From the NCBI GenBank assembly GCA_964609995.1, contig CAZSTI010000002.1, forward strand, positions 1 to 54,676: a stretch of 54,676 nt of DNA, in the 5' to 3' direction. The DNA comes from an uncultured Muribaculaceae bacterium. GTDB lineage: Bacteria > Bacillota_I > Bacilli_A > RF39 > UBA660. Positions 1 to 54,676 of the stretch are shown here, in pieces. Position numbers and translations under genes: made by a program. The stretch's first letter is position 1. Each line of letters opens with the position of its first letter. The notes beneath the pieces were generated by a model, which ran no database searches, was not told the origin of the DNA, and was given only the letters and a program-made list of their open reading frames with translations.

Positions 1-1456
1 GAGTGATTGTTTCTCTATATGCAACTTGGGGTTTACCAACTGTTGCTTCAACTCCAAATTCTCTTCTCATTCTATCAACTAATACATCTAGATGTAATTC
101 TCCCATTCCAGATATTACTATTTGACCAGTTTCAGAATCTGATTTTTGATTAAATGATGGATCTTCTTCTGCTAATTTAGATAATGCTATACCCATCTTT
201 TCTTGATCTGCTTTAGATTTAGGTTCAATTGCAACAGATATAACCGGTTCAGGGAATTTCATTGGATCCAAAATAACCGCTTTCTTTTCATCACATAATG
301 TTTCTCCAGTAGTAGTAACCTTTAATCCTACTGCAGCCGCTATTTCTCCAGCAAATACTTCACTTATTTCAGTTCTATTATTTGCGTGCATTTGAAGAAT
401 TCTTCCAACTCTTTCTTTTTCATCTTTATTAGAATTTAAAACATAAGATCCACTTTTTAATGTTCCAGAATAAACTCTAAAGAAAGATAATTTTCCAACA
501 AATGGATCAGCCATTATCTTAAATACCATAGCCGCAAATGGTTCTGAGTCAGATGGATGTCTTAATGTTTCTTCTCCATCCATAGTAATACATTTAAATG
601 CTTCGACATCAACAGGGCTTGGTAAATACTCAACTATAGCATCAAGCGCCAATTTAACTCCCATATTATTTAAAGCAGTTCCACACATTACTGGGAAAAA
701 CTTAACATCAGTAACACCTCTTCTAATTGCTTTTTTTATTTCTTGAATTGTTATATCTTTACCTTCTAAATATTTTTCCATAAGTTCGTCACTAAACTCA
801 GAAGCTGCTTCAACTAACAAAGTTCTATATTCTTCAACTTTATCTTTCATATCTGAAGGAATATCAATTTCTGTTGCTATTTCTTCTGGTTTTCCATCAA
901 ATTGATAAGCTTTTCTTTCAATAATATCAATTACACCGTTAAAATTATCTTCAGATCCAATAGGAAGTTGAATAGGATAAGCTTTTACTCCAAGCCTATC
1001 TTTTATACTTTTTACACTAGCATAAAAATCAGCTCCCATTTTATCCATTTTATTTATAAATACTAATCTAGGTACTTTCATATCTGTAGCTTGTCTCCAA
1101 ACATTTTCAGTCTGAGGCTCTACTCCAGCATTAGCATCCAATAATGCCACTGCACCATCCAATACTCTTAAACTTCTTGTTACCTCAATTGTAAAATCAA
1201 CGTGTCCTGGGGTATCAATTACATTTAAACGATGATTTTTCCAATAAGCAGTAGTAGAAGCAGATGTAATTGTAATTCCTCTTTCTTTTTCTTGATCCAT
1301 CCAATCCATTTGAGAAGCACCATCATGTGTTTCTCCTAATTTATGAATTTTTCCAGTATGAAATAATATTCTTTCGGTGAAAGTAGTCTTTCCAGCATCT
1401 ATATGAGCCATTATTCCAATGTTTCTAGTTTTTTCTAACGAATATTCTCTTGCCAT
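1..1456 (-). CDS. fusA: elongation factor G, N-terminal ~485 codons (3' end runs off the window)
   Basis: Absent from ORF track because it is open at the window edge. My translation from ATG at 1454-1456 gives [25 protein letters not shown]..., later DTPGHVDF. It follows rpsL-rpsG as in the str operon. Confidence 0.95.
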
Positions 1457-1468
1457 AAATAATCCCTT

Positions 1469-1936
1469 CTACCAACGATAATGAGCAAATGCTTTATTAG
1501 CTTCTGCCATTCTATGAGTATCTTCTTTTTTCTTAACTGCACCACCCGTTCCATTTGATGCATCAATAATCTCATTTGCAAGCTTTTCTGACATTAATTT
1601 GCCACCTCTTAGTCTTGCATATTGAACTAACCAACGAAGACCTAAAGCTTGTGATCTATCATCAGAAACCTCAGTTGGAACTTGATAATTTGCTCCTCCA
1701 ACTCTTCTAGACTTAACTTCTAAAGCTGGTTTAATATTTTCTAGTGCTTTATTAAATACTTCCATTGGTTCTTGACCTGTTTGCTTTTTTATTAATTCAA
1801 AAGCATCATATAATATTGTTTGAGATTTTCCTCTTTTTCCATCATACATAATTCTATTGATTAACTTAGTTACAACCTTAGAATTATATAAGGGATCTTG
1901 AAGCACATCTCTTTTAACTGCTCTTTTCTTACGCAT
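1469..1936 (-). CDS. rpsG: 30S ribosomal protein S7
   Basis: 155 aa; [19 protein letters not shown]... and C-terminal AFAHYRW are typical S7; str operon position. Confidence 0.97.
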
Positions 1937-1951
1937 TATTTATTCTCCTTT

Positions 1952-2368
1952 CTATTTGTTTTTTGGTCTTTTTGTTCCGTATTTTGAACGACCTTGTTTA
2001 CGATTTTGAACACCAGCTGTATCCAACGTTCCTCTAATTATGTGATAACGAACACCAATTAAATCAGGTACACGTCCACCACGAATCATTACTACACTGT
2101 GTTCTTGAAGATTATGTCCTTCTCCAGGAATATAGCAAGTTACTTCCATTCCATTACTTAAACGTACTTTCGCATATTTTCTTAATGCTGAGTTTGGTTT
2201 CTTTGGAGTCATAGTTCCAACACGAGTACACACTCCTCTTTTTTGAGGTGCTTGTAATTTTGTCTCTCTTCTTGTTAAAGAATTGTATCCTTTTTCAAGT
2301 GCTGGTGCTTTACTTTTTGTAACTTTATTTGTTCTTCTTTTTCTTACCAACTGATTAATTGTAGGCAT
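1952..2368 (-). CDS. rpsL: 30S ribosomal protein S12
   Basis: 138 aa; [10 protein letters not shown]...[10 protein letters not shown]... is the S12 signature. Confidence 0.97.
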
Positions 2369-2456
2369 TGTAATTTCTCCTTTCTTTAAAACACATATCC
2401 AGGTGTTTCATAATTTATTTAAATATAAGTTTTGATTACTCAAAACTAACTTTATA

Positions 2457-2485
2457 AATATACCATTAAAATATAAAACAGTCAA
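2457..2485 (-). promoter_or_regulatory. sigma-A type promoter for rpsL-rpsG-fusA
   Basis: On the minus strand TTGACT (2480-2485), a 17-nt spacer, then TATATT (2457-2462), about 85 nt upstream of the rpsL ATG. Confidence 0.55.
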
Positions 2486-2492
2486 TATAATT

Positions 2493-2520
2493 AATAAAAA
2501 AAATAAGTATTTCTACTTAT
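2493..2520 (-). terminator. putative intrinsic terminator overlapping the ftsH stop codon
   Basis: Minus strand ATAAGTA-GAAA-TACTTAT hairpin followed by a T8 run; the stem is AT-rich and short. Confidence 0.4.
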
Positions 2521-4372
2521 CTTCTTTTTCTTCATATCCATCTAAAGATTCATGTTCAACTAAATAATCTATTTCTTCTTTAGTTAATGTTTCTTTTTCA
2601 AGTAATGTATTTGCTATTAAATCTAATAACTTTTTGTTTGATTTCATTATTTTTAAAGCGTTTTCATGGCATAAATTAATTATTTTTCTCATTTCTTTAT
2701 CAATTTCATGAGCAATTTCATTTGAGAAGTTTCTTGATTTATTATAATCTCTACCCAAGAATACTCCTTCGTCTTGTTGTTCCAAATGTAATAATCCTAA
2801 ATCACTCATACCATATTCAGTTACCATAGCTCTAGCAAGTTTTGTTGCTTTTGATAAATCGTCTTGAGCCCCCGTTGTTATTTCTTTAAATTCCACTTCT
2901 TCTGCAACTCTACCACCCAATAAACCAGTGATTCTTTCTATTATTTCATTTTTTGTCATTGTGAATCTCTCTTCTTTTGGTCCCATCATAGTATAACCGC
3001 CAGCATAACCTCTTGGTATGATAGTAACTTTTTGAACATCATTGGCATCGCTTAACTTTAAGCCCATAACAACATGGCCCGCTTCATGGTAAGCAGTCAA
3101 CTTTTTATCGTTATCAGTATATTTTCTGCTCTTCTTTGCTGGTCCCATTAACACTCTATCTGTAGCTTCATCTATTTCTGACATAGTTATAGCTTGTTTA
3201 CTTCTTCTTACAGTTAATAGAGCAGCTTCATTTAATAAGTTTTCCAAGTCGGCACCACTAAAACCAACAGTTCTTTTTGCAAGATTTTTTAAATTAACAG
3301 AACTAGCTAATATTTTGTTTTTAGCATGTACCTGTAAAATTTCTTCTCTTCCTTTAGCATCAGGAAAATTAACTACTATTTGTCTGTCAAATCTGCCTGG
3401 TCTAAGTAATGCTGGATCTAAAACATCAGGTCTATTAGTTGCAGCAATAATAATAATTCCTTCGTTCGCACCAAAACCATCCATTTCTGTTAACAATTGA
3501 TTTAGAGTTTGTTCTCTTTCGTCGTGCCCTCCTCCTAAACCGGTTCCTCTTTGTCTTCCTACCGCATCAATTTCATCAATAAATATTAAACAAGGAGCAT
3601 TTTGTTTAGCTTCTTTAAACATATCTCTAACACGAGAAGCTCCAATACCCACGAATAATTCAACAAAATCAGAACCACTAATAAAGTAAAATGGAACATC
3701 CGCTTCACCTGCAATAGCTTTTGCCAATAAGGTTTTTCCGGTTCCTGGTGGTCCCACTAATAGTACCCCTTTAGGTATTCTTGCACCCATTTTTTGAAAC
3801 TTCTTAGGATTTTTTAAGAAATCAATTAATTCTCCAACTTCTTCTTTCTCTTCATCAAGACCAGCAACTTCATTAAAAGTTGTTTTATTGGATTCTTGAT
3901 TTAATTTTGCTTTACTCTTTCCAAAATCGAAAGATTTATTTCCTCCACCACCAACTTGTTTTGAAAAGAAATAAAAAGTAACTCCCACTAACAATAAAAT
4001 TGGTAAAACATTAATTATTAACATCCAAAAAGTTCCAGACTCAGGATCGGATTTGGCTTCAATCTTAAAATCTTTATCTATAGTTAATATTTTATTTATT
4101 ACACTTTCAGATAAAGGAGCCTTAGTTGAAAATGTTTCATTTTCTTCGTAACTATCTAATTTGCCAACTAATTCATATATTTTAGCTGAATTTCTTGGAA
4201 TAATAGTTAATTCTATTACTTCTCCATTATCTAATTTGTTACTAAATTCATCATAAGTTAAGATATTTACCTTATTATTAAATATATTTGAAAATAATAA
4301 TAATAGTATTAAAAAAACTCCCACCAAAAAATATGGCGTCATGGCTTTTCTTTGTTCTTTGCTGTATTTCAT
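2513..4372 (-). CDS. ftsH: ATP-dependent zinc metalloprotease FtsH
   Basis: Two N-terminal TM segments, Walker A GPPGTGKT, Walker B IIFIDEID-like, zinc site HEAGH. The track start at 4384 is a TTG inside the SD GGGAGGAAG, so I chose the ATG at 4372. Confidence 0.95.
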
Positions 4373-4390
4373 TCTTCCTCCCAATGTACA

Positions 4391-5716
4391 TTAATAGTAC
4401 TTGATTATTATATCATATTTTTCTTTTTTATTTCTATCATATATAGACTTTTTAATTCCAGGAATCCATACAATTGTATCAGTTGAGTCTAAAACTATGG
4501 GCCATTTGTCTCTTTCTTCAACCGGAATTTTTTCATCTATAAATATAGCTTTTATTTTTTTGCTTCCCAACATCCCCTTAACTTTTATTTTATCTCCGTT
4601 TCTTCTATTTCTAACATATAACGGTAGTTTAAGTTCCTCTGTATTTAATCTACATATATAATTTGTTGAATTTGTTGATTCTTCTACTATTTCAATGTTT
4701 TTTCCATTAGGTAAATTAATGAATTTTGACAATTCAATCTCATAGTCGTTTATTTCACTTTCCTCTTTTTTTATAAAAATATTGTTATAACTTTTAATAA
4801 CACATATATCATTTGGTAAATGAATATAACTATTAGATTTACTACTCAATATTAACCTTTGTATTAAATCAACGTGTACATCGCTTATTAACATTAAATC
4901 ATCATGATAAATTGATTCCAATATTTGATTTATTATCTTTTTTTGAATTATTTCCTCTAATTTTAAATATTTTGTTATATTTAAAATTTTTTGTGCATAA
5001 ACATCATTTAATTCTTTTTTAGCTTGTTTTTCAATGTAATCATTATATTCTAAAAGTGTTTTTGAAAATTTTTCAAATTTTTGATGAACATTTGGATCTT
5101 CTTTTTTCAAAAAAGGTAATATGTATTTTCTATATCTATTTCTAGTATATTTGTCTTTATCATTTGAAATATCTATAACATATTTAATCTTTTTTTCTCT
5201 ATTATACTTTAATATTTCATCTTTTGTTATTGAATAAAGAGGCCTAACTAATTTATAATCATTAAATTCTATTTCTTTTTGAAAACCACTATATCCTTTT
5301 AATGATGATCCTCTTGAAATTCTCATTAATATCGTTTCCATCAAATCATCTGCATGGTGAGCAGTTAGTAAATATTTCGCTTTATATTTTTTAACATTAT
5401 TTTCGAAAAATTCATATCTTTTTGTTCTAGCTTCATTATGAAAATTATCATCACCATATGTTTTTATTTTCATATATTCAAATATTATGTTATTCAATTT
5501 ACAGTAATTTTTTATAAAATCTGCCTCATATTCGCTTTCTAATCTTACATTGTGATTAATATGAGAACACACTATATTTATTTGAATTTCTTCCCTTAAT
5601 TCTATTAACAATTGTAATAACGCCATTGAATCCGGACCGCCAGAAACCCCAATAACAACATAATCATTGTCTTTTAAATTAAGATTCTTTAATAAATAAT
5701 CATATACTTCATTCAT
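4391..5716 (-). CDS. tilS: tRNA(Ile)-lysidine synthetase
   Basis: PP-loop SGGPDSMALL and a long TilS-type C-terminal region. I chose the ATG at 5716, preceded by AGAGGGGAAA, over the track start at 5770. Confidence 0.88.
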   Translation of the reverse strand: MNEVYDYLLKNLNLKDNDYVVIGVSGGPDSMALLQLLIELREEIQINIVCSHINHNVRLESEYEADFIKNYCKLNNIIFEYMKIKTYGDDNFHNEARTKRYEFFENNVKKYKAKYLLTAHHADDLMETILMRISRGSSLKGYSGFQKEIEFNDYKLVRPLYSITKDEILKYNREKKIKYVIDISNDKDKYTRNRYRKYILPFLKKEDPNVHQKFEKFSKTLLEYNDYIEKQAKKELNDVYAQKILNITKYLKLEEIIQKKIINQILESIYHDDLMLISDVHVDLIQRLILSSKSNSYIHLPNDICVIKSYNNIFIKKEESEINDYEIELSKFINLPNGKNIEIVEESTNSTNYICRLNTEELKLPLYVRNRRNGDKIKVKGMLGSKKIKAIFIDEKIPVEERDKWPIVLDSTDTIVWIPGIKKSIYDRNKKEKYDIIIKYY

Positions 5717-5741
5717 AGATTTCCCCTCTATTCTAGACTTA

Positions 5742-5770
5742 ATATTAACATTTAGACAAATCTTATTCAA
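5742..5770 (-). promoter_or_regulatory. putative promoter for tilS-ftsH
   Basis: Minus strand TTGAAT (5765-5770), 17 nt, TAATAT (5742-5747). Confidence 0.4.
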
Positions 5771-5778
5771 GTATTAAA

Positions 5779-5802
5779 TGAAAAAAACCACAACAGTGGT
5801 TT
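5779..5802 (-). terminator. intrinsic terminator after rpoC
   Basis: Minus strand AAACCAC-TGTT-GTGGTTT hairpin followed by TTTTTTC; overlaps the rpoC stop codon. Confidence 0.55.
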
Positions 5803-8800
5803 ATTCACTTAATTTTTCTTCTAAAACATCAAATGGTTCTTCATCTTTGAAACTAGATTCTAAATCCATTTCAACGCCTCTATATTTTTTAGCACCCGTA
5901 CCTGCAGGAATTAATTTTCCAATTATTACATTTTCTTTTAATCCTTCAAGTTTGTCTATTTTTCCCTTAATAGCAGCATCAGTAAGAATTCTTGTTGTTT
6001 CTTGGAATGAAGCCGCAGATAAGAATGAATCAGTTTCCAAAGATGCTTTTGTAATACCCAATAAGATAGGTTTTCCTACTGCTGGACTCTTTCCTTCTAA
6101 TATTAAATCTTTATTAACTGAAGTAAATTGATTTAAAGATACCAATTTTCCAATTATTAAATTAGAATCTCCTGAATCTACAATTTTTATTTTAGATATC
6201 ATTCTTCTTGCCATAATCTCAATATGTTTATCTGCAATATCTTCTCCTTGTGTTCTATATACTTTTTGAATTTCTTTCAATATATACTCTTGTACTGTTA
6301 TAGGATCTGTAACTGCAAGTAATTCCTTTGGATTAATATTTCCTTCTGTTAATTTTTCGCCCGCTTTAACTTTTTGTTCTTTTTCAACTATTATTTTTGA
6401 ACCATATAATGAAATATGTTCTTTTGATTCAACATCATTAGTAACAATGATTTTATATTTTCCATTAACATATTCAACATTTGTAATAGTTCCTGATATT
6501 TCTGATATTGTTGATTTTCCTTTTGGATTTCTTGCTTCGAATACTTCTTGAACACGAGGTAAACCTTGTGTAATGTCATCTCCGCCAGCTACTCCTCCAG
6601 TATGGAAAGTTCTCATTGTTAATTGAGTTCCCGGTTCCCCTATTGATTGAGCAGCCATTATTCCAACAGCTTCTCCTACTTCAACCATGTTTCCAGTTGC
6701 CAAATTTAATCCGTAGCATTTAGTACAAACTCCATTATGAACCTTGCAAGTTAATAGCGTTCTTATTTCAACCGCATCTATTCCTGCTTTAGTTATTTTG
6801 TCTGCAATGCTTTCCGTAATTAATTCGTTTCTATCTACAATTATTTCTTTCGTTTCTGGGTGAATTACTTTTTTGTTTGCAACTCTTCCTGAAATTCTAT
6901 CCTTTAATCCTTCGATAGTAGAACCCTCTTTTTCATCATAAATTCCTTTTACAACTACTCCTGAAATTGTTCCACAATCATCTTCTCTAACTATAACATC
7001 TTGAACAACATCAACAAGTCTTCTTGTTAAATATCCTGATTCGGCAGTTTTTAATGCTGTATCAGCACTTCCTTTTCTAGCACCATGTGTAGAAGTAAAA
7101 AATTCAGATACACTTAATCCTTCAATGAATGAAGATATAACTGGAATTTCAACGGATTCACCATTTGGTTTAGCCATTAATCCACGCATACCTGCTAATT
7201 GAGTAAAGTTACTAATTTTACCACGAGCTCCAGAACGCATCATTATAAATAATGGATTATCCATATTTTGTTTTGAATAAACATCCAATTCTTTTTGAAT
7301 TTTATCTTTGGTATCAGTCCAAACTTCTATTACTTTCTTTAATCTTTCTTGATCGGTTATTAAACCTCTTTGAAATTGTTTATTAATTTTTGTAACCATT
7401 TCAGTACTTTCTTCAATTATTTTTGGCTTATTTTGACTTAACATTACATCACTAGCTGCTATTGTAATTCCAGCTTTTGTAGAATATTTAAATCCTAAAT
7501 CTTTTAATCTATCCAAAAATATTGAAGTTTCAGTAGTTTTATTTCTTTTAAATACTTGCGCAATAATATTTCCCAAGTCTCCCTTTGCAAAAGGAGGAAC
7601 TAAAGGCATTTCTTTTATTGTTTCTTTAATATTAGAACCTTTTTCTATGAAAAACTTGCTTGGTATCATTCTTTCAATATTTTCAGTTGACGCTTCATTA
7701 ATATATTGAAAAGTATCTGGCAATATTTCATTGAATTTAATTTTTCCAACTGTTGTAACTAAATATTTATCTTTTTGATTATCCGGGAATAACTTATATT
7801 TAAACGAAGATACAGGAATTACTATTCTTGTATGTAGTGATATTTCATCTCTTTCATATGACATTAATGCTTCGTTACAATCTTTAAATACTCTTCCTTC
7901 TCCAACAAGATTTGGTTTTTCAATTGTAATATAGTAATTACCTAATACCATATCTTGTGTTGGTGTTACTATAGGCTTTCCATTTTTAGGAGATAATATA
8001 TTGTTAGAACCTAACATTAATATTCTTGCCTCTGCTTGAGCCTCAACTCCTAAAGGAATATGTATCGCCATTTGATCTCCATCAAAGTCGGCATTAAATC
8101 CAGTTGTAACTAACGGATGAAGTCTAATTGCTCTTCCATCAACTAATTTTGGTTCAAACGCTTGAATACCAAGTCTATGTAATGTTGGTGCACGATTTAA
8201 TAATACTGGATGTTCTTTAATTATTTCTTCAACAACATCCCATACTCTATCATCTTTAGCTTCAATTAATTTTTTAGCGCTCTTAATGTTATGAGCTATT
8301 TCCTTTTCAACCAACATTTTAATAACATGTGGTCTAAATAGTTCAAGCGCCATCTCTTTAGGCAATCCACATTGATACATTTTTAAATCTGGTCCAACAA
8401 CTATTACAGAACGCCCAGAATAATCTACTCTTTTTCCCAATAAATTTTGTCTGAATCTTCCTTGTTTTCCCTTCAAAGCACTACTTAATGATTTCAAAGG
8501 TCTATTAGATGCTCCAGTTATGTTTCTTCCTCTTCTACCATTATCAAATAAAGCATCCACTGCTTCTTGAAGCATACGTTTTTCATTTCTTACAATAATT
8601 GAAGGAGCATTTAATTCTAATAATCTTTTTAAACGATTATTTCTATTAATTACTCTTCTATATAAGTCATTTAAATCACTTGTTGCAAATCTACCGCCAT
8701 CTATTTGAATCATTGGACGAAGTTCTGGTGGTATTACAGGTAATAAAGTTAATACCATCCATTCCGGTTTATTGCCGGATTTGTATAATGAATCTAAAAT

Positions 8801-9442
8801 TTCAAGTCTCTTTGCTAATCTAATTTTTCTTTGCCCAGATGAATTTTCTATTTCTTTATTTATATTATTAATTTCTTCTTCTAAATTAACTTGTGCTAAT
8901 AATTTTTTTATAGCTTCAGCACCCATTCCAACTTCAAAAGCATCTCCGTATTTTTCATAGAAAGTTAAATATTCTTTATCAGATAAAGTTTGTTTTTTTT
9001 CTAAAGGTGCAATTCCTGGATCCAATACCACATATGAAACGAAATATAAAACTTCTTCCAAATCTCTTGGAGACATATCTAAAACAAGACCCATTCTTGA
9101 AGGAGTTCCTTTAAAGAACCATATGTGAGAAACTGGAGCAGCTAGTTCAATATGCCCCATACGTTCTCTTCTAACTTTTGCTTTTGTAACTTCAACTCCA
9201 CATTTATCACAAATGATATTTTTATATCTTAATCTTTTGTATTTTCCACAAGAACATTCATAATCTTTTGTTGGTCCGAATATTTTTTCACAAAACAATC
9301 CATCTCTTTCAGGTTTTAATGTTCTATAATTTATTGTTTCCGCTTTTTTTACTTCTCCATGAGACCAAGCTTTTATATCTTCAGGAGACGCAATTGAAAT
9401 TTTTAATCCTGCAAACTTGTCAGTTCCCATCATATTATTCAT
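5801..9442 (-). CDS. rpoC: DNA-directed RNA polymerase subunit beta'
   Basis: 1213 aa; zinc finger [23 protein letters not shown] and catalytic NADFDGDQM motif. Confidence 0.98.
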
Positions 9443-12400
9443 CTCCCCCTTCTTCTATATCACTAAAATCCATTTCCAAATCTTCTTCGACTACTTTTTC
9501 TTCAATAATAGGCATTTCTTCTTTTACATCATCCTTTATTTCTTCTATTGAAAGCAGTACATTTTCTCTTGTTTCTTCATCTTCAAGTTGTTTTAAGTCA
9601 ACCTCTTCATCTTTTTCATTTATTAAAGATATATTCAATCCAAGTGCTTGGAACTCTTTTATTAATACTCTAAATGATTCTGGTAATCCTGGTGGTTGAA
9701 TTGGATTTCCTTTAACTAATGATTCATAGGTTTTTACTCTTCCAACAACATCATCAGATTTTATTGTTAATATTTCTTGTAAAATATTTGCAGCTCCATA
9801 AGCATATAAAGCCCATACTTCCATTTCTCCGAATCTTTGTCCACCAAATTGAGCTTTACCGCCTAATGGTTGTTGAGTCACTAATGAATAAGGTCCGGTG
9901 CTTCTAGCATGAATCTTATCGTCAACCATGTGGTGAAGTTTAATCATGTACATTACTCCAACACTTATTCTATTATCAAATGGTTCACCAGTTCTTCCGT
10001 CATATAAAACCATTTTTCCATCTTCATCCATTTTAGCTTCTTTCATTAAATCTTTAATGTCATCTAATGTAGCTCCATCAAATACTGGAGTAGCAGTATG
10101 AATTTTTAATGATTTAGCAGCCATTCCTAAATGTAATTCTAATATTTGTCCAATATTCATACGAGATGGAACACCTTGAGAATTAAGCAATATATCAACT
10201 GGTCTTCCATCGGCCATATAAGGCATGTCTTCTTGAGGTAATATTAAAGATACAACACCTTTATTACCGTGTCTTCCTGCCATTTTATCTCCAACAGATA
10301 CTTTTCTTTTTTGAATAATCGAAACACGAACTACCATATTAACTCCACTAGGTAATTCATCTGATTCTTTTTTAGTGGTAATTTTAATATCGTGAACTAT
10401 TCCGCCTTCTCCATGCTCAACTCTTAAAGAGGTGTCTCTAACTTCTCTAGTTTTTTCACCGAAAATTGCATGTAGTAATTTTTCTTCAGAAGTTAATTCA
10501 ACCATTCCTTTTGGTGTTACTTTACCAACAAGAATATCACCTTCGAATACTTCCGTTCCAATTCTAATTATTCCATTTACATCCAAATTCTTTCTGTTTT
10601 CTTCAGAAACATTAGGTATATCTCTAGTAATTTCTTCTGGACCCAATTTTGTTTCTCTGCATTGAATTTCATAATTTTCTATTTTTAATGATGTATATGC
10701 GTCATCTTTAACAATTCTTTCATTAATAACAACAGCATCTTCATAATTATATCCATCAAAAGTCATAAATGCTATAACTACATTTTTACCTAATGCCAAC
10801 TCACCTTTATCAGTACTTGGACCATCTCCAATAACCATTCCAGCTTTAACAATATCCCCAGCTCTTACGATTGGAATTTGATGATAACATGTTGCAACAT
10901 TTGATCTTTCATAATTTTTTAAATAATAAACATCCTTATCTTCCTTGTTCTTTACTACAATCTTTGTAGCATCAACATAATCTACAATTCCATCCGCTTT
11001 TGCTATAACAACAGCTCCACTATCTTTTGCCGCAATATGTTCAACACCCGTTGCTACTAAAGGGGCTTCGGTTTTTAATAATGGTAAAGCTTGACGTTGC
11101 ATGTTTGCACCCATCAATGTTCTAGTTGCATCATCGTTATCTAAGAATGGAATACAACTAGCAGTAATTGATACAATTTGTTGAGGAGATACATCTATAT
11201 AATCAACTTCTTCTTTTTTTGCCATTATTGTATCGCCTTTATATCTTACGACAACATTATCTTCTAATATAGTTCCATCATTTCCTAATTTAACTCCAGC
11301 TTGAGAAATCATATAATCATTTTCTTCATCTGCAGTTAAGTATTCTATCTTATCTTTATAAACTTTAGATTCAACTACCTTTGCATATGGAGTCATAATA
11401 AAACCATAATCATTTACTTTAGCATAACTTGCTAAAGAAGTAATTAATCCTATATTTTGACCTTCTGGAGATTCTATTGGACAAATTCTTCCATAATGCG
11501 ATTCATTTACGTCACGAACTTCCATTCCCGCTCTATCTCTAGATAAACCACCGGGTCCTAATGCCGATAATCTTCTTTTATTAGTTAATTCAGCAATAGG
11601 ATTTTGTTGATCCATAAATTGAGATAACTGAGAAGAACCAAATAGTTCTTTAATTACAGCTGTTAGTGGTCTAATATTTACTAAATTTTTTGGAGTAGCT
11701 GTAGATAAATCTACTGTACTCATTTTATCTCTAATTATTCTTTCAGTTCTTGCCAAACCTATTCTAAATTGATTTTGTAATAATTCTCCTACTTGTCTTA
11801 CTCTTCTGTTGGCTAAATGATCTATTTCATCAATATTTCCTATACCTTGCAATAGATTTAAATAATAGGATACAGCTGCATATACATCAGATATAGTTAA
11901 TCTTTTTATTACTAAATTTTGATCGTTTCCAATAATTTCCACTATTTTATCTGGATTTAATTTTGAATAAACTTTTATAGTTTGAACTTTATTATAAGTA
12001 TCTAATGTTTCATTTATTTTTAATTCTTTAATATTATATCCATCTTTTAATATTGGTCTTATTTGTTCTAGGATATCTTTTGTAATAATTGTACCTTCAT
12101 CTACTATAATTTTTCCTTTTATTTTAATTTTTTCTGCCAATTTACAACCCAATAAACGATCGCATACATCTAATTTTTTATTAAATTTATAACGGCCAAC
12201 TTTTGCCAAGTCATATTTAAATTCATCAAAAAACTTAGTAATTAAATGATTTTTCGCACTGTCTAAAGTAGCAGGTTCTCCCGGTCTTAGCTTTTCATAT
12301 ATTTCGATTAATGCTTGATCAGTATTCTTAGTTGAATCTTTATCAATAGTATTAATTATATATGGATCTTCACCATAAACTTCTTTAATTTCTTCATCTG

Positions 12401-13007
12401 TCGATAAACCAAAAGTTCTTAAAAGAGTTGTAATAGGCACTTTTCTTGTTCTATCAATTCTAACATAAAATACATCTCTTGAATCCATTTCAAATTCTAA
12501 CCACGTTCCTCTTGTTGGAATTACTTGACATGCAAAAACAGATCTACCATTTTTATCTATTTCTTTAGTATAGTAGACACTTGGAGAACGCACTAATTGA
12601 GATACTATAACTCTTTCTGCTCCATTTACAATAAAAGTACCGCTTTCGGTCATCAAAGGAATATTTCCTAAAAATATTTCTTGTTCTTTAACCTCACCAG
12701 TTTCATTATTAAATAATCTTGCTTGAACCATAAGTGGAGAAGCATAGGTCAAATTTCTATCTTTACAATCTTTTATAGAATATTTTGGAGTTTCAAAAAC
12801 ATAATCTCCAAAATCTAACGAAAGATTTCCCGAAAAACTTTCAATCGGAAACAAATCGTTTAATACTTCTTTTACTCCATCAGTTACAAACCACTGATAA
12901 GATTTTTTTTGAATTTCTAATAAGTTTGATAACTCTAGAAGATTTCCCCATTTAGAAAATGTTGCCCTTTCACGATATGAACCGAATTTTTCGAATTTAT
13001 AAGCCAT
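9435..13007 (-). CDS. rpoB: DNA-directed RNA polymerase subunit beta
   Basis: 1190 aa; conserved GRHGNKGV and FGEMEVWAL blocks; acidic C-terminal tail; 8-nt overlap with rpoC (ATGAATAA). Confidence 0.98.
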
Positions 13008-13077
13008 CTTTTCACCCCATAATATTAAATTTTTTTCAAAGAGCTGTGTAAAAAAAGGTACACGCTACCAATTTATA

Positions 13078-13106
13078 ATATTAACAAAATAAGTCAAACA
13101 AGTCAA
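13078..13106 (-). promoter_or_regulatory. putative promoter upstream of rpoB
   Basis: Minus strand TTGACT (13101-13106), 17 nt, TAATAT (13078-13083). Confidence 0.35.
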
Positions 13107-13125
13107 TGTAAAAACATCAAGTTTT

Positions 13126-13704
13126 TTATTTTTTTGCACAAATAACCCAAAAACCTTTACTTTTCGTTAATATTTCTAAAATATAATATGATTTTAGTTT
13201 CTCAGTTATACTTTTTGCTCCTTGATCTTTTCTTATTACAAAGTATAACTTACCTTTATCAGTTAATATTTCTTTCGCTCCAATTAAAATTTCTAAAACT
13301 TTTTCTTTACCAGCTCTAATTGGAGGATTTGTAATTATAAAATCGTATTTATTAGTAATATTAGAAAGGGCATCACTTTCAAAAATATTTACATCTTTTA
13401 TTTTGTGCATTTCAACATTTCTTTTTGAAAGGTGTAGTGCTCTTTTATTAATATCAACCATATCTACAACACAATCATAATTTTTTTTTAAGTATATTCC
13501 AATTACACCATAACCGCATCCTATATCTAGCACATTTCCTTTGATATCCTTAATGGTTTCTAATAATAGTTTGGTCCCATAGTCTACGTAGTTTTTTGAA
13601 AACACACCATTGTCTACATAAAAATCATATTTTGTATTATTAATAATTGAACTTATAATTTTTATATTTGACTTTAAGTTGTTATTAGTAAAATAATGAT
13701 CCAT
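13126..13704 (-). CDS. class I SAM-dependent methyltransferase (RsmC/YbxB-like small rRNA methyltransferase)
   Basis: SAM motif VLDIGCGYGVIG and catalytic NPPI. It sits between rplL and rpoB, as ybxB does in Bacillus. I chose the ATG at 13704 behind GAGGT. Confidence 0.8.
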   Translation of the reverse strand: MDHYFTNNNLKSNIKIISSIINNTKYDFYVDNGVFSKNYVDYGTKLLLETIKDIKGNVLDIGCGYGVIGIYLKKNYDCVVDMVDINKRALHLSKRNVEMHKIKDVNIFESDALSNITNKYDFIITNPPIRAGKEKVLEILIGAKEILTDKGKLYFVIRKDQGAKSITEKLKSYYILEILTKSKGFWVICAKK

Positions 13705-13721
13705 AAAATACCTCATAAAAG

Positions 13722-13746
13722 CAAAAAAACCTATTTATATAGGTTT
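13722..13746 (-). terminator. intrinsic terminator or attenuator after rplL
   Basis: Minus strand AAACCTAT-ATAA-ATAGGTTT hairpin followed by TTTTTTG. Confidence 0.55.
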
Positions 13747-13749
13747 TAT

Positions 13750-14118
13750 TTATTTTAATTCTACTGTTGCTCCAGCTTCTTCTAATTTTGCTTTTAATTC
13801 TTCTGCTTCTTCTTTTTTAACGTTTTCTTTAATGTTTCCGCCAGCTTCAGTTAAATTCTTTGCTTCTACTAACCCTAATCCAGTTGCTTCTCTTACTAAT
13901 TTAATAACTGCAATTTTATTAGCTCCAGCTGCTGTCAATACTACATTAAATGAAGTTTTTTCTTCTACCGCTTCAGCAACTACTGGTGCTGCTGCAACTG
14001 CAACTGCACTTGGGTCAATTCCCAATTCTTCTTTCATCGCTTCAACTAGTTCCAATACTTCAAGTACATTCATTTCCTTTAAAGATTCAATAAAACTTTC
14101 TTTAGTTAACTTTGCCAT
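13750..14118 (-). CDS. rplL: 50S ribosomal protein L7/L12
   Basis: 122 aa; Ala/Glu-rich hinge and C-terminal [10 protein letters not shown]...[10 protein letters not shown]. Confidence 0.97.
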
Positions 14119-14119
14119 A

Positions 14120-14620
14120 TTAATTTCCCTCCTCTTTTAATTTTTCGGCATATAATTTTAAACCAATACTCAAATTGTTTATAATACCAAGCATTCCGCT
14201 TGCTAACATTGTTAACAAAGCATCTCTTGATGGTATTGCTGACAATTTTGATAGCACTTCTAACGAAGTTTCTTTGCCATCAATGATTCCGCCTTTAACC
14301 TTTAATAATTCATATTTTTTTGAAAAATCTGCAATTATTTTTATTGGAGTTATTGAATCTTCTCCAAATACAACTGCACTTGGTCCAAAGGTACAATAGT
14401 CCATGTTAAACTTCAAATCATCCAAAGCTCTTTTTGTCAAAGTATTTTTGTAAATTTTCATTTCAGAATTGTTTTGTTTTAACTCTTTTCTTATTAAAGA
14501 TATTTGTTCATCTGTTAATCCTCTATAATCAAAGAATATTGTTGATGAAGCTTTTGATATCTTATCTGAAATTTCTGAAACAACACCTTTTTTTTGTTCT
14601 AGAATTTTTTCATTAGCCAT
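14120..14620 (-). CDS. rplJ: 50S ribosomal protein L10
   Basis: 166 aa; immediately upstream of rplL; typical L10 N-terminus with F(D)YRGLT. Confidence 0.95.
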
Positions 14621-14767
14621 AACTCACCTCCTAAATAAAAACTCTCATTATACATAACGAGAGTTTAAAATAACATTGTTATTTAAACCCTCGGTAGGAA
14701 ATATTAAGCTTATTAAGCCCCTACTGTCTATGGGTATCGCTTTTCAAATTGTATTATATATTAATAC
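14621..14767 (-). promoter_or_regulatory. ribosomal protein L10 leader with terminator-type attenuator hairpin
   Basis: 147-nt untranslated spacer before rplJ. On the minus strand a GTAGG...CCTAC stem is followed by AAACTCTC-N12-GAGAGTTT plus TTTTATTT (14632-14666), just before the SD AGGAGGTG. Confidence 0.55.
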
Positions 14768-15463
14768 TTATTGTTTGTCAAAGGAATTTAAATCTAATTT
14801 AATTCCTGGACCCATTGTTGATGAAATAGATATATTTTTTACATAGTTCCCTTTTACTGTTGAAGGTTTTGATTTCATTATTACCTCTACAAAGGTTCTT
14901 AAATTTTCAATTAATTTATTTTCATCAAATGATGATTTTCCAAGAATAGCATGAACATTTCCAAATGAATCTGTTTTATATTCAACTTTTCCCTTTTTAA
15001 TGTCTTCAACTGCTTTAATAACATCTAAAGTAACTGTTCCAACTTTTGGATTTGGCATTAAGCCTTTAGGTCCTAATATTTTTCCAAGTTTTCCAAGTGC
15101 CGGCATCATGTCTGGAGTTGAAATAATTACATCGAAATCCATCCAATTTTCAGTTTCAATTTTATGTAAAATATCTAGATCTCCAACATAATCGGCTCCA
15201 GCTTTTTCAGCATCCTTTGCCTTATCGCCTTTTGCAACAACAATAACTTTTTTGTTTTTTCCTGTTCCGTGAGGCAATACAATTGCTCCTCTTAATTGTT
15301 GCTCAGCCTTTTTTACATCAACATTTAACCTAATAGCAATTTCTACTGTTTCATCAAATTTTGATGTGCTCGTTTCCTTTACTAGCTTTATAGCTTCTTC
15401 AACATTATATGTTTTATTTCTATCAATTTTTGAAATTGAATTTGTATATTTTTTACCTTTCAT
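14768..15463 (-). CDS. rplA: 50S ribosomal protein L1
   Basis: 231 aa; ...[14 protein letters not shown]...LPHGTGK... is typical L1. Confidence 0.97.
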
Positions 15464-15471
15464 TTTTCCTC

Positions 15472-15506
15472 CTTATGTGGTTAATACGGTTTTCCTCCCA
15501 CATAGG
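15472..15506 (-). promoter_or_regulatory. hairpin with GTGGGAGG loop abutting the rplA SD (candidate L1 autoregulatory mimic)
   Basis: Minus strand ATGTGG-GAGGAAAACCGTATTAA-CCACAT, immediately followed by AAGGAGGAAAA-ATG. Confidence 0.3.
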
Positions 15507-15520
15507 TAATAACCTATATG

Positions 15521-15946
15521 TTAATCCTTAATTTCTATTCCCATGTTGTATGCTGTACCTTCAATTATCTTCATTGCATTTTCTATAGAATATGCATTTA
15601 GATCGACAGCCTTAATTTCCGCAATTTCTCTTAATTGAGCTCTAGTTATAGACCCAACCTTTTCAGTTCTTCCTTTTGCACCAGCTTTCTCTACCTTTGC
15701 ATATTTTTTAATTAAAAATGGTGCAGGTGGAGTTTTAACTTTGAAATCGAAAGAACGATCTTCATAAATACTAATTACTACTGGTAAAATATCTCCCATT
15801 TTGTCTTTGGTTGCTTCATTAAACTTTAAACAAAACTCTTGAGAATTTACACCTGCAGGTCCCAACGCAGTACCAACTGGTGGTCCAGGTGTAGCTCTTC
15901 CAGCAGGAACTTGTAATTTTATTACTTTTACTGCTTCTTTTGCCAC
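15521..15946 (-). CDS. rplK: 50S ribosomal protein L11
   Basis: VKLQVPAGRATPGPPVGTALG is the L11 signature. The track start (15955) is a GTG inside the SD AGGAGGTG, so I chose the downstream GTG at 15946. Confidence 0.95.
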   Translation of the reverse strand: MAKEAVKVIKLQVPAGRATPGPPVGTALGPAGVNSQEFCLKFNEATKDKMGDILPVVISIYEDRSFDFKVKTPPAPFLIKKYAKVEKAGAKGRTEKVGSITRAQLREIAEIKAVDLNAYSIENAMKIIEGTAYNMGIEIKD

Positions 15947-15976
15947 GAAAAACACCTCCTAATAATATTTTTTCGC

Positions 15977-16009
15977 GAAGTGGTATTATTGCTAATCCGC
16001 TCCCACTAA
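15977..16009 (-). promoter_or_regulatory. hairpin with GTGGGAGC loop in the rplK leader (candidate L1 autoregulatory mimic)
   Basis: Minus strand AGTGG-GAGCGGATTAGCAATAATA-CCACT, about 30 nt before the rplK SD; same architecture as the hairpin at 15472-15506. Confidence 0.3.
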
Positions 16010-16072
16010 ATCACTATAAATTTATATAGCAAAGTTATTTTATCACTATATATATTTAAATGCAATCAATTT

Positions 16073-16612
16073 TTAAAAAAACTTTTCAACTTGATATATT
16101 TTTGCTTCTATTATTGTTTCTTGACCAAATAAATCAATTATAACTTTTAATTCTTGGTTTTCAAAGTCCAATTCTTGAATTTTACCAATCATGGTTTTAA
16201 ATGGTCCATCAGTAATTTTTACTTTTTCGCCAACTTGCAATTCATTACCTAATTCTAATCTACTCATTCCCATATTTGCAAGAATTCTATCTATTTCAGA
16301 TGGAAGCAACGGAATGGGTTTTGCTCCCTTACCGCTTGAACCAATAAATCCAGTTACGCCCGGAGTATTTCTTACAACATACCACGCATCATCAGACATG
16401 ATCATTTCAACTAAAATATAACCCGGAAACATTTTTTTGGTTTTTTCTTTTGTAACTCCATCTTTTGTTTCCTCAATCTTATGTTCTGGAAGTATTACTC
16501 TAAATATATTGTCTTGCATATTCATTGAATTAATACGCATTTCCAATTTTTCTTTAACTTTATTTTCGTGTCCAGAATAAGTATTAACTACATACCATTG
16601 TTTACTTTCCAT
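16073..16612 (-). CDS. nusG: transcription termination/antitermination factor NusG
   Basis: 179 aa; NGN domain WYVVNTYSGHENKV and a C-terminal KOW motif; secE-nusG-rplK order. Confidence 0.96.
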   Translation of the reverse strand: MESKQWYVVNTYSGHENKVKEKLEMRINSMNMQDNIFRVILPEHKIEETKDGVTKEKTKKMFPGYILVEMIMSDDAWYVVRNTPGVTGFIGSSGKGAKPIPLLPSEIDRILANMGMSRLELGNELQVGEKVKITDGPFKTMIGKIQELDFENQELKVIIDLFGQETIIEAKIYQVEKFF

Positions 16613-16614
16613 AA

Positions 16615-16794
16615 TTACCCCACAATGCTCTTAATAAAAGCAAATAAAACATCTAAAAAGAAGAAGAATAACGCAAAGAATACCATAAAAGATATTGTTG
16701 CAATTGAATATTTGACCATTTCTTTTTTTGTTGGCCATTTAATCTTAGCAGTTTCTTTTTTTACACTAACAAAAAATTCCTTAATTTTTTTCAT
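16615..16794 (-). CDS. secE: preprotein translocase subunit SecE
   Basis: Single C-terminal TM; ...ETAKIKWPTKKE... is a SecE hallmark. I chose the ATG at 16794 behind AAGGTGG. Confidence 0.88.
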   Translation of the reverse strand: MKKIKEFFVSVKKETAKIKWPTKKEMVKYSIATISFMVFFALFFFFLDVLFAFIKSIVG

Positions 16795-16870
16795 TTTACC
16801 ACCTTTTACCAAAATAAAAACACTTTCACGTGTTCAATTAACAAGATAATAACATAATTATTATTCAATG

Positions 16871-17488
16871 TCAATTTATTTGTATTTCTTCAATTATTTT
16901 TCTCACTTTTATTCTTATTCTTTGAATTGAACTATCTACAGATTTATAACTTTTATTAAGCAACTGAGATATTTCATTATAATCAAAGTTATTTATTTTC
17001 AAATCAAACACTTCTTTTTCAAGTGGAGTTAAAATAGAATATATTTTTTCAAAAAGCACTTTTTTTCCTTCCTTGTATTCATATAATTCACTAGGATTTG
17101 TACCTTTTTCAAAGAATATATCCAACAATGTATTTTCATCCTCATTAATTTTTTCATCTAATGAAACAGAATCATTTAATAAAGCATGTTTTTTTCTATT
17201 AGCTTTTTTTAATAAAGAAAATATTTGTCTTTCCATACATAAGTTTGCAAAGGTTTTAAATTGTGCGTTTTTTTCTTGATTAAAAGACGCTATCGCTTCG
17301 GATAATCCCAACATTCCTTCTTGATAAAGATCCTCGTATTCTAATCCCATTTTCTTTCCATATTTTAAATATTTTTTTGCTTTTAAATCAACTATAGGTT
17401 TGTACTTATCATATAATATATTAAGGGCATTCTCATCATTTTCTTCAACTAAATATATTAATTCATAATCATCTATATTTTTATACAA
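16871..17488 (-). CDS. sigH: RNA polymerase sigma factor, SigH-like
   Basis: 205 aa; region 2 DLYQEGMLGLSEAI and FKTFANLCMERQI resemble remembered B. subtilis SigH; located upstream of secE-nusG as in Bacillus. Confidence 0.8.
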   Translation of the reverse strand: MYKNIDDYELIYLVEENDENALNILYDKYKPIVDLKAKKYLKYGKKMGLEYEDLYQEGMLGLSEAIASFNQEKNAQFKTFANLCMERQIFSLLKKANRKKHALLNDSVSLDEKINEDENTLLDIFFEKGTNPSELYEYKEGKKVLFEKIYSILTPLEKEVFDLKINNFDYNEISQLLNKSYKSVDSSIQRIRIKVRKIIEEIQIN

Positions 17489-17497
17489 TTTTACCTC

Positions 17498-18193
17498 CTA
17501 GTTTCTAAATTTTATTATTTCATAAATCATTATCCCGGCCGATACCGAAGCATTTAAACTATTAATTTTTCCTTTCATAGGTATTTTTACTACTGCATCA
17601 CACTTCTCTTTTGTGAGCCTACTTATTCCTTTTCCTTCATTACCAATAATTAGGGCCAAAGGATATATGTATTTTTGTTTATCATATAATTGGTCTGTAT
17701 CTAGAGAAGTTCCAATTATCCAATATCCGATTTCTTTTAATTTATCAATAGTATTATTTATATTTATAACTTTTACTATTTTTATATTATCTAGTGCACC
17801 CGAACTGGTTTTCATAACAGTTGAGTTAATATCGACACTTCTATCTTCGGGAATTATAATTCCATCTACTCCCGCCGCTTCGCAAGTTCTTATTATTGCA
17901 CCAAAATTATGTGTATCTTCCAGATGATCAAGAATTACTAAAAATCCTTTGTTATTAATTACTTCTTCTAAATCAAAATATTTGTAATCAGGTATATCCA
18001 TAATTATACCTTGATGGTTACCATTATCAATTTTAAACATTTCTTGTTTTGATTTGTAAATAACACTAATATTTCGTTTATTAATTTCATTCAACAAATT
18101 TTTGTCATTAAAATTATCATATAAATAGATTTTATTAATTTTTTTATTATTATTTAATAATTCTAAAGCAACATTCTTACCTATTACTATCAT
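17498..18193 (-). CDS. rlmB: 23S rRNA (guanosine-2'-O)-methyltransferase RlmB (SpoU/TrmH family)
   Basis: SpoU motifs HNFGAIIRT, LIIGNEGKGIS and SLNASVSAGI. ATG at 18193 overlaps the mrnC stop as ATGA. Confidence 0.88.
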   Translation of the reverse strand: MIVIGKNVALELLNNNKKINKIYLYDNFNDKNLLNEINKRNISVIYKSKQEMFKIDNGNHQGIIMDIPDYKYFDLEEVINNKGFLVILDHLEDTHNFGAIIRTCEAAGVDGIIIPEDRSVDINSTVMKTSSGALDNIKIVKVININNTIDKLKEIGYWIIGTSLDTDQLYDKQKYIYPLALIIGNEGKGISRLTKEKCDAVVKIPMKGKINSLNASVSAGIMIYEIIKFRN

Positions 18194-18561
18194 ATTAAAC
18201 TCCAAATATGGTTCATTATTTGATTATTTCTTTCAAAGTTTTGGTTCGTATAATGAAATCCAATCAACGCTTCTAAGGCAGTAGAATGTTTATAAGTCAA
18301 AATATCCGTGTTTTTTGGTTTAGAATTTGATTTAGAATTTCTGGCTCTTTTAACAATTTCAACTTCATCTTCGCTTAAATAATTGTTTTCAATCAAATGT
18401 TTTAAAAATAGTGCTTGAGACTTTGCACAAACATATTTTTTTGCTTCCTTTTGCAAATCGTTTACTTTGGATATGTTATTATTTATTAAATGATTTCTTA
18501 CATAAAGTTCATATACAGCATCTCCTATGTACGCTAAAACTAAGGAATTAAAATTATTCAT
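18190..18561 (-). CDS. mrnC: mini-ribonuclease III
   Basis: 123 aa; LAYIGDAVYELYVR is an RNase III-like signature; Bacillus-type mrnC-rlmB pairing. Confidence 0.88.
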   Translation of the reverse strand: MNNFNSLVLAYIGDAVYELYVRNHLINNNISKVNDLQKEAKKYVCAKSQALFLKHLIENNYLSEDEVEIVKRARNSKSNSKPKNTDILTYKHSTALEALIGFHYTNQNFERNNQIMNHIWSLI

Positions 18562-18607
18562 TTATATCACCACAAATATAATAACACAAAAGTAAGAATA
18601 TTAATTC

Positions 18608-18892
18608 TTACTTTTGTATCTTTATTATGAATTCTCCCTCTTTAGAAAACAAATACTTTTCTCTTGCATATCTCGCAACATATTCCTCGTCGTTTAATTT
18701 GTTCATTTCATCTTCTAAATTCAACTTTTTATTCTTCGTTGAAACAAGAGTGTTTTCTAATTCTTTTTTTTCTTTATTAAGAGACATTACTCTACCTAAC
18801 ACAGTAATTATGCTACCAAACATTAAAGACAATATTAAAATAGAGAAAAATATTCTAATAATGCTTTTTTTAAATTTATGTTTTCTTTTCAT
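18608..18892 (-). CDS. divIC: septum formation initiator family protein (DivIC/FtsB-like)
   Basis: 94 aa; basic N-terminus, one TM, a coiled coil, and ARYAREKY...K..GE at the C-terminus. Confidence 0.75.
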   Translation of the reverse strand: MKRKHKFKKSIIRIFFSILILSLMFGSIITVLGRVMSLNKEKKELENTLVSTKNKKLNLEDEMNKLNDEEYVARYAREKYLFSKEGEFIIKIQK

Positions 18893-18989
18893 TAGTCAAC
18901 ACCCATCCTTGATAGGATTTTAACATTCAAAAAATAGCATATCAATATATATATTATTAACTTTACTTAAATTAACAAAAAAAAGAGTT

Positions 18990-19280
18990 TTATTCCTCTT
19001 CTTCTACTTCTTCAGATTTAACATCCTCAGCTTTTTCGTATTCAGCAATAATTATTTCATTGAACATATCTCTTGTTTCTTGATTAATAGGATGAACTAT
19101 ATCTCTATAATCTCCCACAGCATTTCTTCGACTAGGCATTGCAACAAATGGACCATTATCACCTTCGATGATTTTAATGTCATGAATTGCAAAGCAATCG
19201 TCTATCAATATTGATACTATTCCTTTCATACGAGAATTTTCTTTTTCGATTTTACGAACATTTACTGATGTTATTTTCAC
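18990..19280 (-). CDS. spoVG: septation/regulatory protein SpoVG
   Basis: KITSVNVRKIEKENSRMKGIVSILIDDCFAIHDIKIIEG..GPFVAMPSRR is typical SpoVG. I chose the GTG at 19280 behind AAAGGAGAGG. Confidence 0.9.
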   Translation of the reverse strand: MKITSVNVRKIEKENSRMKGIVSILIDDCFAIHDIKIIEGDNGPFVAMPSRRNAVGDYRDIVHPINQETRDMFNEIIIAEYEKAEDVKSEEVEEEE

Positions 19281-19352
19281 AAGCACCTCTCCTTTTGAAA
19301 CATATTTCAAGTTAATAGTACATCATATTATTAAAAAAATCAATATAAAATG

Positions 19353-20177
19353 TTAATATTTCCTTAAACATAATGAGTTTGATAAAAAAATAAAATCTTG
19401 AATAGATAATTGCTCAGCTCTTATGTTTTTAATATGCTTCCTTTTTAATAAGAGTTCTTCTATAAAATTATAATCATAATCAATTAGATTATTCTTTAAT
19501 ATTTTTCTTTTTTGTTTAAATGAATCCCTAACTAACTTATAAAAATGCTCTTCGTTAAAAGCTTTCTCTTGATTATTTTTTTTTGATAACTTTAATACAA
19601 TACTGTCTACATTTGGTTGGGGTACAAAGGATTGTCTTGAAACATTCATTATTTTTTTTACATCGTAATTATAATTTATAAAAACACTAAGTGAATTATA
19701 TGCTTTAGACTTTGGAACCGCATTAATTCTATCTCCAACTTCTTTTTGAACCATAATAATTATTCTGTAAACATCAATACCTTCATTAATTATTTTTTCT
19801 ATAATAGGTGTAGTAATATAATATGGAAGATTGGATATTATAAATAACTTATCGTATTTATATTTTTTTATGTCTTCAATAATGTCTCTTTTCAAAAAAT
19901 CATCATAAATAATTGTTAACTTTGGATTGCTAATTTCATTTAGATATTTTTCTAAATCTTTATCTATTTCATAACCCAAAACATATTCAAATTTGTTTGC
20001 TAGTTTTTTTGTTAATACTCCGGAACCACAACCGATTTCAATTACTAATGAATTTTCCTCAAAATCAGACAAATTAATAATTTTATCTATTAAATTCTCA
20101 TCTTTTATAAAATTTTGCCCAAATTTTTTTTTAAATTTATGATTGTATTTCATTTTACCTCTAAAAATAAGAGACAT
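19353..20177 (-). CDS. rsmA: 16S rRNA (adenine1518/1519-N6)-dimethyltransferase
   Basis: FGQNFIKD and EIGCGSGVLT motifs. The start is ambiguous: ATG 20177 behind AAGAGG, or ATG 20153 behind AGAGG. Confidence 0.92.
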   Translation of the reverse strand: MSLIFRGKMKYNHKFKKKFGQNFIKDENLIDKIINLSDFEENSLVIEIGCGSGVLTKKLANKFEYVLGYEIDKDLEKYLNEISNPKLTIIYDDFLKRDIIEDIKKYKYDKLFIISNLPYYITTPIIEKIINEGIDVYRIIIMVQKEVGDRINAVPKSKAYNSLSVFINYNYDVKKIMNVSRQSFVPQPNVDSIVLKLSKKNNQEKAFNEEHFYKLVRDSFKQKRKILKNNLIDYDYNFIEELLLKRKHIKNIRAEQLSIQDFIFLSNSLCLRKY

Positions 20178-20186
20178 CAAAGCCTC

Positions 20187-20723
20187 TTACCATCCATATC
20201 TTAACACTTCATATATTACATTAGATCTTCCAACTTGTTTTACTTCTTGTTCATCTTGAAAGCCGAAGGCTAGATCCATTAGTTTTCCTTTTATTGCACT
20301 CCCTCTATCTAATACAATTGCAAGAAAAGGTTCTTTATATATTTTTACTCCCGTTACCCTTACTACTGTTCCAAATGGAACGCTTCTATCGGCTGCTACA
20401 ATTCTTATTGTCCCGAAAGTTTTATCTTCATAATATATATTATTGTTTCTTATGTCATATCCCGAAGCGGTTACTCCAGAACATCCATAGCAATCAGCGC
20501 CATACGCAGTCATAGTTCCCTCATAAGTTTCAATTACTTCAAAAGTTTTCTTGGCATCCGTTACTTCAACTTTCTTTTCAACAACAACCAAATTATCTTT
20601 TTCAACAAAGTAATTATTTATCTTATATTCAATATTAGAAAAAAAACTGTATCTATAAGTTAATATAAACGCATTAAATAATACTATAATTCCTATTAAT
20701 GTAATTGAAATTATTTTCTTCAA
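20187..20723 (-). CDS. 3D-domain (RlpA/MltA-like) cell-wall-associated protein with N-terminal TM anchor, YabE-like
   Basis: TM anchor, then GTMTAYGADCYGCSGVTASG...VAADRSVPFGT...VLDRGSAIKG is a 3D domain pattern; same neighbourhood as Bacillus yabE. Confidence 0.75.
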   Translation of the reverse strand: MKKIISITLIGIIVLFNAFILTYRYSFFSNIEYKINNYFVEKDNLVVVEKKVEVTDAKKTFEVIETYEGTMTAYGADCYGCSGVTASGYDIRNNNIYYEDKTFGTIRIVAADRSVPFGTVVRVTGVKIYKEPFLAIVLDRGSAIKGKLMDLAFGFQDEQEVKQVGRSNVIYEVLRYGW

Positions 20724-20753
20724 TTTTCACCTCATAATACTATATTAATAATA

Positions 20754-21512
20754 TCATTTTTGTTGATTAAAGTCAAATAATTGAGAGGTATTATCATATA
20801 TTTTTTTCTCTATTATATCGGAATCAAGCCCTTTAATTTCAGCTATTTTATCTATAATATTTTTTATATATAATGGTTTGTTTAATTGACCTCTATATGG
20901 CTCTGGAGTTAGATAAGGGGAATCGGTTTCAACAACTAAATAATCTATAGATATTTCTTTTATTATATCCTTAAGATTAGAATTTTTAAAAGTTAATACT
21001 CCTCCAATTCCTAAGTAATAACCCAATTTAACAAATGCATTTGCAACTTCAATTCCTTTACTAAAAGCATGGATAACTCCTTTTAGTTTATAATTTGAAA
21101 GAATATTCAATATATCTTCGGTTGCATCTCTATTATGTATTACAACTGAATAATTATTTTTTAAAGCTATATTTAATTGTCTTATAAACATATCTTTTTG
21201 ATTATCTTTGTTGTCTTTTATCCAATAATAATCAAGCCCAATTTCTCCTAAACCTACAATCTTATTATTTTTTAATTGTTCTTCTAATTCAAAATAATCA
21301 TTTTCTTTAATAGAATTAATTTCAGAAGGATGAAATCCAACTGTGCCATAAACATTTTTATATTTTTTTGTAAGTTCGATTACTTCTTTGTTTGATTTTG
21401 GATCTACTCCACTTACAATTAATATAATGTTCTCTTTTTCGATTTCCTCCATTAAAGCCTCAATATCATCATAATATTCATTAAAAATATGGCAATGGGT
21501 ATCAACAATCAT
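20754..21512 (-). CDS. tatD: TatD family metal-dependent hydrolase
   Basis: MIVDTHCH..., GEIGLDY, VIHNRDA, VETDSPYL motifs; follows metG as yabD does in Bacillus. Confidence 0.92.
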   Translation of the reverse strand: MIVDTHCHIFNEYYDDIEALMEEIEKENIILIVSGVDPKSNKEVIELTKKYKNVYGTVGFHPSEINSIKENDYFELEEQLKNNKIVGLGEIGLDYYWIKDNKDNQKDMFIRQLNIALKNNYSVVIHNRDATEDILNILSNYKLKGVIHAFSKGIEVANAFVKLGYYLGIGGVLTFKNSNLKDIIKEISIDYLVVETDSPYLTPEPYRGQLNKPLYIKNIIDKIAEIKGLDSDIIEKKIYDNTSQLFDFNQQK

Positions 21513-21551
21513 AAATCTCCTCTTAAAAAAAGCAATACTTAATATTGCTTT

Positions 21552-21815
21552 TTATGAAAACAAACCGATTATATATTGAACGGGTTCGTAAAAAAATATT
21601 GCAAATGGATGCATGTCTGTAAATAAAGATCCCTCAACCATATTAAGTATATACGGTCCAACGAAATAATATGCTACTAAAAAAACTAATATTCTAATTG
21701 GAATATAATCTAGCTTAATAAGTTCTAACAAAATTGATACCAACTTGAAAACTATAGAAATTACAATTAATCCTACAATTATAGGTAATAATATATTTAT
21801 AAAAAAATCCACCAT
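21552..21815 (-). CDS. small hypothetical membrane protein (about 3 predicted TM segments)
   Basis: 87 aa, strongly hydrophobic helices, good SD (GGAGGA) 6 nt before the ATG; no family recognised. Confidence 0.55.
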   Translation of the reverse strand: MVDFFINILLPIIVGLIVISIVFKLVSILLELIKLDYIPIRILVFLVAYYFVGPYILNMVEGSLFTDMHPFAIFFYEPVQYIIGLFS

Positions 21816-21868
21816 ATTTATCCTCCAATATTAAACATTATAACAAAGTAATTTATTTATAACAACCT

Positions 21869-23389
21869 TTATTCAATTCTATTAAATAATATATCTATTT
21901 TTTCCACCTTTATATTGTTTTCTAAATTGCCAAATGCATTAATTGAATCTAAAGAAACATTTGCTGTATTAAGGGATTTTAATATTTTTTCTGAAGTATC
22001 CGGCAAAAACGGTTTCAATAAAACACCAATAATTCTAATAGATTCTATAGTATTATATAATACAGTATTTAATCTATCAAAGTTTTCATTTTTTGCCAAA
22101 ATCCAAGGAGCTGTATCATCAATATATTTATTACACAATCTTGCTAGATCTATTATTTGAGATAAAGCCATACTAATATTAATATTTTCTATTGATTCTT
22201 CTACTTTAATAGGCATTTTTGATACTTCCTCAATAAATTTTTCATCTATTTCATTATTGTTTTCTATTTTATTTACAATTCCATCAAAATATTTTATTGA
22301 CATTGTAATAGTTCTATTTATTAAATTACCTAAAGTGTTTGCTAAATCTGAGTTTACTTTTTCCTTAATCAAATCTTTAGATATTAATCCATCACTTGTA
22401 ATAGGCATAGAACTCAATACATAATATCTAACTTGGTCTAAACCAAATTCATTAACTAATTCATCTGCATATAATACATTCCCTCTAGATTTGCTCATTT
22501 TTTCCTTATCAGAAATTAACCATTGATGTCCAAAAATAGTTTTAGGTAATTTTTCATTTAAAGCCATTAGTAATATTGGCCAATATATAGAATGAAATCT
22601 AAATATGTCTTTTCCAATTATTTGTAGATCGGCTGGCCAATATTTTTCGAATTTTTCGCCCTTATTATTTAAGTCATATCCCAAAAAAGTAATGTAATTT
22701 GAAAGAGCATCAATCCACACGTATATTACATTATTTTTATCAAAAGGAACTTTTACTCCCCATTCAAAAGTACTTCTTGTTACACATAAATCTTGTAAGC
22801 CTGGTTTAATAAAATTATTTATTATTTCATTTTTTCTAAAATCCGGTTGTAAAAATGTGGGGTTTTCCTCAATATATTTCAATAATTTTTCTGTGTAATT
22901 TGATAATTTTAAAAAATATGCTTCCTCTCTCTTTTTTTCTACAGTTCTTCCACAATCGGGACAATTTCCATTATTTAACTGAAGATCGGTATAAAAAGAC
23001 TCGCAAGGAATACAGTACCAACCCTCATAAACGTCTTTATAAATATCACCTTTATCATATAGTTTTTGAAATATTTGAGATACACTTTTCTTATGGTTTT
23101 CGTCTGAAGTTCTGACAAAAGCGTCATATGAAATATTTAACATATCATAATTTTCTTTCACTATATTTGAAATGTTGTCAACAAATTCTTGTTCTGATAC
23201 TTTGTTTTCCAAGGCTTTTATATGCACTTTTTCTCCGTGTTCATCAGTACCGGTTTGAAAATATACATCAAATCCTTTTAATCGTTTATATCTTGCAATA
23301 CAATCAGCCAAAACAACTTCATATACATTGCCTATATGAGGTTTCCCCGAAGCATACGCAATCGCAGTAGTTATATAATATTTTTCCAT
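21869..23389 (-). CDS. metG: methionine--tRNA ligase (short form, no C-terminal tRNA-binding domain)
   Basis: 506 aa; HIGN (class I HIGH), KMSKS and a CPDCG zinc knuckle. Confidence 0.96.
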   Translation of the reverse strand: MEKYYITTAIAYASGKPHIGNVYEVVLADCIARYKRLKGFDVYFQTGTDEHGEKVHIKALENKVSEQEFVDNISNIVKENYDMLNISYDAFVRTSDENHKKSVSQIFQKLYDKGDIYKDVYEGWYCIPCESFYTDLQLNNGNCPDCGRTVEKKREEAYFLKLSNYTEKLLKYIEENPTFLQPDFRKNEIINNFIKPGLQDLCVTRSTFEWGVKVPFDKNNVIYVWIDALSNYITFLGYDLNNKGEKFEKYWPADLQIIGKDIFRFHSIYWPILLMALNEKLPKTIFGHQWLISDKEKMSKSRGNVLYADELVNEFGLDQVRYYVLSSMPITSDGLISKDLIKEKVNSDLANTLGNLINRTITMSIKYFDGIVNKIENNNEIDEKFIEEVSKMPIKVEESIENINISMALSQIIDLARLCNKYIDDTAPWILAKNENFDRLNTVLYNTIESIRIIGVLLKPFLPDTSEKILKSLNTANVSLDSINAFGNLENNIKVEKIDILFNRIE

Positions 23390-23399
23390 AGCATCCTCC

Positions 23400-23596
23400 T
23401 AATAAAAAAACTATAAATTTAAGGACGAATAATCGCGGTACCACCTTAATTCATAGTATTCTATGCACTCATTTCTTTAACGCAGAAATACGTTTGACTC
23501 CAAAACCATTTTCAATAATATCCTTATACTTGTTTCACCAAACCAAGCTCTCTACAATAATTTTTATTATTTACTTGTTTCTTCAATGTCATTTAT
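23400..23596 (-). promoter_or_regulatory. T-box leader (Met specifier) controlling metG
   Basis: Minus strand: AGAGAG...GGTGAAA at the stem I base, specifier loop GAAAATGG with AUG at 23507-23509, T-box AATTAAGGTGGTACCGCG at 23434-23451, and a terminator helix CTATGAATTAAGG...CCTTAAATTTATAG plus T7. Confidence 0.88.
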
Positions 23597-23602
23597 TTAT
23601 AA

Positions 23603-23630
23603 ATTATATCATTTATACAATGATTGTCAA
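23603..23630 (-). promoter_or_regulatory. near-consensus promoter driving the metG T-box leader
   Basis: Minus strand TTGACA (23625-23630), 16 nt, TATAAT (23603-23608). Confidence 0.65.
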
Positions 23631-23691
23631 TTAAAAATCACTATAAGGAACCTCTATTATTTACTTAATAACGTCATTTTATATAAATTAT

Positions 23692-26600
23692 TTATTTGTC
23701 AAGTAATATTATTGCTTCTAAAGCATAATACAACCAATGTTTTTCTAGTTTATTTAAATCAATTGTTATTTTTAATCTTTTATATTCATAAGAAAATTTA
23801 AACATTTTTCCAATAATTAGTATTCTTTTGTAATACTCATTAATATTTATAGACTCTGTTTTATCTTTAGATATAAATATCTCTATTGAATATTTATTTT
23901 GATTAATTTTTTCTATTCCTTTTTCTCTCGCTAATTTTTCAAACCATTCTTGATACATATACAATAATATTTTTTCATTTATTTTTCCGAATCTATCTTC
24001 TATTTCTTCTTTAACTTCCAATAATCTTTCGTAACTATCTATTTCGTTAATCCTTTTATGAATTTCAATTTTTAAAGATTCATCTTTTACATATTTATCA
24101 TCAATATGAGTATCAATATTTATTAATGATGTGTCAATGCTTTCTTTTTCTTCTTTATATTTGCCTTTTATTCTTTCTACTTCGTCATTAACCATTTTTG
24201 TATATAATTCAATTCCAACAGAATCAATAAATCCGGATTGTTCGCTTCCCAATATATCACCAGAGCCTCTAATCGATAAATCTCTAATTGCTATTGATAA
24301 TCCACTCCCAAGTTCAGTAAATTCTTTTATTGTTTTTAAACGTTTTGCTGCAATTTCACCAAGATTTTTTCTTTTATCATACATTAAATAAGCATATGCA
24401 ATTTTATTTGTTCTTCCAACTCTTCCTCTTATTTGATATAGTTGACTTAATCCAAATTTATCGGCATCAATTATAATTAATGTATTTACATTAGGAATAT
24501 CAATTCCTGTTTCAATAATAGTAGTACATATTAAAACATCATATTTTTGATCTACAAAATCAATCATTATTTTTTCAATTTCATTTTTATTCATTTTACC
24601 ATGCGCATATATTATTCTTGAATCCTTAACTAAATTTTGAATTTCTTGAACTTTTCTTTCTATTTTTTCAATGTTATTAAACAATATATATACTTGCCCT
24701 TTTCTTACTATTTCCTTGTAAATAGCTTCTTTTATTATATGATTATTTTCTTCTAATACATATGTTTGAACAGGATATCTATTAACAGGAGGTGTCTCAA
24801 TTAATGATAAGTCTCTTAAGCCTATTAAAGCCATTTGCATTGTTCTTGGTATTGGAGTTGCAGATAATGTTAATACATCAATATTTGTTTTATATTCTTT
24901 AATTTTTTCCTTATGAGTTACACCAAACCTTTGTTCTTCATCTATTATTAATAATCCTAAAGATTTAAATATTACATCCTTACTAAGCAATCTATGTGTA
25001 CCAAAAACAATATCTATTGTTCCTTTTTTTAATCCATTAATTATTTTCATTGTTTCTTTTTTTGAAGTAAATCTATTTAGTAGCGCAATTGAAAAAGGAT
25101 AATTATTAAACCTTGATATTGAATTATTATATTGTTGATTTGATAACAATGTGGTTGGGCATAAATACGCTACTTGTTTTCCGCTGCTTACTGCTTTAAA
25201 TATAGCTCTAAATGCAACTTCGGTTTTTCCATAACCCACATCTCCACATAAAATTCTGTCCATTGGACTACTAGATTCCATATCTTTTTTTATTTGCATT
25301 GTAGATACTAATTGATCTTTGGTTTCATCATAAATAAATTCTTTTTCAAATTCTATTTGATCTTCATCATCTTTTTTAAATGCAAATCCTTCTATAGATT
25401 TTCTTTCTGCAGAAAGTTTAATTAATTTTTCCGCAATATCTTTAATTTTATTTTTAACTTTATATTTTGTATTTATCCATTCGCTTCCACCCAAACTATT
25501 AATTTTTGGTTTTAGTCCCTCGTTTAACGAGTATTTTGTTATTAAATCAATTTTTTCAACGGGAATATACAAATTCTCATTATTTTTATAATTTATTAAC
25601 AAATAATCTTTAATAGCACCATTCTTATTTAATGCAATAATACCAGAATATATTCCTATTCCATGAGCTTCATGAACAACATAATCACCAATATTTAATT
25701 TAGACATATCTTTAATTTTGGTACCAAACCTAAATTTGCTATTATATGATATTTTATTATCCACTTTTTTATAAATGTTAGATTCCGCTATTACAATAAA
25801 TTCTTCAAAAATAAATCCTTGATTTATTTTTTTTTCAATTAAATTAATAGAATTATAAATTATTTCTGTTTCTTTTGTATATATTGTATTAATATCAATA
25901 ATTTCCTTAAACAATTCAATTTTCTTTTTTGAATCAAAGGCAATAATTACAGTTTTGTTATTATTAATATATTTATGTAATTCTTTTCTTAATAACTCAA
26001 AATTTTCACTATAATTTATAACTTCTTTTATATCAAAATACACCTTGTTATTTGTTGAAGATATATTATCTAATGTGTTCAAATAAATAGTAAAAGACGC
26101 TTTAATATGATTTAAAGAATGAAAATAACTTGAATTTATATCTGTTTCAATATTATTTTCATGCTCAATTATTTGTACTTTTAATCTCTCATATGCTTTT
26201 TCTATACTTTTATAATCTTTATATACAATTAACTCACTGTCTAAATACTCCAATATAGATGATACTTTTTCATAATTTGCAAGGTATTTTTGTTTTTTTA
26301 TAAGATCTTTCTTGTTAGATATAAATTCACTTATTGGGTAAATCACTATATTATCGATATTATTTAGAGAAAGTTGGTTTTCTATGTCAAATGTTCTAAT
26401 AGATTCTATCATATTGTCCCAAAATTCAATTCTTACAGGTTTTTCAGATAAAGAAGGAAAAACATCTAAAATAAATCCTCTATTTGCAATATCGCCTGTT
26501 TTATTTACTAATGGTGTCATATTATATCCTATGGTATAAAGTTTGTTTATTAGTATTTCTTTTTCAATAGTATCCCCTATTTTTATGTTAATTGTACTTG

Positions 26601-26961
26601 AAATCCAAGAACTTTTTTCCGGTAAATAACGAATTAAACCCATATAATCGGTGACTACTATATGTTTTTCTTTTGAAAAGACAATCTCATTAATTGTCTC
26701 TATTCTTGTCATTTCTAATTCTGGACTTGATGCTAAAAACTCCTCAGAAACAAAATCATCTGTTGGAAAGAATAATACATTATTATTATAATTAATTAAT
26801 GAATTGAACAAATTATTAGCTTCATATAAAGTGTTTGTCACAACTAATATGTTTTTTTCTCTTAAAGAATTAACTAATATACAAGAAAATTCGTCGTTTG
26901 AGCAAAATACAGTGGTCTCTTTTTCTAAATTGATTTTTATTTTTTCGTCTAAAAAAATCAT
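23692..26961 (-). CDS. mfd: transcription-repair coupling factor
   Basis: 1089 aa; CarD-like domain DYVVHEAHGIG, helicase motifs GDVGYGKTEVA, DEEQRFG and RGRVGR. Confidence 0.96.
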   Translation of the reverse strand: MIFLDEKIKINLEKETTVFCSNDEFSCILVNSLREKNILVVTNTLYEANNLFNSLINYNNNVLFFPTDDFVSEEFLASSPELEMTRIETINEIVFSKEKHIVVTDYMGLIRYLPEKSSWISSTINIKIGDTIEKEILINKLYTIGYNMTPLVNKTGDIANRGFILDVFPSLSEKPVRIEFWDNMIESIRTFDIENQLSLNNIDNIVIYPISEFISNKKDLIKKQKYLANYEKVSSILEYLDSELIVYKDYKSIEKAYERLKVQIIEHENNIETDINSSYFHSLNHIKASFTIYLNTLDNISSTNNKVYFDIKEVINYSENFELLRKELHKYINNNKTVIIAFDSKKKIELFKEIIDINTIYTKETEIIYNSINLIEKKINQGFIFEEFIVIAESNIYKKVDNKISYNSKFRFGTKIKDMSKLNIGDYVVHEAHGIGIYSGIIALNKNGAIKDYLLINYKNNENLYIPVEKIDLITKYSLNEGLKPKINSLGGSEWINTKYKVKNKIKDIAEKLIKLSAERKSIEGFAFKKDDEDQIEFEKEFIYDETKDQLVSTMQIKKDMESSSPMDRILCGDVGYGKTEVAFRAIFKAVSSGKQVAYLCPTTLLSNQQYNNSISRFNNYPFSIALLNRFTSKKETMKIINGLKKGTIDIVFGTHRLLSKDVIFKSLGLLIIDEEQRFGVTHKEKIKEYKTNIDVLTLSATPIPRTMQMALIGLRDLSLIETPPVNRYPVQTYVLEENNHIIKEAIYKEIVRKGQVYILFNNIEKIERKVQEIQNLVKDSRIIYAHGKMNKNEIEKIMIDFVDQKYDVLICTTIIETGIDIPNVNTLIIIDADKFGLSQLYQIRGRVGRTNKIAYAYLMYDKRKNLGEIAAKRLKTIKEFTELGSGLSIAIRDLSIRGSGDILGSEQSGFIDSVGIELYTKMVNDEVERIKGKYKEEKESIDTSLINIDTHIDDKYVKDESLKIEIHKRINEIDSYERLLEVKEEIEDRFGKINEKILLYMYQEWFEKLAREKGIEKINQNKYSIEIFISKDKTESININEYYKRILIIGKMFKFSYEYKRLKITIDLNKLEKHWLYYALEAIILLDK

Positions 26962-26976
26962 TTTTCCTCCAGGTAA

Positions 26977-27540
26977 TTACATATTATTGTTATATTTGCT
27001 CATCAAAACATTAAAATCTAGATATAAATAATCTAATATTATATTGTTTATTGTGTTTTCTAGATCTTCAAAGATTGTTTTTTCTTGATCACTAAACTTT
27101 CCCAATACATAATCTTTAGAGTCAATTAATTTGTTTTTTGAAATACCAATTTTTAATCTTTTATAATTTTGAGTATTTATACATGACTCAATATTTTTTA
27201 ATCCATTATGACCCGCGCTACTTCCTGAAGATTTCAATTTAATTTTTCCAATTTCAATATCCATATCATCATGAATTACCAAAATATCATCTACTTCTAT
27301 TTTAAAATAATCACAATATTTTTTTATTACTTCTCCTGATAAATTTATATATTTTAATGGTTTTAGTACCAAAACCTTTGTGTTTTTTATTGAAACTATA
27401 GAATAGTATCCACAAAATTTTCTGCTTTTTAATTCTATTTTATTTTTTTTGCAAAAAATATCTAAATAATGAAAACCAATATTATGTCTGGTATTTTTAT
27501 ATATTAAACCAGGATTTCCCAAACCAACAATCATTTTCAT
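26977..27540 (-). CDS. pth: peptidyl-tRNA hydrolase
   Basis: MKMIVGLGNPG...TRHNIGF...GHNGLK motifs. Confidence 0.96.
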   Translation of the reverse strand: MKMIVGLGNPGLIYKNTRHNIGFHYLDIFCKKNKIELKSRKFCGYYSIVSIKNTKVLVLKPLKYINLSGEVIKKYCDYFKIEVDDILVIHDDMDIEIGKIKLKSSGSSAGHNGLKNIESCINTQNYKRLKIGISKNKLIDSKDYVLGKFSDQEKTIFEDLENTINNIILDYLYLDFNVLMSKYNNNM

Positions 27541-27553
27541 ATGTATTTCCCCC

Positions 27554-28339
27554 TTATTTATCTATATGTATCGTTTCGATTTCATCGTTTTCATTTAATG
27601 TTTTATAGGTTCTGCTTAGAATATCAACTGAAATTACCCTATTTTGACCAGTAGGAGTTTTGATTTTTTCTCCTATATTTGGCAATCCTTTTCTAAATTC
27701 TTCATACAAATCATTTTCATATCCTAAACAACATAACAATCTACCACAAGAACCATTTATCTTATTTGGAGTCAAAGACATGTTCTGGTTTTTTGCCATA
27801 TTAATGGACAAAGAATCAAACGATTTCAAGAATGTGGAACAGCATAAACATCTTCCACATACACCAATACCACCTATTTCCTTAGCTTTATCTCTAACAC
27901 CAACTTGTCTAAGTTCTATTCTTGTTCTATATATGTTAGCTAATTCTTTCGCTAGTTTTCTAAAATCTACCCTTTCATCAGATAAAAAATGGAATAGTAA
28001 TTGAGATCTATCAAATGTATAACTTGCGCTAATTATTGACATATTCATATTATAATCTTTAATTATTTCTTCACACTTCTTTTTTGCTAATACTGCATCT
28101 TTTTTATTTCTTTCAGCTTTGTCGATATCGTCATGATTAGCTAATCTTACTACTTTTTTCAAAATCGAATTAATTTTCTCACTACTAATTTTTGATATTT
28201 CAGTTACCGCATTTCCTATTTGATTACCTTTTTCTGTCTCAACAATAACAATATCGCCTTTTTTTATAATCAAATTGTTTGGATAAAAATAATATATTTT
28301 ACTATTTTCTTCAAAAGATATCCCTATAACATCCATCAT
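27554..28339 (-). CDS. ricT: PSP1-domain protein RicT/YaaT
   Basis: 261 aa; PSP1 C-terminal core with Cys cluster GVCGRCLCCSTFL...CGRLLCC; ATG overlaps the holB TGA (ATGA). Confidence 0.88.
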   Translation of the reverse strand: MMDVIGISFEENSKIYYFYPNNLIIKKGDIVIVETEKGNQIGNAVTEISKISSEKINSILKKVVRLANHDDIDKAERNKKDAVLAKKKCEEIIKDYNMNMSIISASYTFDRSQLLFHFLSDERVDFRKLAKELANIYRTRIELRQVGVRDKAKEIGGIGVCGRCLCCSTFLKSFDSLSINMAKNQNMSLTPNKINGSCGRLLCCLGYENDLYEEFRKGLPNIGEKIKTPTGQNRVISVDILSRTYKTLNENDEIETIHIDK

Positions 28340-29259
28340 ATTTTTTCTCCTTCAAATTCTAATATTAAAGAATCAAATAATAGATTAACATTAATATTAT
28401 ATTTTATCAAATCTTTTTTTTGCATTAGTATTTTAATTTTATAAATAATGTTAGTTTGATTATTATTTGATGCTATTTTTATAATTAAATCTTCATAATT
28501 ATAAAAATATTCAATATTTTTTTTCATAATATAGTTCAATACATCTTTATAAAATAAAATCATTAATTTAAAAGAAGCATCAATTTCTTCCTTTTTATTA
28601 TAAGTTTTATAAAACAAATCTTTAGAAAAACAAATTACTTTAATATTGTTTTCTTCATAGTTTTTTATAAATTTGATAATATTGTCAATAAGTTTATCGA
28701 TTTCATCCTTCTCTAATGAAAAATTTATAAATTTATTATCAGAAATCATATTATTAACACTGTTAATATTATTATCATGATTTGATAAAATTATTTTTTG
28801 ACAACGTGATAAAACAGTATTGTGAACTGAATTTGGATTGTTAGTTGTTAAAATTGCAACAATGTCGTCTTCCGGTTCTTCTAAAAATTTTAATATACTA
28901 TTTGCTGAATAATTATTTAATTTATCGATTTCATTAATTATATATATTTTTTTTGATCCATTTAAAGCTTTTGATTTAAAATCACTTTTTAATTCAATTA
29001 TTTGTTCTTTTTTAATCCATAAACCTTCTGGTGTTATTATTCTAACCTCGGTATTAGTCCTATCTTTTATTGATTTAATTATTTTTTCTATATTTTCATC
29101 ATTTATAAAGTTATTTAATATTAATGCAGCAAAACAATATACTATATCATCAAAATTATGTTCTCCATTATTAATAAATAAATATGCATGAGAAAGATTA
29201 TTAAAATATCCCTTAAATCTTTCATATGAATCTAGTATATTTTTATTCATAACAATCAT
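28336..29259 (-). CDS. holB: DNA polymerase III subunit delta'
   Basis: 307 aa; SHAYLF motif, LKFLEEP box, TxxxxxxLxTxxSRCQ; divergent; holB-yaaT order as in Bacillus. Confidence 0.75.
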   Translation of the reverse strand: MIVMNKNILDSYERFKGYFNNLSHAYLFINNGEHNFDDIVYCFAALILNNFINDENIEKIIKSIKDRTNTEVRIITPEGLWIKKEQIIELKSDFKSKALNGSKKIYIINEIDKLNNYSANSILKFLEEPEDDIVAILTTNNPNSVHNTVLSRCQKIILSNHDNNINSVNNMISDNKFINFSLEKDEIDKLIDNIIKFIKNYEENNIKVICFSKDLFYKTYNKKEEIDASFKLMILFYKDVLNYIMKKNIEYFYNYEDLIIKIASNNNQTNIIYKIKILMQKKDLIKYNINVNLLFDSLILEFEGEKI

Positions 29260-29261
29260 CT

Positions 29262-29864
29262 CTATTCTGAAATTTTCTTTCTATCATTCATTGCCATCTC
29301 TAAAGTCAATGAATCTAAATATTCCATATCTGAGCCAAGAGGGACACCGTGTGCAATTTTTGATACTATAACATTTGTATCTTTTAATAGCTTTAATATA
29401 TAAAGAGATGTGGTTTCTCCCTCAATGGTTGGTTTTACAGCAATTATAACCTCTTTTATTTTTTCGTTATTTACTCTTTTTATTAAAGAATCAATATTAA
29501 TATCCTCTGGATTTATTCCGCTTAATGGTGAAATTAAACCACCTAATACATGATATTTTCCATTATAATTACCTGTTTTTTCAAATAAATACAAATTTTT
29601 TGTGTCTTCTACAACGCAAATAATTGAATTATCTCTAGATTCATTATTACAGATAGTGCACTTATCTTCTTCAGATAAGTTATTACATACGCTACATTTT
29701 TTAAGTTTTGTTTTTATTTCTTTTATTGATTTAGAAAAACTATTAATTGTATCATCATCAAAAGTTAATACACTAAAAGCTAATCTTTCAGCGGTTTTTT
29801 CTCCAATTCCTGGCATTTTTTTAAAATTATCGATTAAATTATTTAAACTATCGGGATAATTCAT
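29262..29864 (-). CDS. recR: recombination protein RecR
   Basis: HhH LPGIGEKTAERLAF-like, C4 zinc finger CSVCNN...CTICN, Toprim region. I chose the ATG at 29864, 1 nt after the ybaB stop. Confidence 0.94.
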   Translation of the reverse strand: MNYPDSLNNLIDNFKKMPGIGEKTAERLAFSVLTFDDDTINSFSKSIKEIKTKLKKCSVCNNLSEEDKCTICNNESRDNSIICVVEDTKNLYLFEKTGNYNGKYHVLGGLISPLSGINPEDINIDSLIKRVNNEKIKEVIIAVKPTIEGETTSLYILKLLKDTNVIVSKIAHGVPLGSDMEYLDSLTLEMAMNDRKKISE

Positions 29865-29865
29865 A

Positions 29866-30159
29866 TTAAAAACCCAATGAACCAATTCCGTATTTACCCA
29901 GTTTTGATTCTATTTCTTTATCAATATTTTTGTATAATTCATTTAAAGCTAACATTATTATATCACCTAAAACTTCAATATCATCAGCTTTTAAATCAGT
30001 GTCACTAATTTCGATTTTCAATATTTCTTTTTTTCCATTAACTTTTACAGTTACAAATGATTTCGTTAATTCAAACTCCTTTTCATCTATTTCGCTTTTT
30101 GCTTTTGCAATTTCCTTTTGAATTTTTTGTGCTTGTTGCATCATTGCTTGCATATTCAT
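29866..30159 (-). CDS. ybaB: YbaB/EbfC family nucleoid-associated protein
   Basis: 97 aa; MNMQAMMQQAQKIQ... N-terminus is typical; dnaX-ybaB-recR order. Confidence 0.92.
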   Translation of the reverse strand: MNMQAMMQQAQKIQKEIAKAKSEIDEKEFELTKSFVTVKVNGKKEILKIEISDTDLKADDIEVLGDIIMLALNELYKNIDKEIESKLGKYGIGSLGF

Positions 30160-30161
30160 AA

Positions 30162-31811
30162 TTATTCCTCCACTTCTATTATTTCCGAACCAAACTCATA
30201 AATTGTTTTATTAAAATCGTTTATTTCTTCAACAACGCAAGATATTGTATCTTCGTTTATTTCATCCATTAATTCAATTTTTTCATTCTTTTTCTTTAAT
30301 TCAATAAATTTTGGTCTTATTTCTTTCCATTTATCTTCAGTAATAGCAACAACTTTATATTTTCTTTTAGTTAGCTCATTTAAAATTTTTTCTATTTTTT
30401 TAATGTTTTTATCGTTTTCAAGTACCAAACTATCATATTTATATGTCAATAACAAATGATCTATACTTGCAGCATTTATATTACAATCCATCAATAACGA
30501 TGCTATGTTTTTCGTTTTTGAATCAAGTAAGTATTTATCTATATTAGAAAATAATTGTTTAATTTCAATTTTATATTCTTTACATGCCATAGCAATTGTA
30601 TTATTTACCAAAGCTTCCTTAAAGGCAAAATTGTTATCTTCCAAATTAGAATTTGATAAACTATTATTTTTGTCCACATAATTTTCTTTAGTGGAAGAAT
30701 CTTCATTGTCCTCTTTCTCTGGAATAGACTCATCCAAATTAACAGCTTCTAATAAAAACAGTTCAAATAATAGACTAGAATTTGAGCTATTATTCATATT
30801 ATCTAACAATAAGTTTAAATTAATAATTAAATTATGTAATCTTTCTCTTGTCGATATTTTTTCTATTTTTTCTATTTCTTCTTTATAATAAATATTTTTT
30901 TTAATAAAATATTTTTTTGCATTTTTAGAAATTAATACGTTTGTTAATACATCTAATGTAGTTTCTGCTATTTTTTGAAAATTTGCTCCTCTATCATATA
31001 GATTGTCATATAATTCAATTAATTTATTGATATCATTATTCATTATATTTGTAATTATATTAAATATTATTTGAATGTTTACATTTCCTGTTAACTCATA
31101 TAGTTTATCAAGGCTTATTTCGCCTTCAGAAAATGAGTTTACTTGATCTAATAACCCAATGGCATCTCTTAAAGAACCATCAGATAATATAGAAATTTCA
31201 TTAATACAACTCTCATCAATATTAATTTTTTCTTTTGTTGAAATATATTTTAATCTTTTTTGCAAATCGTTAATTGATATTTTCTTAAAATCAAATCTTT
31301 GACATCTTGAAATAATTGTAATAGGAATTTTTTGTGGTTCAGTTGTCGCTAAAATAAATATAGCATGCGATGGTGGTTCTTCAAGAGTTTTCAATAAAGC
31401 ATTGAAAGCTCCGATTGATAACATATGAACTTCATCAATGATATACACTTTATATTTGCTAATAACCGGAACAAAAGAAGCTTTGTTTTTGATTTCTCTA
31501 ATTTCATCCACTCCATTGTTAGATGCCGCGTCAATTTCGATAATGTCGGGATTTTCATCCGTATTTATTATTTTACATATTTTACAACTTCCGCAGGGAA
31601 GCCCATCTTTAAGATCCTCACAATTAACAATTTTAGCAAACATCTTAGCTACGCTCGTTTTCCCAGTTCCTCTTGTACCAGTAAATAAATAGGCGTGACC
31701 TATTTTATTGTTTTTTAAAGAATTTTTCAAGGTTTTAACAATTGCATCTTGACCAATTAAATCATCAAAGTCAAGAGGTCTATATTTTCTATATAAGGCT
31801 TTATATTGCAT
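30162..31811 (-). CDS. dnaX: DNA polymerase III subunit gamma/tau
   Basis: LYRKYRP, GHAYLFTGTRGTGKTS, zinc module CGSCKIC, DEVHML, SRCQRF. Confidence 0.95.
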   Translation of the reverse strand: MQYKALYRKYRPLDFDDLIGQDAIVKTLKNSLKNNKIGHAYLFTGTRGTGKTSVAKMFAKIVNCEDLKDGLPCGSCKICKIINTDENPDIIEIDAASNNGVDEIREIKNKASFVPVISKYKVYIIDEVHMLSIGAFNALLKTLEEPPSHAIFILATTEPQKIPITIISRCQRFDFKKISINDLQKRLKYISTKEKINIDESCINEISILSDGSLRDAIGLLDQVNSFSEGEISLDKLYELTGNVNIQIIFNIITNIMNNDINKLIELYDNLYDRGANFQKIAETTLDVLTNVLISKNAKKYFIKKNIYYKEEIEKIEKISTRERLHNLIINLNLLLDNMNNSSNSSLLFELFLLEAVNLDESIPEKEDNEDSSTKENYVDKNNSLSNSNLEDNNFAFKEALVNNTIAMACKEYKIEIKQLFSNIDKYLLDSKTKNIASLLMDCNINAASIDHLLLTYKYDSLVLENDKNIKKIEKILNELTKRKYKVVAITEDKWKEIRPKFIELKKKNEKIELMDEINEDTISCVVEEINDFNKTIYEFGSEIIEVEE

Positions 31812-31878
31812 AAATTGTCCTCCTTAAATGATAAAATAATTATAACATGTAATTAATACCTTTTCATATTAAAAGTAG

Positions 31879-32307
31879 TTATTTTCTTATTTCTTTAAAA
31901 AAATTATTTATTAGAGACTGAGATTCTTTTTCACAAAGGCCATAAATTATATTTGGCTTAGATACGTTGACTTTATCAACAAATTCCCACTTTTGATTAT
32001 TTTTTATCGAACAATATATTTTACTTATTCTACACTCTCTAATTACACTCATACACATATCACACGGTTCAAGAGTTACAAATAGTAAACATTCATTTAA
32101 TCTCCAATCCCCAATTTTTTTACATGCTTTTTTAATTGCAATTATTTCCGCATGATCCAAAGGAATATTTGATTTTTCTTTTTTGTTATATCCTCTTGCA
32201 ACAATCTTATCTTTATATACTATAACAGCACCAACTGGAATTTCATTATATTTGTAAGCTTTAATTGCTTCTTTTATGGCCTCTTTCATATATTTTTCTT
32301 CCCACAT
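31879..32307 (-). CDS. tadA: tRNA-specific adenosine deaminase
   Basis: 142 aa; HAE...(25)...PCDMC deaminase zinc motifs. Confidence 0.9.
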   Translation of the reverse strand: MWEEKYMKEAIKEAIKAYKYNEIPVGAVIVYKDKIVARGYNKKEKSNIPLDHAEIIAIKKACKKIGDWRLNECLLFVTLEPCDMCMSVIRECRISKIYCSIKNNQKWEFVDKVNVSKPNIIYGLCEKESQSLINNFFKEIRK

Positions 32308-32319
32308 AACACTCCTCTA

Positions 32320-32335
32320 TGTTCCACGTGGAACA
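32320..32335. promoter_or_regulatory. parS-type ParB binding site, copy 1 (perfect 16-bp palindrome)
   Basis: TGTTCCACGTGGAACA; one position from the B. subtilis consensus TGTTCCACGTGAAACA; lies between the ffs U-tract and the tadA SD. Confidence 0.8.
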
Positions 32336-32337
32336 TT

Positions 32338-32420
32338 AAAAAATGACGTACACAAATTCTCTTAATGGGGCTGCTATCTTTCGATCCTGACCAATTAAAT
32401 TAAGGAACTTGTTACGTCAA
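32338..32420 (-). ncRNA. ffs: signal recognition particle RNA, minimal (about 80 nt, no Alu domain)
   Basis: Minus strand is one long hairpin, UGACGUA...UACGUCA, followed by U6. Apical domain IV GGUCAGGAUC-GAAA-GAUAGCAGCC matches the conserved GGUCAGGUCC-GGAA-GGAAGCAGCC of 4.5S RNA. Confidence 0.85.
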
Positions 32421-32424
32421 AATA

Positions 32425-32453
32425 AGTATAATATAATATGCATATATAATCAA
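32425..32453 (-). promoter_or_regulatory. promoter for ffs
   Basis: Minus strand TTGATT (32448-32453), 17 nt, TATACT (32425-32430), 5 nt before the first hairpin base. Confidence 0.55.
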
Positions 32454-32500
32454 ATAATTTTATTATATATATTTAACAAACATAAGCCATTAATACTTTA

Positions 32501-32516
32501 TGTTTCACGTGGAACA
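32501..32516. promoter_or_regulatory. parS-type ParB binding site, copy 2 (exact B. subtilis consensus)
   Basis: TGTTTCACGTGGAACA; the reverse complement is TGTTCCACGTGAAACA. Confidence 0.85.
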
Positions 32517-32584
32517 TAAAACAAAATAATGTATAATTAACCGTTTTTCCAAATACAAAACAAAATATGAATTTGATGTAAATA

Positions 32585-32600
32585 CGTTTCACGTGGAACA
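32585..32600. promoter_or_regulatory. parS-type ParB binding site, copy 3 (one outer mismatch)
   Basis: CGTTTCACGTGGAACA; the inner 15 of 16 positions are identical to copy 2. Confidence 0.75.
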
Positions 32601-32608
32601 TTAAAAAT

Positions 32609-32622
32609 ATTTCCCGGGAAAT
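32609..32622. promoter_or_regulatory. Noc-binding site (NBS), copy 1
   Basis: ATTTCCCGGGAAAT is an exact match to the 14-bp NBS palindrome described for B. subtilis Noc; the palindrome extends to ATATTTCCCGGGAAATAT. Confidence 0.8.
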
Positions 32623-32631
32623 ATTTTAATT

Positions 32632-32645
32632 ATTTCCCGGGAAAT
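32632..32645. promoter_or_regulatory. Noc-binding site (NBS), copy 2
   Basis: ATTTCCCGGGAAAT exact; 23 bp centre-to-centre from copy 1; 25 bp downstream of the gyrA stop. Confidence 0.8.
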
Positions 32646-32669
32646 ATAAAGCAGGAAAAATAATTGGTT

Positions 32670-35102
32670 TTATTGTTCTTTAACATTGAATACTGATGAC
32701 ACCTTTTGATTTTCTTTTAGATTAATTAATCTTACCCCTTGAGTAACTCTACTCATTCTTGATATTTGATTAATTGGAATTCTAATTATCATTCCAAAAT
32801 CCGTTACTATCATTAAATCCTCGTCATCTTCAACCAATTTAAAGGCCACAATTTTTCCGGTTTTTTCAGTTGAATTGAGAGTTTTTACGCCTTTACTTCC
32901 TCTTTTGGTTATTCTGTATTCGTCAATTGAAGTTCTTTTTCCATATCCGTTTTCACTAACTACTAAGACTTCACTGTTGCTACAAGAAATGTTAGCATCA
33001 ATACATATTGATCCAGTTTCCAAATTTATGCCTCTAACACCAGTTGCATTTCTTCCCATAATCCTAATTTCTTTTTCATTGAATCTTACCATTTTGCCAT
33101 TTGAAGAAGCCATTACTACTTCTGAATTCCCATCAGTTTTTAATACTGATATTAATTTGTCATTTTCTTTTAAATTAATTGCAATTTTTCCGGTTTTTCT
33201 TATATTTTCGAAATCGGAAACATTACATCTTTTGACTAAACCATTTTTAGTTGCAAACAATAAAAACTTATTATTTTCTTCTTTTGTTATTTTTAAAATT
33301 GAGGTAATTTTTTCATCTTTTTCTAAAGGTAGTAAGTTTACAATTGGTAAACCTTTTGACTGCCTACTGTATTCAGGAACTTCATATCCTTTAATTCTAT
33401 AAATTAAACCTTTGTCAGAAAACAATAGTAAGAAGTTGTGAGTATTTAACATAATTAAGTTCTCAACAAAATCTTCTTCGTTTGTATTCATACCCTTGAT
33501 TCCTGTTCCACCTCTATTTTGTATTCTATATGTGTCTAATGGAAGTCTTTTTATATATCCATTATTAGTTAAAGTAACAATTATTTCTTCTTTTGTAATT
33601 AATTCTTCATCTTCAATGTTTTCGATTGAAGATGTGTCAATTATTGTTCTTCTATTATTAGAATACTTATCTTTTATTTCATTCATTTCGGTTTTAATTA
33701 TATTTAAGACCTTCTTAGGATCTTTAAGTATTTCTTCTAATTCGTTAATTAAATCTAATAATTGTCTTAATTCTTCTTCAATTTTTCCTCTTTCAAGACC
33801 AGTAAGCCTTCTTAATTTCATTTCTAAAATAGCTTCGGCTTGTATATCCGATAATCCAAATCTAGTCTTTAGTTCCTCTTTTGCCTTGTTATCATCTTTT
33901 GAGGCTTTTAATATTATTACAATCTCATCTATATTGTCTAAAGCTATTTTTAAGCCTTCTAAAATATGCTCTCTTGCCTTAGATTTTTCTAAATCAAATT
34001 GAGTTCTTCTTATAATTATGCTTTTTTGGTATTCTACATAATATTCTAGAATTTCTTTTAATCCTAATGTTCTTGGTCTACCATTTACTAACATTAATAA
34101 ATTAATTCCATAGTTTATTTGTAATGGTGTGTGTTTATATAAATTATTTAAAACAACATTAGCGTTTGCTTCTTTTTTTAAATCAATTGTTAATTTAATA
34201 CCTTCGAGAGTTGATTCATCGTGTAAGTCACTTATCCCATCTAATTGTTTGTTTCTTATTAATTCACCGATTTTTTTTGTTAAATCATTTGTTTTACTAA
34301 CTTGATACGGTACTTCTGTAATAATAATTTTACTTCTAGAATTTTCTTCTTCTACAATTGTTGCTTTTCCTCTTAAAGTAATTGAACCCCTTCCAGTTTC
34401 GTACGCTTTTTTTATTCCACTATTTCCGATAATGAACCCATAAGTTGGAAAATCTGGTCCTTTGATATATTGCATAAGTTCTAATACGGAAATATCGGGA
34501 TTATCAATGTATGCAACACATCCATCTATTACTTCTCCCAAATTATGAGGAGGTATATTTGTTGCCATTCCAACTGCAATACCCATATTTCCATTAATTA
34601 ATATATTCGGGAATCTAGATGGAAGTATTGTTGGTTCTTTTCTTTGCCCGTCGTAATTGTCGATAAAATCAACGGTGTTTTTGTTAATATCTCTTAATAA
34701 TTCCATAGATATTTTTGATAATCTAGCTTCTGTATAACGCGAAGCCGCAGGGCTATCACCATCACCAGATCCGAAGTTTCCGTGTCCGTCAACTAAAACA
34801 TGCCTATATGTAAAATCTTGAGCCATTCTGGCCATACTATCATATATTGCAGAATCACCATGTGGGTGATAATGACCCATTACTGCACCAACTGCATTAG
34901 CACTTTTTTGATGTTTTTTATCTGGAGTCATTCCTTCTTCATACATTGTATAAAGAATTCTTCTATGAACTGGTTTTAGACCATCTCTAACATCTGGAAT
35001 AGCTCTTGATACAATGACGCTCATTGAATAATCCAAAAATGAATTTTTTATTTCAGAAGATAAATTAATATCTTCTATTTTATCAATATTTTTCTCTTCC
35101 AT
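32670..35102 (-). CDS. gyrA: DNA gyrase subunit A
   Basis: [15 protein letters not shown], active-site [11 protein letters not shown]-terminal beta-pinwheel repeats. I chose the ATG at 35102 behind AAAGGAGA. Confidence 0.97.
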
Positions 35103-35112
35103 ACGATCTCCT

Positions 35113-37038
35113 TTATACATCAAGATTTCTTACTTTTAAGGCATTTTCCTCTATGAATTGTCTACGAGGCTCAACTTCTTCACCCATTAATAATTGAAAT
35201 GTTTCGTCTGCAACAATAGCATCTTCAACAGTTAATCTAATCAAAGTTCTTGAATTTACACTCATTGTAGTCTCTCTCAATTCGATTGCATCCATTTCTC
35301 CAAGACCTTTCATTCTAACAATTTCAACTTTTGTGTTTTCGGATAAACTTGATAAATACTCATCTCTTTCCTTTTCGTTAAGTACATATTTTTGAGTTTT
35401 ACCATGAGATATTCGAAACAAAGGTGGTTGAGCAGCATAAACATGCCCTTTTTCTACCAACGGCTTAAAGTATCTATACAAAAAAGTCAATAATAGTGTT
35501 CTAATATGTGCTCCATCAACATCGGCATCTGTCATTATAATTATTTTATAATATCTTAATTTTGTATAATCGAATTCCTCCCCAATACCAGTTCCAAAAG
35601 CAGTAATTAAATTTCTTATTTCTTCATTTCCAAGTATTCTATCAAGTCTAGATTTTTCAACATTCAATATTTTTCCTCTTATTGGAATTACAGCTTGCGT
35701 CTTTGAATCTCTTCCTTGTTTTGCGGGGCCTTCAGCACTTCTTCCTTCTACAATAAATATTTCTGAAATAGTGGGGTCTTTACTAGAACAATCAGTTAGC
35801 TTTTCCCATTGATTAGAAATATCAAGAAGTCCTTTTCTTCTAGTCAATTCCCTAGCTTTTTTTGCGGCCATTCTTGCTCTTGCAGCAGAAAACACTTTAT
35901 CCATAATTTTTCTGGCTTCATCTGGGTTTTCAAGCAAATATCTTTCCAATCCTTTGGAAAATATGCTATCAGATATTTTTCTTACTTCTATGTTACCAAG
36001 TTTTGTTTTAGTTTGGCCTTCAAATTGCGGATTAGGATGTTTAACAGAAATAATCATTGTTAATCCTTCTCTTACATCTTCTCCAATTAATGCCTCATCG
36101 TTTTGTTTTAAATAACCATTGCTCTTTGCGTAATTATTAATTATTCTAGTTAGCGCTCTTTTAACACCTTCATCATGCGTTCCCCCCTCGTAAGTATTAA
36201 TATTATTTACAAATGAGTATATATTTTCAGTATATATATCAGTATATTGCATTGCAATATCAATTTTGGTATCTTCTTCAGATTCTTCAAAATATATAAT
36301 ATCTTTATGAATTGGTTCCTTATTTTTGTTTAACAAACTTACATATTCGGAGATACCTCCTTCATATATAAAAATTTCTTTTTTTCCATCTTCTCTTTCA
36401 TCAGACAAAATAAATCTAAGTCCTTTATTTAAAAAAGCCAATTCTCTAGTCCTGTTTTTTAATATTTCATAATCATACTCGGTTGTTTCTTCAAATATAG
36501 TAGGATCAGCTTTGAAACTAACGGTTGTTCCTGTTCTTTCAATATCGCATTCACCAATTACTTTTAAAGCATCTTCGGGTTTTCCTCCGTTTTTAAATCT
36601 TTGGAAATATATTTTTCCATTCTTATATACTGTTACTTCTAAATACAAGCTTAAAGCATTAACTACCGATGCTCCAACTCCGTGTAATCCACCAGATACT
36701 TTATAACCGCCTCCTCCAAACTTTCCTCCAGCATGAAGAACGGTATATACAGTTTCAACTGTAGATACTCCGGTTTTTGGATGTACGTCAATTGGAATTC
36801 CTCTTCCATCATCTTTTATTGTTATAACATTGTTTTTTTCGATTGTAATTTCAATATCATCACAATAACCTGCCAAAGCTTCGTCAACAGAATTGTCTAC
36901 AATTTCCCATACCAAATGATGTAATCCCTTAGATCCAGTAGTACCTATATACATACCCGGTCTTTTTCTTACAGCTTCCAAACCTTCTAATACTTGAATA
37001 TCAGATGAATCATAGTGCATATTGTTAGTGTTTTCCAT
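35113..37038 (-). CDS. gyrB: DNA gyrase subunit B
   Basis: [36 protein letters not shown]-like EGRSAEG Toprim, [10 protein letters not shown]-like [11 protein letters not shown]. Confidence 0.97.
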
Positions 37039-37116
37039 ATATTTCTCCTTATCAATAAAAAATCGCCCTTTTTATGGCTATAATATGTTTTTGTGTAGGT
37101 TAATACATATATAACA

Positions 37117-37146
37117 ATTATACCACAAAATTAAGCGATTTTGCAA
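37117..37146 (-). promoter_or_regulatory. extended -10 promoter for gyrB-gyrA
   Basis: Minus strand TTGCAA (37141-37146), 18 nt ending in TGG, TATAAT (37117-37122). Confidence 0.55.
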
Positions 37147-37159
37147 TTCATATTACCTC

Positions 37160-38269
37160 TTATTGTTTTTTTATAATTTTTTGATTATTAACAAAATATA
37201 TATTTCCTTTTTTTATCAAACTTGCACTTATGTTATTGATTTCAGTAGTAGTAATAAAGGTTTGTATATCTTTTTTTATATACTTAAGCAGGTTGTTTTT
37301 TTTATTTTCATCTAATTCACTAAATATATCATCAAGTAGTAATATCGGATATTCTTTAGTAGTTTCTTTTATTATCTCAATTTCCCCTAACTTCATGCAA
37401 ATTACTATAATTCGTTGTTGTCCTTGAGAAGATTGCTCTTTTACTTCAATATTGTTAATGAAAAACGTTATATCATCTCTATGTGGTCCATAATAAGTCA
37501 TTCCAAGAAAGTTATCTCTTTTTATATTGTTTTTTAATTTATTGAATAGTATTTTTTCAATATTTTCTTGATTATAGTTATCTATTTCTATGTTTGTTTT
37601 ATATTTAATTACAAGTTCTCCTTTTCCAAAAATATTTTTGTATATTTTTTTTGAGTTTTCATTAATTCTATTTACAAATTGATTTCTTATAACAATAATT
37701 GAAGCTCCTTTTTTAGAAATCTGCTCATCAATAATTGAAATATAATTTAAATCTATATCCTTAAATAATTTGTTTTTTATATATTCGTTTCTATTTTTTA
37801 CAAGTAAATTATATTCGTTTAACAAAGTTAAATAGTTATTATTAATTTGACCTATTTCAATATTTAAATATTTTCTTCTAATTGATGGATTACCCTTTAT
37901 AAGTTCCAAATCATTTGGATAAAATATTATTACATTAAGTTTTGAAATATAATTACTTATTTTTTTTATTGTTTGATTATTAATTTTAACATTTTTACCT
38001 TTATAATTAAGTAATATTTCAAATTTGTTAATGTTATTCTTTGATTCAACAATTCCTTTTATTTTAGAAAACTGTTTATCGTTTTTTAGTAAGGATTTAT
38101 CCATACTTGTTCTATGAGATTTGGTGATAGCCAAAAAATATATACTTTCTAATACATTCGTTTTTCCTTCAGCATTATTTCCATAGAATATATTGACATT
38201 GTTTGAAAAAGACAAATGCAAACTATCATAATTTCTAAAATTTATTAATTCTAATTCTTTTAATATCAT
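37160..38269 (-). CDS. recF: DNA replication and repair protein RecF
   Basis: N-terminal Walker A GNNAEGKTNVLE, signature SQGQQR, Walker B ILLLDDIFSELD. Confidence 0.94.
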   Translation of the reverse strand: MILKELELINFRNYDSLHLSFSNNVNIFYGNNAEGKTNVLESIYFLAITKSHRTSMDKSLLKNDKQFSKIKGIVESKNNINKFEILLNYKGKNVKINNQTIKKISNYISKLNVIIFYPNDLELIKGNPSIRRKYLNIEIGQINNNYLTLLNEYNLLVKNRNEYIKNKLFKDIDLNYISIIDEQISKKGASIIVIRNQFVNRINENSKKIYKNIFGKGELVIKYKTNIEIDNYNQENIEKILFNKLKNNIKRDNFLGMTYYGPHRDDITFFINNIEVKEQSSQGQQRIIVICMKLGEIEIIKETTKEYPILLLDDIFSELDENKKNNLLKYIKKDIQTFITTTEINNISASLIKKGNIYFVNNQKIIKKQ

Positions 38270-38275
38270 ACAAAC

Positions 38276-39622
38276 CTATTTTCCTAAACAAAAATTATTA
38301 AAAATTTCATCAACTAGTTCTTCGTTATAATTCTTTCCTATTATTTCTCCCAAAAGCTTCCAAATTTCTAATATGTCTATTTCTAATATATCTACTGGCA
38401 TATTATTTATTAATCCTTTTTTTATTTCGGAAATATTTTCTAATGTTTTTTTAAGAGTTGAGATTTGCCTTGTGTTAAACAAATAATTTGGATCCTTTTT
38501 ATTTATATTTTCTATGTTAAACATTTCAATTAGTTTGTTTCTTAAAGGTTCAATGTTATTATTCAAGGCACTTATCTCTACTACGTTTCCTATTAATAAT
38601 TTTCTATCTAATTTGCTTTCTAAATCAATTTTATTTATTACTATTATTCTATTATTATCTTTTGTTAAATTTAATAACTTTATGTCTGCTTTTTGTATTT
38701 TTTTATTATTGTCAAATACTAAGATAACAACATCAGCTGTATCAATTAATTTAATCGATTTTGAAACACCAATTCTTTCTATTGTATTATTTGTTTCTCT
38801 TATTCCTGCGGTATCAATAATATTAAATAAAACAGACTCTATAACTATTGTTCCTTCAACAAAGTCTCTTGTAGTACCAGGTATGTTTGTTACTATTGCT
38901 TTTTCTTCACCTATAAGTTTATTTAATAGGCTGCTTTTTCCTACATTTGGTTTGCCTAATATGATTGTGTTGATTCCATCTTTTATTATTCTTGAATTTT
39001 CTGATTCTTTAATTATTTTATTTATTTCTTCTTCTAATATTATTATCTCTTTTTTTATTAATTTATTAGTTATTACCGTAATGTCTTCATATTCAGGATA
39101 ATCAATATTTGCTTCAATATTTGCAAGTATTTTTGATATTTTATTTCTTAAGTTTTCTATCATTAAAGTAACGTTTCCATTTAATCCATTAATTGCTAAT
39201 TTTCTAGCACTTTCACTTTTTGAATTTATAAGATCCATTATTGATTCTGCTTCAATTAAATCAATTCTTCCATTTAAAAAAGCTCTTTTTGTAAACTCTC
39301 CGGGTTCTGCTAACCTGGCTCCATTTTTAATTAATATTTCTAATATCTTTTTTGTAGTTGTAATTCCACCATGGCAATTAATTTCTACTATATCTTCTCT
39401 TGTATAAGTTTTAGGAGCTTTCATTACACTGACTAAAACTTCATCTATTGATATGTTGTTTTCTAATATATGACCATAATGTATTGTATGAGAATCAACT
39501 TTTGAAATATTTTTTGTAAATATATTATTTAAAATTTCGAAAGAATCTTTTCCACTCATTCTGATTATAGCTATTGCTCCAATACCAAGAGATGAAGATA
39601 TTCCTACAATTGTGTCTTCCAT
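38276..39622 (-). CDS. mnmE: tRNA modification GTPase MnmE
   Basis: G domain GKPNVGKSSLLN, DTAGIR, NKIDL; C-terminal FCLGK. The track start is a GTG inside the SD GGGTGAT, so I chose the ATG at 39622. Confidence 0.95.
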   Translation of the reverse strand: MEDTIVGISSSLGIGAIAIIRMSGKDSFEILNNIFTKNISKVDSHTIHYGHILENNISIDEVLVSVMKAPKTYTREDIVEINCHGGITTTKKILEILIKNGARLAEPGEFTKRAFLNGRIDLIEAESIMDLINSKSESARKLAINGLNGNVTLMIENLRNKISKILANIEANIDYPEYEDITVITNKLIKKEIIILEEEINKIIKESENSRIIKDGINTIILGKPNVGKSSLLNKLIGEEKAIVTNIPGTTRDFVEGTIVIESVLFNIIDTAGIRETNNTIERIGVSKSIKLIDTADVVILVFDNNKKIQKADIKLLNLTKDNNRIIVINKIDLESKLDRKLLIGNVVEISALNNNIEPLRNKLIEMFNIENINKKDPNYLFNTRQISTLKKTLENISEIKKGLINNMPVDILEIDILEIWKLLGEIIGKNYNEELVDEIFNNFCLGK

Positions 39623-39667
39623 AAATATCACCCAATCTAATTATAACAAAAAAAAAGAGATTAATCT

Positions 39668-40282
39668 CTATTCTTTTCTTTTAATAACAATATATCTTTC
39701 GGGTTCTTCTCCAATTGATTCGGTTGTAATACCATGGATGTTACCACAAATGTTGTGAACATTTCTTCTTTCATATGAATTCATTGGATCTAACGTTACA
39801 GGTATTCCGGTTTTTTTAACTTCATATGCAATATTTTTAATATTTCTCTCAATATTTATTTGTTGTTTCTCTCTATATTCTTCTATATCAATTATTATAT
39901 TAACTTTAAACCCAGTATGATTTTGAATAGAACTTCTTAAAATTGTTTGTAGAGAATCAAGGGTTTTTCCATTTTTACCAATAAGAATTGCATTATTGTT
40001 AGATATCAAATTTAATTTAATAAAATCTTCTCTTTTTTTTGCTTCTATTTTTATTTCTAATCCCATTTTTTGGACTATATCATTAATTAAATCTTTTGAA
40101 TATTCAATAATATCATCTTTTAATATTACTTCAATTTTTGCTTTTTTGGATTTAAATAATCCACCAGTTGTTTCTTCGCTTTCCTTAATTAAAATATCTT
40201 TTTCTGAAACTTCAAGTTCATATAACATCTTTTCTTTTGCAACATCAAGATTTTTTTCTAAATATTCATGTACTTTAATCAT
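39668..40282 (-). CDS. jag: RNA-binding protein Jag/KhpB (Jag_N, KH, R3H)
   Basis: KH GKNGKTLDSLQ and R3H ...YERRNVH... motifs; yidC-jag pairing. Confidence 0.9.
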   Translation of the reverse strand: MIKVHEYLEKNLDVAKEKMLYELEVSEKDILIKESEETTGGLFKSKKAKIEVILKDDIIEYSKDLINDIVQKMGLEIKIEAKKREDFIKLNLISNNNAILIGKNGKTLDSLQTILRSSIQNHTGFKVNIIIDIEEYREKQQINIERNIKNIAYEVKKTGIPVTLDPMNSYERRNVHNICGNIHGITTESIGEEPERYIVIKRKE

Positions 40283-41297
40283 TATTAACTCCTTTTTTTA
40301 CAACAATATTTTGTAATATCGTAAATATATTTGAAGATATCCAATAAATACTTATTGCACTAGCCATTGAAAACGACATAAATATTATCATTACAACAAA
40401 TACTGTATTCATTATATTCATTTGTTTTTGATTATCTAAATTTGATGGAGCTCCTTTGTTTAACTTAAATGATAAATATGTTATTACTCCAAGTAAAATC
40501 ACTATTATTATATACCACCAAGCACCTTTTTGAATAGCTATCAATGGTGTCATTCCTAATTTAAATCCAAGTAAGCTTCCTTCAAATATTGCTGGTGTTC
40601 TGTTAATTGCTTCTATAAATGCAAACAATAAAGGAATTTGTATAATTGCAAATAAGCAACTAGACATGGGATTAATTTTGTATTTTTTGTATATAGCCAT
40701 TGTCTCTTGACTTTTTTTCATAAGAGATTCTTGGTCACTTTTTCCTTCATATTTTTTTTCAACTTTTTTAATTTCTGGTTGAGCAATTTTAATGTTTTCT
40801 GATTGCAATGCAGTACTTTTTGTAACAGGTAATAAAATAATTCTTATTAAAATACTAATTATTACTAAAGATATACCATAGTTATTTAAAATGTTTCCCA
40901 ACTTTAATATTAACCATGCCAAAGGTTTAACAAAAAATGTATCCCATAAACCTTCATATTCTCCGCTAGATATTTTATATTCATCACATTCTTGTAATTT
41001 GTTTAAATCAACATTATTGTTTTCATAAATTTCCATTACATCTTTATTAGTAGGTTTACATAGAATATTTTCAGTCAAAGTTTGACCAGTTTCATTTTCT
41101 TTTGCAATATCGCATTTTTCTATACACTCTGTTAGACAATCATCTTTATTTTCTTCTTTTTCGCAAGAAAAATCACAAGTTTCACAAATATAACCCGCTT
41201 CGTATTTGATTGGTTTTTTATCTTTATCTACTAGTGTTTTTGAACACCCAGTAAATACTAATAACATCAATATTATAAGAATTATTTTTTTGTACAT
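40275..41297 (-). CDS. yidC: membrane protein insertase YidC (lipoprotein type) with Cys-rich N-terminal extension
   Basis: Lipobox LVFTGC, then an ~85-aa Cys-rich segment. After that comes the 60-kDa-IMP core: ISLVIISILIRIILLP, a basic loop, and PLLFAFI.... Confidence 0.9.
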   Translation of the reverse strand: MYKKIILIILMLLVFTGCSKTLVDKDKKPIKYEAGYICETCDFSCEKEENKDDCLTECIEKCDIAKENETGQTLTENILCKPTNKDVMEIYENNNVDLNKLQECDEYKISSGEYEGLWDTFFVKPLAWLILKLGNILNNYGISLVIISILIRIILLPVTKSTALQSENIKIAQPEIKKVEKKYEGKSDQESLMKKSQETMAIYKKYKINPMSSCLFAIIQIPLLFAFIEAINRTPAIFEGSLLGFKLGMTPLIAIQKGAWWYIIIVILLGVITYLSFKLNKGAPSNLDNQKQMNIMNTVFVVMIIFMSFSMASAISIYWISSNIFTILQNIVVKKGVNND

Positions 41298-41305
41298 ATT
41301 TTCTC

Positions 41306-41626
41306 CTATATTTTATTTAATAATATCATTAATTCACGTTCTTTTTCTTTATAATCTAAGTCAACAACTCTTTTTCTTAACATTATTATATAATCATATA
41401 TTTTAATTTTTTCTGTGTTATTATCTAAAATACTTTTTGTTTGTCTTTTTAATTTATTTCTAATAATTGCTTTTCCTATTTTCTTTGGAACAGAAATACC
41501 TATTCTGTATTTGTTTTCTTTGTTTAACATATAATATATATTATAGTATTTATTATTAATAAATAATCCGTTTTTTATTATGTTATCGAAGTCTTTATTA
41601 GATTTTACAATATTTATTTTTTTCAT
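41306..41626 (-). CDS. rnpA: ribonuclease P protein component
   Basis: 106 aa; KAIIRNKLKRQTK is the RNR motif; rpmH-rnpA order. Confidence 0.92.
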   Translation of the reverse strand: MKKINIVKSNKDFDNIIKNGLFINNKYYNIYYMLNKENKYRIGISVPKKIGKAIIRNKLKRQTKSILDNNTEKIKIYDYIIMLRKRVVDLDYKEKERELMILLNKI

Positions 41627-41669
41627 TGTATTTACCTTACTTCATAACAAAAAAACACATTGAGGTGTT

Positions 41670-41798
41670 TTATTTTGTCAATTTCTTTCTTTGTTTTTTT
41701 CTTCTAGAAGCTACCACTCCGGTATCGGCTTTTTTTCTTGCTAAAAAACCATGAGTTTTTTTCGCTTTTAACTTATTTGGTTGGTATGTCCTTTTCAT
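41670..41798 (-). CDS. rpmH: 50S ribosomal protein L34
   Basis: Not in the track (42 aa). My translation is [42 protein letters not shown]; SD CAGGAGGAA 6 nt upstream. Confidence 0.95.
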
Positions 41799-41932
41799 TG
41801 TAATTCCTCCTGTCTTTAAATCAATATAATTATAATTGTAATAGCACCAAAAGTCAATTAAAATGTTATTAACATATTAACAGCTTATTTAATAAATATA
41901 ATTGGTTGTTAATAAGATTGTTATAGAAAATT

Positions 41933-41941
41933 TGTGGATAA
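41933..41941 (-). promoter_or_regulatory. DnaA box (perfect TTATCCACA)
   Basis: Plus strand reads TGTGGATAA. Confidence 0.8.
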
Positions 41942-41976
41942 CTACTGTTTTATTGTTTTAATGCTACGATAAAACA

Positions 41977-41985
41977 TGTGGATAA
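41977..41985 (-). promoter_or_regulatory. DnaA box (perfect TTATCCACA)
   Basis: Plus strand reads TGTGGATAA, 44 bp from the first box, same orientation. Confidence 0.8.
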
Positions 41986-42086
41986 GTATGTTAATATTTT
42001 GTTATTTACCTATTTTTGTTTAATTTTTAATAAAAATGATTTACAATAGTAGTGTAATTAAGAAAAATATCAAGGAGAATGGAATT

Positions 42087-43436
42087 ATGGATGAAAAAGA
42101 TCTGTGGATAAATTTTTTGAATTTAATTAAAGAAAAATTAGTTCCAATTGCTTTTGATGCATGGTTTAGTGAAACAAGACTTCATAAAGTTGAAAACAAA
42201 AAAATGTATATTATTGTTCCAATGAATTTACATAAAAAAAATTTGTCAGAGACTTATTATGATATTATAAAAGATAATATGAATAAGTTGACAGGGACTA
42301 ATTTTGAATTCGAATTTTTATTAGAAGAAGAAATTAATGATAAAAAAATAGATAAAGTTGAAGAAGGAGTTCCTTTTAATAATCCAATTCAGGCAAATCT
42401 AAATTCTAATTATACATTTGATACATTTGTAATTGGAGAAACAAATAGAATGGCTTTTACGGCATCTTTTGCAGTTGCTGAAAGACCTGGAAAAGCCTAC
42501 AATCCTTTGTTTTTATATGGAAGTAGTGGTTTAGGTAAAACCCATTTAATGCATGCAATAGGAAATTATATAGTTAGTGAAACCAATAAAAAAGTATTAT
42601 ATATAACAAGTGATAAATTTAAATCTGATTTTATATCTATAAATAAAAGAAAACATGATGAAAACAATATTGATAACGTAGAATCATTTAAAAATAAATA
42701 TAGAAATATTGATGTTCTTATTGTAGATGATATACAATTTTTAGCAGGTGCTACAGAAAGTCAAACAGAATTTTTTCATACCTTTAATGAATTACATCAA
42801 GAAGGTAAACAAATAATTATTTCATCTGATAGATCACCAGATGATTTAAAATTACTAGAAGAAAGATTAAGAACTAGATTTAATTGGGGATTAGCAGTAA
42901 ATATTTTTCCTCCAGATTATGAATTAAGAATTGAAATTTTAAAGAAAAAAATTAGTGCTCACGAAGTTGCTAAGCCTATTTCTGAAGATGTATTAATATT
43001 TATTGCTAACAATTGTACTTCTGATGTAAGAAAATTAGAAGGAGCATTAAATAGATTATTTGCGTATACTGTAATGTTTAATAAAGAAAAAATTGAAATT
43101 GATGTTGCAAAAGAAGCTTTAAGTGATTTTTTGAACTCAAACTCATATATTAAAAATAATATACAAAAAATACAAAAAATAGTATGTGATTATTATCAAA
43201 TTACTATAGAAGATATGAATTCAAAGAAAAGAAATAATAATTTTGTACTTCCTAGACAAGTTGCGATGTACTTAGCAAGAAATTTAACTGAAGAGAGTTT
43301 TCCAAGAATAGGAATTGAATTTGGAGGAAGAGATCACACAACAGTTATTCATGCATGTAATAAAATTGAAGAAGAAATAAAAAAAGATAAAGATTTTAAA
43401 AGTTCAATAGATCTGTTGAAAAAGAAACTTAAATAA
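42087..43436 (+). CDS. dnaA: chromosomal replication initiator protein DnaA
   Basis: AAA+ GSSGLGKTHLMHAIGN, DDIQFL, C-terminal DNA-binding GGRDHTTVIHA. I chose the ATG at 42087 behind AAGGAGAA over the track start at 42036. Confidence 0.96.
   Translation: MDEKDLWINFLNLIKEKLVPIAFDAWFSETRLHKVENKKMYIIVPMNLHKKNLSETYYDIIKDNMNKLTGTNFEFEFLLEEEINDKKIDKVEEGVPFNNPIQANLNSNYTFDTFVIGETNRMAFTASFAVAERPGKAYNPLFLYGSSGLGKTHLMHAIGNYIVSETNKKVLYITSDKFKSDFISINKRKHDENNIDNVESFKNKYRNIDVLIVDDIQFLAGATESQTEFFHTFNELHQEGKQIIISSDRSPDDLKLLEERLRTRFNWGLAVNIFPPDYELRIEILKKKISAHEVAKPISEDVLIFIANNCTSDVRKLEGALNRLFAYTVMFNKEKIEIDVAKEALSDFLNSNSYIKNNIQKIQKIVCDYYQITIEDMNSKKRNNNFVLPRQVAMYLARNLTEESFPRIGIEFGGRDHTTVIHACNKIEEEIKKDKDFKSSIDLLKKKLK
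42103..42111 (-). promoter_or_regulatory. DnaA box (perfect) inside the first codons of dnaA
   Basis: Plus strand reads TGTGGATAA, encoding LWI at codons 6-8. Confidence 0.6.
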
Positions 43437-43483
43437 TGTTAATAAATAATTTAAAAGATTATAATTAATAAGGTATAATTAAG

Positions 43484-43492
43484 TTATCAACA
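43484..43492 (+). promoter_or_regulatory. imperfect DnaA box in the dnaA-dnaN spacer
   Basis: TTATCAACA (1 mismatch) inside a 104-bp nearly pure A/T spacer, the position of the second oriC half and DUE in Bacillus-type origins. Confidence 0.35.
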
Positions 43493-43540
43493 ATATTAAC
43501 TATAATAATAAATATATAAAAAAAGAAAGGAATATTAATA

Positions 43541-44659
43541 ATGAATTTTATAATTAAAAAAGAATTACTTTTAGAAAATTTAAATAATGTATCAAAAGCT
43601 ATTTCAAATAAAAATATAATACCTATATTAGGAGGTATTAAATTAGATTTAAAAGAAGAAGGATTATATTTAACTTGTAGTGATAATGAAATAACTATAA
43701 GATCTTTCATTGAAAAAAAATATATTGATAAAATAAATAATAATGGAAGTATTGTTATAATTGGAAGATATTTTATAGAATTAATTAGAAAAATACCTAG
43801 TGAATTAATTGAAATTATTACTGATGGTTTGAATTTAACAATTAGTACAATCAATGGTGAATATAATTTAAATGGAATGAATCCAGAAGAATTTCCAGAT
43901 AAATCATTAGAATTATCACCAAAACCAATAAAAATAGATAAAAATGTAATAAAAAATATAATTTTTCAAACATCTTTTGCAATTTCAAATCAAGAATCAA
44001 GACCAATATTAACAGGAATTAATTTTAAAATAAAAGATAAAATTATAGAATGTGTTGCAACTGATTCATATAGATTATCAAAAAAAACAATATCCATTGA
44101 TGAAAAAATTGAAGAAGAAGTTAACTTAGTAATCCCAGGTAGAAATTTAATTGAATTATCTAAAATAATAAACGAGGAAAATGAAAAAATTGAAATGCAT
44201 ATTTTTTCAAATAATGTTTTATTTAATTTTGATAATATAATGTTTCAAACTAGATTATTGAATGGTAATTATCCAGACACAACAAAATTAATTAAAATAG
44301 AACCAACATTAAAATTAAAAGTAAATACTGAAGATTTATATAACGCAATAGATAGAGCTTCATTATTAACCTCTGAGAAAGATAAAAATGTTATAAATAT
44401 GGAAATAAATAATAAAGAAATAGTAATTAGTTCAACTTCTCAAGAAATAGGTAAAATAGAAGAAAGAATTAATGTAGAAAAAGATAATAACCTTTCTATG
44501 AATATTTCTTATTCATCAAAATATATGATGGAAGCATTAAGAACTATAAAAAGTGAAAATACTTTTATTTTATTGAGTGGTGAAATTAAACCAATCATTT
44601 TAAAGTCAACTGAAGAAGATAATTTAATTCAGTTAATTGTTCCAATAAAAACTTTTTAA
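43541..44659 (+). CDS. dnaN: DNA polymerase III subunit beta (sliding clamp)
   Basis: 372 aa; typical MNFIIKKELL..., three-domain length, directly after dnaA. Confidence 0.95.
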   Translation: MNFIIKKELLLENLNNVSKAISNKNIIPILGGIKLDLKEEGLYLTCSDNEITIRSFIEKKYIDKINNNGSIVIIGRYFIELIRKIPSELIEIITDGLNLTISTINGEYNLNGMNPEEFPDKSLELSPKPIKIDKNVIKNIIFQTSFAISNQESRPILTGINFKIKDKIIECVATDSYRLSKKTISIDEKIEEEVNLVIPGRNLIELSKIINEENEKIEMHIFSNNVLFNFDNIMFQTRLLNGNYPDTTKLIKIEPTLKLKVNTEDLYNAIDRASLLTSEKDKNVINMEINNKEIVISSTSQEIGKIEERINVEKDNNLSMNISYSSKYMMEALRTIKSENTFILLSGEIKPIILKSTEEDNLIQLIVPIKTF

Positions 44660-44717
44660 TTTATATTGATTAAATTATATATATAAAGTATAATTTGTTT
44701 TCGAATTGGGTGATATT

Positions 44718-46532
44718 ATGAATTATGAAGTAATTGTTGTTGGAGGAGGACATGCGGGATGTGAAGCGGCTTTGGCTACTTCGCGTTTATTTCATAATAC
44801 TCTATTAATAACTGGAAATTTTGATATTGTCGCTCAAATGCCATGTAATCCTTCTATTGGAGGAAGTGCAAAAGGAATAGTAGTTAGAGAAATTGATGCT
44901 TTAGGTGGGGAAATGGGTAGGTGTGCAGATAAAACACTTATTCAAATGAAAATGTTAAATACAGGAAAAGGTCCTGCTGTAAGAAGTTTAAGATGTCAAG
45001 CAGATAAAGTTACATATCCAAAAGAAATGTTAAAAACATTAAAAAATCAATCTAATTTAGATTTAATTGAAAATATGGTCGAAGATTTAATAATAGAAAA
45101 TAATGAAGTAAAAGGAATAATATTAGAAAATGGTAATAAAATATATTCTAAAATAGTAATACTTACTACAGGAACTTATTTAAAAAGTGATATATTAGTT
45201 GGAAATATAAGAACAAGAATGGGCCCAATGGAACAAAAACCATCGTTATATTTAAGTGATAACTTAAAAAAATATGGTTTTGAAATTATTAGATTAAAAA
45301 CAGGCACTCCTCAAAGAATTGAAAAATCTTCAATTGATTTTTCAAAAACAAAAGTTGAACAAGGATCCCCAGAAGAATTTACTTTCAGTTTTGATAATAA
45401 AGTATATTATGATGTTAAAAAACAGATACCATGTCATTTAGTACACTCTACAAAAGAAACAAAACAAATTATATTAGATAATTTAAGTAAATCAAGTATA
45501 TATGGAGCTATAGAAGAAAAATTAGGAATTGGACCAAGATATTGTCCTTCTTTTGAAGATAAAATAGTAAAATTTGAAAATAAAGATACTCATCAAATCT
45601 TTTTAGAACCCGAAAGTTTATATTATGATGATATATATTTGCAAGGATTTTCTACAAGTATGCCAAAAGAAGTTCAAGATAAACTAGTTCATAGTTTACC
45701 AGGGTTAGAAAATGCAATTATTAATAAATATGCTTATGCTATCGAATATGATGCAATAAATCCTACACAATTAAAAAACAATCTTGAAACAAAAATAATT
45801 AATAATTTATTTACTGCTGGTCAAATAAATGGAACTAGTGGTTATGAAGAAGCTGCTTGTCAAGGATTAATGGCGGGGATCAATGCCGTTTTTAAACTAG
45901 AAAATAAGGAACCTTTTGTATTAACAAGAAATGAAGCGTATATTGGAGTATTAATTGATGATTTAATAACAAAAGGAACAAATGAACCATATAGGCTATT
46001 AACATCAAGAGCAGAATATAGACTTTTATTAAGGCACGATAATGCTGATTTAAGATTAATGGAATATGGCTATAAAATAGGACTTATTGAAGAACAAAAA
46101 TATTTAAAATTTATGAAAAAGAAACAAAATATTGAAGAATTAATTGTAAAAATCAAAAAAATAAAAGTAAATTCAAAGGAAACAATATATGAATACTTAA
46201 AGCACCCAGAATCAAATATTTATTCTGTAATTAATTTATTTGATAAAAAATATTCTAATGAAGAACTAGAACAAGTAGAAATTATTGTAAAATATGAAGG
46301 ATATATTAAAAAAACAGCAAAAAACGCAGAAAATATGTTAAAACTCGAATATAAAAAAATACCTGAAGACATAGATTATAATCAAATTAAAAACATAGCA
46401 ACTGAGGCAAGACAAAAATTAATTAAAATAAGACCTAAATCTATTGGTCAAGCTACTAGAATAAGTGGAGTAAACTTATCGGATATATCTGTATTATTAG
46501 TATATATGAAAAGGTATTTTAAAAATGAATGA
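44718..46532 (+). CDS. mnmG: tRNA uridine 5-carboxymethylaminomethyl modification enzyme MnmG
   Basis: FAD motif VIVVGGGHAGCEAA, GPRYCPSFEDK, QINGTSGYEEAA. The track start is a TTG, so I chose the ATG at 44718 behind GGGTGAT. Confidence 0.96.
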   Translation: MNYEVIVVGGGHAGCEAALATSRLFHNTLLITGNFDIVAQMPCNPSIGGSAKGIVVREIDALGGEMGRCADKTLIQMKMLNTGKGPAVRSLRCQADKVTYPKEMLKTLKNQSNLDLIENMVEDLIIENNEVKGIILENGNKIYSKIVILTTGTYLKSDILVGNIRTRMGPMEQKPSLYLSDNLKKYGFEIIRLKTGTPQRIEKSSIDFSKTKVEQGSPEEFTFSFDNKVYYDVKKQIPCHLVHSTKETKQIILDNLSKSSIYGAIEEKLGIGPRYCPSFEDKIVKFENKDTHQIFLEPESLYYDDIYLQGFSTSMPKEVQDKLVHSLPGLENAIINKYAYAIEYDAINPTQLKNNLETKIINNLFTAGQINGTSGYEEAACQGLMAGINAVFKLENKEPFVLTRNEAYIGVLIDDLITKGTNEPYRLLTSRAEYRLLLRHDNADLRLMEYGYKIGLIEEQKYLKFMKKKQNIEELIVKIKKIKVNSKETIYEYLKHPESNIYSVINLFDKKYSNEELEQVEIIVKYEGYIKKTAKNAENMLKLEYKKIPEDIDYNQIKNIATEARQKLIKIRPKSIGQATRISGVNLSDISVLLVYMKRYFKNE

Positions 46533-47226
46533 AATAGAATTTATAAATAATTTAAAAGAACTTAATATAGAAATTAACGAAATTCAGCTAAAACAATTAA
46601 AAGAGTATTGTGATTTTTTAATAGAATATAATAATAAAATTAATCTTACCTCAATAAATAGTATAAAAGACATATATTTAAAACATTTTTTTGATAGTTT
46701 AACATTGAATAAAGCAATCAATTTAAAAAAAATAAGAAACTTATGTGATGTAGGAACTGGTGCTGGTTTTCCAGGCATAGTAATTAAAATATTATTTCCA
46801 AATATTGAATTGACTTTAATAGAATCAACTAATAAAAAAACTATTTTTTTGAAAGAATTAGTTAATAAACTTAATATTAATGTTGAGATTATTAACAAAA
46901 GAGCAGAAGAATATTCAAAAACATGCAAAAACAGGTTTGATTTAGTAACATGTAGAGCTTTATCAAAATTAAATATTATATCTGAAATTTGTATTCCTAT
47001 GGTAAAAATAGGAGGATATTTTATTCCAATGAAGAGTGAAATAAAAACTGAAATTGAAAATACTGAATATTTAAAGTTATTAAATAGCAAAATAGAAAAA
47101 ATTTACGAATTTAATTTACCAATTGAAAATAGCAAAAGATCATTGATAGTAATAAAAAAATATAATAATTGTGATGATAAATTCCCAAGAAGTTATAAAA
47201 ACATTGTTGAAAAACCATTAAAATAG
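46525..47226 (+). CDS. rsmG: 16S rRNA (guanine527-N7)-methyltransferase RsmG
   Basis: DVGTGAGFPGI SAM motif; 8-nt overlap with mnmG; classic mnmG-rsmG pair. Confidence 0.95.
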   Translation: MNEIEFINNLKELNIEINEIQLKQLKEYCDFLIEYNNKINLTSINSIKDIYLKHFFDSLTLNKAINLKKIRNLCDVGTGAGFPGIVIKILFPNIELTLIESTNKKTIFLKELVNKLNINVEIINKRAEEYSKTCKNRFDLVTCRALSKLNIISEICIPMVKIGGYFIPMKSEIKTEIENTEYLKLLNSKIEKIYEFNLPIENSKRSLIVIKKYNNCDDKFPRSYKNIVEKPLK

Positions 47227-47294
47227 AAAAACATTGTTTTTTTTGTTATTTTTTAGTATTATATTAAATATAAGAATATGAGGGTGTAATTATT

Positions 47295-48620
47295 ATGAAT
47301 GATGAATTAGAAAAAGAAATTAAAGAAATATTTTTAGATGAAATAATTCCAAATAGGTTTCAACCTAGATTGAATTTTGATCAAAAATCATTGATGGAAT
47401 TAGCGGATTCAATTAAGCAACATGGAATAATACAACCTTTAGTAGTAAGAAAATTAGGAGAAAAATATGAAATAATTGCGGGAGAAAGAAGATATAAGGC
47501 ATCTCAAATAATTGGTTTAAGTAAAGTTCCTGCAATCGTTGTTGATTTAGATGATAATAAAAGTGCTGAAGTAGCAATAGTAGAAAATCTTCATAGAAAA
47601 AATATGTCTGCACTAGAAGAAGCAAAGTCATATAAAAAATTACTACAAAGAGGAATTACTCAAGAACAATTAGGAATTAGTTTAGGGAAAAGTCAATCAT
47701 ATATTGCGAACAAGTTAAGACTACTATCTTTAGATGAGAAAGTTCAAGAAGCATTAGTGAGGGAAGAAATATCTGAAAGACATGCGAGAAGTTTACTTTC
47801 AGTTAAGGATAACATAGAACAACAAAAGATGTTAAACGAAATAATAAGTAATAAACTTACAGTAAAAGCAACTGATGATATTATTAAAGAAAGATATGGT
47901 ATTCAAGAATTAGAGGAAGATGTAACGCAAAATAATCTTAATAAGACGAACGAAGAGAACGTAACCAATATTAATAATGGACCTGCTGAAATTGTCCAAA
48001 CACAACCAATACCAAATACTATAATGAATTTTAATTTAGAAACTCTTGAATCCGATGAAGACGAAACACAACCAATAATTAATACTCCGAAACCTTTTGT
48101 ATATCAAGAATTTAAAGAAGAACCAAAAGATCAAAAAGCTGAACCTCATAATAATTATGAAAAAAATCCTCAAATGGATATAATAAATAGGTTAAGTAAT
48201 ATTGAAAACGATACAGATTTAAATCTTTTTAAAGAATCAAATTTAGCTAATCCTAGCCCTTATGTAATTCCTAGAAAAGATATTAAAGATAATTATTTAA
48301 CACCACAATCTAATTATGCGCAATCTCAAACATTTGAAATTAATGATAATCAAACACAACAAAATCCTTCTGGATTTGATATTAATAAATTATTAGAATC
48401 AGATAAAGAACAAAGTAACACACAAGAAGAATTATTTACTCAAAATAGATTTATTATTAATGGTGAAGAAAAACAAAAGCCAGATAATTTTAATATATTG
48501 AATTCAAAAAATATTATAAAGAAAACTATTGATACTATTCAAAATAGTGGAGTAAAAATCGATTATGAAGAATTTGATTTTGAAAGATTATATCAAATAA
48601 TAATAAAAATAGATAAATAG
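47295..48620 (+). CDS. noc: ParB-family protein of the Noc (nucleoid occlusion) subtype with a long low-complexity insert
   Basis: ParB N-domain IIPNRFQPR, CTP-binding IIAGERRYKAS, HTH GKSQSYIANKLRLLSL, ISERHARSL, and C-terminus TIQNSGVKIDYEEFDFERLYQIIIKIDK. The C-terminus resembles remembered B. subtilis Noc (...VEDSGVKLNTEEEEFEEYIQLTIRIPK). Directly follows rsmG as noc does in Bacillus. Confidence 0.8.
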   Translation: MNDELEKEIKEIFLDEIIPNRFQPRLNFDQKSLMELADSIKQHGIIQPLVVRKLGEKYEIIAGERRYKASQIIGLSKVPAIVVDLDDNKSAEVAIVENLHRKNMSALEEAKSYKKLLQRGITQEQLGISLGKSQSYIANKLRLLSLDEKVQEALVREEISERHARSLLSVKDNIEQQKMLNEIISNKLTVKATDDIIKERYGIQELEEDVTQNNLNKTNEENVTNINNGPAEIVQTQPIPNTIMNFNLETLESDEDETQPIINTPKPFVYQEFKEEPKDQKAEPHNNYEKNPQMDIINRLSNIENDTDLNLFKESNLANPSPYVIPRKDIKDNYLTPQSNYAQSQTFEINDNQTQQNPSGFDINKLLESDKEQSNTQEELFTQNRFIINGEEKQKPDNFNILNSKNIIKKTIDTIQNSGVKIDYEEFDFERLYQIIIKIDK

Positions 48621-48645
48621 TTGTAGTCTTCTTACAGGAGGGAAG

Positions 48646-49242
48646 ATGAAAAAAAATGGATTTACTTTAATTGAAGTTTTGGCAGTTTTAATTATTATTA
48701 TGATATTAATAACTATTACTGTTCCAATATTAAGTGGTAAAATGGAAGAAACTAAAACAAAAGCTGCTGAAGCACAAATAAAAAATATTGAAATTGCAGC
48801 CAAAAAATATGTAACAGATAATATAAGAGATTTAGATGAATTAAATAGATTTGGTTTTATGAACGTAAGTTTAAAGACACTAATTGATAATAATTACATT
48901 GGTGCAAATATAAAAAACCCAATGAATAATGAAACATTATTTATTGATGACAATGTTTATATAACCTTAGATTATAATAATAATATAAAAACCAATTATG
49001 ATATTAATCAAAAAAACAAGGCTGCAATTACACTAAAGGGTTTTTATAATGACAAGGTAAAATTAGGAACACCATATGTTGATCCAGGAGCAATAGGGTT
49101 TGATGGTACAAACACTAATTCAAATGTTTTAGCATTTTCGGGCAGCGTAGATACATCAAAAGAAGGGATATATGTTTTGAAATACTATTATCAAACATCA
49201 AATATAATAGAGAGAAACGTAATTGTTACTGATGATATGTAA
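48646..49242 (+). CDS. prepilin-type N-terminal cleavage/methylation domain protein with one C-terminal Ig-like (DUF5011-type) domain
   Basis: MKKNG|FTLIEVLAVLIIIMILITI is a class III signal with Glu+5. The C-terminal ITLKG...LGTPYVDPGA.GFDG....V..SGSVDTSKEGIYVLKY fits the DUF5011 pattern. Confidence 0.75.
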   Translation: MKKNGFTLIEVLAVLIIIMILITITVPILSGKMEETKTKAAEAQIKNIEIAAKKYVTDNIRDLDELNRFGFMNVSLKTLIDNNYIGANIKNPMNNETLFIDDNVYITLDYNNNIKTNYDINQKNKAAITLKGFYNDKVKLGTPYVDPGAIGFDGTNTNSNVLAFSGSVDTSKEGIYVLKYYYQTSNIIERNVIVTDDM

Positions 49243-49258
49243 TTTTTAAGGAGTAAAT

Positions 49259-50110
49259 ATGAAAAACAAGGGATTCACTTTGATAGAAACTTTAGGAGTT
49301 TTAATATTATTAGGTGTATTAATTACAATATTGATAGCTATAGTTGATGAAGATTTAAATTATGGAAAAAGTTTTGCATCTGATGCACAAGTAAATTTAA
49401 TTGAAGAATCTGCAAATATTTATTATCAAAATTACAAGGCTGAAATACCCACAATAGGTATAAATAATATTGCAATTATTACTGTTCAAACATTATTTGA
49501 TAAAGGTTTTATTGATGATAAAGACTTAGTAATAAATACAAAACTTACTATTGAAAAAACAGATAAAGTAATATTATATCTAATAGATGGGGAAATATAT
49601 ACATTGTATGATAAAGAACAGAGAACAGAACCTATAATTGTATTAAAAGGACCTTCAGAGATTAAAATAAATATAAATGGAAGTTATTATGAGTACGGGG
49701 CCTTGGTAATTGATTCGACAAATATTACAATTAATAATTTAGATCCAATAAATATTACAGGAAGTGTCAATTCAAACGTTGAAGGTGAATACGAAATTAC
49801 ATATAGTTACGCTACATCTGATCAAGTTAAAAGAAAGGTAATTGTGGAAGATACAATTATAGAATCAGATACACAAAAACCAGTAATAACTTTAGTCGGA
49901 TCTAGCACAATATCTTTATTAGTAGGAAATACATATAATGAACAAGGCGCGATTGCTATAGATAACAAAGAAGGAGATATCTCAGCACGAATAACAATAA
50001 CAGGAGTAGTAAATACTTCTTCAAAAGGAACCTATTATAGATATTATGATGTGTCCGATGTTAATGGTAATAAAGCTGATACAATAACTAGAACAATTAA
50101 TGTTAATTAA
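49259..50110 (+). CDS. prepilin-type N-terminal cleavage/methylation domain protein with two Ig-like (DUF5011-type) domains
   Basis: MKNKG|FTLIETLGVLILLGVLITI; second repeat KPVITLVGSSTISLLVGNTYNEQGAIAIDNKEGDIS..ITITGVVNTSSKGTYYRYYDVSDVNGNKADTITRTINV. Confidence 0.75.
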   Translation: MKNKGFTLIETLGVLILLGVLITILIAIVDEDLNYGKSFASDAQVNLIEESANIYYQNYKAEIPTIGINNIAIITVQTLFDKGFIDDKDLVINTKLTIEKTDKVILYLIDGEIYTLYDKEQRTEPIIVLKGPSEIKININGSYYEYGALVIDSTNITINNLDPINITGSVNSNVEGEYEITYSYATSDQVKRKVIVEDTIIESDTQKPVITLVGSSTISLLVGNTYNEQGAIAIDNKEGDISARITITGVVNTSSKGTYYRYYDVSDVNGNKADTITRTINVN

Positions 50111-50136
50111 AATCTATAAAAATAGATTTTTTTTTA
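50109..50136 (+). terminator. intrinsic terminator closing the noc/pilin-like transcription unit
   Basis: AAAATCTAT-AAAA-ATAGATTTT followed by a T run, overlapping the stop codon of the 283-aa gene. Confidence 0.6.
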
Positions 50137-50206
50137 TTAAAAAAAGTATTTATTTTAAAATATAATATGTTATAATGTGCTATGTAATTTTTTATAGGAG
50201 AGGCAC

Positions 50207-50584
50207 ATGAGTGAAAAAAAAATAAAGACAGTATTAGTCAATTCAGAAAACGAAACAACTAATTATGAAACAATCGCAAAATATTATAAAGAAGATGAGA
50301 GTTATATTTATAAAGAAGAGGATTTGATAGTTACATTGAGAATTAACAAAAATCATATAAGTATAAATAGAAAAAATAATGATTATGATTTAAATTTAGA
50401 ATTTAAAGAAAACGAAACAATTATATGTAATTACAAAATTTTGTCTTTAGGATTAAATTTGGATTTATTGGTTACCACATTAAAGTTAGAAATTAAAGAA
50501 AAGTATATTTATATTCAATATAAATTAACAAATGATGAACTGGATATGGGAACATTTGAATATAAAATTACCTTTATTAATTAG
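50207..50584 (+). CDS. DUF1934 (YwiB-like) beta-barrel protein
   Basis: 125 aa; size, alternating beta pattern and ...YKEEDL..TLRINKN.ISINRK... resemble DUF1934; good SD GGAGAGG. Confidence 0.5.
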   Translation: MSEKKIKTVLVNSENETTNYETIAKYYKEDESYIYKEEDLIVTLRINKNHISINRKNNDYDLNLEFKENETIICNYKILSLGLNLDLLVTTLKLEIKEKYIYIQYKLTNDELDMGTFEYKITFIN

Positions 50585-50592
50585 GAGGAAAC

Positions 50593-51063
50593 ATGAAAAA
50601 AAGAGATATAGAAGTTAACAAGTTAACTTACCAAGATATTGCCTATAATATTATAAAAGAAGACAATGAACCAAAAACCACACTAGAATTGTTTAAGGAA
50701 ATATGTATGTTGCTTCAATTAGAGGAACAAAAATATCAAGAAGTAATCGGAGATTTTTATACAGCATTAAATTTAGATAAAAGATTTCACTTATTGGAAA
50801 ATAAAAAGTGGGACTTAAAAGAAAAACATCCAGTAGGAACAATATTAGATGATGATGATTTAGACGATATGGAAGGATTAGACTTAATAGATGATTATGA
50901 AATCGATGATGAAGATGATGAAGAAATTGAACCAGAAGAAGAAGAAATCGATGACGAAATAATTGATGAAGATGACGAAATATTAGACGAAGAAGAAATA
51001 TCTGAAATAGAAGATTTGACTATTATTGATGAAGAAGAATTAGAGTCAGACGATATTATATAA
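50593..51063 (+). CDS. rpoE: DNA-directed RNA polymerase subunit delta
   Basis: N-terminal HARE-HTH-like domain (...IGDFYTALNLDKRFHLLENKKWDLKEKHP) followed by an ~80-aa Asp/Glu tail, as in Bacillus RpoE. Confidence 0.88.
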   Translation: MKKRDIEVNKLTYQDIAYNIIKEDNEPKTTLELFKEICMLLQLEEQKYQEVIGDFYTALNLDKRFHLLENKKWDLKEKHPVGTILDDDDLDDMEGLDLIDDYEIDDEDDEEIEPEEEEIDDEIIDEDDEILDEEEISEIEDLTIIDEEELESDDII

Positions 51064-51073
51064 AAGGAGTCTT

Positions 51074-52129
51074 ATGATAAATAGATTAGATGATATTGAA
51101 AAAAAATATGAATCTTTAGAAAAAGAATTACTTAATCCAAGCGTTTTCAATGATATCGAATTATTAAAATCTAAATCAAAAGAAAAAAGAGAATTAGAAG
51201 AAATTGTAAGTATATATAGAAATTATAAAAACATAATTAATTCTATTAAAGACGCAAAAGAAATGTTAATTGAAAAAGAATTAGAAGAATTTGCAAAAGA
51301 AGAGATAGTTAATTTAAATATAAAAAAAGAAGAAATAGAACAAAACTTAGAGCTTATGTTAGTTCCAAAAGATATTAATGACGAAAAAAACGTAATTTTA
51401 GAAATCAGAGGAGCTGCAGGAGGAGACGAAGCAAATATATTTGCTGGTGATTTGTTTGATATGTACTCAAGATATATTGAATCAATGGGATGGAAAATTG
51501 AAATAATAAACGAATTAAAAGGTTCTTCTGGAGGATTCTCTCAAATAGAACTTATTGTTAAGGGAAAAGGAGCATATTCAAAACTAAAATATGAGAGTGG
51601 TACACATAGAGTTCAAAGAGTTCCAGAAACTGAAGCACAAGGAAGAATTCATACTTCAACCGCAACCGTAATTGTATTACCAGAACACGATAATATAGAT
51701 ATAGAAATTAAAGAAAATGATATAAAAGTTGATGTATATAGGTCAAGTGGAGCTGGTGGACAATCTGTAAACACAACAGACAGCGCAGTAAGAATGACTC
51801 ATATTCCAACCGGAATAGTTGTAACCTGCCAAAATGAAAGAAGTCAAATCAAAAATAGAGAAAAAGCTCTTCAATTATTGAAAAGCAAAATTTATGAAGA
51901 AACCATTAGACAAAAAGAAGAAAAAGAAGATAGCGAAAGAAAAAGTAAAATTGGAAATGGAGATAGATCTGAAAAAATTAGAACATATAATTATCCTCAA
52001 AATAGGGTTACAGATCATAGAATAAATTTAACTATTATGAATTTAGATAGAATAATGCTTGGAGAAATGCAAGAATTGATAGAGGGATTAATAAATGAAG
52101 ATCAAAGAAGAAAATTACAAAACAATTGA
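51074..52129 (+). CDS. prfA: peptide chain release factor 1
   Basis: GGQ motif SGAGGQSVNTTDSAVR and RF1-type tripeptide region RVQRVPETE. Confidence 0.96.
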   Translation: MINRLDDIEKKYESLEKELLNPSVFNDIELLKSKSKEKRELEEIVSIYRNYKNIINSIKDAKEMLIEKELEEFAKEEIVNLNIKKEEIEQNLELMLVPKDINDEKNVILEIRGAAGGDEANIFAGDLFDMYSRYIESMGWKIEIINELKGSSGGFSQIELIVKGKGAYSKLKYESGTHRVQRVPETEAQGRIHTSTATVIVLPEHDNIDIEIKENDIKVDVYRSSGAGGQSVNTTDSAVRMTHIPTGIVVTCQNERSQIKNREKALQLLKSKIYEETIRQKEEKEDSERKSKIGNGDRSEKIRTYNYPQNRVTDHRINLTIMNLDRIMLGEMQELIEGLINEDQRRKLQNN

Positions 52130-52910
52130 TCTTTTTTCTTATTGTAAAAAAATGGGATTAAGCGATATTGATTCTAAATATTTTATTGATAATATATCAA
52201 AATATGATTTAACTAAACAACAAAAACTAATAAAAAGATTAAAAAAAGAACCCATTCAGTATGTATTAGGAGAAACAAATTTTTATGGGTATACCTATAG
52301 AGTAAATAAATTTGTTTTAATTCCAAGATTTGAAACTGAGGAACTTGTCGAAAATACAATTAAATATATAAAAAATCATTTTATAAATGTGGTAAAAGTT
52401 TTAGATTTGGGGACAGGTTCTGGTTGTATAGGCATTACCTTGAAAAGAGAACTTCCTAATATTGATATAACTCTTTCTGATATTAGTAAAAAAGCTCTTT
52501 TGATTGCAAAAGAAAATTCTAATTCAATTGATTTAAAATTAGTAAAGAGCAATCTTTTAAATAAATTTATAAATAACAAAGAAAAGTTTAATGTTATTAT
52601 ATGTAATCCCCCATATATATCAAAAACCGATAAAATAGAAAGAATTGTTAAGAAAAATGAACCTCATAAAGCTTTATATGCAAAAAATCATGGATTATAT
52701 TATTATAAAGAAATATTGAGAAATGTTAGAAAAGTATTACAAGATAGATTCCTTATTGCATTCGAAATTGGTTCAACCCAAAAAGAGGATATTATTAATT
52801 TAATTAATACTTATTTAAATAATATTACTATAGAAACAAAAAAAGATTTGCAAGGAAGAGATAGAATGATTTTCATACATAACTTGACAAAACAGAAAAA
52901 AGATGTATAA
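52095..52910 (+). CDS. prmC: release factor glutamine N5-methyltransferase PrmC/HemK
   Basis: DLGTGSGCIG SAM motif and catalytic NPPY. 35-nt overlap with prfA if the ATG at 52095 (behind GAGGGA) is used; an alternative ATG is at 52152. Confidence 0.9.
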   Translation: MKIKEENYKTIDLFSYCKKMGLSDIDSKYFIDNISKYDLTKQQKLIKRLKKEPIQYVLGETNFYGYTYRVNKFVLIPRFETEELVENTIKYIKNHFINVVKVLDLGTGSGCIGITLKRELPNIDITLSDISKKALLIAKENSNSIDLKLVKSNLLNKFINNKEKFNVIICNPPYISKTDKIERIVKKNEPHKALYAKNHGLYYYKEILRNVRKVLQDRFLIAFEIGSTQKEDIINLINTYLNNITIETKKDLQGRDRMIFIHNLTKQKKDV

Positions 52911-52942
52911 TAACAACCAAATTATTCAAAAAGGGGGATTTT

Positions 52943-54085
52943 ATGAATAAAAATAAAACAACTGCTTCAATGTTAGCATTAATAACATTAATGAATATGG
53001 GGTCAGCAAACTTAGTAACAGCAAGTGCTAGCGAAATACCACTTAAACAAGAAAAGATAATTAATTATCCAAACAGATCGTATTCTAGAGATGTAGAAGA
53101 ATTTTTGAATGCTTTTAAAACAGGCGCGGCTCTTGAAGGAATGGAAAATATAGGTTTAGAATCAGATGTAATGGCTGATTTAGATACAGCATATAATGCA
53201 TATATGTTAATAAATGGTAGATATCCTTTTGATGATTTAGATTGGCAAGATATCGATAAAGAAGCACAAAAAGCATCTAATTTTATAGAAAGAGTATCAT
53301 ATTATTTTGGTAGATATAATAAAGATATCTTTAGAATATCTAATTATGTTGTTGATGACGCTGAAAAAGAATTATTTAGAAGAGAAGAAGATAAATACCA
53401 ATATTTAATTTCAATTGGAAATGAGGATTCTTATGATCAAATTTTTAGATCTTTTAGAGGACTTGATAGATATCCTTATTCGACTATGATAGAAATTGTA
53501 AGTGTTTGTATTTTAGCGGGTGCTGCAGCAGCAATTCCAGCAAATTACATATATGAAGAAAGAGAAAATGGTACTGTAAATCCAAGAGATGGTAGATCTA
53601 TAATGTATCTAGATGAGAATAACGATGAAAGAAAAATAGTTTTTTTCGCAAATAATGAAAGCGGAACAATATTTACAGAATTTTCTACTCATATGTTTCA
53701 AAGAAGAGATTATACTGAGGATGAATTAAATGAATTAGTTAAACAAGTTAATGCAATTAAACACGAAGATAACGATGAATATTTGTCATTATATGGATTA
53801 ATAAGAGATATTAATGATGTTGAAAACAAAGCAATTCAAGCACTTAATGGTATTATTGCAAACAACATTAGCGATAAACAAAGAAATGATATGTTAAATC
53901 CAGCGGGTTATTTAGGTAACGAACTAGAAGAAAGAGCAAGTCAATTTTTGTTTAATATTTTAGCTCACAATAATGATGATACATTAATTAGTGAAAAAGG
54001 TAACTTTATAATTGATTTTGAGGATAACACTCTATATCCAATTGTTGAAACCGCAAAAACAAAAACAATAAAGAGAAAAGCTTAA
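52943..54085 (+). CDS. hypothetical secreted protein (signal peptide, no recognised domain)
   Basis: 380 aa; N-terminal MNKNKTTASMLALITLMNMGSANLVTASA|SE; SD AAAGGGGGA; one internal hydrophobic stretch VSVCILAGAAAAIPA. Confidence 0.6.
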   Translation: MNKNKTTASMLALITLMNMGSANLVTASASEIPLKQEKIINYPNRSYSRDVEEFLNAFKTGAALEGMENIGLESDVMADLDTAYNAYMLINGRYPFDDLDWQDIDKEAQKASNFIERVSYYFGRYNKDIFRISNYVVDDAEKELFRREEDKYQYLISIGNEDSYDQIFRSFRGLDRYPYSTMIEIVSVCILAGAAAAIPANYIYEERENGTVNPRDGRSIMYLDENNDERKIVFFANNESGTIFTEFSTHMFQRRDYTEDELNELVKQVNAIKHEDNDEYLSLYGLIRDINDVENKAIQALNGIIANNISDKQRNDMLNPAGYLGNELEERASQFLFNILAHNNDDTLISEKGNFIIDFEDNTLYPIVETAKTKTIKRKA

Positions 54086-54115
54086 TAGTAAATATTAAAA
54101 AGGGGGACAATATTT

Positions 54116-54676
54116 ATGAATTATGAAATAAATAATATTGTAAAATATAAAAAATACGGAGATTATATAACTTTATATTCTCTTTTTGAAAACGATTCTA
54201 CAATATATGAAGAAAAAGATTTGATAAAAACAGTTGTAAGAGGAAAAGAAAGAGTAAAAGAATTGATGACTAATATCGATTCTTTAGTTTTAAATATATA
54301 TAATATTGAAAAATCTGCTGATACAATAAAAACAGTTTATTCAAATAAAGATTCAAAATATACAGTTATATTTAATAATAATAAAGAAAACGAAAATATA
54401 ATAGACTCAATAAAAACAAAACAAGAAGCTGATAAACAAAAAATCAAAGAAGCTAAAGATAATCAAAAAACTAAAGACAAAAAAATAGCTGCAATTTTCT
54501 TATCTTTAGTAACGGCAGCAGCAATCGGATTACATGCTTATACTTTAATAAATAAAAACAAGGAAAAAAACAATTCAAATATTAATAATAATCAAACAGA
54601 GTTAGTGGCTGTTTCTGTTGAACCAACACAAGCACCAACACAAGTGCCAACACAAGCACCAACACAAGCACCAACA
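54116..54676 (+). CDS. hypothetical single-pass membrane protein with PTQA-repeat linker (3' end off window)
   Basis: Not in the track (open at the edge). ATG at 54116 behind AAAGGGGGA. About 125-aa cytoplasmic part, TM IAAIFLSLVTAAAIGLHAYTLI, then EPTQAPTQVPTQAPTQAPT. Confidence 0.6.
   Translation, partial: MNYEINNIVKYKKYGDYITLYSLFENDSTIYEEKDLIKTVVRGKERVKELMTNIDSLVLNIYNIEKSADTIKTVYSNKDSKYTVIFNNNKENENIIDSIKTKQEADKQKIKEAKDNQKTKDKKIAAIFLSLVTAAAIGLHAYTLINKNKEKNNSNINNNQTELVAVSVEPTQAPTQVPTQAPTQAPT
54623..54676 (+). repeat. 12-bp in-frame tandem repeat (CCAACACAAGCA/GTG variant), at least 4.5 copies, truncated by the window end
   Basis: ccaacacaagca ccaacacaagtg ccaacacaagca ccaacacaagca ccaaca. 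Confidence 0.9.

Follow-up and report, generated by a model that had tools for sequence, protein, structure and literature searches.

Why does a single intergenic spacer close to a bacterial replication origin hold the binding sites of two related clamp proteins, and are these sites read by two proteins or by one? These questions arise from the gyrA-tadA spacer of a 54,676-base stretch of DNA (hereafter, the window) from an uncultured gut Bacilli lineage, in which palindromes of the parS type stand side by side with Noc-binding sites (NBS). ParB and Noc are the textbook case of a duplicated DNA-binding pair that has diverged to avoid cross-talk, and both act as CTP-gated sliding clamps. Judged from sequence comparisons, the spacer has the appearance of a functional composite centromere, of a type so far undescribed.

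Five palindromes in one spacer close to oriC

To verify the initial annotation of this locus, the five palindromes, their flanking genes, and the origin region were analyzed (Table 1). All five palindromes were recovered to the base, and their assignment to the canonical parS and NBS types was supported by consensus matches. Two of the three parS-type sites matched the symmetrised 16-bp consensus TGTTNCACGTGAAACA without mismatch and the third with one mismatch; the second copy, as claimed, was an exact parS in reverse complement. Only the inner 14 bp of the NBS (ATTTCCCGGGAAAT) had been recognized before, while both copies in fact match the full 16-bp site TATTTCCCGGGAAATA, a consensus confirmed in PMC7383237 and PMC8429893. 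The last three sites were measured to lie 23 bp apart centre to centre, the same spacing as annotated. No further copy of either site was detected in the 54,676-base window at up to two mismatches, with a chance expectation in the window of 0.06 for parS and 0.24 for NBS, and three parS copies were reached in 0 of 100 shuffles. Moreover, the identical five sites recurred at the same spacing (+23, +23, +84, and +181) in L001 and L002, which are independent Logan assemblies of the same species, thus ruling out an assembly artefact.

Table 1 Features of the window considered in this study (positions refer to the window)
Feature	Position	Strand	Remarks
parS-1 TGTTCCACGTGGAACA	32320-32335	.	Perfect palindrome, flanked by the ffs hairpin/T-run and the tadA RBS
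parS-2 TGTTTCACGTGGAACA	32501-32516	.	Reverse complement is exactly TGTTNCACGTGAAACA
parS-3 CGTTTCACGTGGAACA	32585-32600	.	One mismatch, at an outer base
NBS-1 TATTTCCCGGGAAATA	32608-32623	.	Exact 16-bp Noc-binding site; inner ATTTCCCGGGAAAT at 32609-32622
NBS-2 TATTTCCCGGGAAATA	32631-32646	.	Exact 16-bp Noc-binding site; inner ATTTCCCGGGAAAT at 32632-32645
NBS-2/NBS-1 hairpin	32607-32647	-	17-bp stem on the gyrA transcript, then UUUUU; terminator scan and RNA fold
tadA	31879-32307	-	Downstream flank of the array, followed by dnaX-ybaB-recR; Pfam deaminase and synteny
ffs (small SRP RNA)	32330-32428	-	Rfam RF00169, 44.3 bits (gathering score, 40)
gyrA	32670-35123	-	Upstream flank of the array; Pfam DNA_topoisoIV and DNA_gyraseA_C
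oriC marker, three perfect DnaA boxes TTATCCACA	41933-42111	.	Surround the dnaA start, where the GC skew switches
Noc-type ParB paralogue, 441 aa	47295-48620	+	ParB_N and HTH_ParB; predicted NBS reader
T-box leader	23418-23595		Above the Rfam gathering score
Ribosomal L10 leader	14627-14751		Above the Rfam gathering score

The initial annotation placed these sites in a spacer between gyrA and ffs-tadA. This gene context was right but needs one refinement, in that ffs sits inside the array, with parS-1 on its tadA side and the remaining four between it and the gyrA stop codon. The functional 3' end of ffs is given by a hairpin and T-run at about 32340, and parS-1 adjoins the tadA ribosome-binding site (GGAG, 32314-17; ATG at 32307). 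A parS placed in the same manner just upstream of tadA also occurs in two related loci (L003 and L008). The array belongs to a minus-strand gene run comprising dnaX, tadA, ffs, gyrA, gyrB, recF, mnmE, jag, yidC, and rnpA, and across oriC follow dnaA, dnaN, mnmG, rsmG, the gene for a 441-aa ParB-family protein, and then pilin-like genes. With the DnaA boxes at 41933, 41977, and 42103 and the GC skew flipping at 42 kb, the distance from the array to oriC amounted to 9.3 to 9.6 kb, in line with the earlier estimate of about 9.5 kb. Elsewhere in the window, a T-box leader precedes a 506-aa open reading frame (21869-23389), and rplJ is preceded by a ribosomal L10 leader.

Related loci and their gene orders

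Relatives were collected by an MnmE scan with one genome retained per species, which yielded 80 loci; their sources are MAGs of uncultured "Bacilli bacterium" from gut and rumen, with Clostridium sp. CAG:1193 and CAG:417 among them, and we take these relatives to belong to the GTDB order RF39. Two gene orders were distinguished. In class A, found in the window and nine other genomes that together form one clade in the MnmE tree, the order is noc-rsmG-mnmG-dnaN-dnaA, oriC, and rnpA...mnmE-recF-gyrB-gyrA-spacer-tadA-dnaX. The rest (class B) showed a Bacillus subtilis-like order, in which recF-gyrB-gyrA follows dnaN and mnmG-rsmG-noc follows mnmE. A comparison of window positions 37160-47226 with L006-L082 showed the recF-gyrB-gyrA and mnmG-rsmG-noc blocks to be swapped across oriC in the clade of the window relative to the B. 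subtilis-like order of most relatives.

The class B genome loci end inside gyrA, and the class B spacers came from one long-read contig (L083) and six metagenome loci obtained by a scan with a DnaX alignment. A search with a class B GyrA fragment, from which L083 was obtained, returned almost only truncated GyrA of one genus. Most GyrA homologues retrieved from the group were truncated (356-646 of about 810 aa), and gyrA of L083 (10001-12416) is split into 577 and 220 aa, probably by a long-read frameshift. The spacer repeats may contribute to short-read assembly breaks near gyrA. No same-species pair joining an array-bearing metagenome locus to a noc-soj-spo0J genome locus was found by blastn. 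Two loci, L084 and L085, carry the same Noc-like protein with differing upstream neighbours (FZPS01000227.1, a 2.03-Mb "contig", versus a 57.6-kb ENA contig), and the 2-Mb record FZPS01000227.1 may be a chimeric or concatenated scaffold. In addition, SpoIIR/SpoIID homologues occur near the origin in relatives (L085:10474-10998; L170:16426-16947 and 1-66), and sporulation genes are thus retained in at least a part of this AT-rich, "Mollicutes-like" group.

Conservation and interleaving of parS and NBS

Each of the 16 gyrA-tadA spacers recovered from gut Bacilli MAGs contained parS, from 2 to 24 copies per spacer, and the sites thus proved conserved at the orthologous locus, a test that the initial annotation had set for its own reading. 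NBS occurred besides parS in 12 of the 16 spacers, comprising 9/9 in the clade of the window and 3/7 elsewhere. Writing P for parS and N for NBS, the class A spacers read N P P P (L003), P P P N N (L005), P P N (L011), P N P N P N P (L013), and six P followed by N N (L021), with four P and five N in L008, four N+36P pairs in L024, and eleven P+26N pairs in L004. Among the class B spacers, the layout of the window recurred in L087 (N N P P P), while L095 (N P P P P P P N P) and L099 (P N P) were also mixed, L086, L091, and L147 held parS only, and the long-read contig L083 held 24 tandem parS with a 26-bp period and zero NBS. Two layouts could thus be told apart, namely, an NBS pair at one edge of a parS cluster (the window, L087, L005, and L021) and alternating parS-NBS pairs (L004, L013, and L024), and in L095 NBS lie at both edges of the parS cluster. 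The offsets between parS and NBS recur at 21-26 or 35-36 bp, with gaps of 7-20 bp between the sites.

Tandem amplification was seen in two loci. In L004 (16984-19556), eleven parS+NBS pairs with an offset of 25-26 bp, in tandem units of about 172/334 bp, extend across 2.6 kb of non-coding DNA, and the pair appears to have been multiplied as one unit. In L083 (12470-13083), 24 head-to-tail 26-bp units (TGTTCCACGTGAAACT plus AAATAAACAA) fill the gyrA-tadA spacer, an arrangement that recalls plasmid sopC.

Across 1.54 Mb of related loci, 82 of the 85 parS fall in 16 kb of spacers. The same 16 kb contain 31 of the 53 exact NBS, the other 22 being single sites elsewhere; these NBS data cover origin-proximal DNA, and in the window both copies lie within the array. 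Exact NBS were found inside the dnaX coding sequence in three class B loci (L087:11041, L091:11066, and L147:11045) and, with one mismatch, in L083 (14858), in each case about 1.04-1.12 kb from the dnaX start, and single exact NBS flank mnmE in L006, L030, L038, L044, and L049.

That the palindromes are short and GC-rich, stand in AT-rich non-coding DNA, and have been amplified in tandem in L004 and L083 might suggest a selfish or structural repeat family of the REP/MITE type with no dedicated binding protein, an alternative already raised in the initial annotation. It fails, however, on the distribution described above, with parS almost confined to one spacer and no other copy in the 54.7-kb window. 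Moreover, the palindromes have the sequences of the pan-bacterial parS and of the Firmicute NBS consensus, and they are kept among species that share only 53-63% identity in MnmE, so that we give this explanation hardly any credence. The 79 sites classified comprised 37 pure parS, 40 pure NBS, and 2 partial hybrids. Sites for a ParB-Noc heterodimer were also considered and rejected, since no hybrid of one parS half and one NBS half occurred among the 79.

The NBS pair at the end of gyrA

On the gyrA transcript, the NBS pair folds into a hairpin that the initial annotation had overlooked (-24.2 kcal/mol, z = -4.8), and the hairpin and its U-run lie 23 nt past the gyrA stop codon. This is the form of a Rho-independent terminator, that is, a stable GC-containing hairpin and a U-run just past a stop codon. 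A weak Rfam match to isrC over the pair (23.9 bits versus 39) was dismissed as noise from the hairpin. Termination would be a sufficient role by itself, and the two ATTTCCCGGGAAAT palindromes might accordingly be nothing but the gyrA intrinsic terminator, resembling NBS by coincidence or common descent, with protein binding limited to parS. Such an explanation, however, has to accommodate a match of both copies to the experimentally defined NBS over its full 16 bases, 53 exact NBS across the order (including those within dnaX and beside mnmE and 11 in one array), and a reader with NBS-type residues encoded nearby, and we consider it very improbable. Because termination does not explain the NBS inside dnaX, beside mnmE, or in the 11-copy array of L004, we regard it as a dual use rather than a replacement, and the pair probably doubles as the gyrA intrinsic terminator alongside its NBS role.

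A Noc-type ParB paralogue without a membrane-targeting helix

The product of 47295-48620, proposed earlier to belong to the ParB family, indeed contains ParB_N and HTH_ParB domains (Pfam, 112 and 104 bits), with the CTP-binding motifs GERR and ENLxR intact (IIAGERRYKA and VENLHRK). Its closest PDB matches are Noc, with 192 bits for Geobacillus Noc versus 161-163 bits for Spo0J. The gene lies 14.6 kb from the array and is directly preceded by rsmG (46525-47226), an order that holds in all relatives; in B. subtilis, noc likewise follows rsmG (gidB). The protein does not pass the curated Noc model NCBIfam TIGR04285 (277.4 bits versus a cut-off of 315), on which a canonical ParB of the order scores 231 bits. 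To our knowledge, there is no Noc outside Firmicutes.

Specificity in this family is set by four residues, R173-T179-A184-G201 in ParB and Q-K-K-R in Noc (Jalal et al. 2020, PMC7383237). Q173 reads adenine 1 of the NBS and R201 reads cytosine 6, given a lysine at 179 or 184, while R173 was always present in the parS binders of the published scan (PMC7383237). Read from alignments to Noc and Spo0J structures, the 441-aa protein carries Q173-K179-S184-R201 and thus agrees with the Noc signature at three of four positions, the exception being serine at 184, and with the NBS-type rule (Q173, R201, and lysine at 179 and/or 184). Under the published residue rules (PMC7383237), Q-K-S-R predicts a protein that binds NBS and not parS. 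Across the order, every Noc-like protein shows Q-K-(N/S/A/T)-R, and lysine never occurs at position 184.

The 10-aa amphipathic membrane-targeting helix at the N terminus of Noc is absent from the 441-aa protein and from the Noc-like proteins across the order. Only 18 acidic residues precede the PNRFQPR motif in the window protein, and the stop-to-stop open reading frame permits at most 7 more. This helix is needed for membrane binding of Noc and for nucleoid occlusion (PMC8429893). Beyond the DNA-binding region, the protein has a low-complexity linker of about 200 aa with a few conserved short motifs, followed by a short conserved C-terminal domain. Owing to this linker, the Noc-like proteins of the order range from about 320 to about 800 aa. 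In close relatives, the linker (window positions 47900-48500) keeps PKPF, PEPHxNxExNPQ..LINKL, SPYVxP, and FDIxxLL, which resemble protein-docking motifs. Two pilin-like genes (48646-50110), with an N-terminal methylation motif and a bacterial Ig-like domain, lie immediately downstream of the noc-like gene and are conserved in L168 and L169, while soj-spo0J takes that position in some relatives.

One reader or two

The initial annotation offered two possibilities, two clamps loading at one locus or a single protein reading both site types. The former is now favoured, although a canonical ParB was found neither in the window nor in the reachable sequence of the clade. A phmmer scan of all open reading frames of the window detected no second ParB-family protein, and soj was absent from the window too. 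Neither Soj nor Spo0J occurred within about 10 kb beyond noc in the close relatives L168, L169, and L085, and no canonical ParB or ParA occurred in the other reachable sequence of the clade, a weak negative given that this sequence covers a few percent of each genome. A profile of 13 Spo0J proteins returned no canonical Spo0J on a contig of the clade among the best 120 matches listed, all of which were from other lineages, and extension from the edge protein of the window yielded no Soj or Spo0J, the Logan contigs being too short to lengthen the window.

Elsewhere in the order, a canonical ParB (about 293 aa, R-M/T-x-G/S, N-terminal LGRGLEELF) with an adjacent Soj was present in 13 related loci, and in four of these genomic settings (L009, L012, L030, and L045) canonical Soj and ParB occur together with a Q-K-S-R Noc-like protein. 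The soj-spo0J pair is often relocated away from noc in the order, as in L009, L023, L045, L048, and L070. No difference in the recognition region was seen between the Noc-like proteins of class A and those of class B. A change of specificity in the clade of the window was considered and rejected, the recognition-helix region being indistinguishable from that of relatives that keep a canonical ParB.

If the clade had lost soj-spo0J, the Noc-derived protein without a membrane helix could act alone as the centromere protein and nucleate on the two site types, parS and NBS. Such a single reader would accord with the lack of canonical ParB or Soj in the available sequence of the clade, with the mixing of both site types in 9/9 of its genomes, and with the missing lysine at position 184 throughout the order, and dual-specificity ParB variants are known in vitro (82 of 362 strong NBS binders, mostly with T or S at 201; PMC7383237). 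Nevertheless, we regard it as unlikely. The parS binders always had R173 and the dual variants mostly T or S at 201, whereas the window protein combines Q173 with R201, and identical recognition residues are found in relatives that retain Soj-Spo0J. Moreover, the other gene-order class has mixed arrays too (L087, L095, and L099), and the sites separate sharply into two classes with hardly any intermediate forms, a pattern not expected of a relaxed reader. If true, the single reader would be a natural dual-specificity ParB-family clamp loading at parS and NBS, a state that laboratory evolution reportedly suggested is avoided.

A reader of parS must exist in the clade, because perfect parS persist across nine species in spacers of about 20% GC, and by the published rules it would not be the Q173/R201 protein. 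Two clamps are favoured because the sites form two discrete classes, the same Noc-like recognition region occurs beside Soj-Spo0J, and some relatives have parS-only arrays; on these grounds, we hold the two-reader model to be moderately probable.

Discussion

We propose that the gyrA-ffs-tadA spacer would serve as the chromosomal centromere of this uncultured gut Bacilli lineage, in which a parS cluster provides loading sites for the CTP clamp of canonical ParB/Spo0J and NBS for a Noc-type paralogue are built in. The Noc-like protein of the window (Q173, K179, and R201) would nucleate on the two NBS and slide outward as a CTP clamp, while a canonical ParB encoded outside the window would nucleate on the three parS. 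Both clamp populations would then occupy the same origin-proximal DNA and form a composite partition complex, with the Noc-like protein as a second centromere-bound factor, either a partner of ParB or a boundary for it. An NBS pair at the edge of the parS cluster would fit a boundary or roadblock role, and interleaved pairs would fit co-assembly; in the window, the NBS pair would additionally terminate gyrA transcription. Because the Noc-like protein is without the membrane-targeting helix, classical nucleoid occlusion is unlikely, and the protein probably acts in another way. The basal role of the spacer would be that of a centromere, because L083 has a parS-only array of 24 copies. Taken as a whole, with parS for ParB, NBS for the Noc-type paralogue, and a track shared by both, this explanation seems to us on balance the likelier one, given the genomic evidence at hand.

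Abutting loading sites, separated by 7-20 bp and co-amplified up to 11 times, imply that two clamp populations share one track by the origin. The locus may thus offer a test bed for whether paralogous clamps collide, block each other, or cooperate, for the role of a Noc without a membrane anchor, and for how a centromere recruits a second reader. As a practical marker, the gyrA-ffs-tadA spacer would indicate the centromere of a large, uncultured, host-associated order.

The initial annotation knew of no description of a dense mixed parS/NBS array, and our literature search likewise found no published mixed parS/NBS array and no published Noc in these lineages. Clusters of parS, NBS, and Noc itself are known already. 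What appear to be new are the conserved interleaving of parS and NBS within one centromere, the joint amplification of the parS-NBS pair, and a Noc orthologue without the membrane helix.

Among the closest known systems are Spo0J/parS and Noc/NBS of B. subtilis (Wu & Errington; Jalal et al. 2020, 2021), with which the window shares identical 16-bp parS and NBS and an origin-proximal location of parS. The Noc-like gene resembles B. subtilis noc in directly following rsmG, and its product in having ParB_N and HTH_ParB, intact CTP motifs, and Q173/K179/R201. In contrast, parS sites of B. subtilis are dispersed and mostly intragenic, while here they are gathered in a single intergenic array, and B. 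subtilis has about 70 NBS spread over its chromosome, while here NBS are interleaved with parS at gaps of 7-20 bp. Compared with B. subtilis Noc, the Noc-like protein of the order is without the 10-aa N-terminal helix, has S/N/A/T in place of K184, and carries a variable linker of 100-500 aa. In Staphylococcus aureus, Noc controls replication initiation beyond nucleoid occlusion, and a minor Noc site lies beside dnaA (Pang et al. 2017, PMC5540599). An origin-related role would thus be common to both proteins, whereas S. aureus Noc retains membrane association and has 41 scattered sites with no parS/NBS interleaving reported.

Several parS within a few kb of oriC form a joint centromere in Caulobacter, Pseudomonas, Corynebacterium, and Myxococcus, as would be the case here, but those clusters hold one site type. 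Finally, the arrays recall sopC of the F plasmid, a tandem centromere made of 12 repeats of 43 bp, in each of which SopB binds a 16-bp inverted repeat. As in sopC, head-to-tail arrays of 16-bp palindromes (24 x 26 bp in L083 and 11 units of 172/334 bp in L004) would load a ParB-family protein; unlike sopC, the array is chromosomal and presents two site types for two predicted paralogous readers.

Follow-up and report, generated by a model that had tools for sequence, protein, structure and literature searches.

This locus raises the question of what a Noc-type protein might do when it lacks the N-terminal helix on which Noc function depends in Bacillus subtilis. In the window (the whole 54,676-nt stretch of DNA analysed), a Noc-like ParB-family gene (47295..48620, + strand) codes for a 441-aa protein and ends in a TAG stop, as established from the ORF list and the Pfam and NCBIfam matches. 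A first-pass annotation had placed this gene after rsmG, where noc lies in Bacillus, had read its C-terminal 35 residues as Noc-like, and had singled out three unusual features: an acidic N-terminus with no basic amphipathic helix, a low-complexity and probably disordered insert, and specificity residues that were mapped by eye as Q, K, S and R. It had also described the gene as the only one of the ParB family in the window, with soj-spo0J absent, and had offered as possible readings a relaxed or dual specificity or a Noc repurposed without membrane tethering. The reading that we consider probable is that of a helix-less Noc orthologue which acts as a CTP clamp on NBS sites, has its output through motifs of the linker and not through the membrane, and leaves parS to a separate ParB.

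Gene structure and assembly support

An in-frame TAA (47271..47273, + strand) was read directly eight codons before the ATG, and rsmG ends at 47226, leaving a gap of only 68 bp to the Noc-like gene, so the N-terminus of the protein cannot be extended. A Shine-Dalgarno-like GAGGGTG (47280..47286, + strand) was read 8 nt before the ATG. The gene occupies the rsmG-noc position, and both this position and the upstream stop were found as they had been described in the first pass. An amphipathic helix hidden by a missed start or a frameshift was ruled out by the in-frame TAA, the 68-bp gap and the equally short N-terminus of nearly all relatives. Promoter and terminator scans around the gene returned matches at chance level only.

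The identical 441-aa protein was encoded in two independent Logan assemblies (SRR8925774 and SRR8925725), so the insert, for which an assembly error had earlier been considered, is not an assembly artefact. A sequencing artefact was likewise ruled out, with 15 orthologues collinear through the linker in addition to the two identical assemblies.

Domain architecture and orthology to Noc

The protein begins with a ParB N-terminal (CTP-binding) domain (residues 8-100; 47316..47594, + strand; PF02195, E = 1e-32) that was modelled with a pLDDT of about 90. Its CTP motifs were intact, with the residues of GERR (G63-R66) and ENxxR (E97, N98, R101) aligning to R88/R89 and E120/N121 of Noc and being invariant in 78 homologues. 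An HTH DNA-binding domain follows (residues 103-199; 47601..47891, + strand; PF17762, E = 5e-30), and this matched the complex of the Noc DNA-binding domain with NBS (6y93) with a Foldseek TM of 0.89-0.90. Pfam gave no match in residues 200-441. The end of the protein is a Noc-type C-terminal dimerisation domain (residues 401-441; 48495..48617, + strand) that matches the C-terminal end of the Noc model TIGR04285 (its final 41 positions, 215-255; E = 4e-5), which bears out the earlier reading of the C-terminal residues. AlphaFold2 folded this domain into one helix and two strands (pLDDT 81-91), and EEFDFExxYQxxIK was kept in it across the aligned homologues.

TIGR04285 was also the top NCBIfam match for the whole protein with 277.4 bits (NCBI cut-off 315 bits), and it was obtained in two stretches because the insert interrupts it. 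In a sequence search of the PDB, Noc was best (190 and 175 bits) and ParB proteins scored 161 bits or less. The best structural match was Noc 7nfu (Foldseek TM 0.79). The alignment and phylogeny that the first-pass annotation had proposed were carried out as a HMMER alignment to Noc structures and a neighbour-joining (NJ) tree, and both agreed with a Noc assignment. In this tree (100 bootstraps), which was built on few anchor sequences with the B. subtilis Spo0J sequence entered by hand, the clade of the window gene was monophyletic (100/100) and sister to Bacillales Noc (92/100), and Noc-type proteins were split from ParB (74/100). Judged by these matches and the tree, the Noc-like protein is a Noc orthologue.

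Absence of the membrane-targeting helix

B. subtilis Noc requires its N-terminal amphipathic helix (about 10 aa, MKxSFSRFFG type) to function (Adams 2015; Jalal 2021). According to Adams et al. 2015, the helix was present in all the homologues examined there; the helix-dependent model of Noc was built on Bacillales proteins. The protein described here starts with MNDELEKEIKE (net charge -3) at the equivalent of Noc residue 22-24, and its residue 3 aligns with residue 24 of B. subtilis Noc, so that the Noc helices alpha1 and alpha2 are absent. A hydrophobic-moment scan of the N-terminus and the linker found no cationic amphipathic segment in either, which ruled out a relocated membrane-targeting helix.

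The short start was shared by the relatives. In all of the 120 nearest homologues and in 43 metagenome relatives the PNRFQPR box is preceded by 14-22 residues, whereas canonical Noc proteins in the same scan had 33-41 residues before this box together with an M..FS.(I/F)F motif. Longer N-termini were called in P0047, L039 and L072; in these the common start motif is found at an internal Met, which suggests that the ORFs were called too far upstream. We infer that the Noc-like protein would not bind the membrane directly. The charge of the N-terminus and the negative scan uphold the earlier description of an acidic start with no basic amphipathic helix, and a Noc repurposed without membrane tethering stands as a reasonable reading.

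An acidic disordered linker with conserved motifs

The DNA-binding and C-terminal domains are joined by an acidic disordered linker (residues 201-400; 47895..48494, + strand) with a net charge of -21, a pI of 4.2 and a composition rich in N, E, Q, I, P and T. Most of it had a pLDDT below 50 in the AlphaFold2 model, and its sole confident helix spans residues 292-301. The linker gave no Pfam or NCBIfam match at E up to 10, ruling out a known domain hidden within it.

Across 16 sequences (53-80% identity), 11 linker residues were invariant and were grouped in six motifs, all on the + strand. Motif 1, IMNFNLE (residues 243-249; 48021..48041), was conserved in the alignment (A1), and P265, P267 and F268 of motif 2, IN.PKPF (residues 262-270; 48078..48104), were at least 90% conserved. 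Motif 3, EPHxNxExNPQxxLINxLS (residues 282-302; 48138..48200), has P284, N291, P292 and Q293 invariant in the 16 sequences; it holds helix 292-301, which lies in the only linker block that has a mean pLDDT of 76. P322, Y323, V324, P326 and I330 were invariant in motif 4, SPYVxPxxDIxDxY (residues 321-337; 48255..48305). Motif 5, FDINxLL (residues 360-367; 48372..48395), has F361 and I363 at least 90% conserved, and N384 and F386 were invariant in motif 6, QNRFII (residues 383-388; 48441..48458). When 98 family linkers were searched, a loose motif-1 pattern was found in 42 (6 expected from shuffles), motif 2 in 19 (0.9 expected), the motif-5 pattern D[IV][NDS]x[LIM][LIMW] in 37 (1.4 expected) and the motif-6 pattern [NPQG][RK]F[ILMV] in 54 (2.9 expected). 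The insert of the first-pass annotation is therefore present, with 441 aa confirmed, and the low pLDDT agrees with its predicted disorder, but it is not plain low-complexity sequence since six motifs are conserved across species.

Classical nucleoid occlusion could have been kept, with the membrane reached through a cryptic linker element (e.g., helix 292-301) or through a motif that binds the membrane or the divisome; we regard this as unlikely. In its favour are the orthology to Noc and the retained gene position, an apparently walled lineage (PBP, MraY-like, SpoIIR and BofA genes in relatives) in which FtsZ-dependent septation is expected, and the amphipathic look of the conserved NPQxxLINxLS helix, the sole structured part of the linker. 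This helix, however, lies in a strongly acidic context with no cationic flanks and has a net charge of -1, and no scanned segment of the linker is both positively charged and high in hydrophobic moment. The NBS sites of the window are unscattered, lying at one origin-proximal spot, and the partner protein needed for a membrane or divisome link is hypothetical.

An improbable alternative is that the linker is a neutral, composition-driven expansion in a 26% GC genome, leaving a short Noc-type DNA-binding protein on a longer tether. Such drift would agree with the spread in length across the subfamily (143-356 residues from HAR to the C-terminal motif; complete ORFs of 326-650 aa), with an N/E/Q/K-rich composition as AT-rich codons predict, and with the low pLDDT. 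The linker dN/dS against a 79%-identical orthologue was 0.37, which is 17 times the value for the N-terminal domain but still well under 1. Neutral expansion also fits poorly with 11 invariant residues in six motifs among sequences of only 53-80% identity, and with motifs 1, 5 and 6 reaching the wider family far above the shuffle expectation.

Distribution of the subfamily and separate Soj/Spo0J

The subfamily comprises more than a hundred sequence clusters from gut and digester metagenomes and belongs to AT-rich uncultured Bacilli ('Mycoplasmatota/Bacilli bacterium' MAGs), the nearest genome being labelled 'Mycoplasmatota bacterium'. The members examined were helix-less, carried QK[N/S/G/A/T]R and had an expanded linker, with complete ORFs of 326-650 aa. 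The three features singled out in the first pass are thus present in this gene but are not peculiar to it, since they are subfamily-wide. Searches of open-access literature text turned up no account of Noc proteins forming a helix-less or long-linker subfamily; the helix-less long-linker Noc clade with its conserved linker motifs is the new part.

By tblastn the window contained one ParB-family gene and no Soj, as the first pass had reported, and in eight clade loci no soj or spo0J was found within ±10 kb of the orthologue. A Soj gene was present in the same locus in 16 of the 43 complete helix-less metagenome relatives, and the eight downstream ParB genes that were read were all canonical Spo0J. 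The helix-less, long-linker noc-like gene adjoins soj and an R..G-type spo0J (ALGKGLEELF N-terminus) in L042, L059, L061, L063, L065, L071, L073, L074, L076-78, L085 and L088. In L044, L049 and L051 the soj-spo0J pair was about 8 kb from the noc-like gene. No parS (with up to three mismatches) was found inside the soj-spo0J loci of the wider subfamily, so parS would lie elsewhere in those genomes, as in the clade of the window. The absence of soj-spo0J beside the gene is a matter of clade gene order and no evidence of a genome-wide lack. For the organism itself the data are one 54.7-kb contig, and the scan gave the noc-like loci of four related MAGs; because many relatives encode Soj and R..G-type Spo0J beside the Noc-like gene, a separate canonical ParB is very probably encoded outside the contig of the window.

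Specificity residues and NBS and parS sites

The specificity residues (47694..47780, + strand) are Q134 (47694-96), K140 (47712-14), S145 (47727-29) and R162 (47778-80). In the HMMER alignment to G. thermoleovorans and B. subtilis Noc these are positions 173, 179, 184 and 201, in agreement with the by-eye mapping. The signature QK[N/G/S/A/T/V]R was found in 116 of the 120 nearest homologues, and the remaining four, missed by the signature pattern, were QKNR by eye. Passages of Jalal et al. 2020 (PMC7383237) give R173 and G201 as invariant in ParB orthologues, R173 as always present in parS binders and T or S at 201 in most dual-specificity variants, with 82 of 362 strong NBS binders being dual-specific. 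In the same passages a single lysine at 179 or 184 suffices for NBS-specific reading with Q173 and R201 (Jalal et al. 2020, PMC7383237). Since one lysine is enough, QKSR is no sign of dual specificity, in so far as a general rule derived in a Caulobacter ParB scaffold can be extrapolated to QKSR itself.

Two perfect 16-bp NBS sites, TATTTCCCGGGAAATA, were found at 32608-32623 and 32631-32646 and are the predicted loading sites of the Noc-like protein. The pair lies about 15 kb from the gene, close to the origin and adjacent to a parS cluster; the NBS sites of the window were confined to this one origin-proximal spot and not scattered. NBS sites were kept in three relatives (L035, L036 and L037), and in L035 and L036 a perfect 14-bp core occupies the corresponding intergenic position. 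The three parS sites (32320, 32501 and 32585; 32320..32600) are predicted to serve a separate canonical ParB encoded outside the window. The parS scan gave seven strand-specific matches against 1.1 expected, and the corresponding intergenic region of L035, L036 and L037 held two to four parS sites. Perfect NBS and distinct parS sites coexist here, and no hybrid parS/NBS sites were seen. NBS was rare among the relatives, with four sites in 852 kb of AT-rich sequence and none in the noc-like loci of most relatives, so that in the wider subfamily the protein may rely on a different set of sites or on a very sparse one.

The relaxed or dual specificity raised by the first-pass annotation was not borne out: that this is a single dual-specificity ParB/Noc, the sole ParB-family protein of its genome, which binds both parS and NBS in the origin-proximal array and serves both segregation and occlusion-like roles, is highly improbable, for although the 54.7 kb contain no other ParB-family gene (nor soj or spo0J in the 47 kb before it or the 6 kb after it), parS and NBS stand side by side, position 184 is not lysine and dual binders do occur among strong NBS binders in the cited passages, the protein has Q and R where these passages give R173 for parS binding and mostly T or S201 for dual variants, would need only one lysine for NBS-specific binding, faces two discrete and separately conserved site classes with no hybrids, belongs to a QKxR subfamily whose members coexist with canonical Soj and R..G-type Spo0J, and is without the LG(R/K)GL ParA-interaction peptide.

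Proposed mechanism

By homology, the helix-less Noc orthologue would form a CTP-dependent ParB-type DNA clamp that dimerises through its Noc-type C-terminal domain. Q134 and R162 would direct nucleation on NBS, K140 serving as the only permissive lysine, after which the clamp would close and slide along the flanking DNA. The output most likely passes through the 200-residue acidic linker and not through direct membrane contact. The six linker motifs look like putative docking sites for one or more partner proteins, a role that is proposed here purely speculatively. For chromosome segregation at parS, the genome most likely encodes a separate canonical ParB at another locus, with or without Soj.

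The clade represents a natural 'N-terminal deletion' of Noc under purifying selection, and its existence implies a membrane-independent output of a ParB-type CTP clamp. More tentatively, helix-less Noc may be a separate functional class, a clamp loaded at origin-proximal NBS beside parS and acting via linker docking motifs, which we consider possible but doubtful. If true, direct membrane tethering would be a Bacillales innovation, and an ancestral or alternative job of Noc (organisation of the origin region, or recruitment of division or replication factors) would still be to be discovered. The short linker motifs could be used as baits for such partners. Domain content alone is a poor basis for annotating a protein of this kind as either a 'nucleoid occlusion protein' or a 'partition protein'.

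Comparison with known systems

The protein resembles Noc of B. subtilis, G. thermoleovorans and S. aureus (7nfu, 7ng0, 7ol9, 6y93) in its ParB N-domain with CTP motifs, in the HTH equivalents of Q173, K179 and R201, in its Noc-type C-terminal domain and in its position after rsmG. It has about 51% identity to Noc in the first 200 residues, occurs together with perfect B. subtilis-type NBS sites and belongs to the sister group of Noc in the tree. Unlike Noc, it has neither the alpha1 membrane-targeting helix nor alpha2, carries Ser and not Lys at 184, scores under the TIGR04285 cut-off and is not followed by soj-spo0J. It also has about 165 extra residues in an acidic, disordered, motif-bearing linker, whereas the Noc linker is short; that of B. 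subtilis Noc is basic.

With chromosomal ParB/Spo0J (TIGR00180; 6sdk, 1vz0, 6t1f) the protein shares the fold, the CTP-clamp architecture and the ParB boxes, with a core identity of 43-46%. It differs in that Q..R (Q134, R162) replaces R173..G201, in its Noc-type C-terminal domain and in its N-terminus, MNDELEKEIKEIF, which has no ParA/Soj-stimulating LG(R/K)GL peptide; nor does the Noc-like gene have an adjacent parA/soj, whether in the window or in the ±10-kb flanks of the eight clade loci. In related genomes a true Spo0J (RxxG) with the N-terminus ..RRALGKGLEELF is encoded separately.

The Noc-type paralogues of clostridial noc-soj-spo0J operons (e.g., L010 from Aminipila and L011 from Senimuribacter) share QK[S/T]R and the position after rsmG with the window protein and likewise show no evident MKxSFSRFF-type N-terminus. 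They differ in being short (266-284 aa), in having no expanded linker and in being followed immediately by soj-spo0J, and in the NJ tree they fell outside the branch that unites Bacillales Noc with the window clade.

Gene Model, Domains and Orthology

The noc-like ORF (47295-48620, + strand, 441 aa) is preceded by a ribosome-binding site (GAGGGTG, 47280-47286, + strand) and by an in-frame TAA (47271-47273, + strand) eight codons 5' of the ATG, with rsmG ending at 47226. The protein therefore has no possible earlier start, as the first-pass annotation had read from the stop codon. The identical 441-aa protein was present on contigs of two independent assemblies (SRR8925774 and SRR8925725) and its central region was collinear with 15 orthologues; the long insert is thus genuine and an assembly artefact was ruled out as its origin.

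Pfam assigned ParB_N to residues 8-100 and HTH_ParB to residues 103-199, with no domain C-terminal of residue 199. The top NCBIfam model was the Noc model TIGR04285 (277 bits in two stretches, not reaching the curated cut-off of 315), compared to 166 bits for the generic ParB model. Scanned alone, residues 401-441 matched the final 41 positions of TIGR04285 (E = 4e-5), confirming the Noc resemblance proposed earlier for the C-terminal end. In PDB sequence matches, Noc scored 190, 190 and 175 bits and every ParB ≤161 bits. An AlphaFold2 model built on a 78-sequence alignment had a pLDDT of ~90 over residues 6-201 and of 81-91 over a C-terminal helix and two-stranded unit (residues 401-441). The closest structure was apo Noc of G. 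thermoleovorans (7nfu; TM 0.79, rmsd 2.7 Å), and the DNA-binding domain superposed on the Noc-NBS complex 6y93 with a TM of 0.9. GERR (G63-R66) and E97/N98, which align with Noc residues where mutations eliminate either CTP binding or closure of the clamp, were invariant in 78 of 78 homologues.

A neighbour-joining tree (196 columns), in which 12 members of the clade were set against Noc from Bacillales (two), Noc-type proteins from clostridia (two) and ParB (four, the B. subtilis Spo0J sequence being entered by hand), recovered the clade as monophyletic (100/100 bootstraps) with Bacillales Noc as its sister (92/100), and split ParB from all Noc-type proteins (74/100). The mnmG-rsmG-noc order is conserved among relatives, the nearest genome being a MAG labelled 'Mycoplasmatota bacterium AS09scLD_189' (79% identity). 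Three MAGs whose loci are closely orthologous to this AT-rich, Bacilli-type one (L008, L009, L012) bear the public record title 'uncultured Muribaculaceae bacterium', which suggests that the taxonomic label is wrong or that a contig was mis-binned.

N-Terminus and Linker

In a HMMER alignment to solved Noc structures, residue 3 fell opposite residue 24 of B. subtilis Noc, and therefore two Noc helices are missing, alpha1, which targets the membrane, and the Noc-specific alpha2 (roles described in PMC4331003 and PMC8429893). Together with a net charge of -3 over the first 11 residues, this bears out the missing membrane helix noticed at first pass. Among the 120 nearest database homologues listed (287-541 aa), the start sits 13-22 residues ahead of the PNRFQPR box and none has an amphipathic N-terminus; the apparent exception, homologue P0047, has a longer called N-terminus that looks like an ORF-calling extension, with the usual MNNNMEKEIF start at an internal Met. 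By contrast, Adams et al. (2015) stated that the N-terminal helix was present in every Noc homologue they had looked at.

The 196-aa linker alone gave no family match in Pfam or NCBIfam up to E = 10. It is acidic (net charge -21, pI 4.2), rich in N, E, Q, I, P and T, and residues 204-400 had a pLDDT mostly <50, except for a helix (292-301) in a block of mean pLDDT 76. Across 16 orthologues (53-80% identity) it holds 11 invariant residues in six short motifs (IMNFNLE, INxPKPF, EPHxNxExNPQxxLINxLS, SPYVxPxxDIxDxY, FDINxLL and QNRFI). Relaxed forms occurred in 15-54 of the 98 distinct linkers of the family, where shuffling predicted 0.1-6; as the linkers are related, these counts gauge conservation and not independent recurrence. 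Compared to a 79%-identical orthologue, dN/dS was 0.02 in the N-terminal half, 0.37 in the linker and 0.11 in the C-terminal domain. The linker is therefore an acidic, disordered spacer that evolves fast but in which short motifs are under constraint; the disorder first proposed for this low-complexity insert stands, but the insert is not featureless.

A Helix-Less Subfamily

A metagenome scan yielded 49 complete Noc-type ORFs of two classes. In 43 AT-rich ORFs the product lacks the helix, reads QK[N/S/A/T/G/Q]R and is 326-650 aa long, a count that took in two GC-rich QKQR ORFs (L096 and L098; 316 and 335 aa) that belong with canonical Noc and have its M..FS.(I/F)F N-terminus. One extra ORF of the helix-less type (220 aa) is probably cut short, and two (L039, L072) have longer called N-termini again resembling ORF-calling extensions. 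Four of the six QKKR ORFs (283-290 aa) are canonical Noc with the M..FS.(I/F)F N-terminus, and the other two (L103, L104; 266-270 aa) have short N-termini without it. The absent helix, the insert and the mixed specificity residues, at first taken as atypical of this gene, recur in the 120 homologues and the metagenome scan and are subfamily traits. No account of a helix-less, long-linker Noc subfamily was found in open-access text. It is a variant within Noc and does not constitute a new category of system; for work on ParB and Noc its interest is moderate, and it offers clear starting points for experiments.

Clostridial Noc-type proteins of Aminipila (L010, 9944-10744) and Senimuribacter (L011, 9926-10780) carry QK[S/T]R without an obvious Bacillus-type N-terminal helix, and their genes sit in canonical rsmG-noc-soj-spo0J operons. 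The membrane-targeting helix may be limited to Bacillales-type Noc.

Binding Specificity, Sites and ParABS

Q134, K140, S145 and R162 correspond to positions 173, 179, 184 and 201 in the HMMER alignment to Noc structures, as had been mapped by eye. QK[N/G/S/A/T/V]R was found in 116 of the 120 nearest homologues listed; the remaining four were missed by the pattern and agree by eye (QKNR), and position 184 is never Lys in this set of 120. In Jalal et al. 2020 (PMC7383237), Q173 and R201 read NBS specifically with one lysine (179 or 184), every parS-specific variant has R173, and position 201 is mostly T or S in dual-specificity variants. By these rules QKSR is predicted to be NBS-specific.

The gyrA-tadA intergenic region (gyrA stop to tadA start, 32308-32669) holds three parS sites (32320, 32501, 32585) and two perfect 16-bp NBS sites in tandem, 7 bp apart (32608, 32631), which is in keeping with the predicted specificity. 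The same region has three or four parS and one perfect 14-bp NBS core in two related loci (L035, L036), and two parS in the more distant L037, with a perfect NBS 2.5 kb off. This conservation indicates that both classes of site are under selection, which fits two proteins of separate specificity. Such a predicted shared loading spot for ParB and Noc near the origin is unusual.

As first noted, the noc-like gene is the sole ParB-family gene of the window and soj-spo0J is missing beside it; neither soj nor a second ParB was found in the window or within ±10 kb of the orthologue in eight clade loci. In those loci of the wider subfamily that have a soj-spo0J pair, it lies directly 3' of the noc-like gene or ~8 kb away. 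A Soj gene shares the locus of 16 of the 43 complete helix-less ORFs, and the downstream ParB genes read out (8/8) are canonical Spo0J that start ..RRALGKGLEELF and contain GKSRSxITN...MGHAR (R173 and G201). Helix-less Noc therefore coexists with full ParABS in related genomes; given this and the conserved parS arrays, the ParB of this organism is very probably encoded outside the 54.7-kb contig. No parS-like site (≤3 mismatches) was found in the fetched loci of L042, L044, L049, L059, L061, L063, L065, L071, L076-L078, L085 and L088, relatives that all carry noc-like, soj and spo0J together; parS does not adjoin parB in this group.

Proposed Mechanism

By homology, the noc-like protein would be a dimeric CTP-dependent clamp that nucleates at NBS sites, the origin-proximal pair included, and then slides onto adjoining DNA. 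Direct membrane binding is presumably absent, because what B. subtilis Noc requires to bind the membrane and to function is missing from the protein, and effector activity would most likely reside in the linker motifs, via a putative partner. Classical occlusion could instead be kept through indirect or cryptic membrane tethering, which we consider unlikely; nowhere in the linker did an 11-residue window have both a high hydrophobic moment and a positive charge. Expansion of the linker without functional consequence is improbable beside its constrained motifs. Least credible is the first-pass reading of a single ParB of relaxed or dual specificity, drawn from the mixed residues and the array: QKSR fits the NBS-specific rules, hybrid parS/NBS sites are absent from the window, and related genomes with helix-less Noc also carry canonical Spo0J.

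Genomic Context

A bacterial small SRP RNA gene (RF00169, 44.3 bits; 32330-32428, - strand) lies inside the array, flanked by its first and second parS sites, and the four parS of L036 lie within 47-bp tandem repeats. Directly 3' of the noc-like gene, the Bacillus soj-spo0J position is taken by two genes (48646-50110, + strand) that encode an N-terminal methylation motif of the prepilin type and a surface domain of the bacterial Ig-like kind, an arrangement also seen in the related loci L005 and L007. A 156-aa protein with an extremely acidic (D/E-rich) C-terminal half (50593-51063, + strand) had no Pfam match at E < 0.01; its N-terminal part (FYTALNLDKRF...W.L) we take to resemble the RNA polymerase delta subunit RpoE. 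The origin region (37160-47226) is laid out unlike that of B. subtilis, with rnpA-yidC-jag-mnmE-recF-gyrB-gyrA on the minus strand leading away from dnaA, and dnaA-dnaN-mnmG-rsmG-noc on the plus strand. L037 retains the order dnaA-dnaN-recF-gyrB-gyrA with a comK-like gene inserted.
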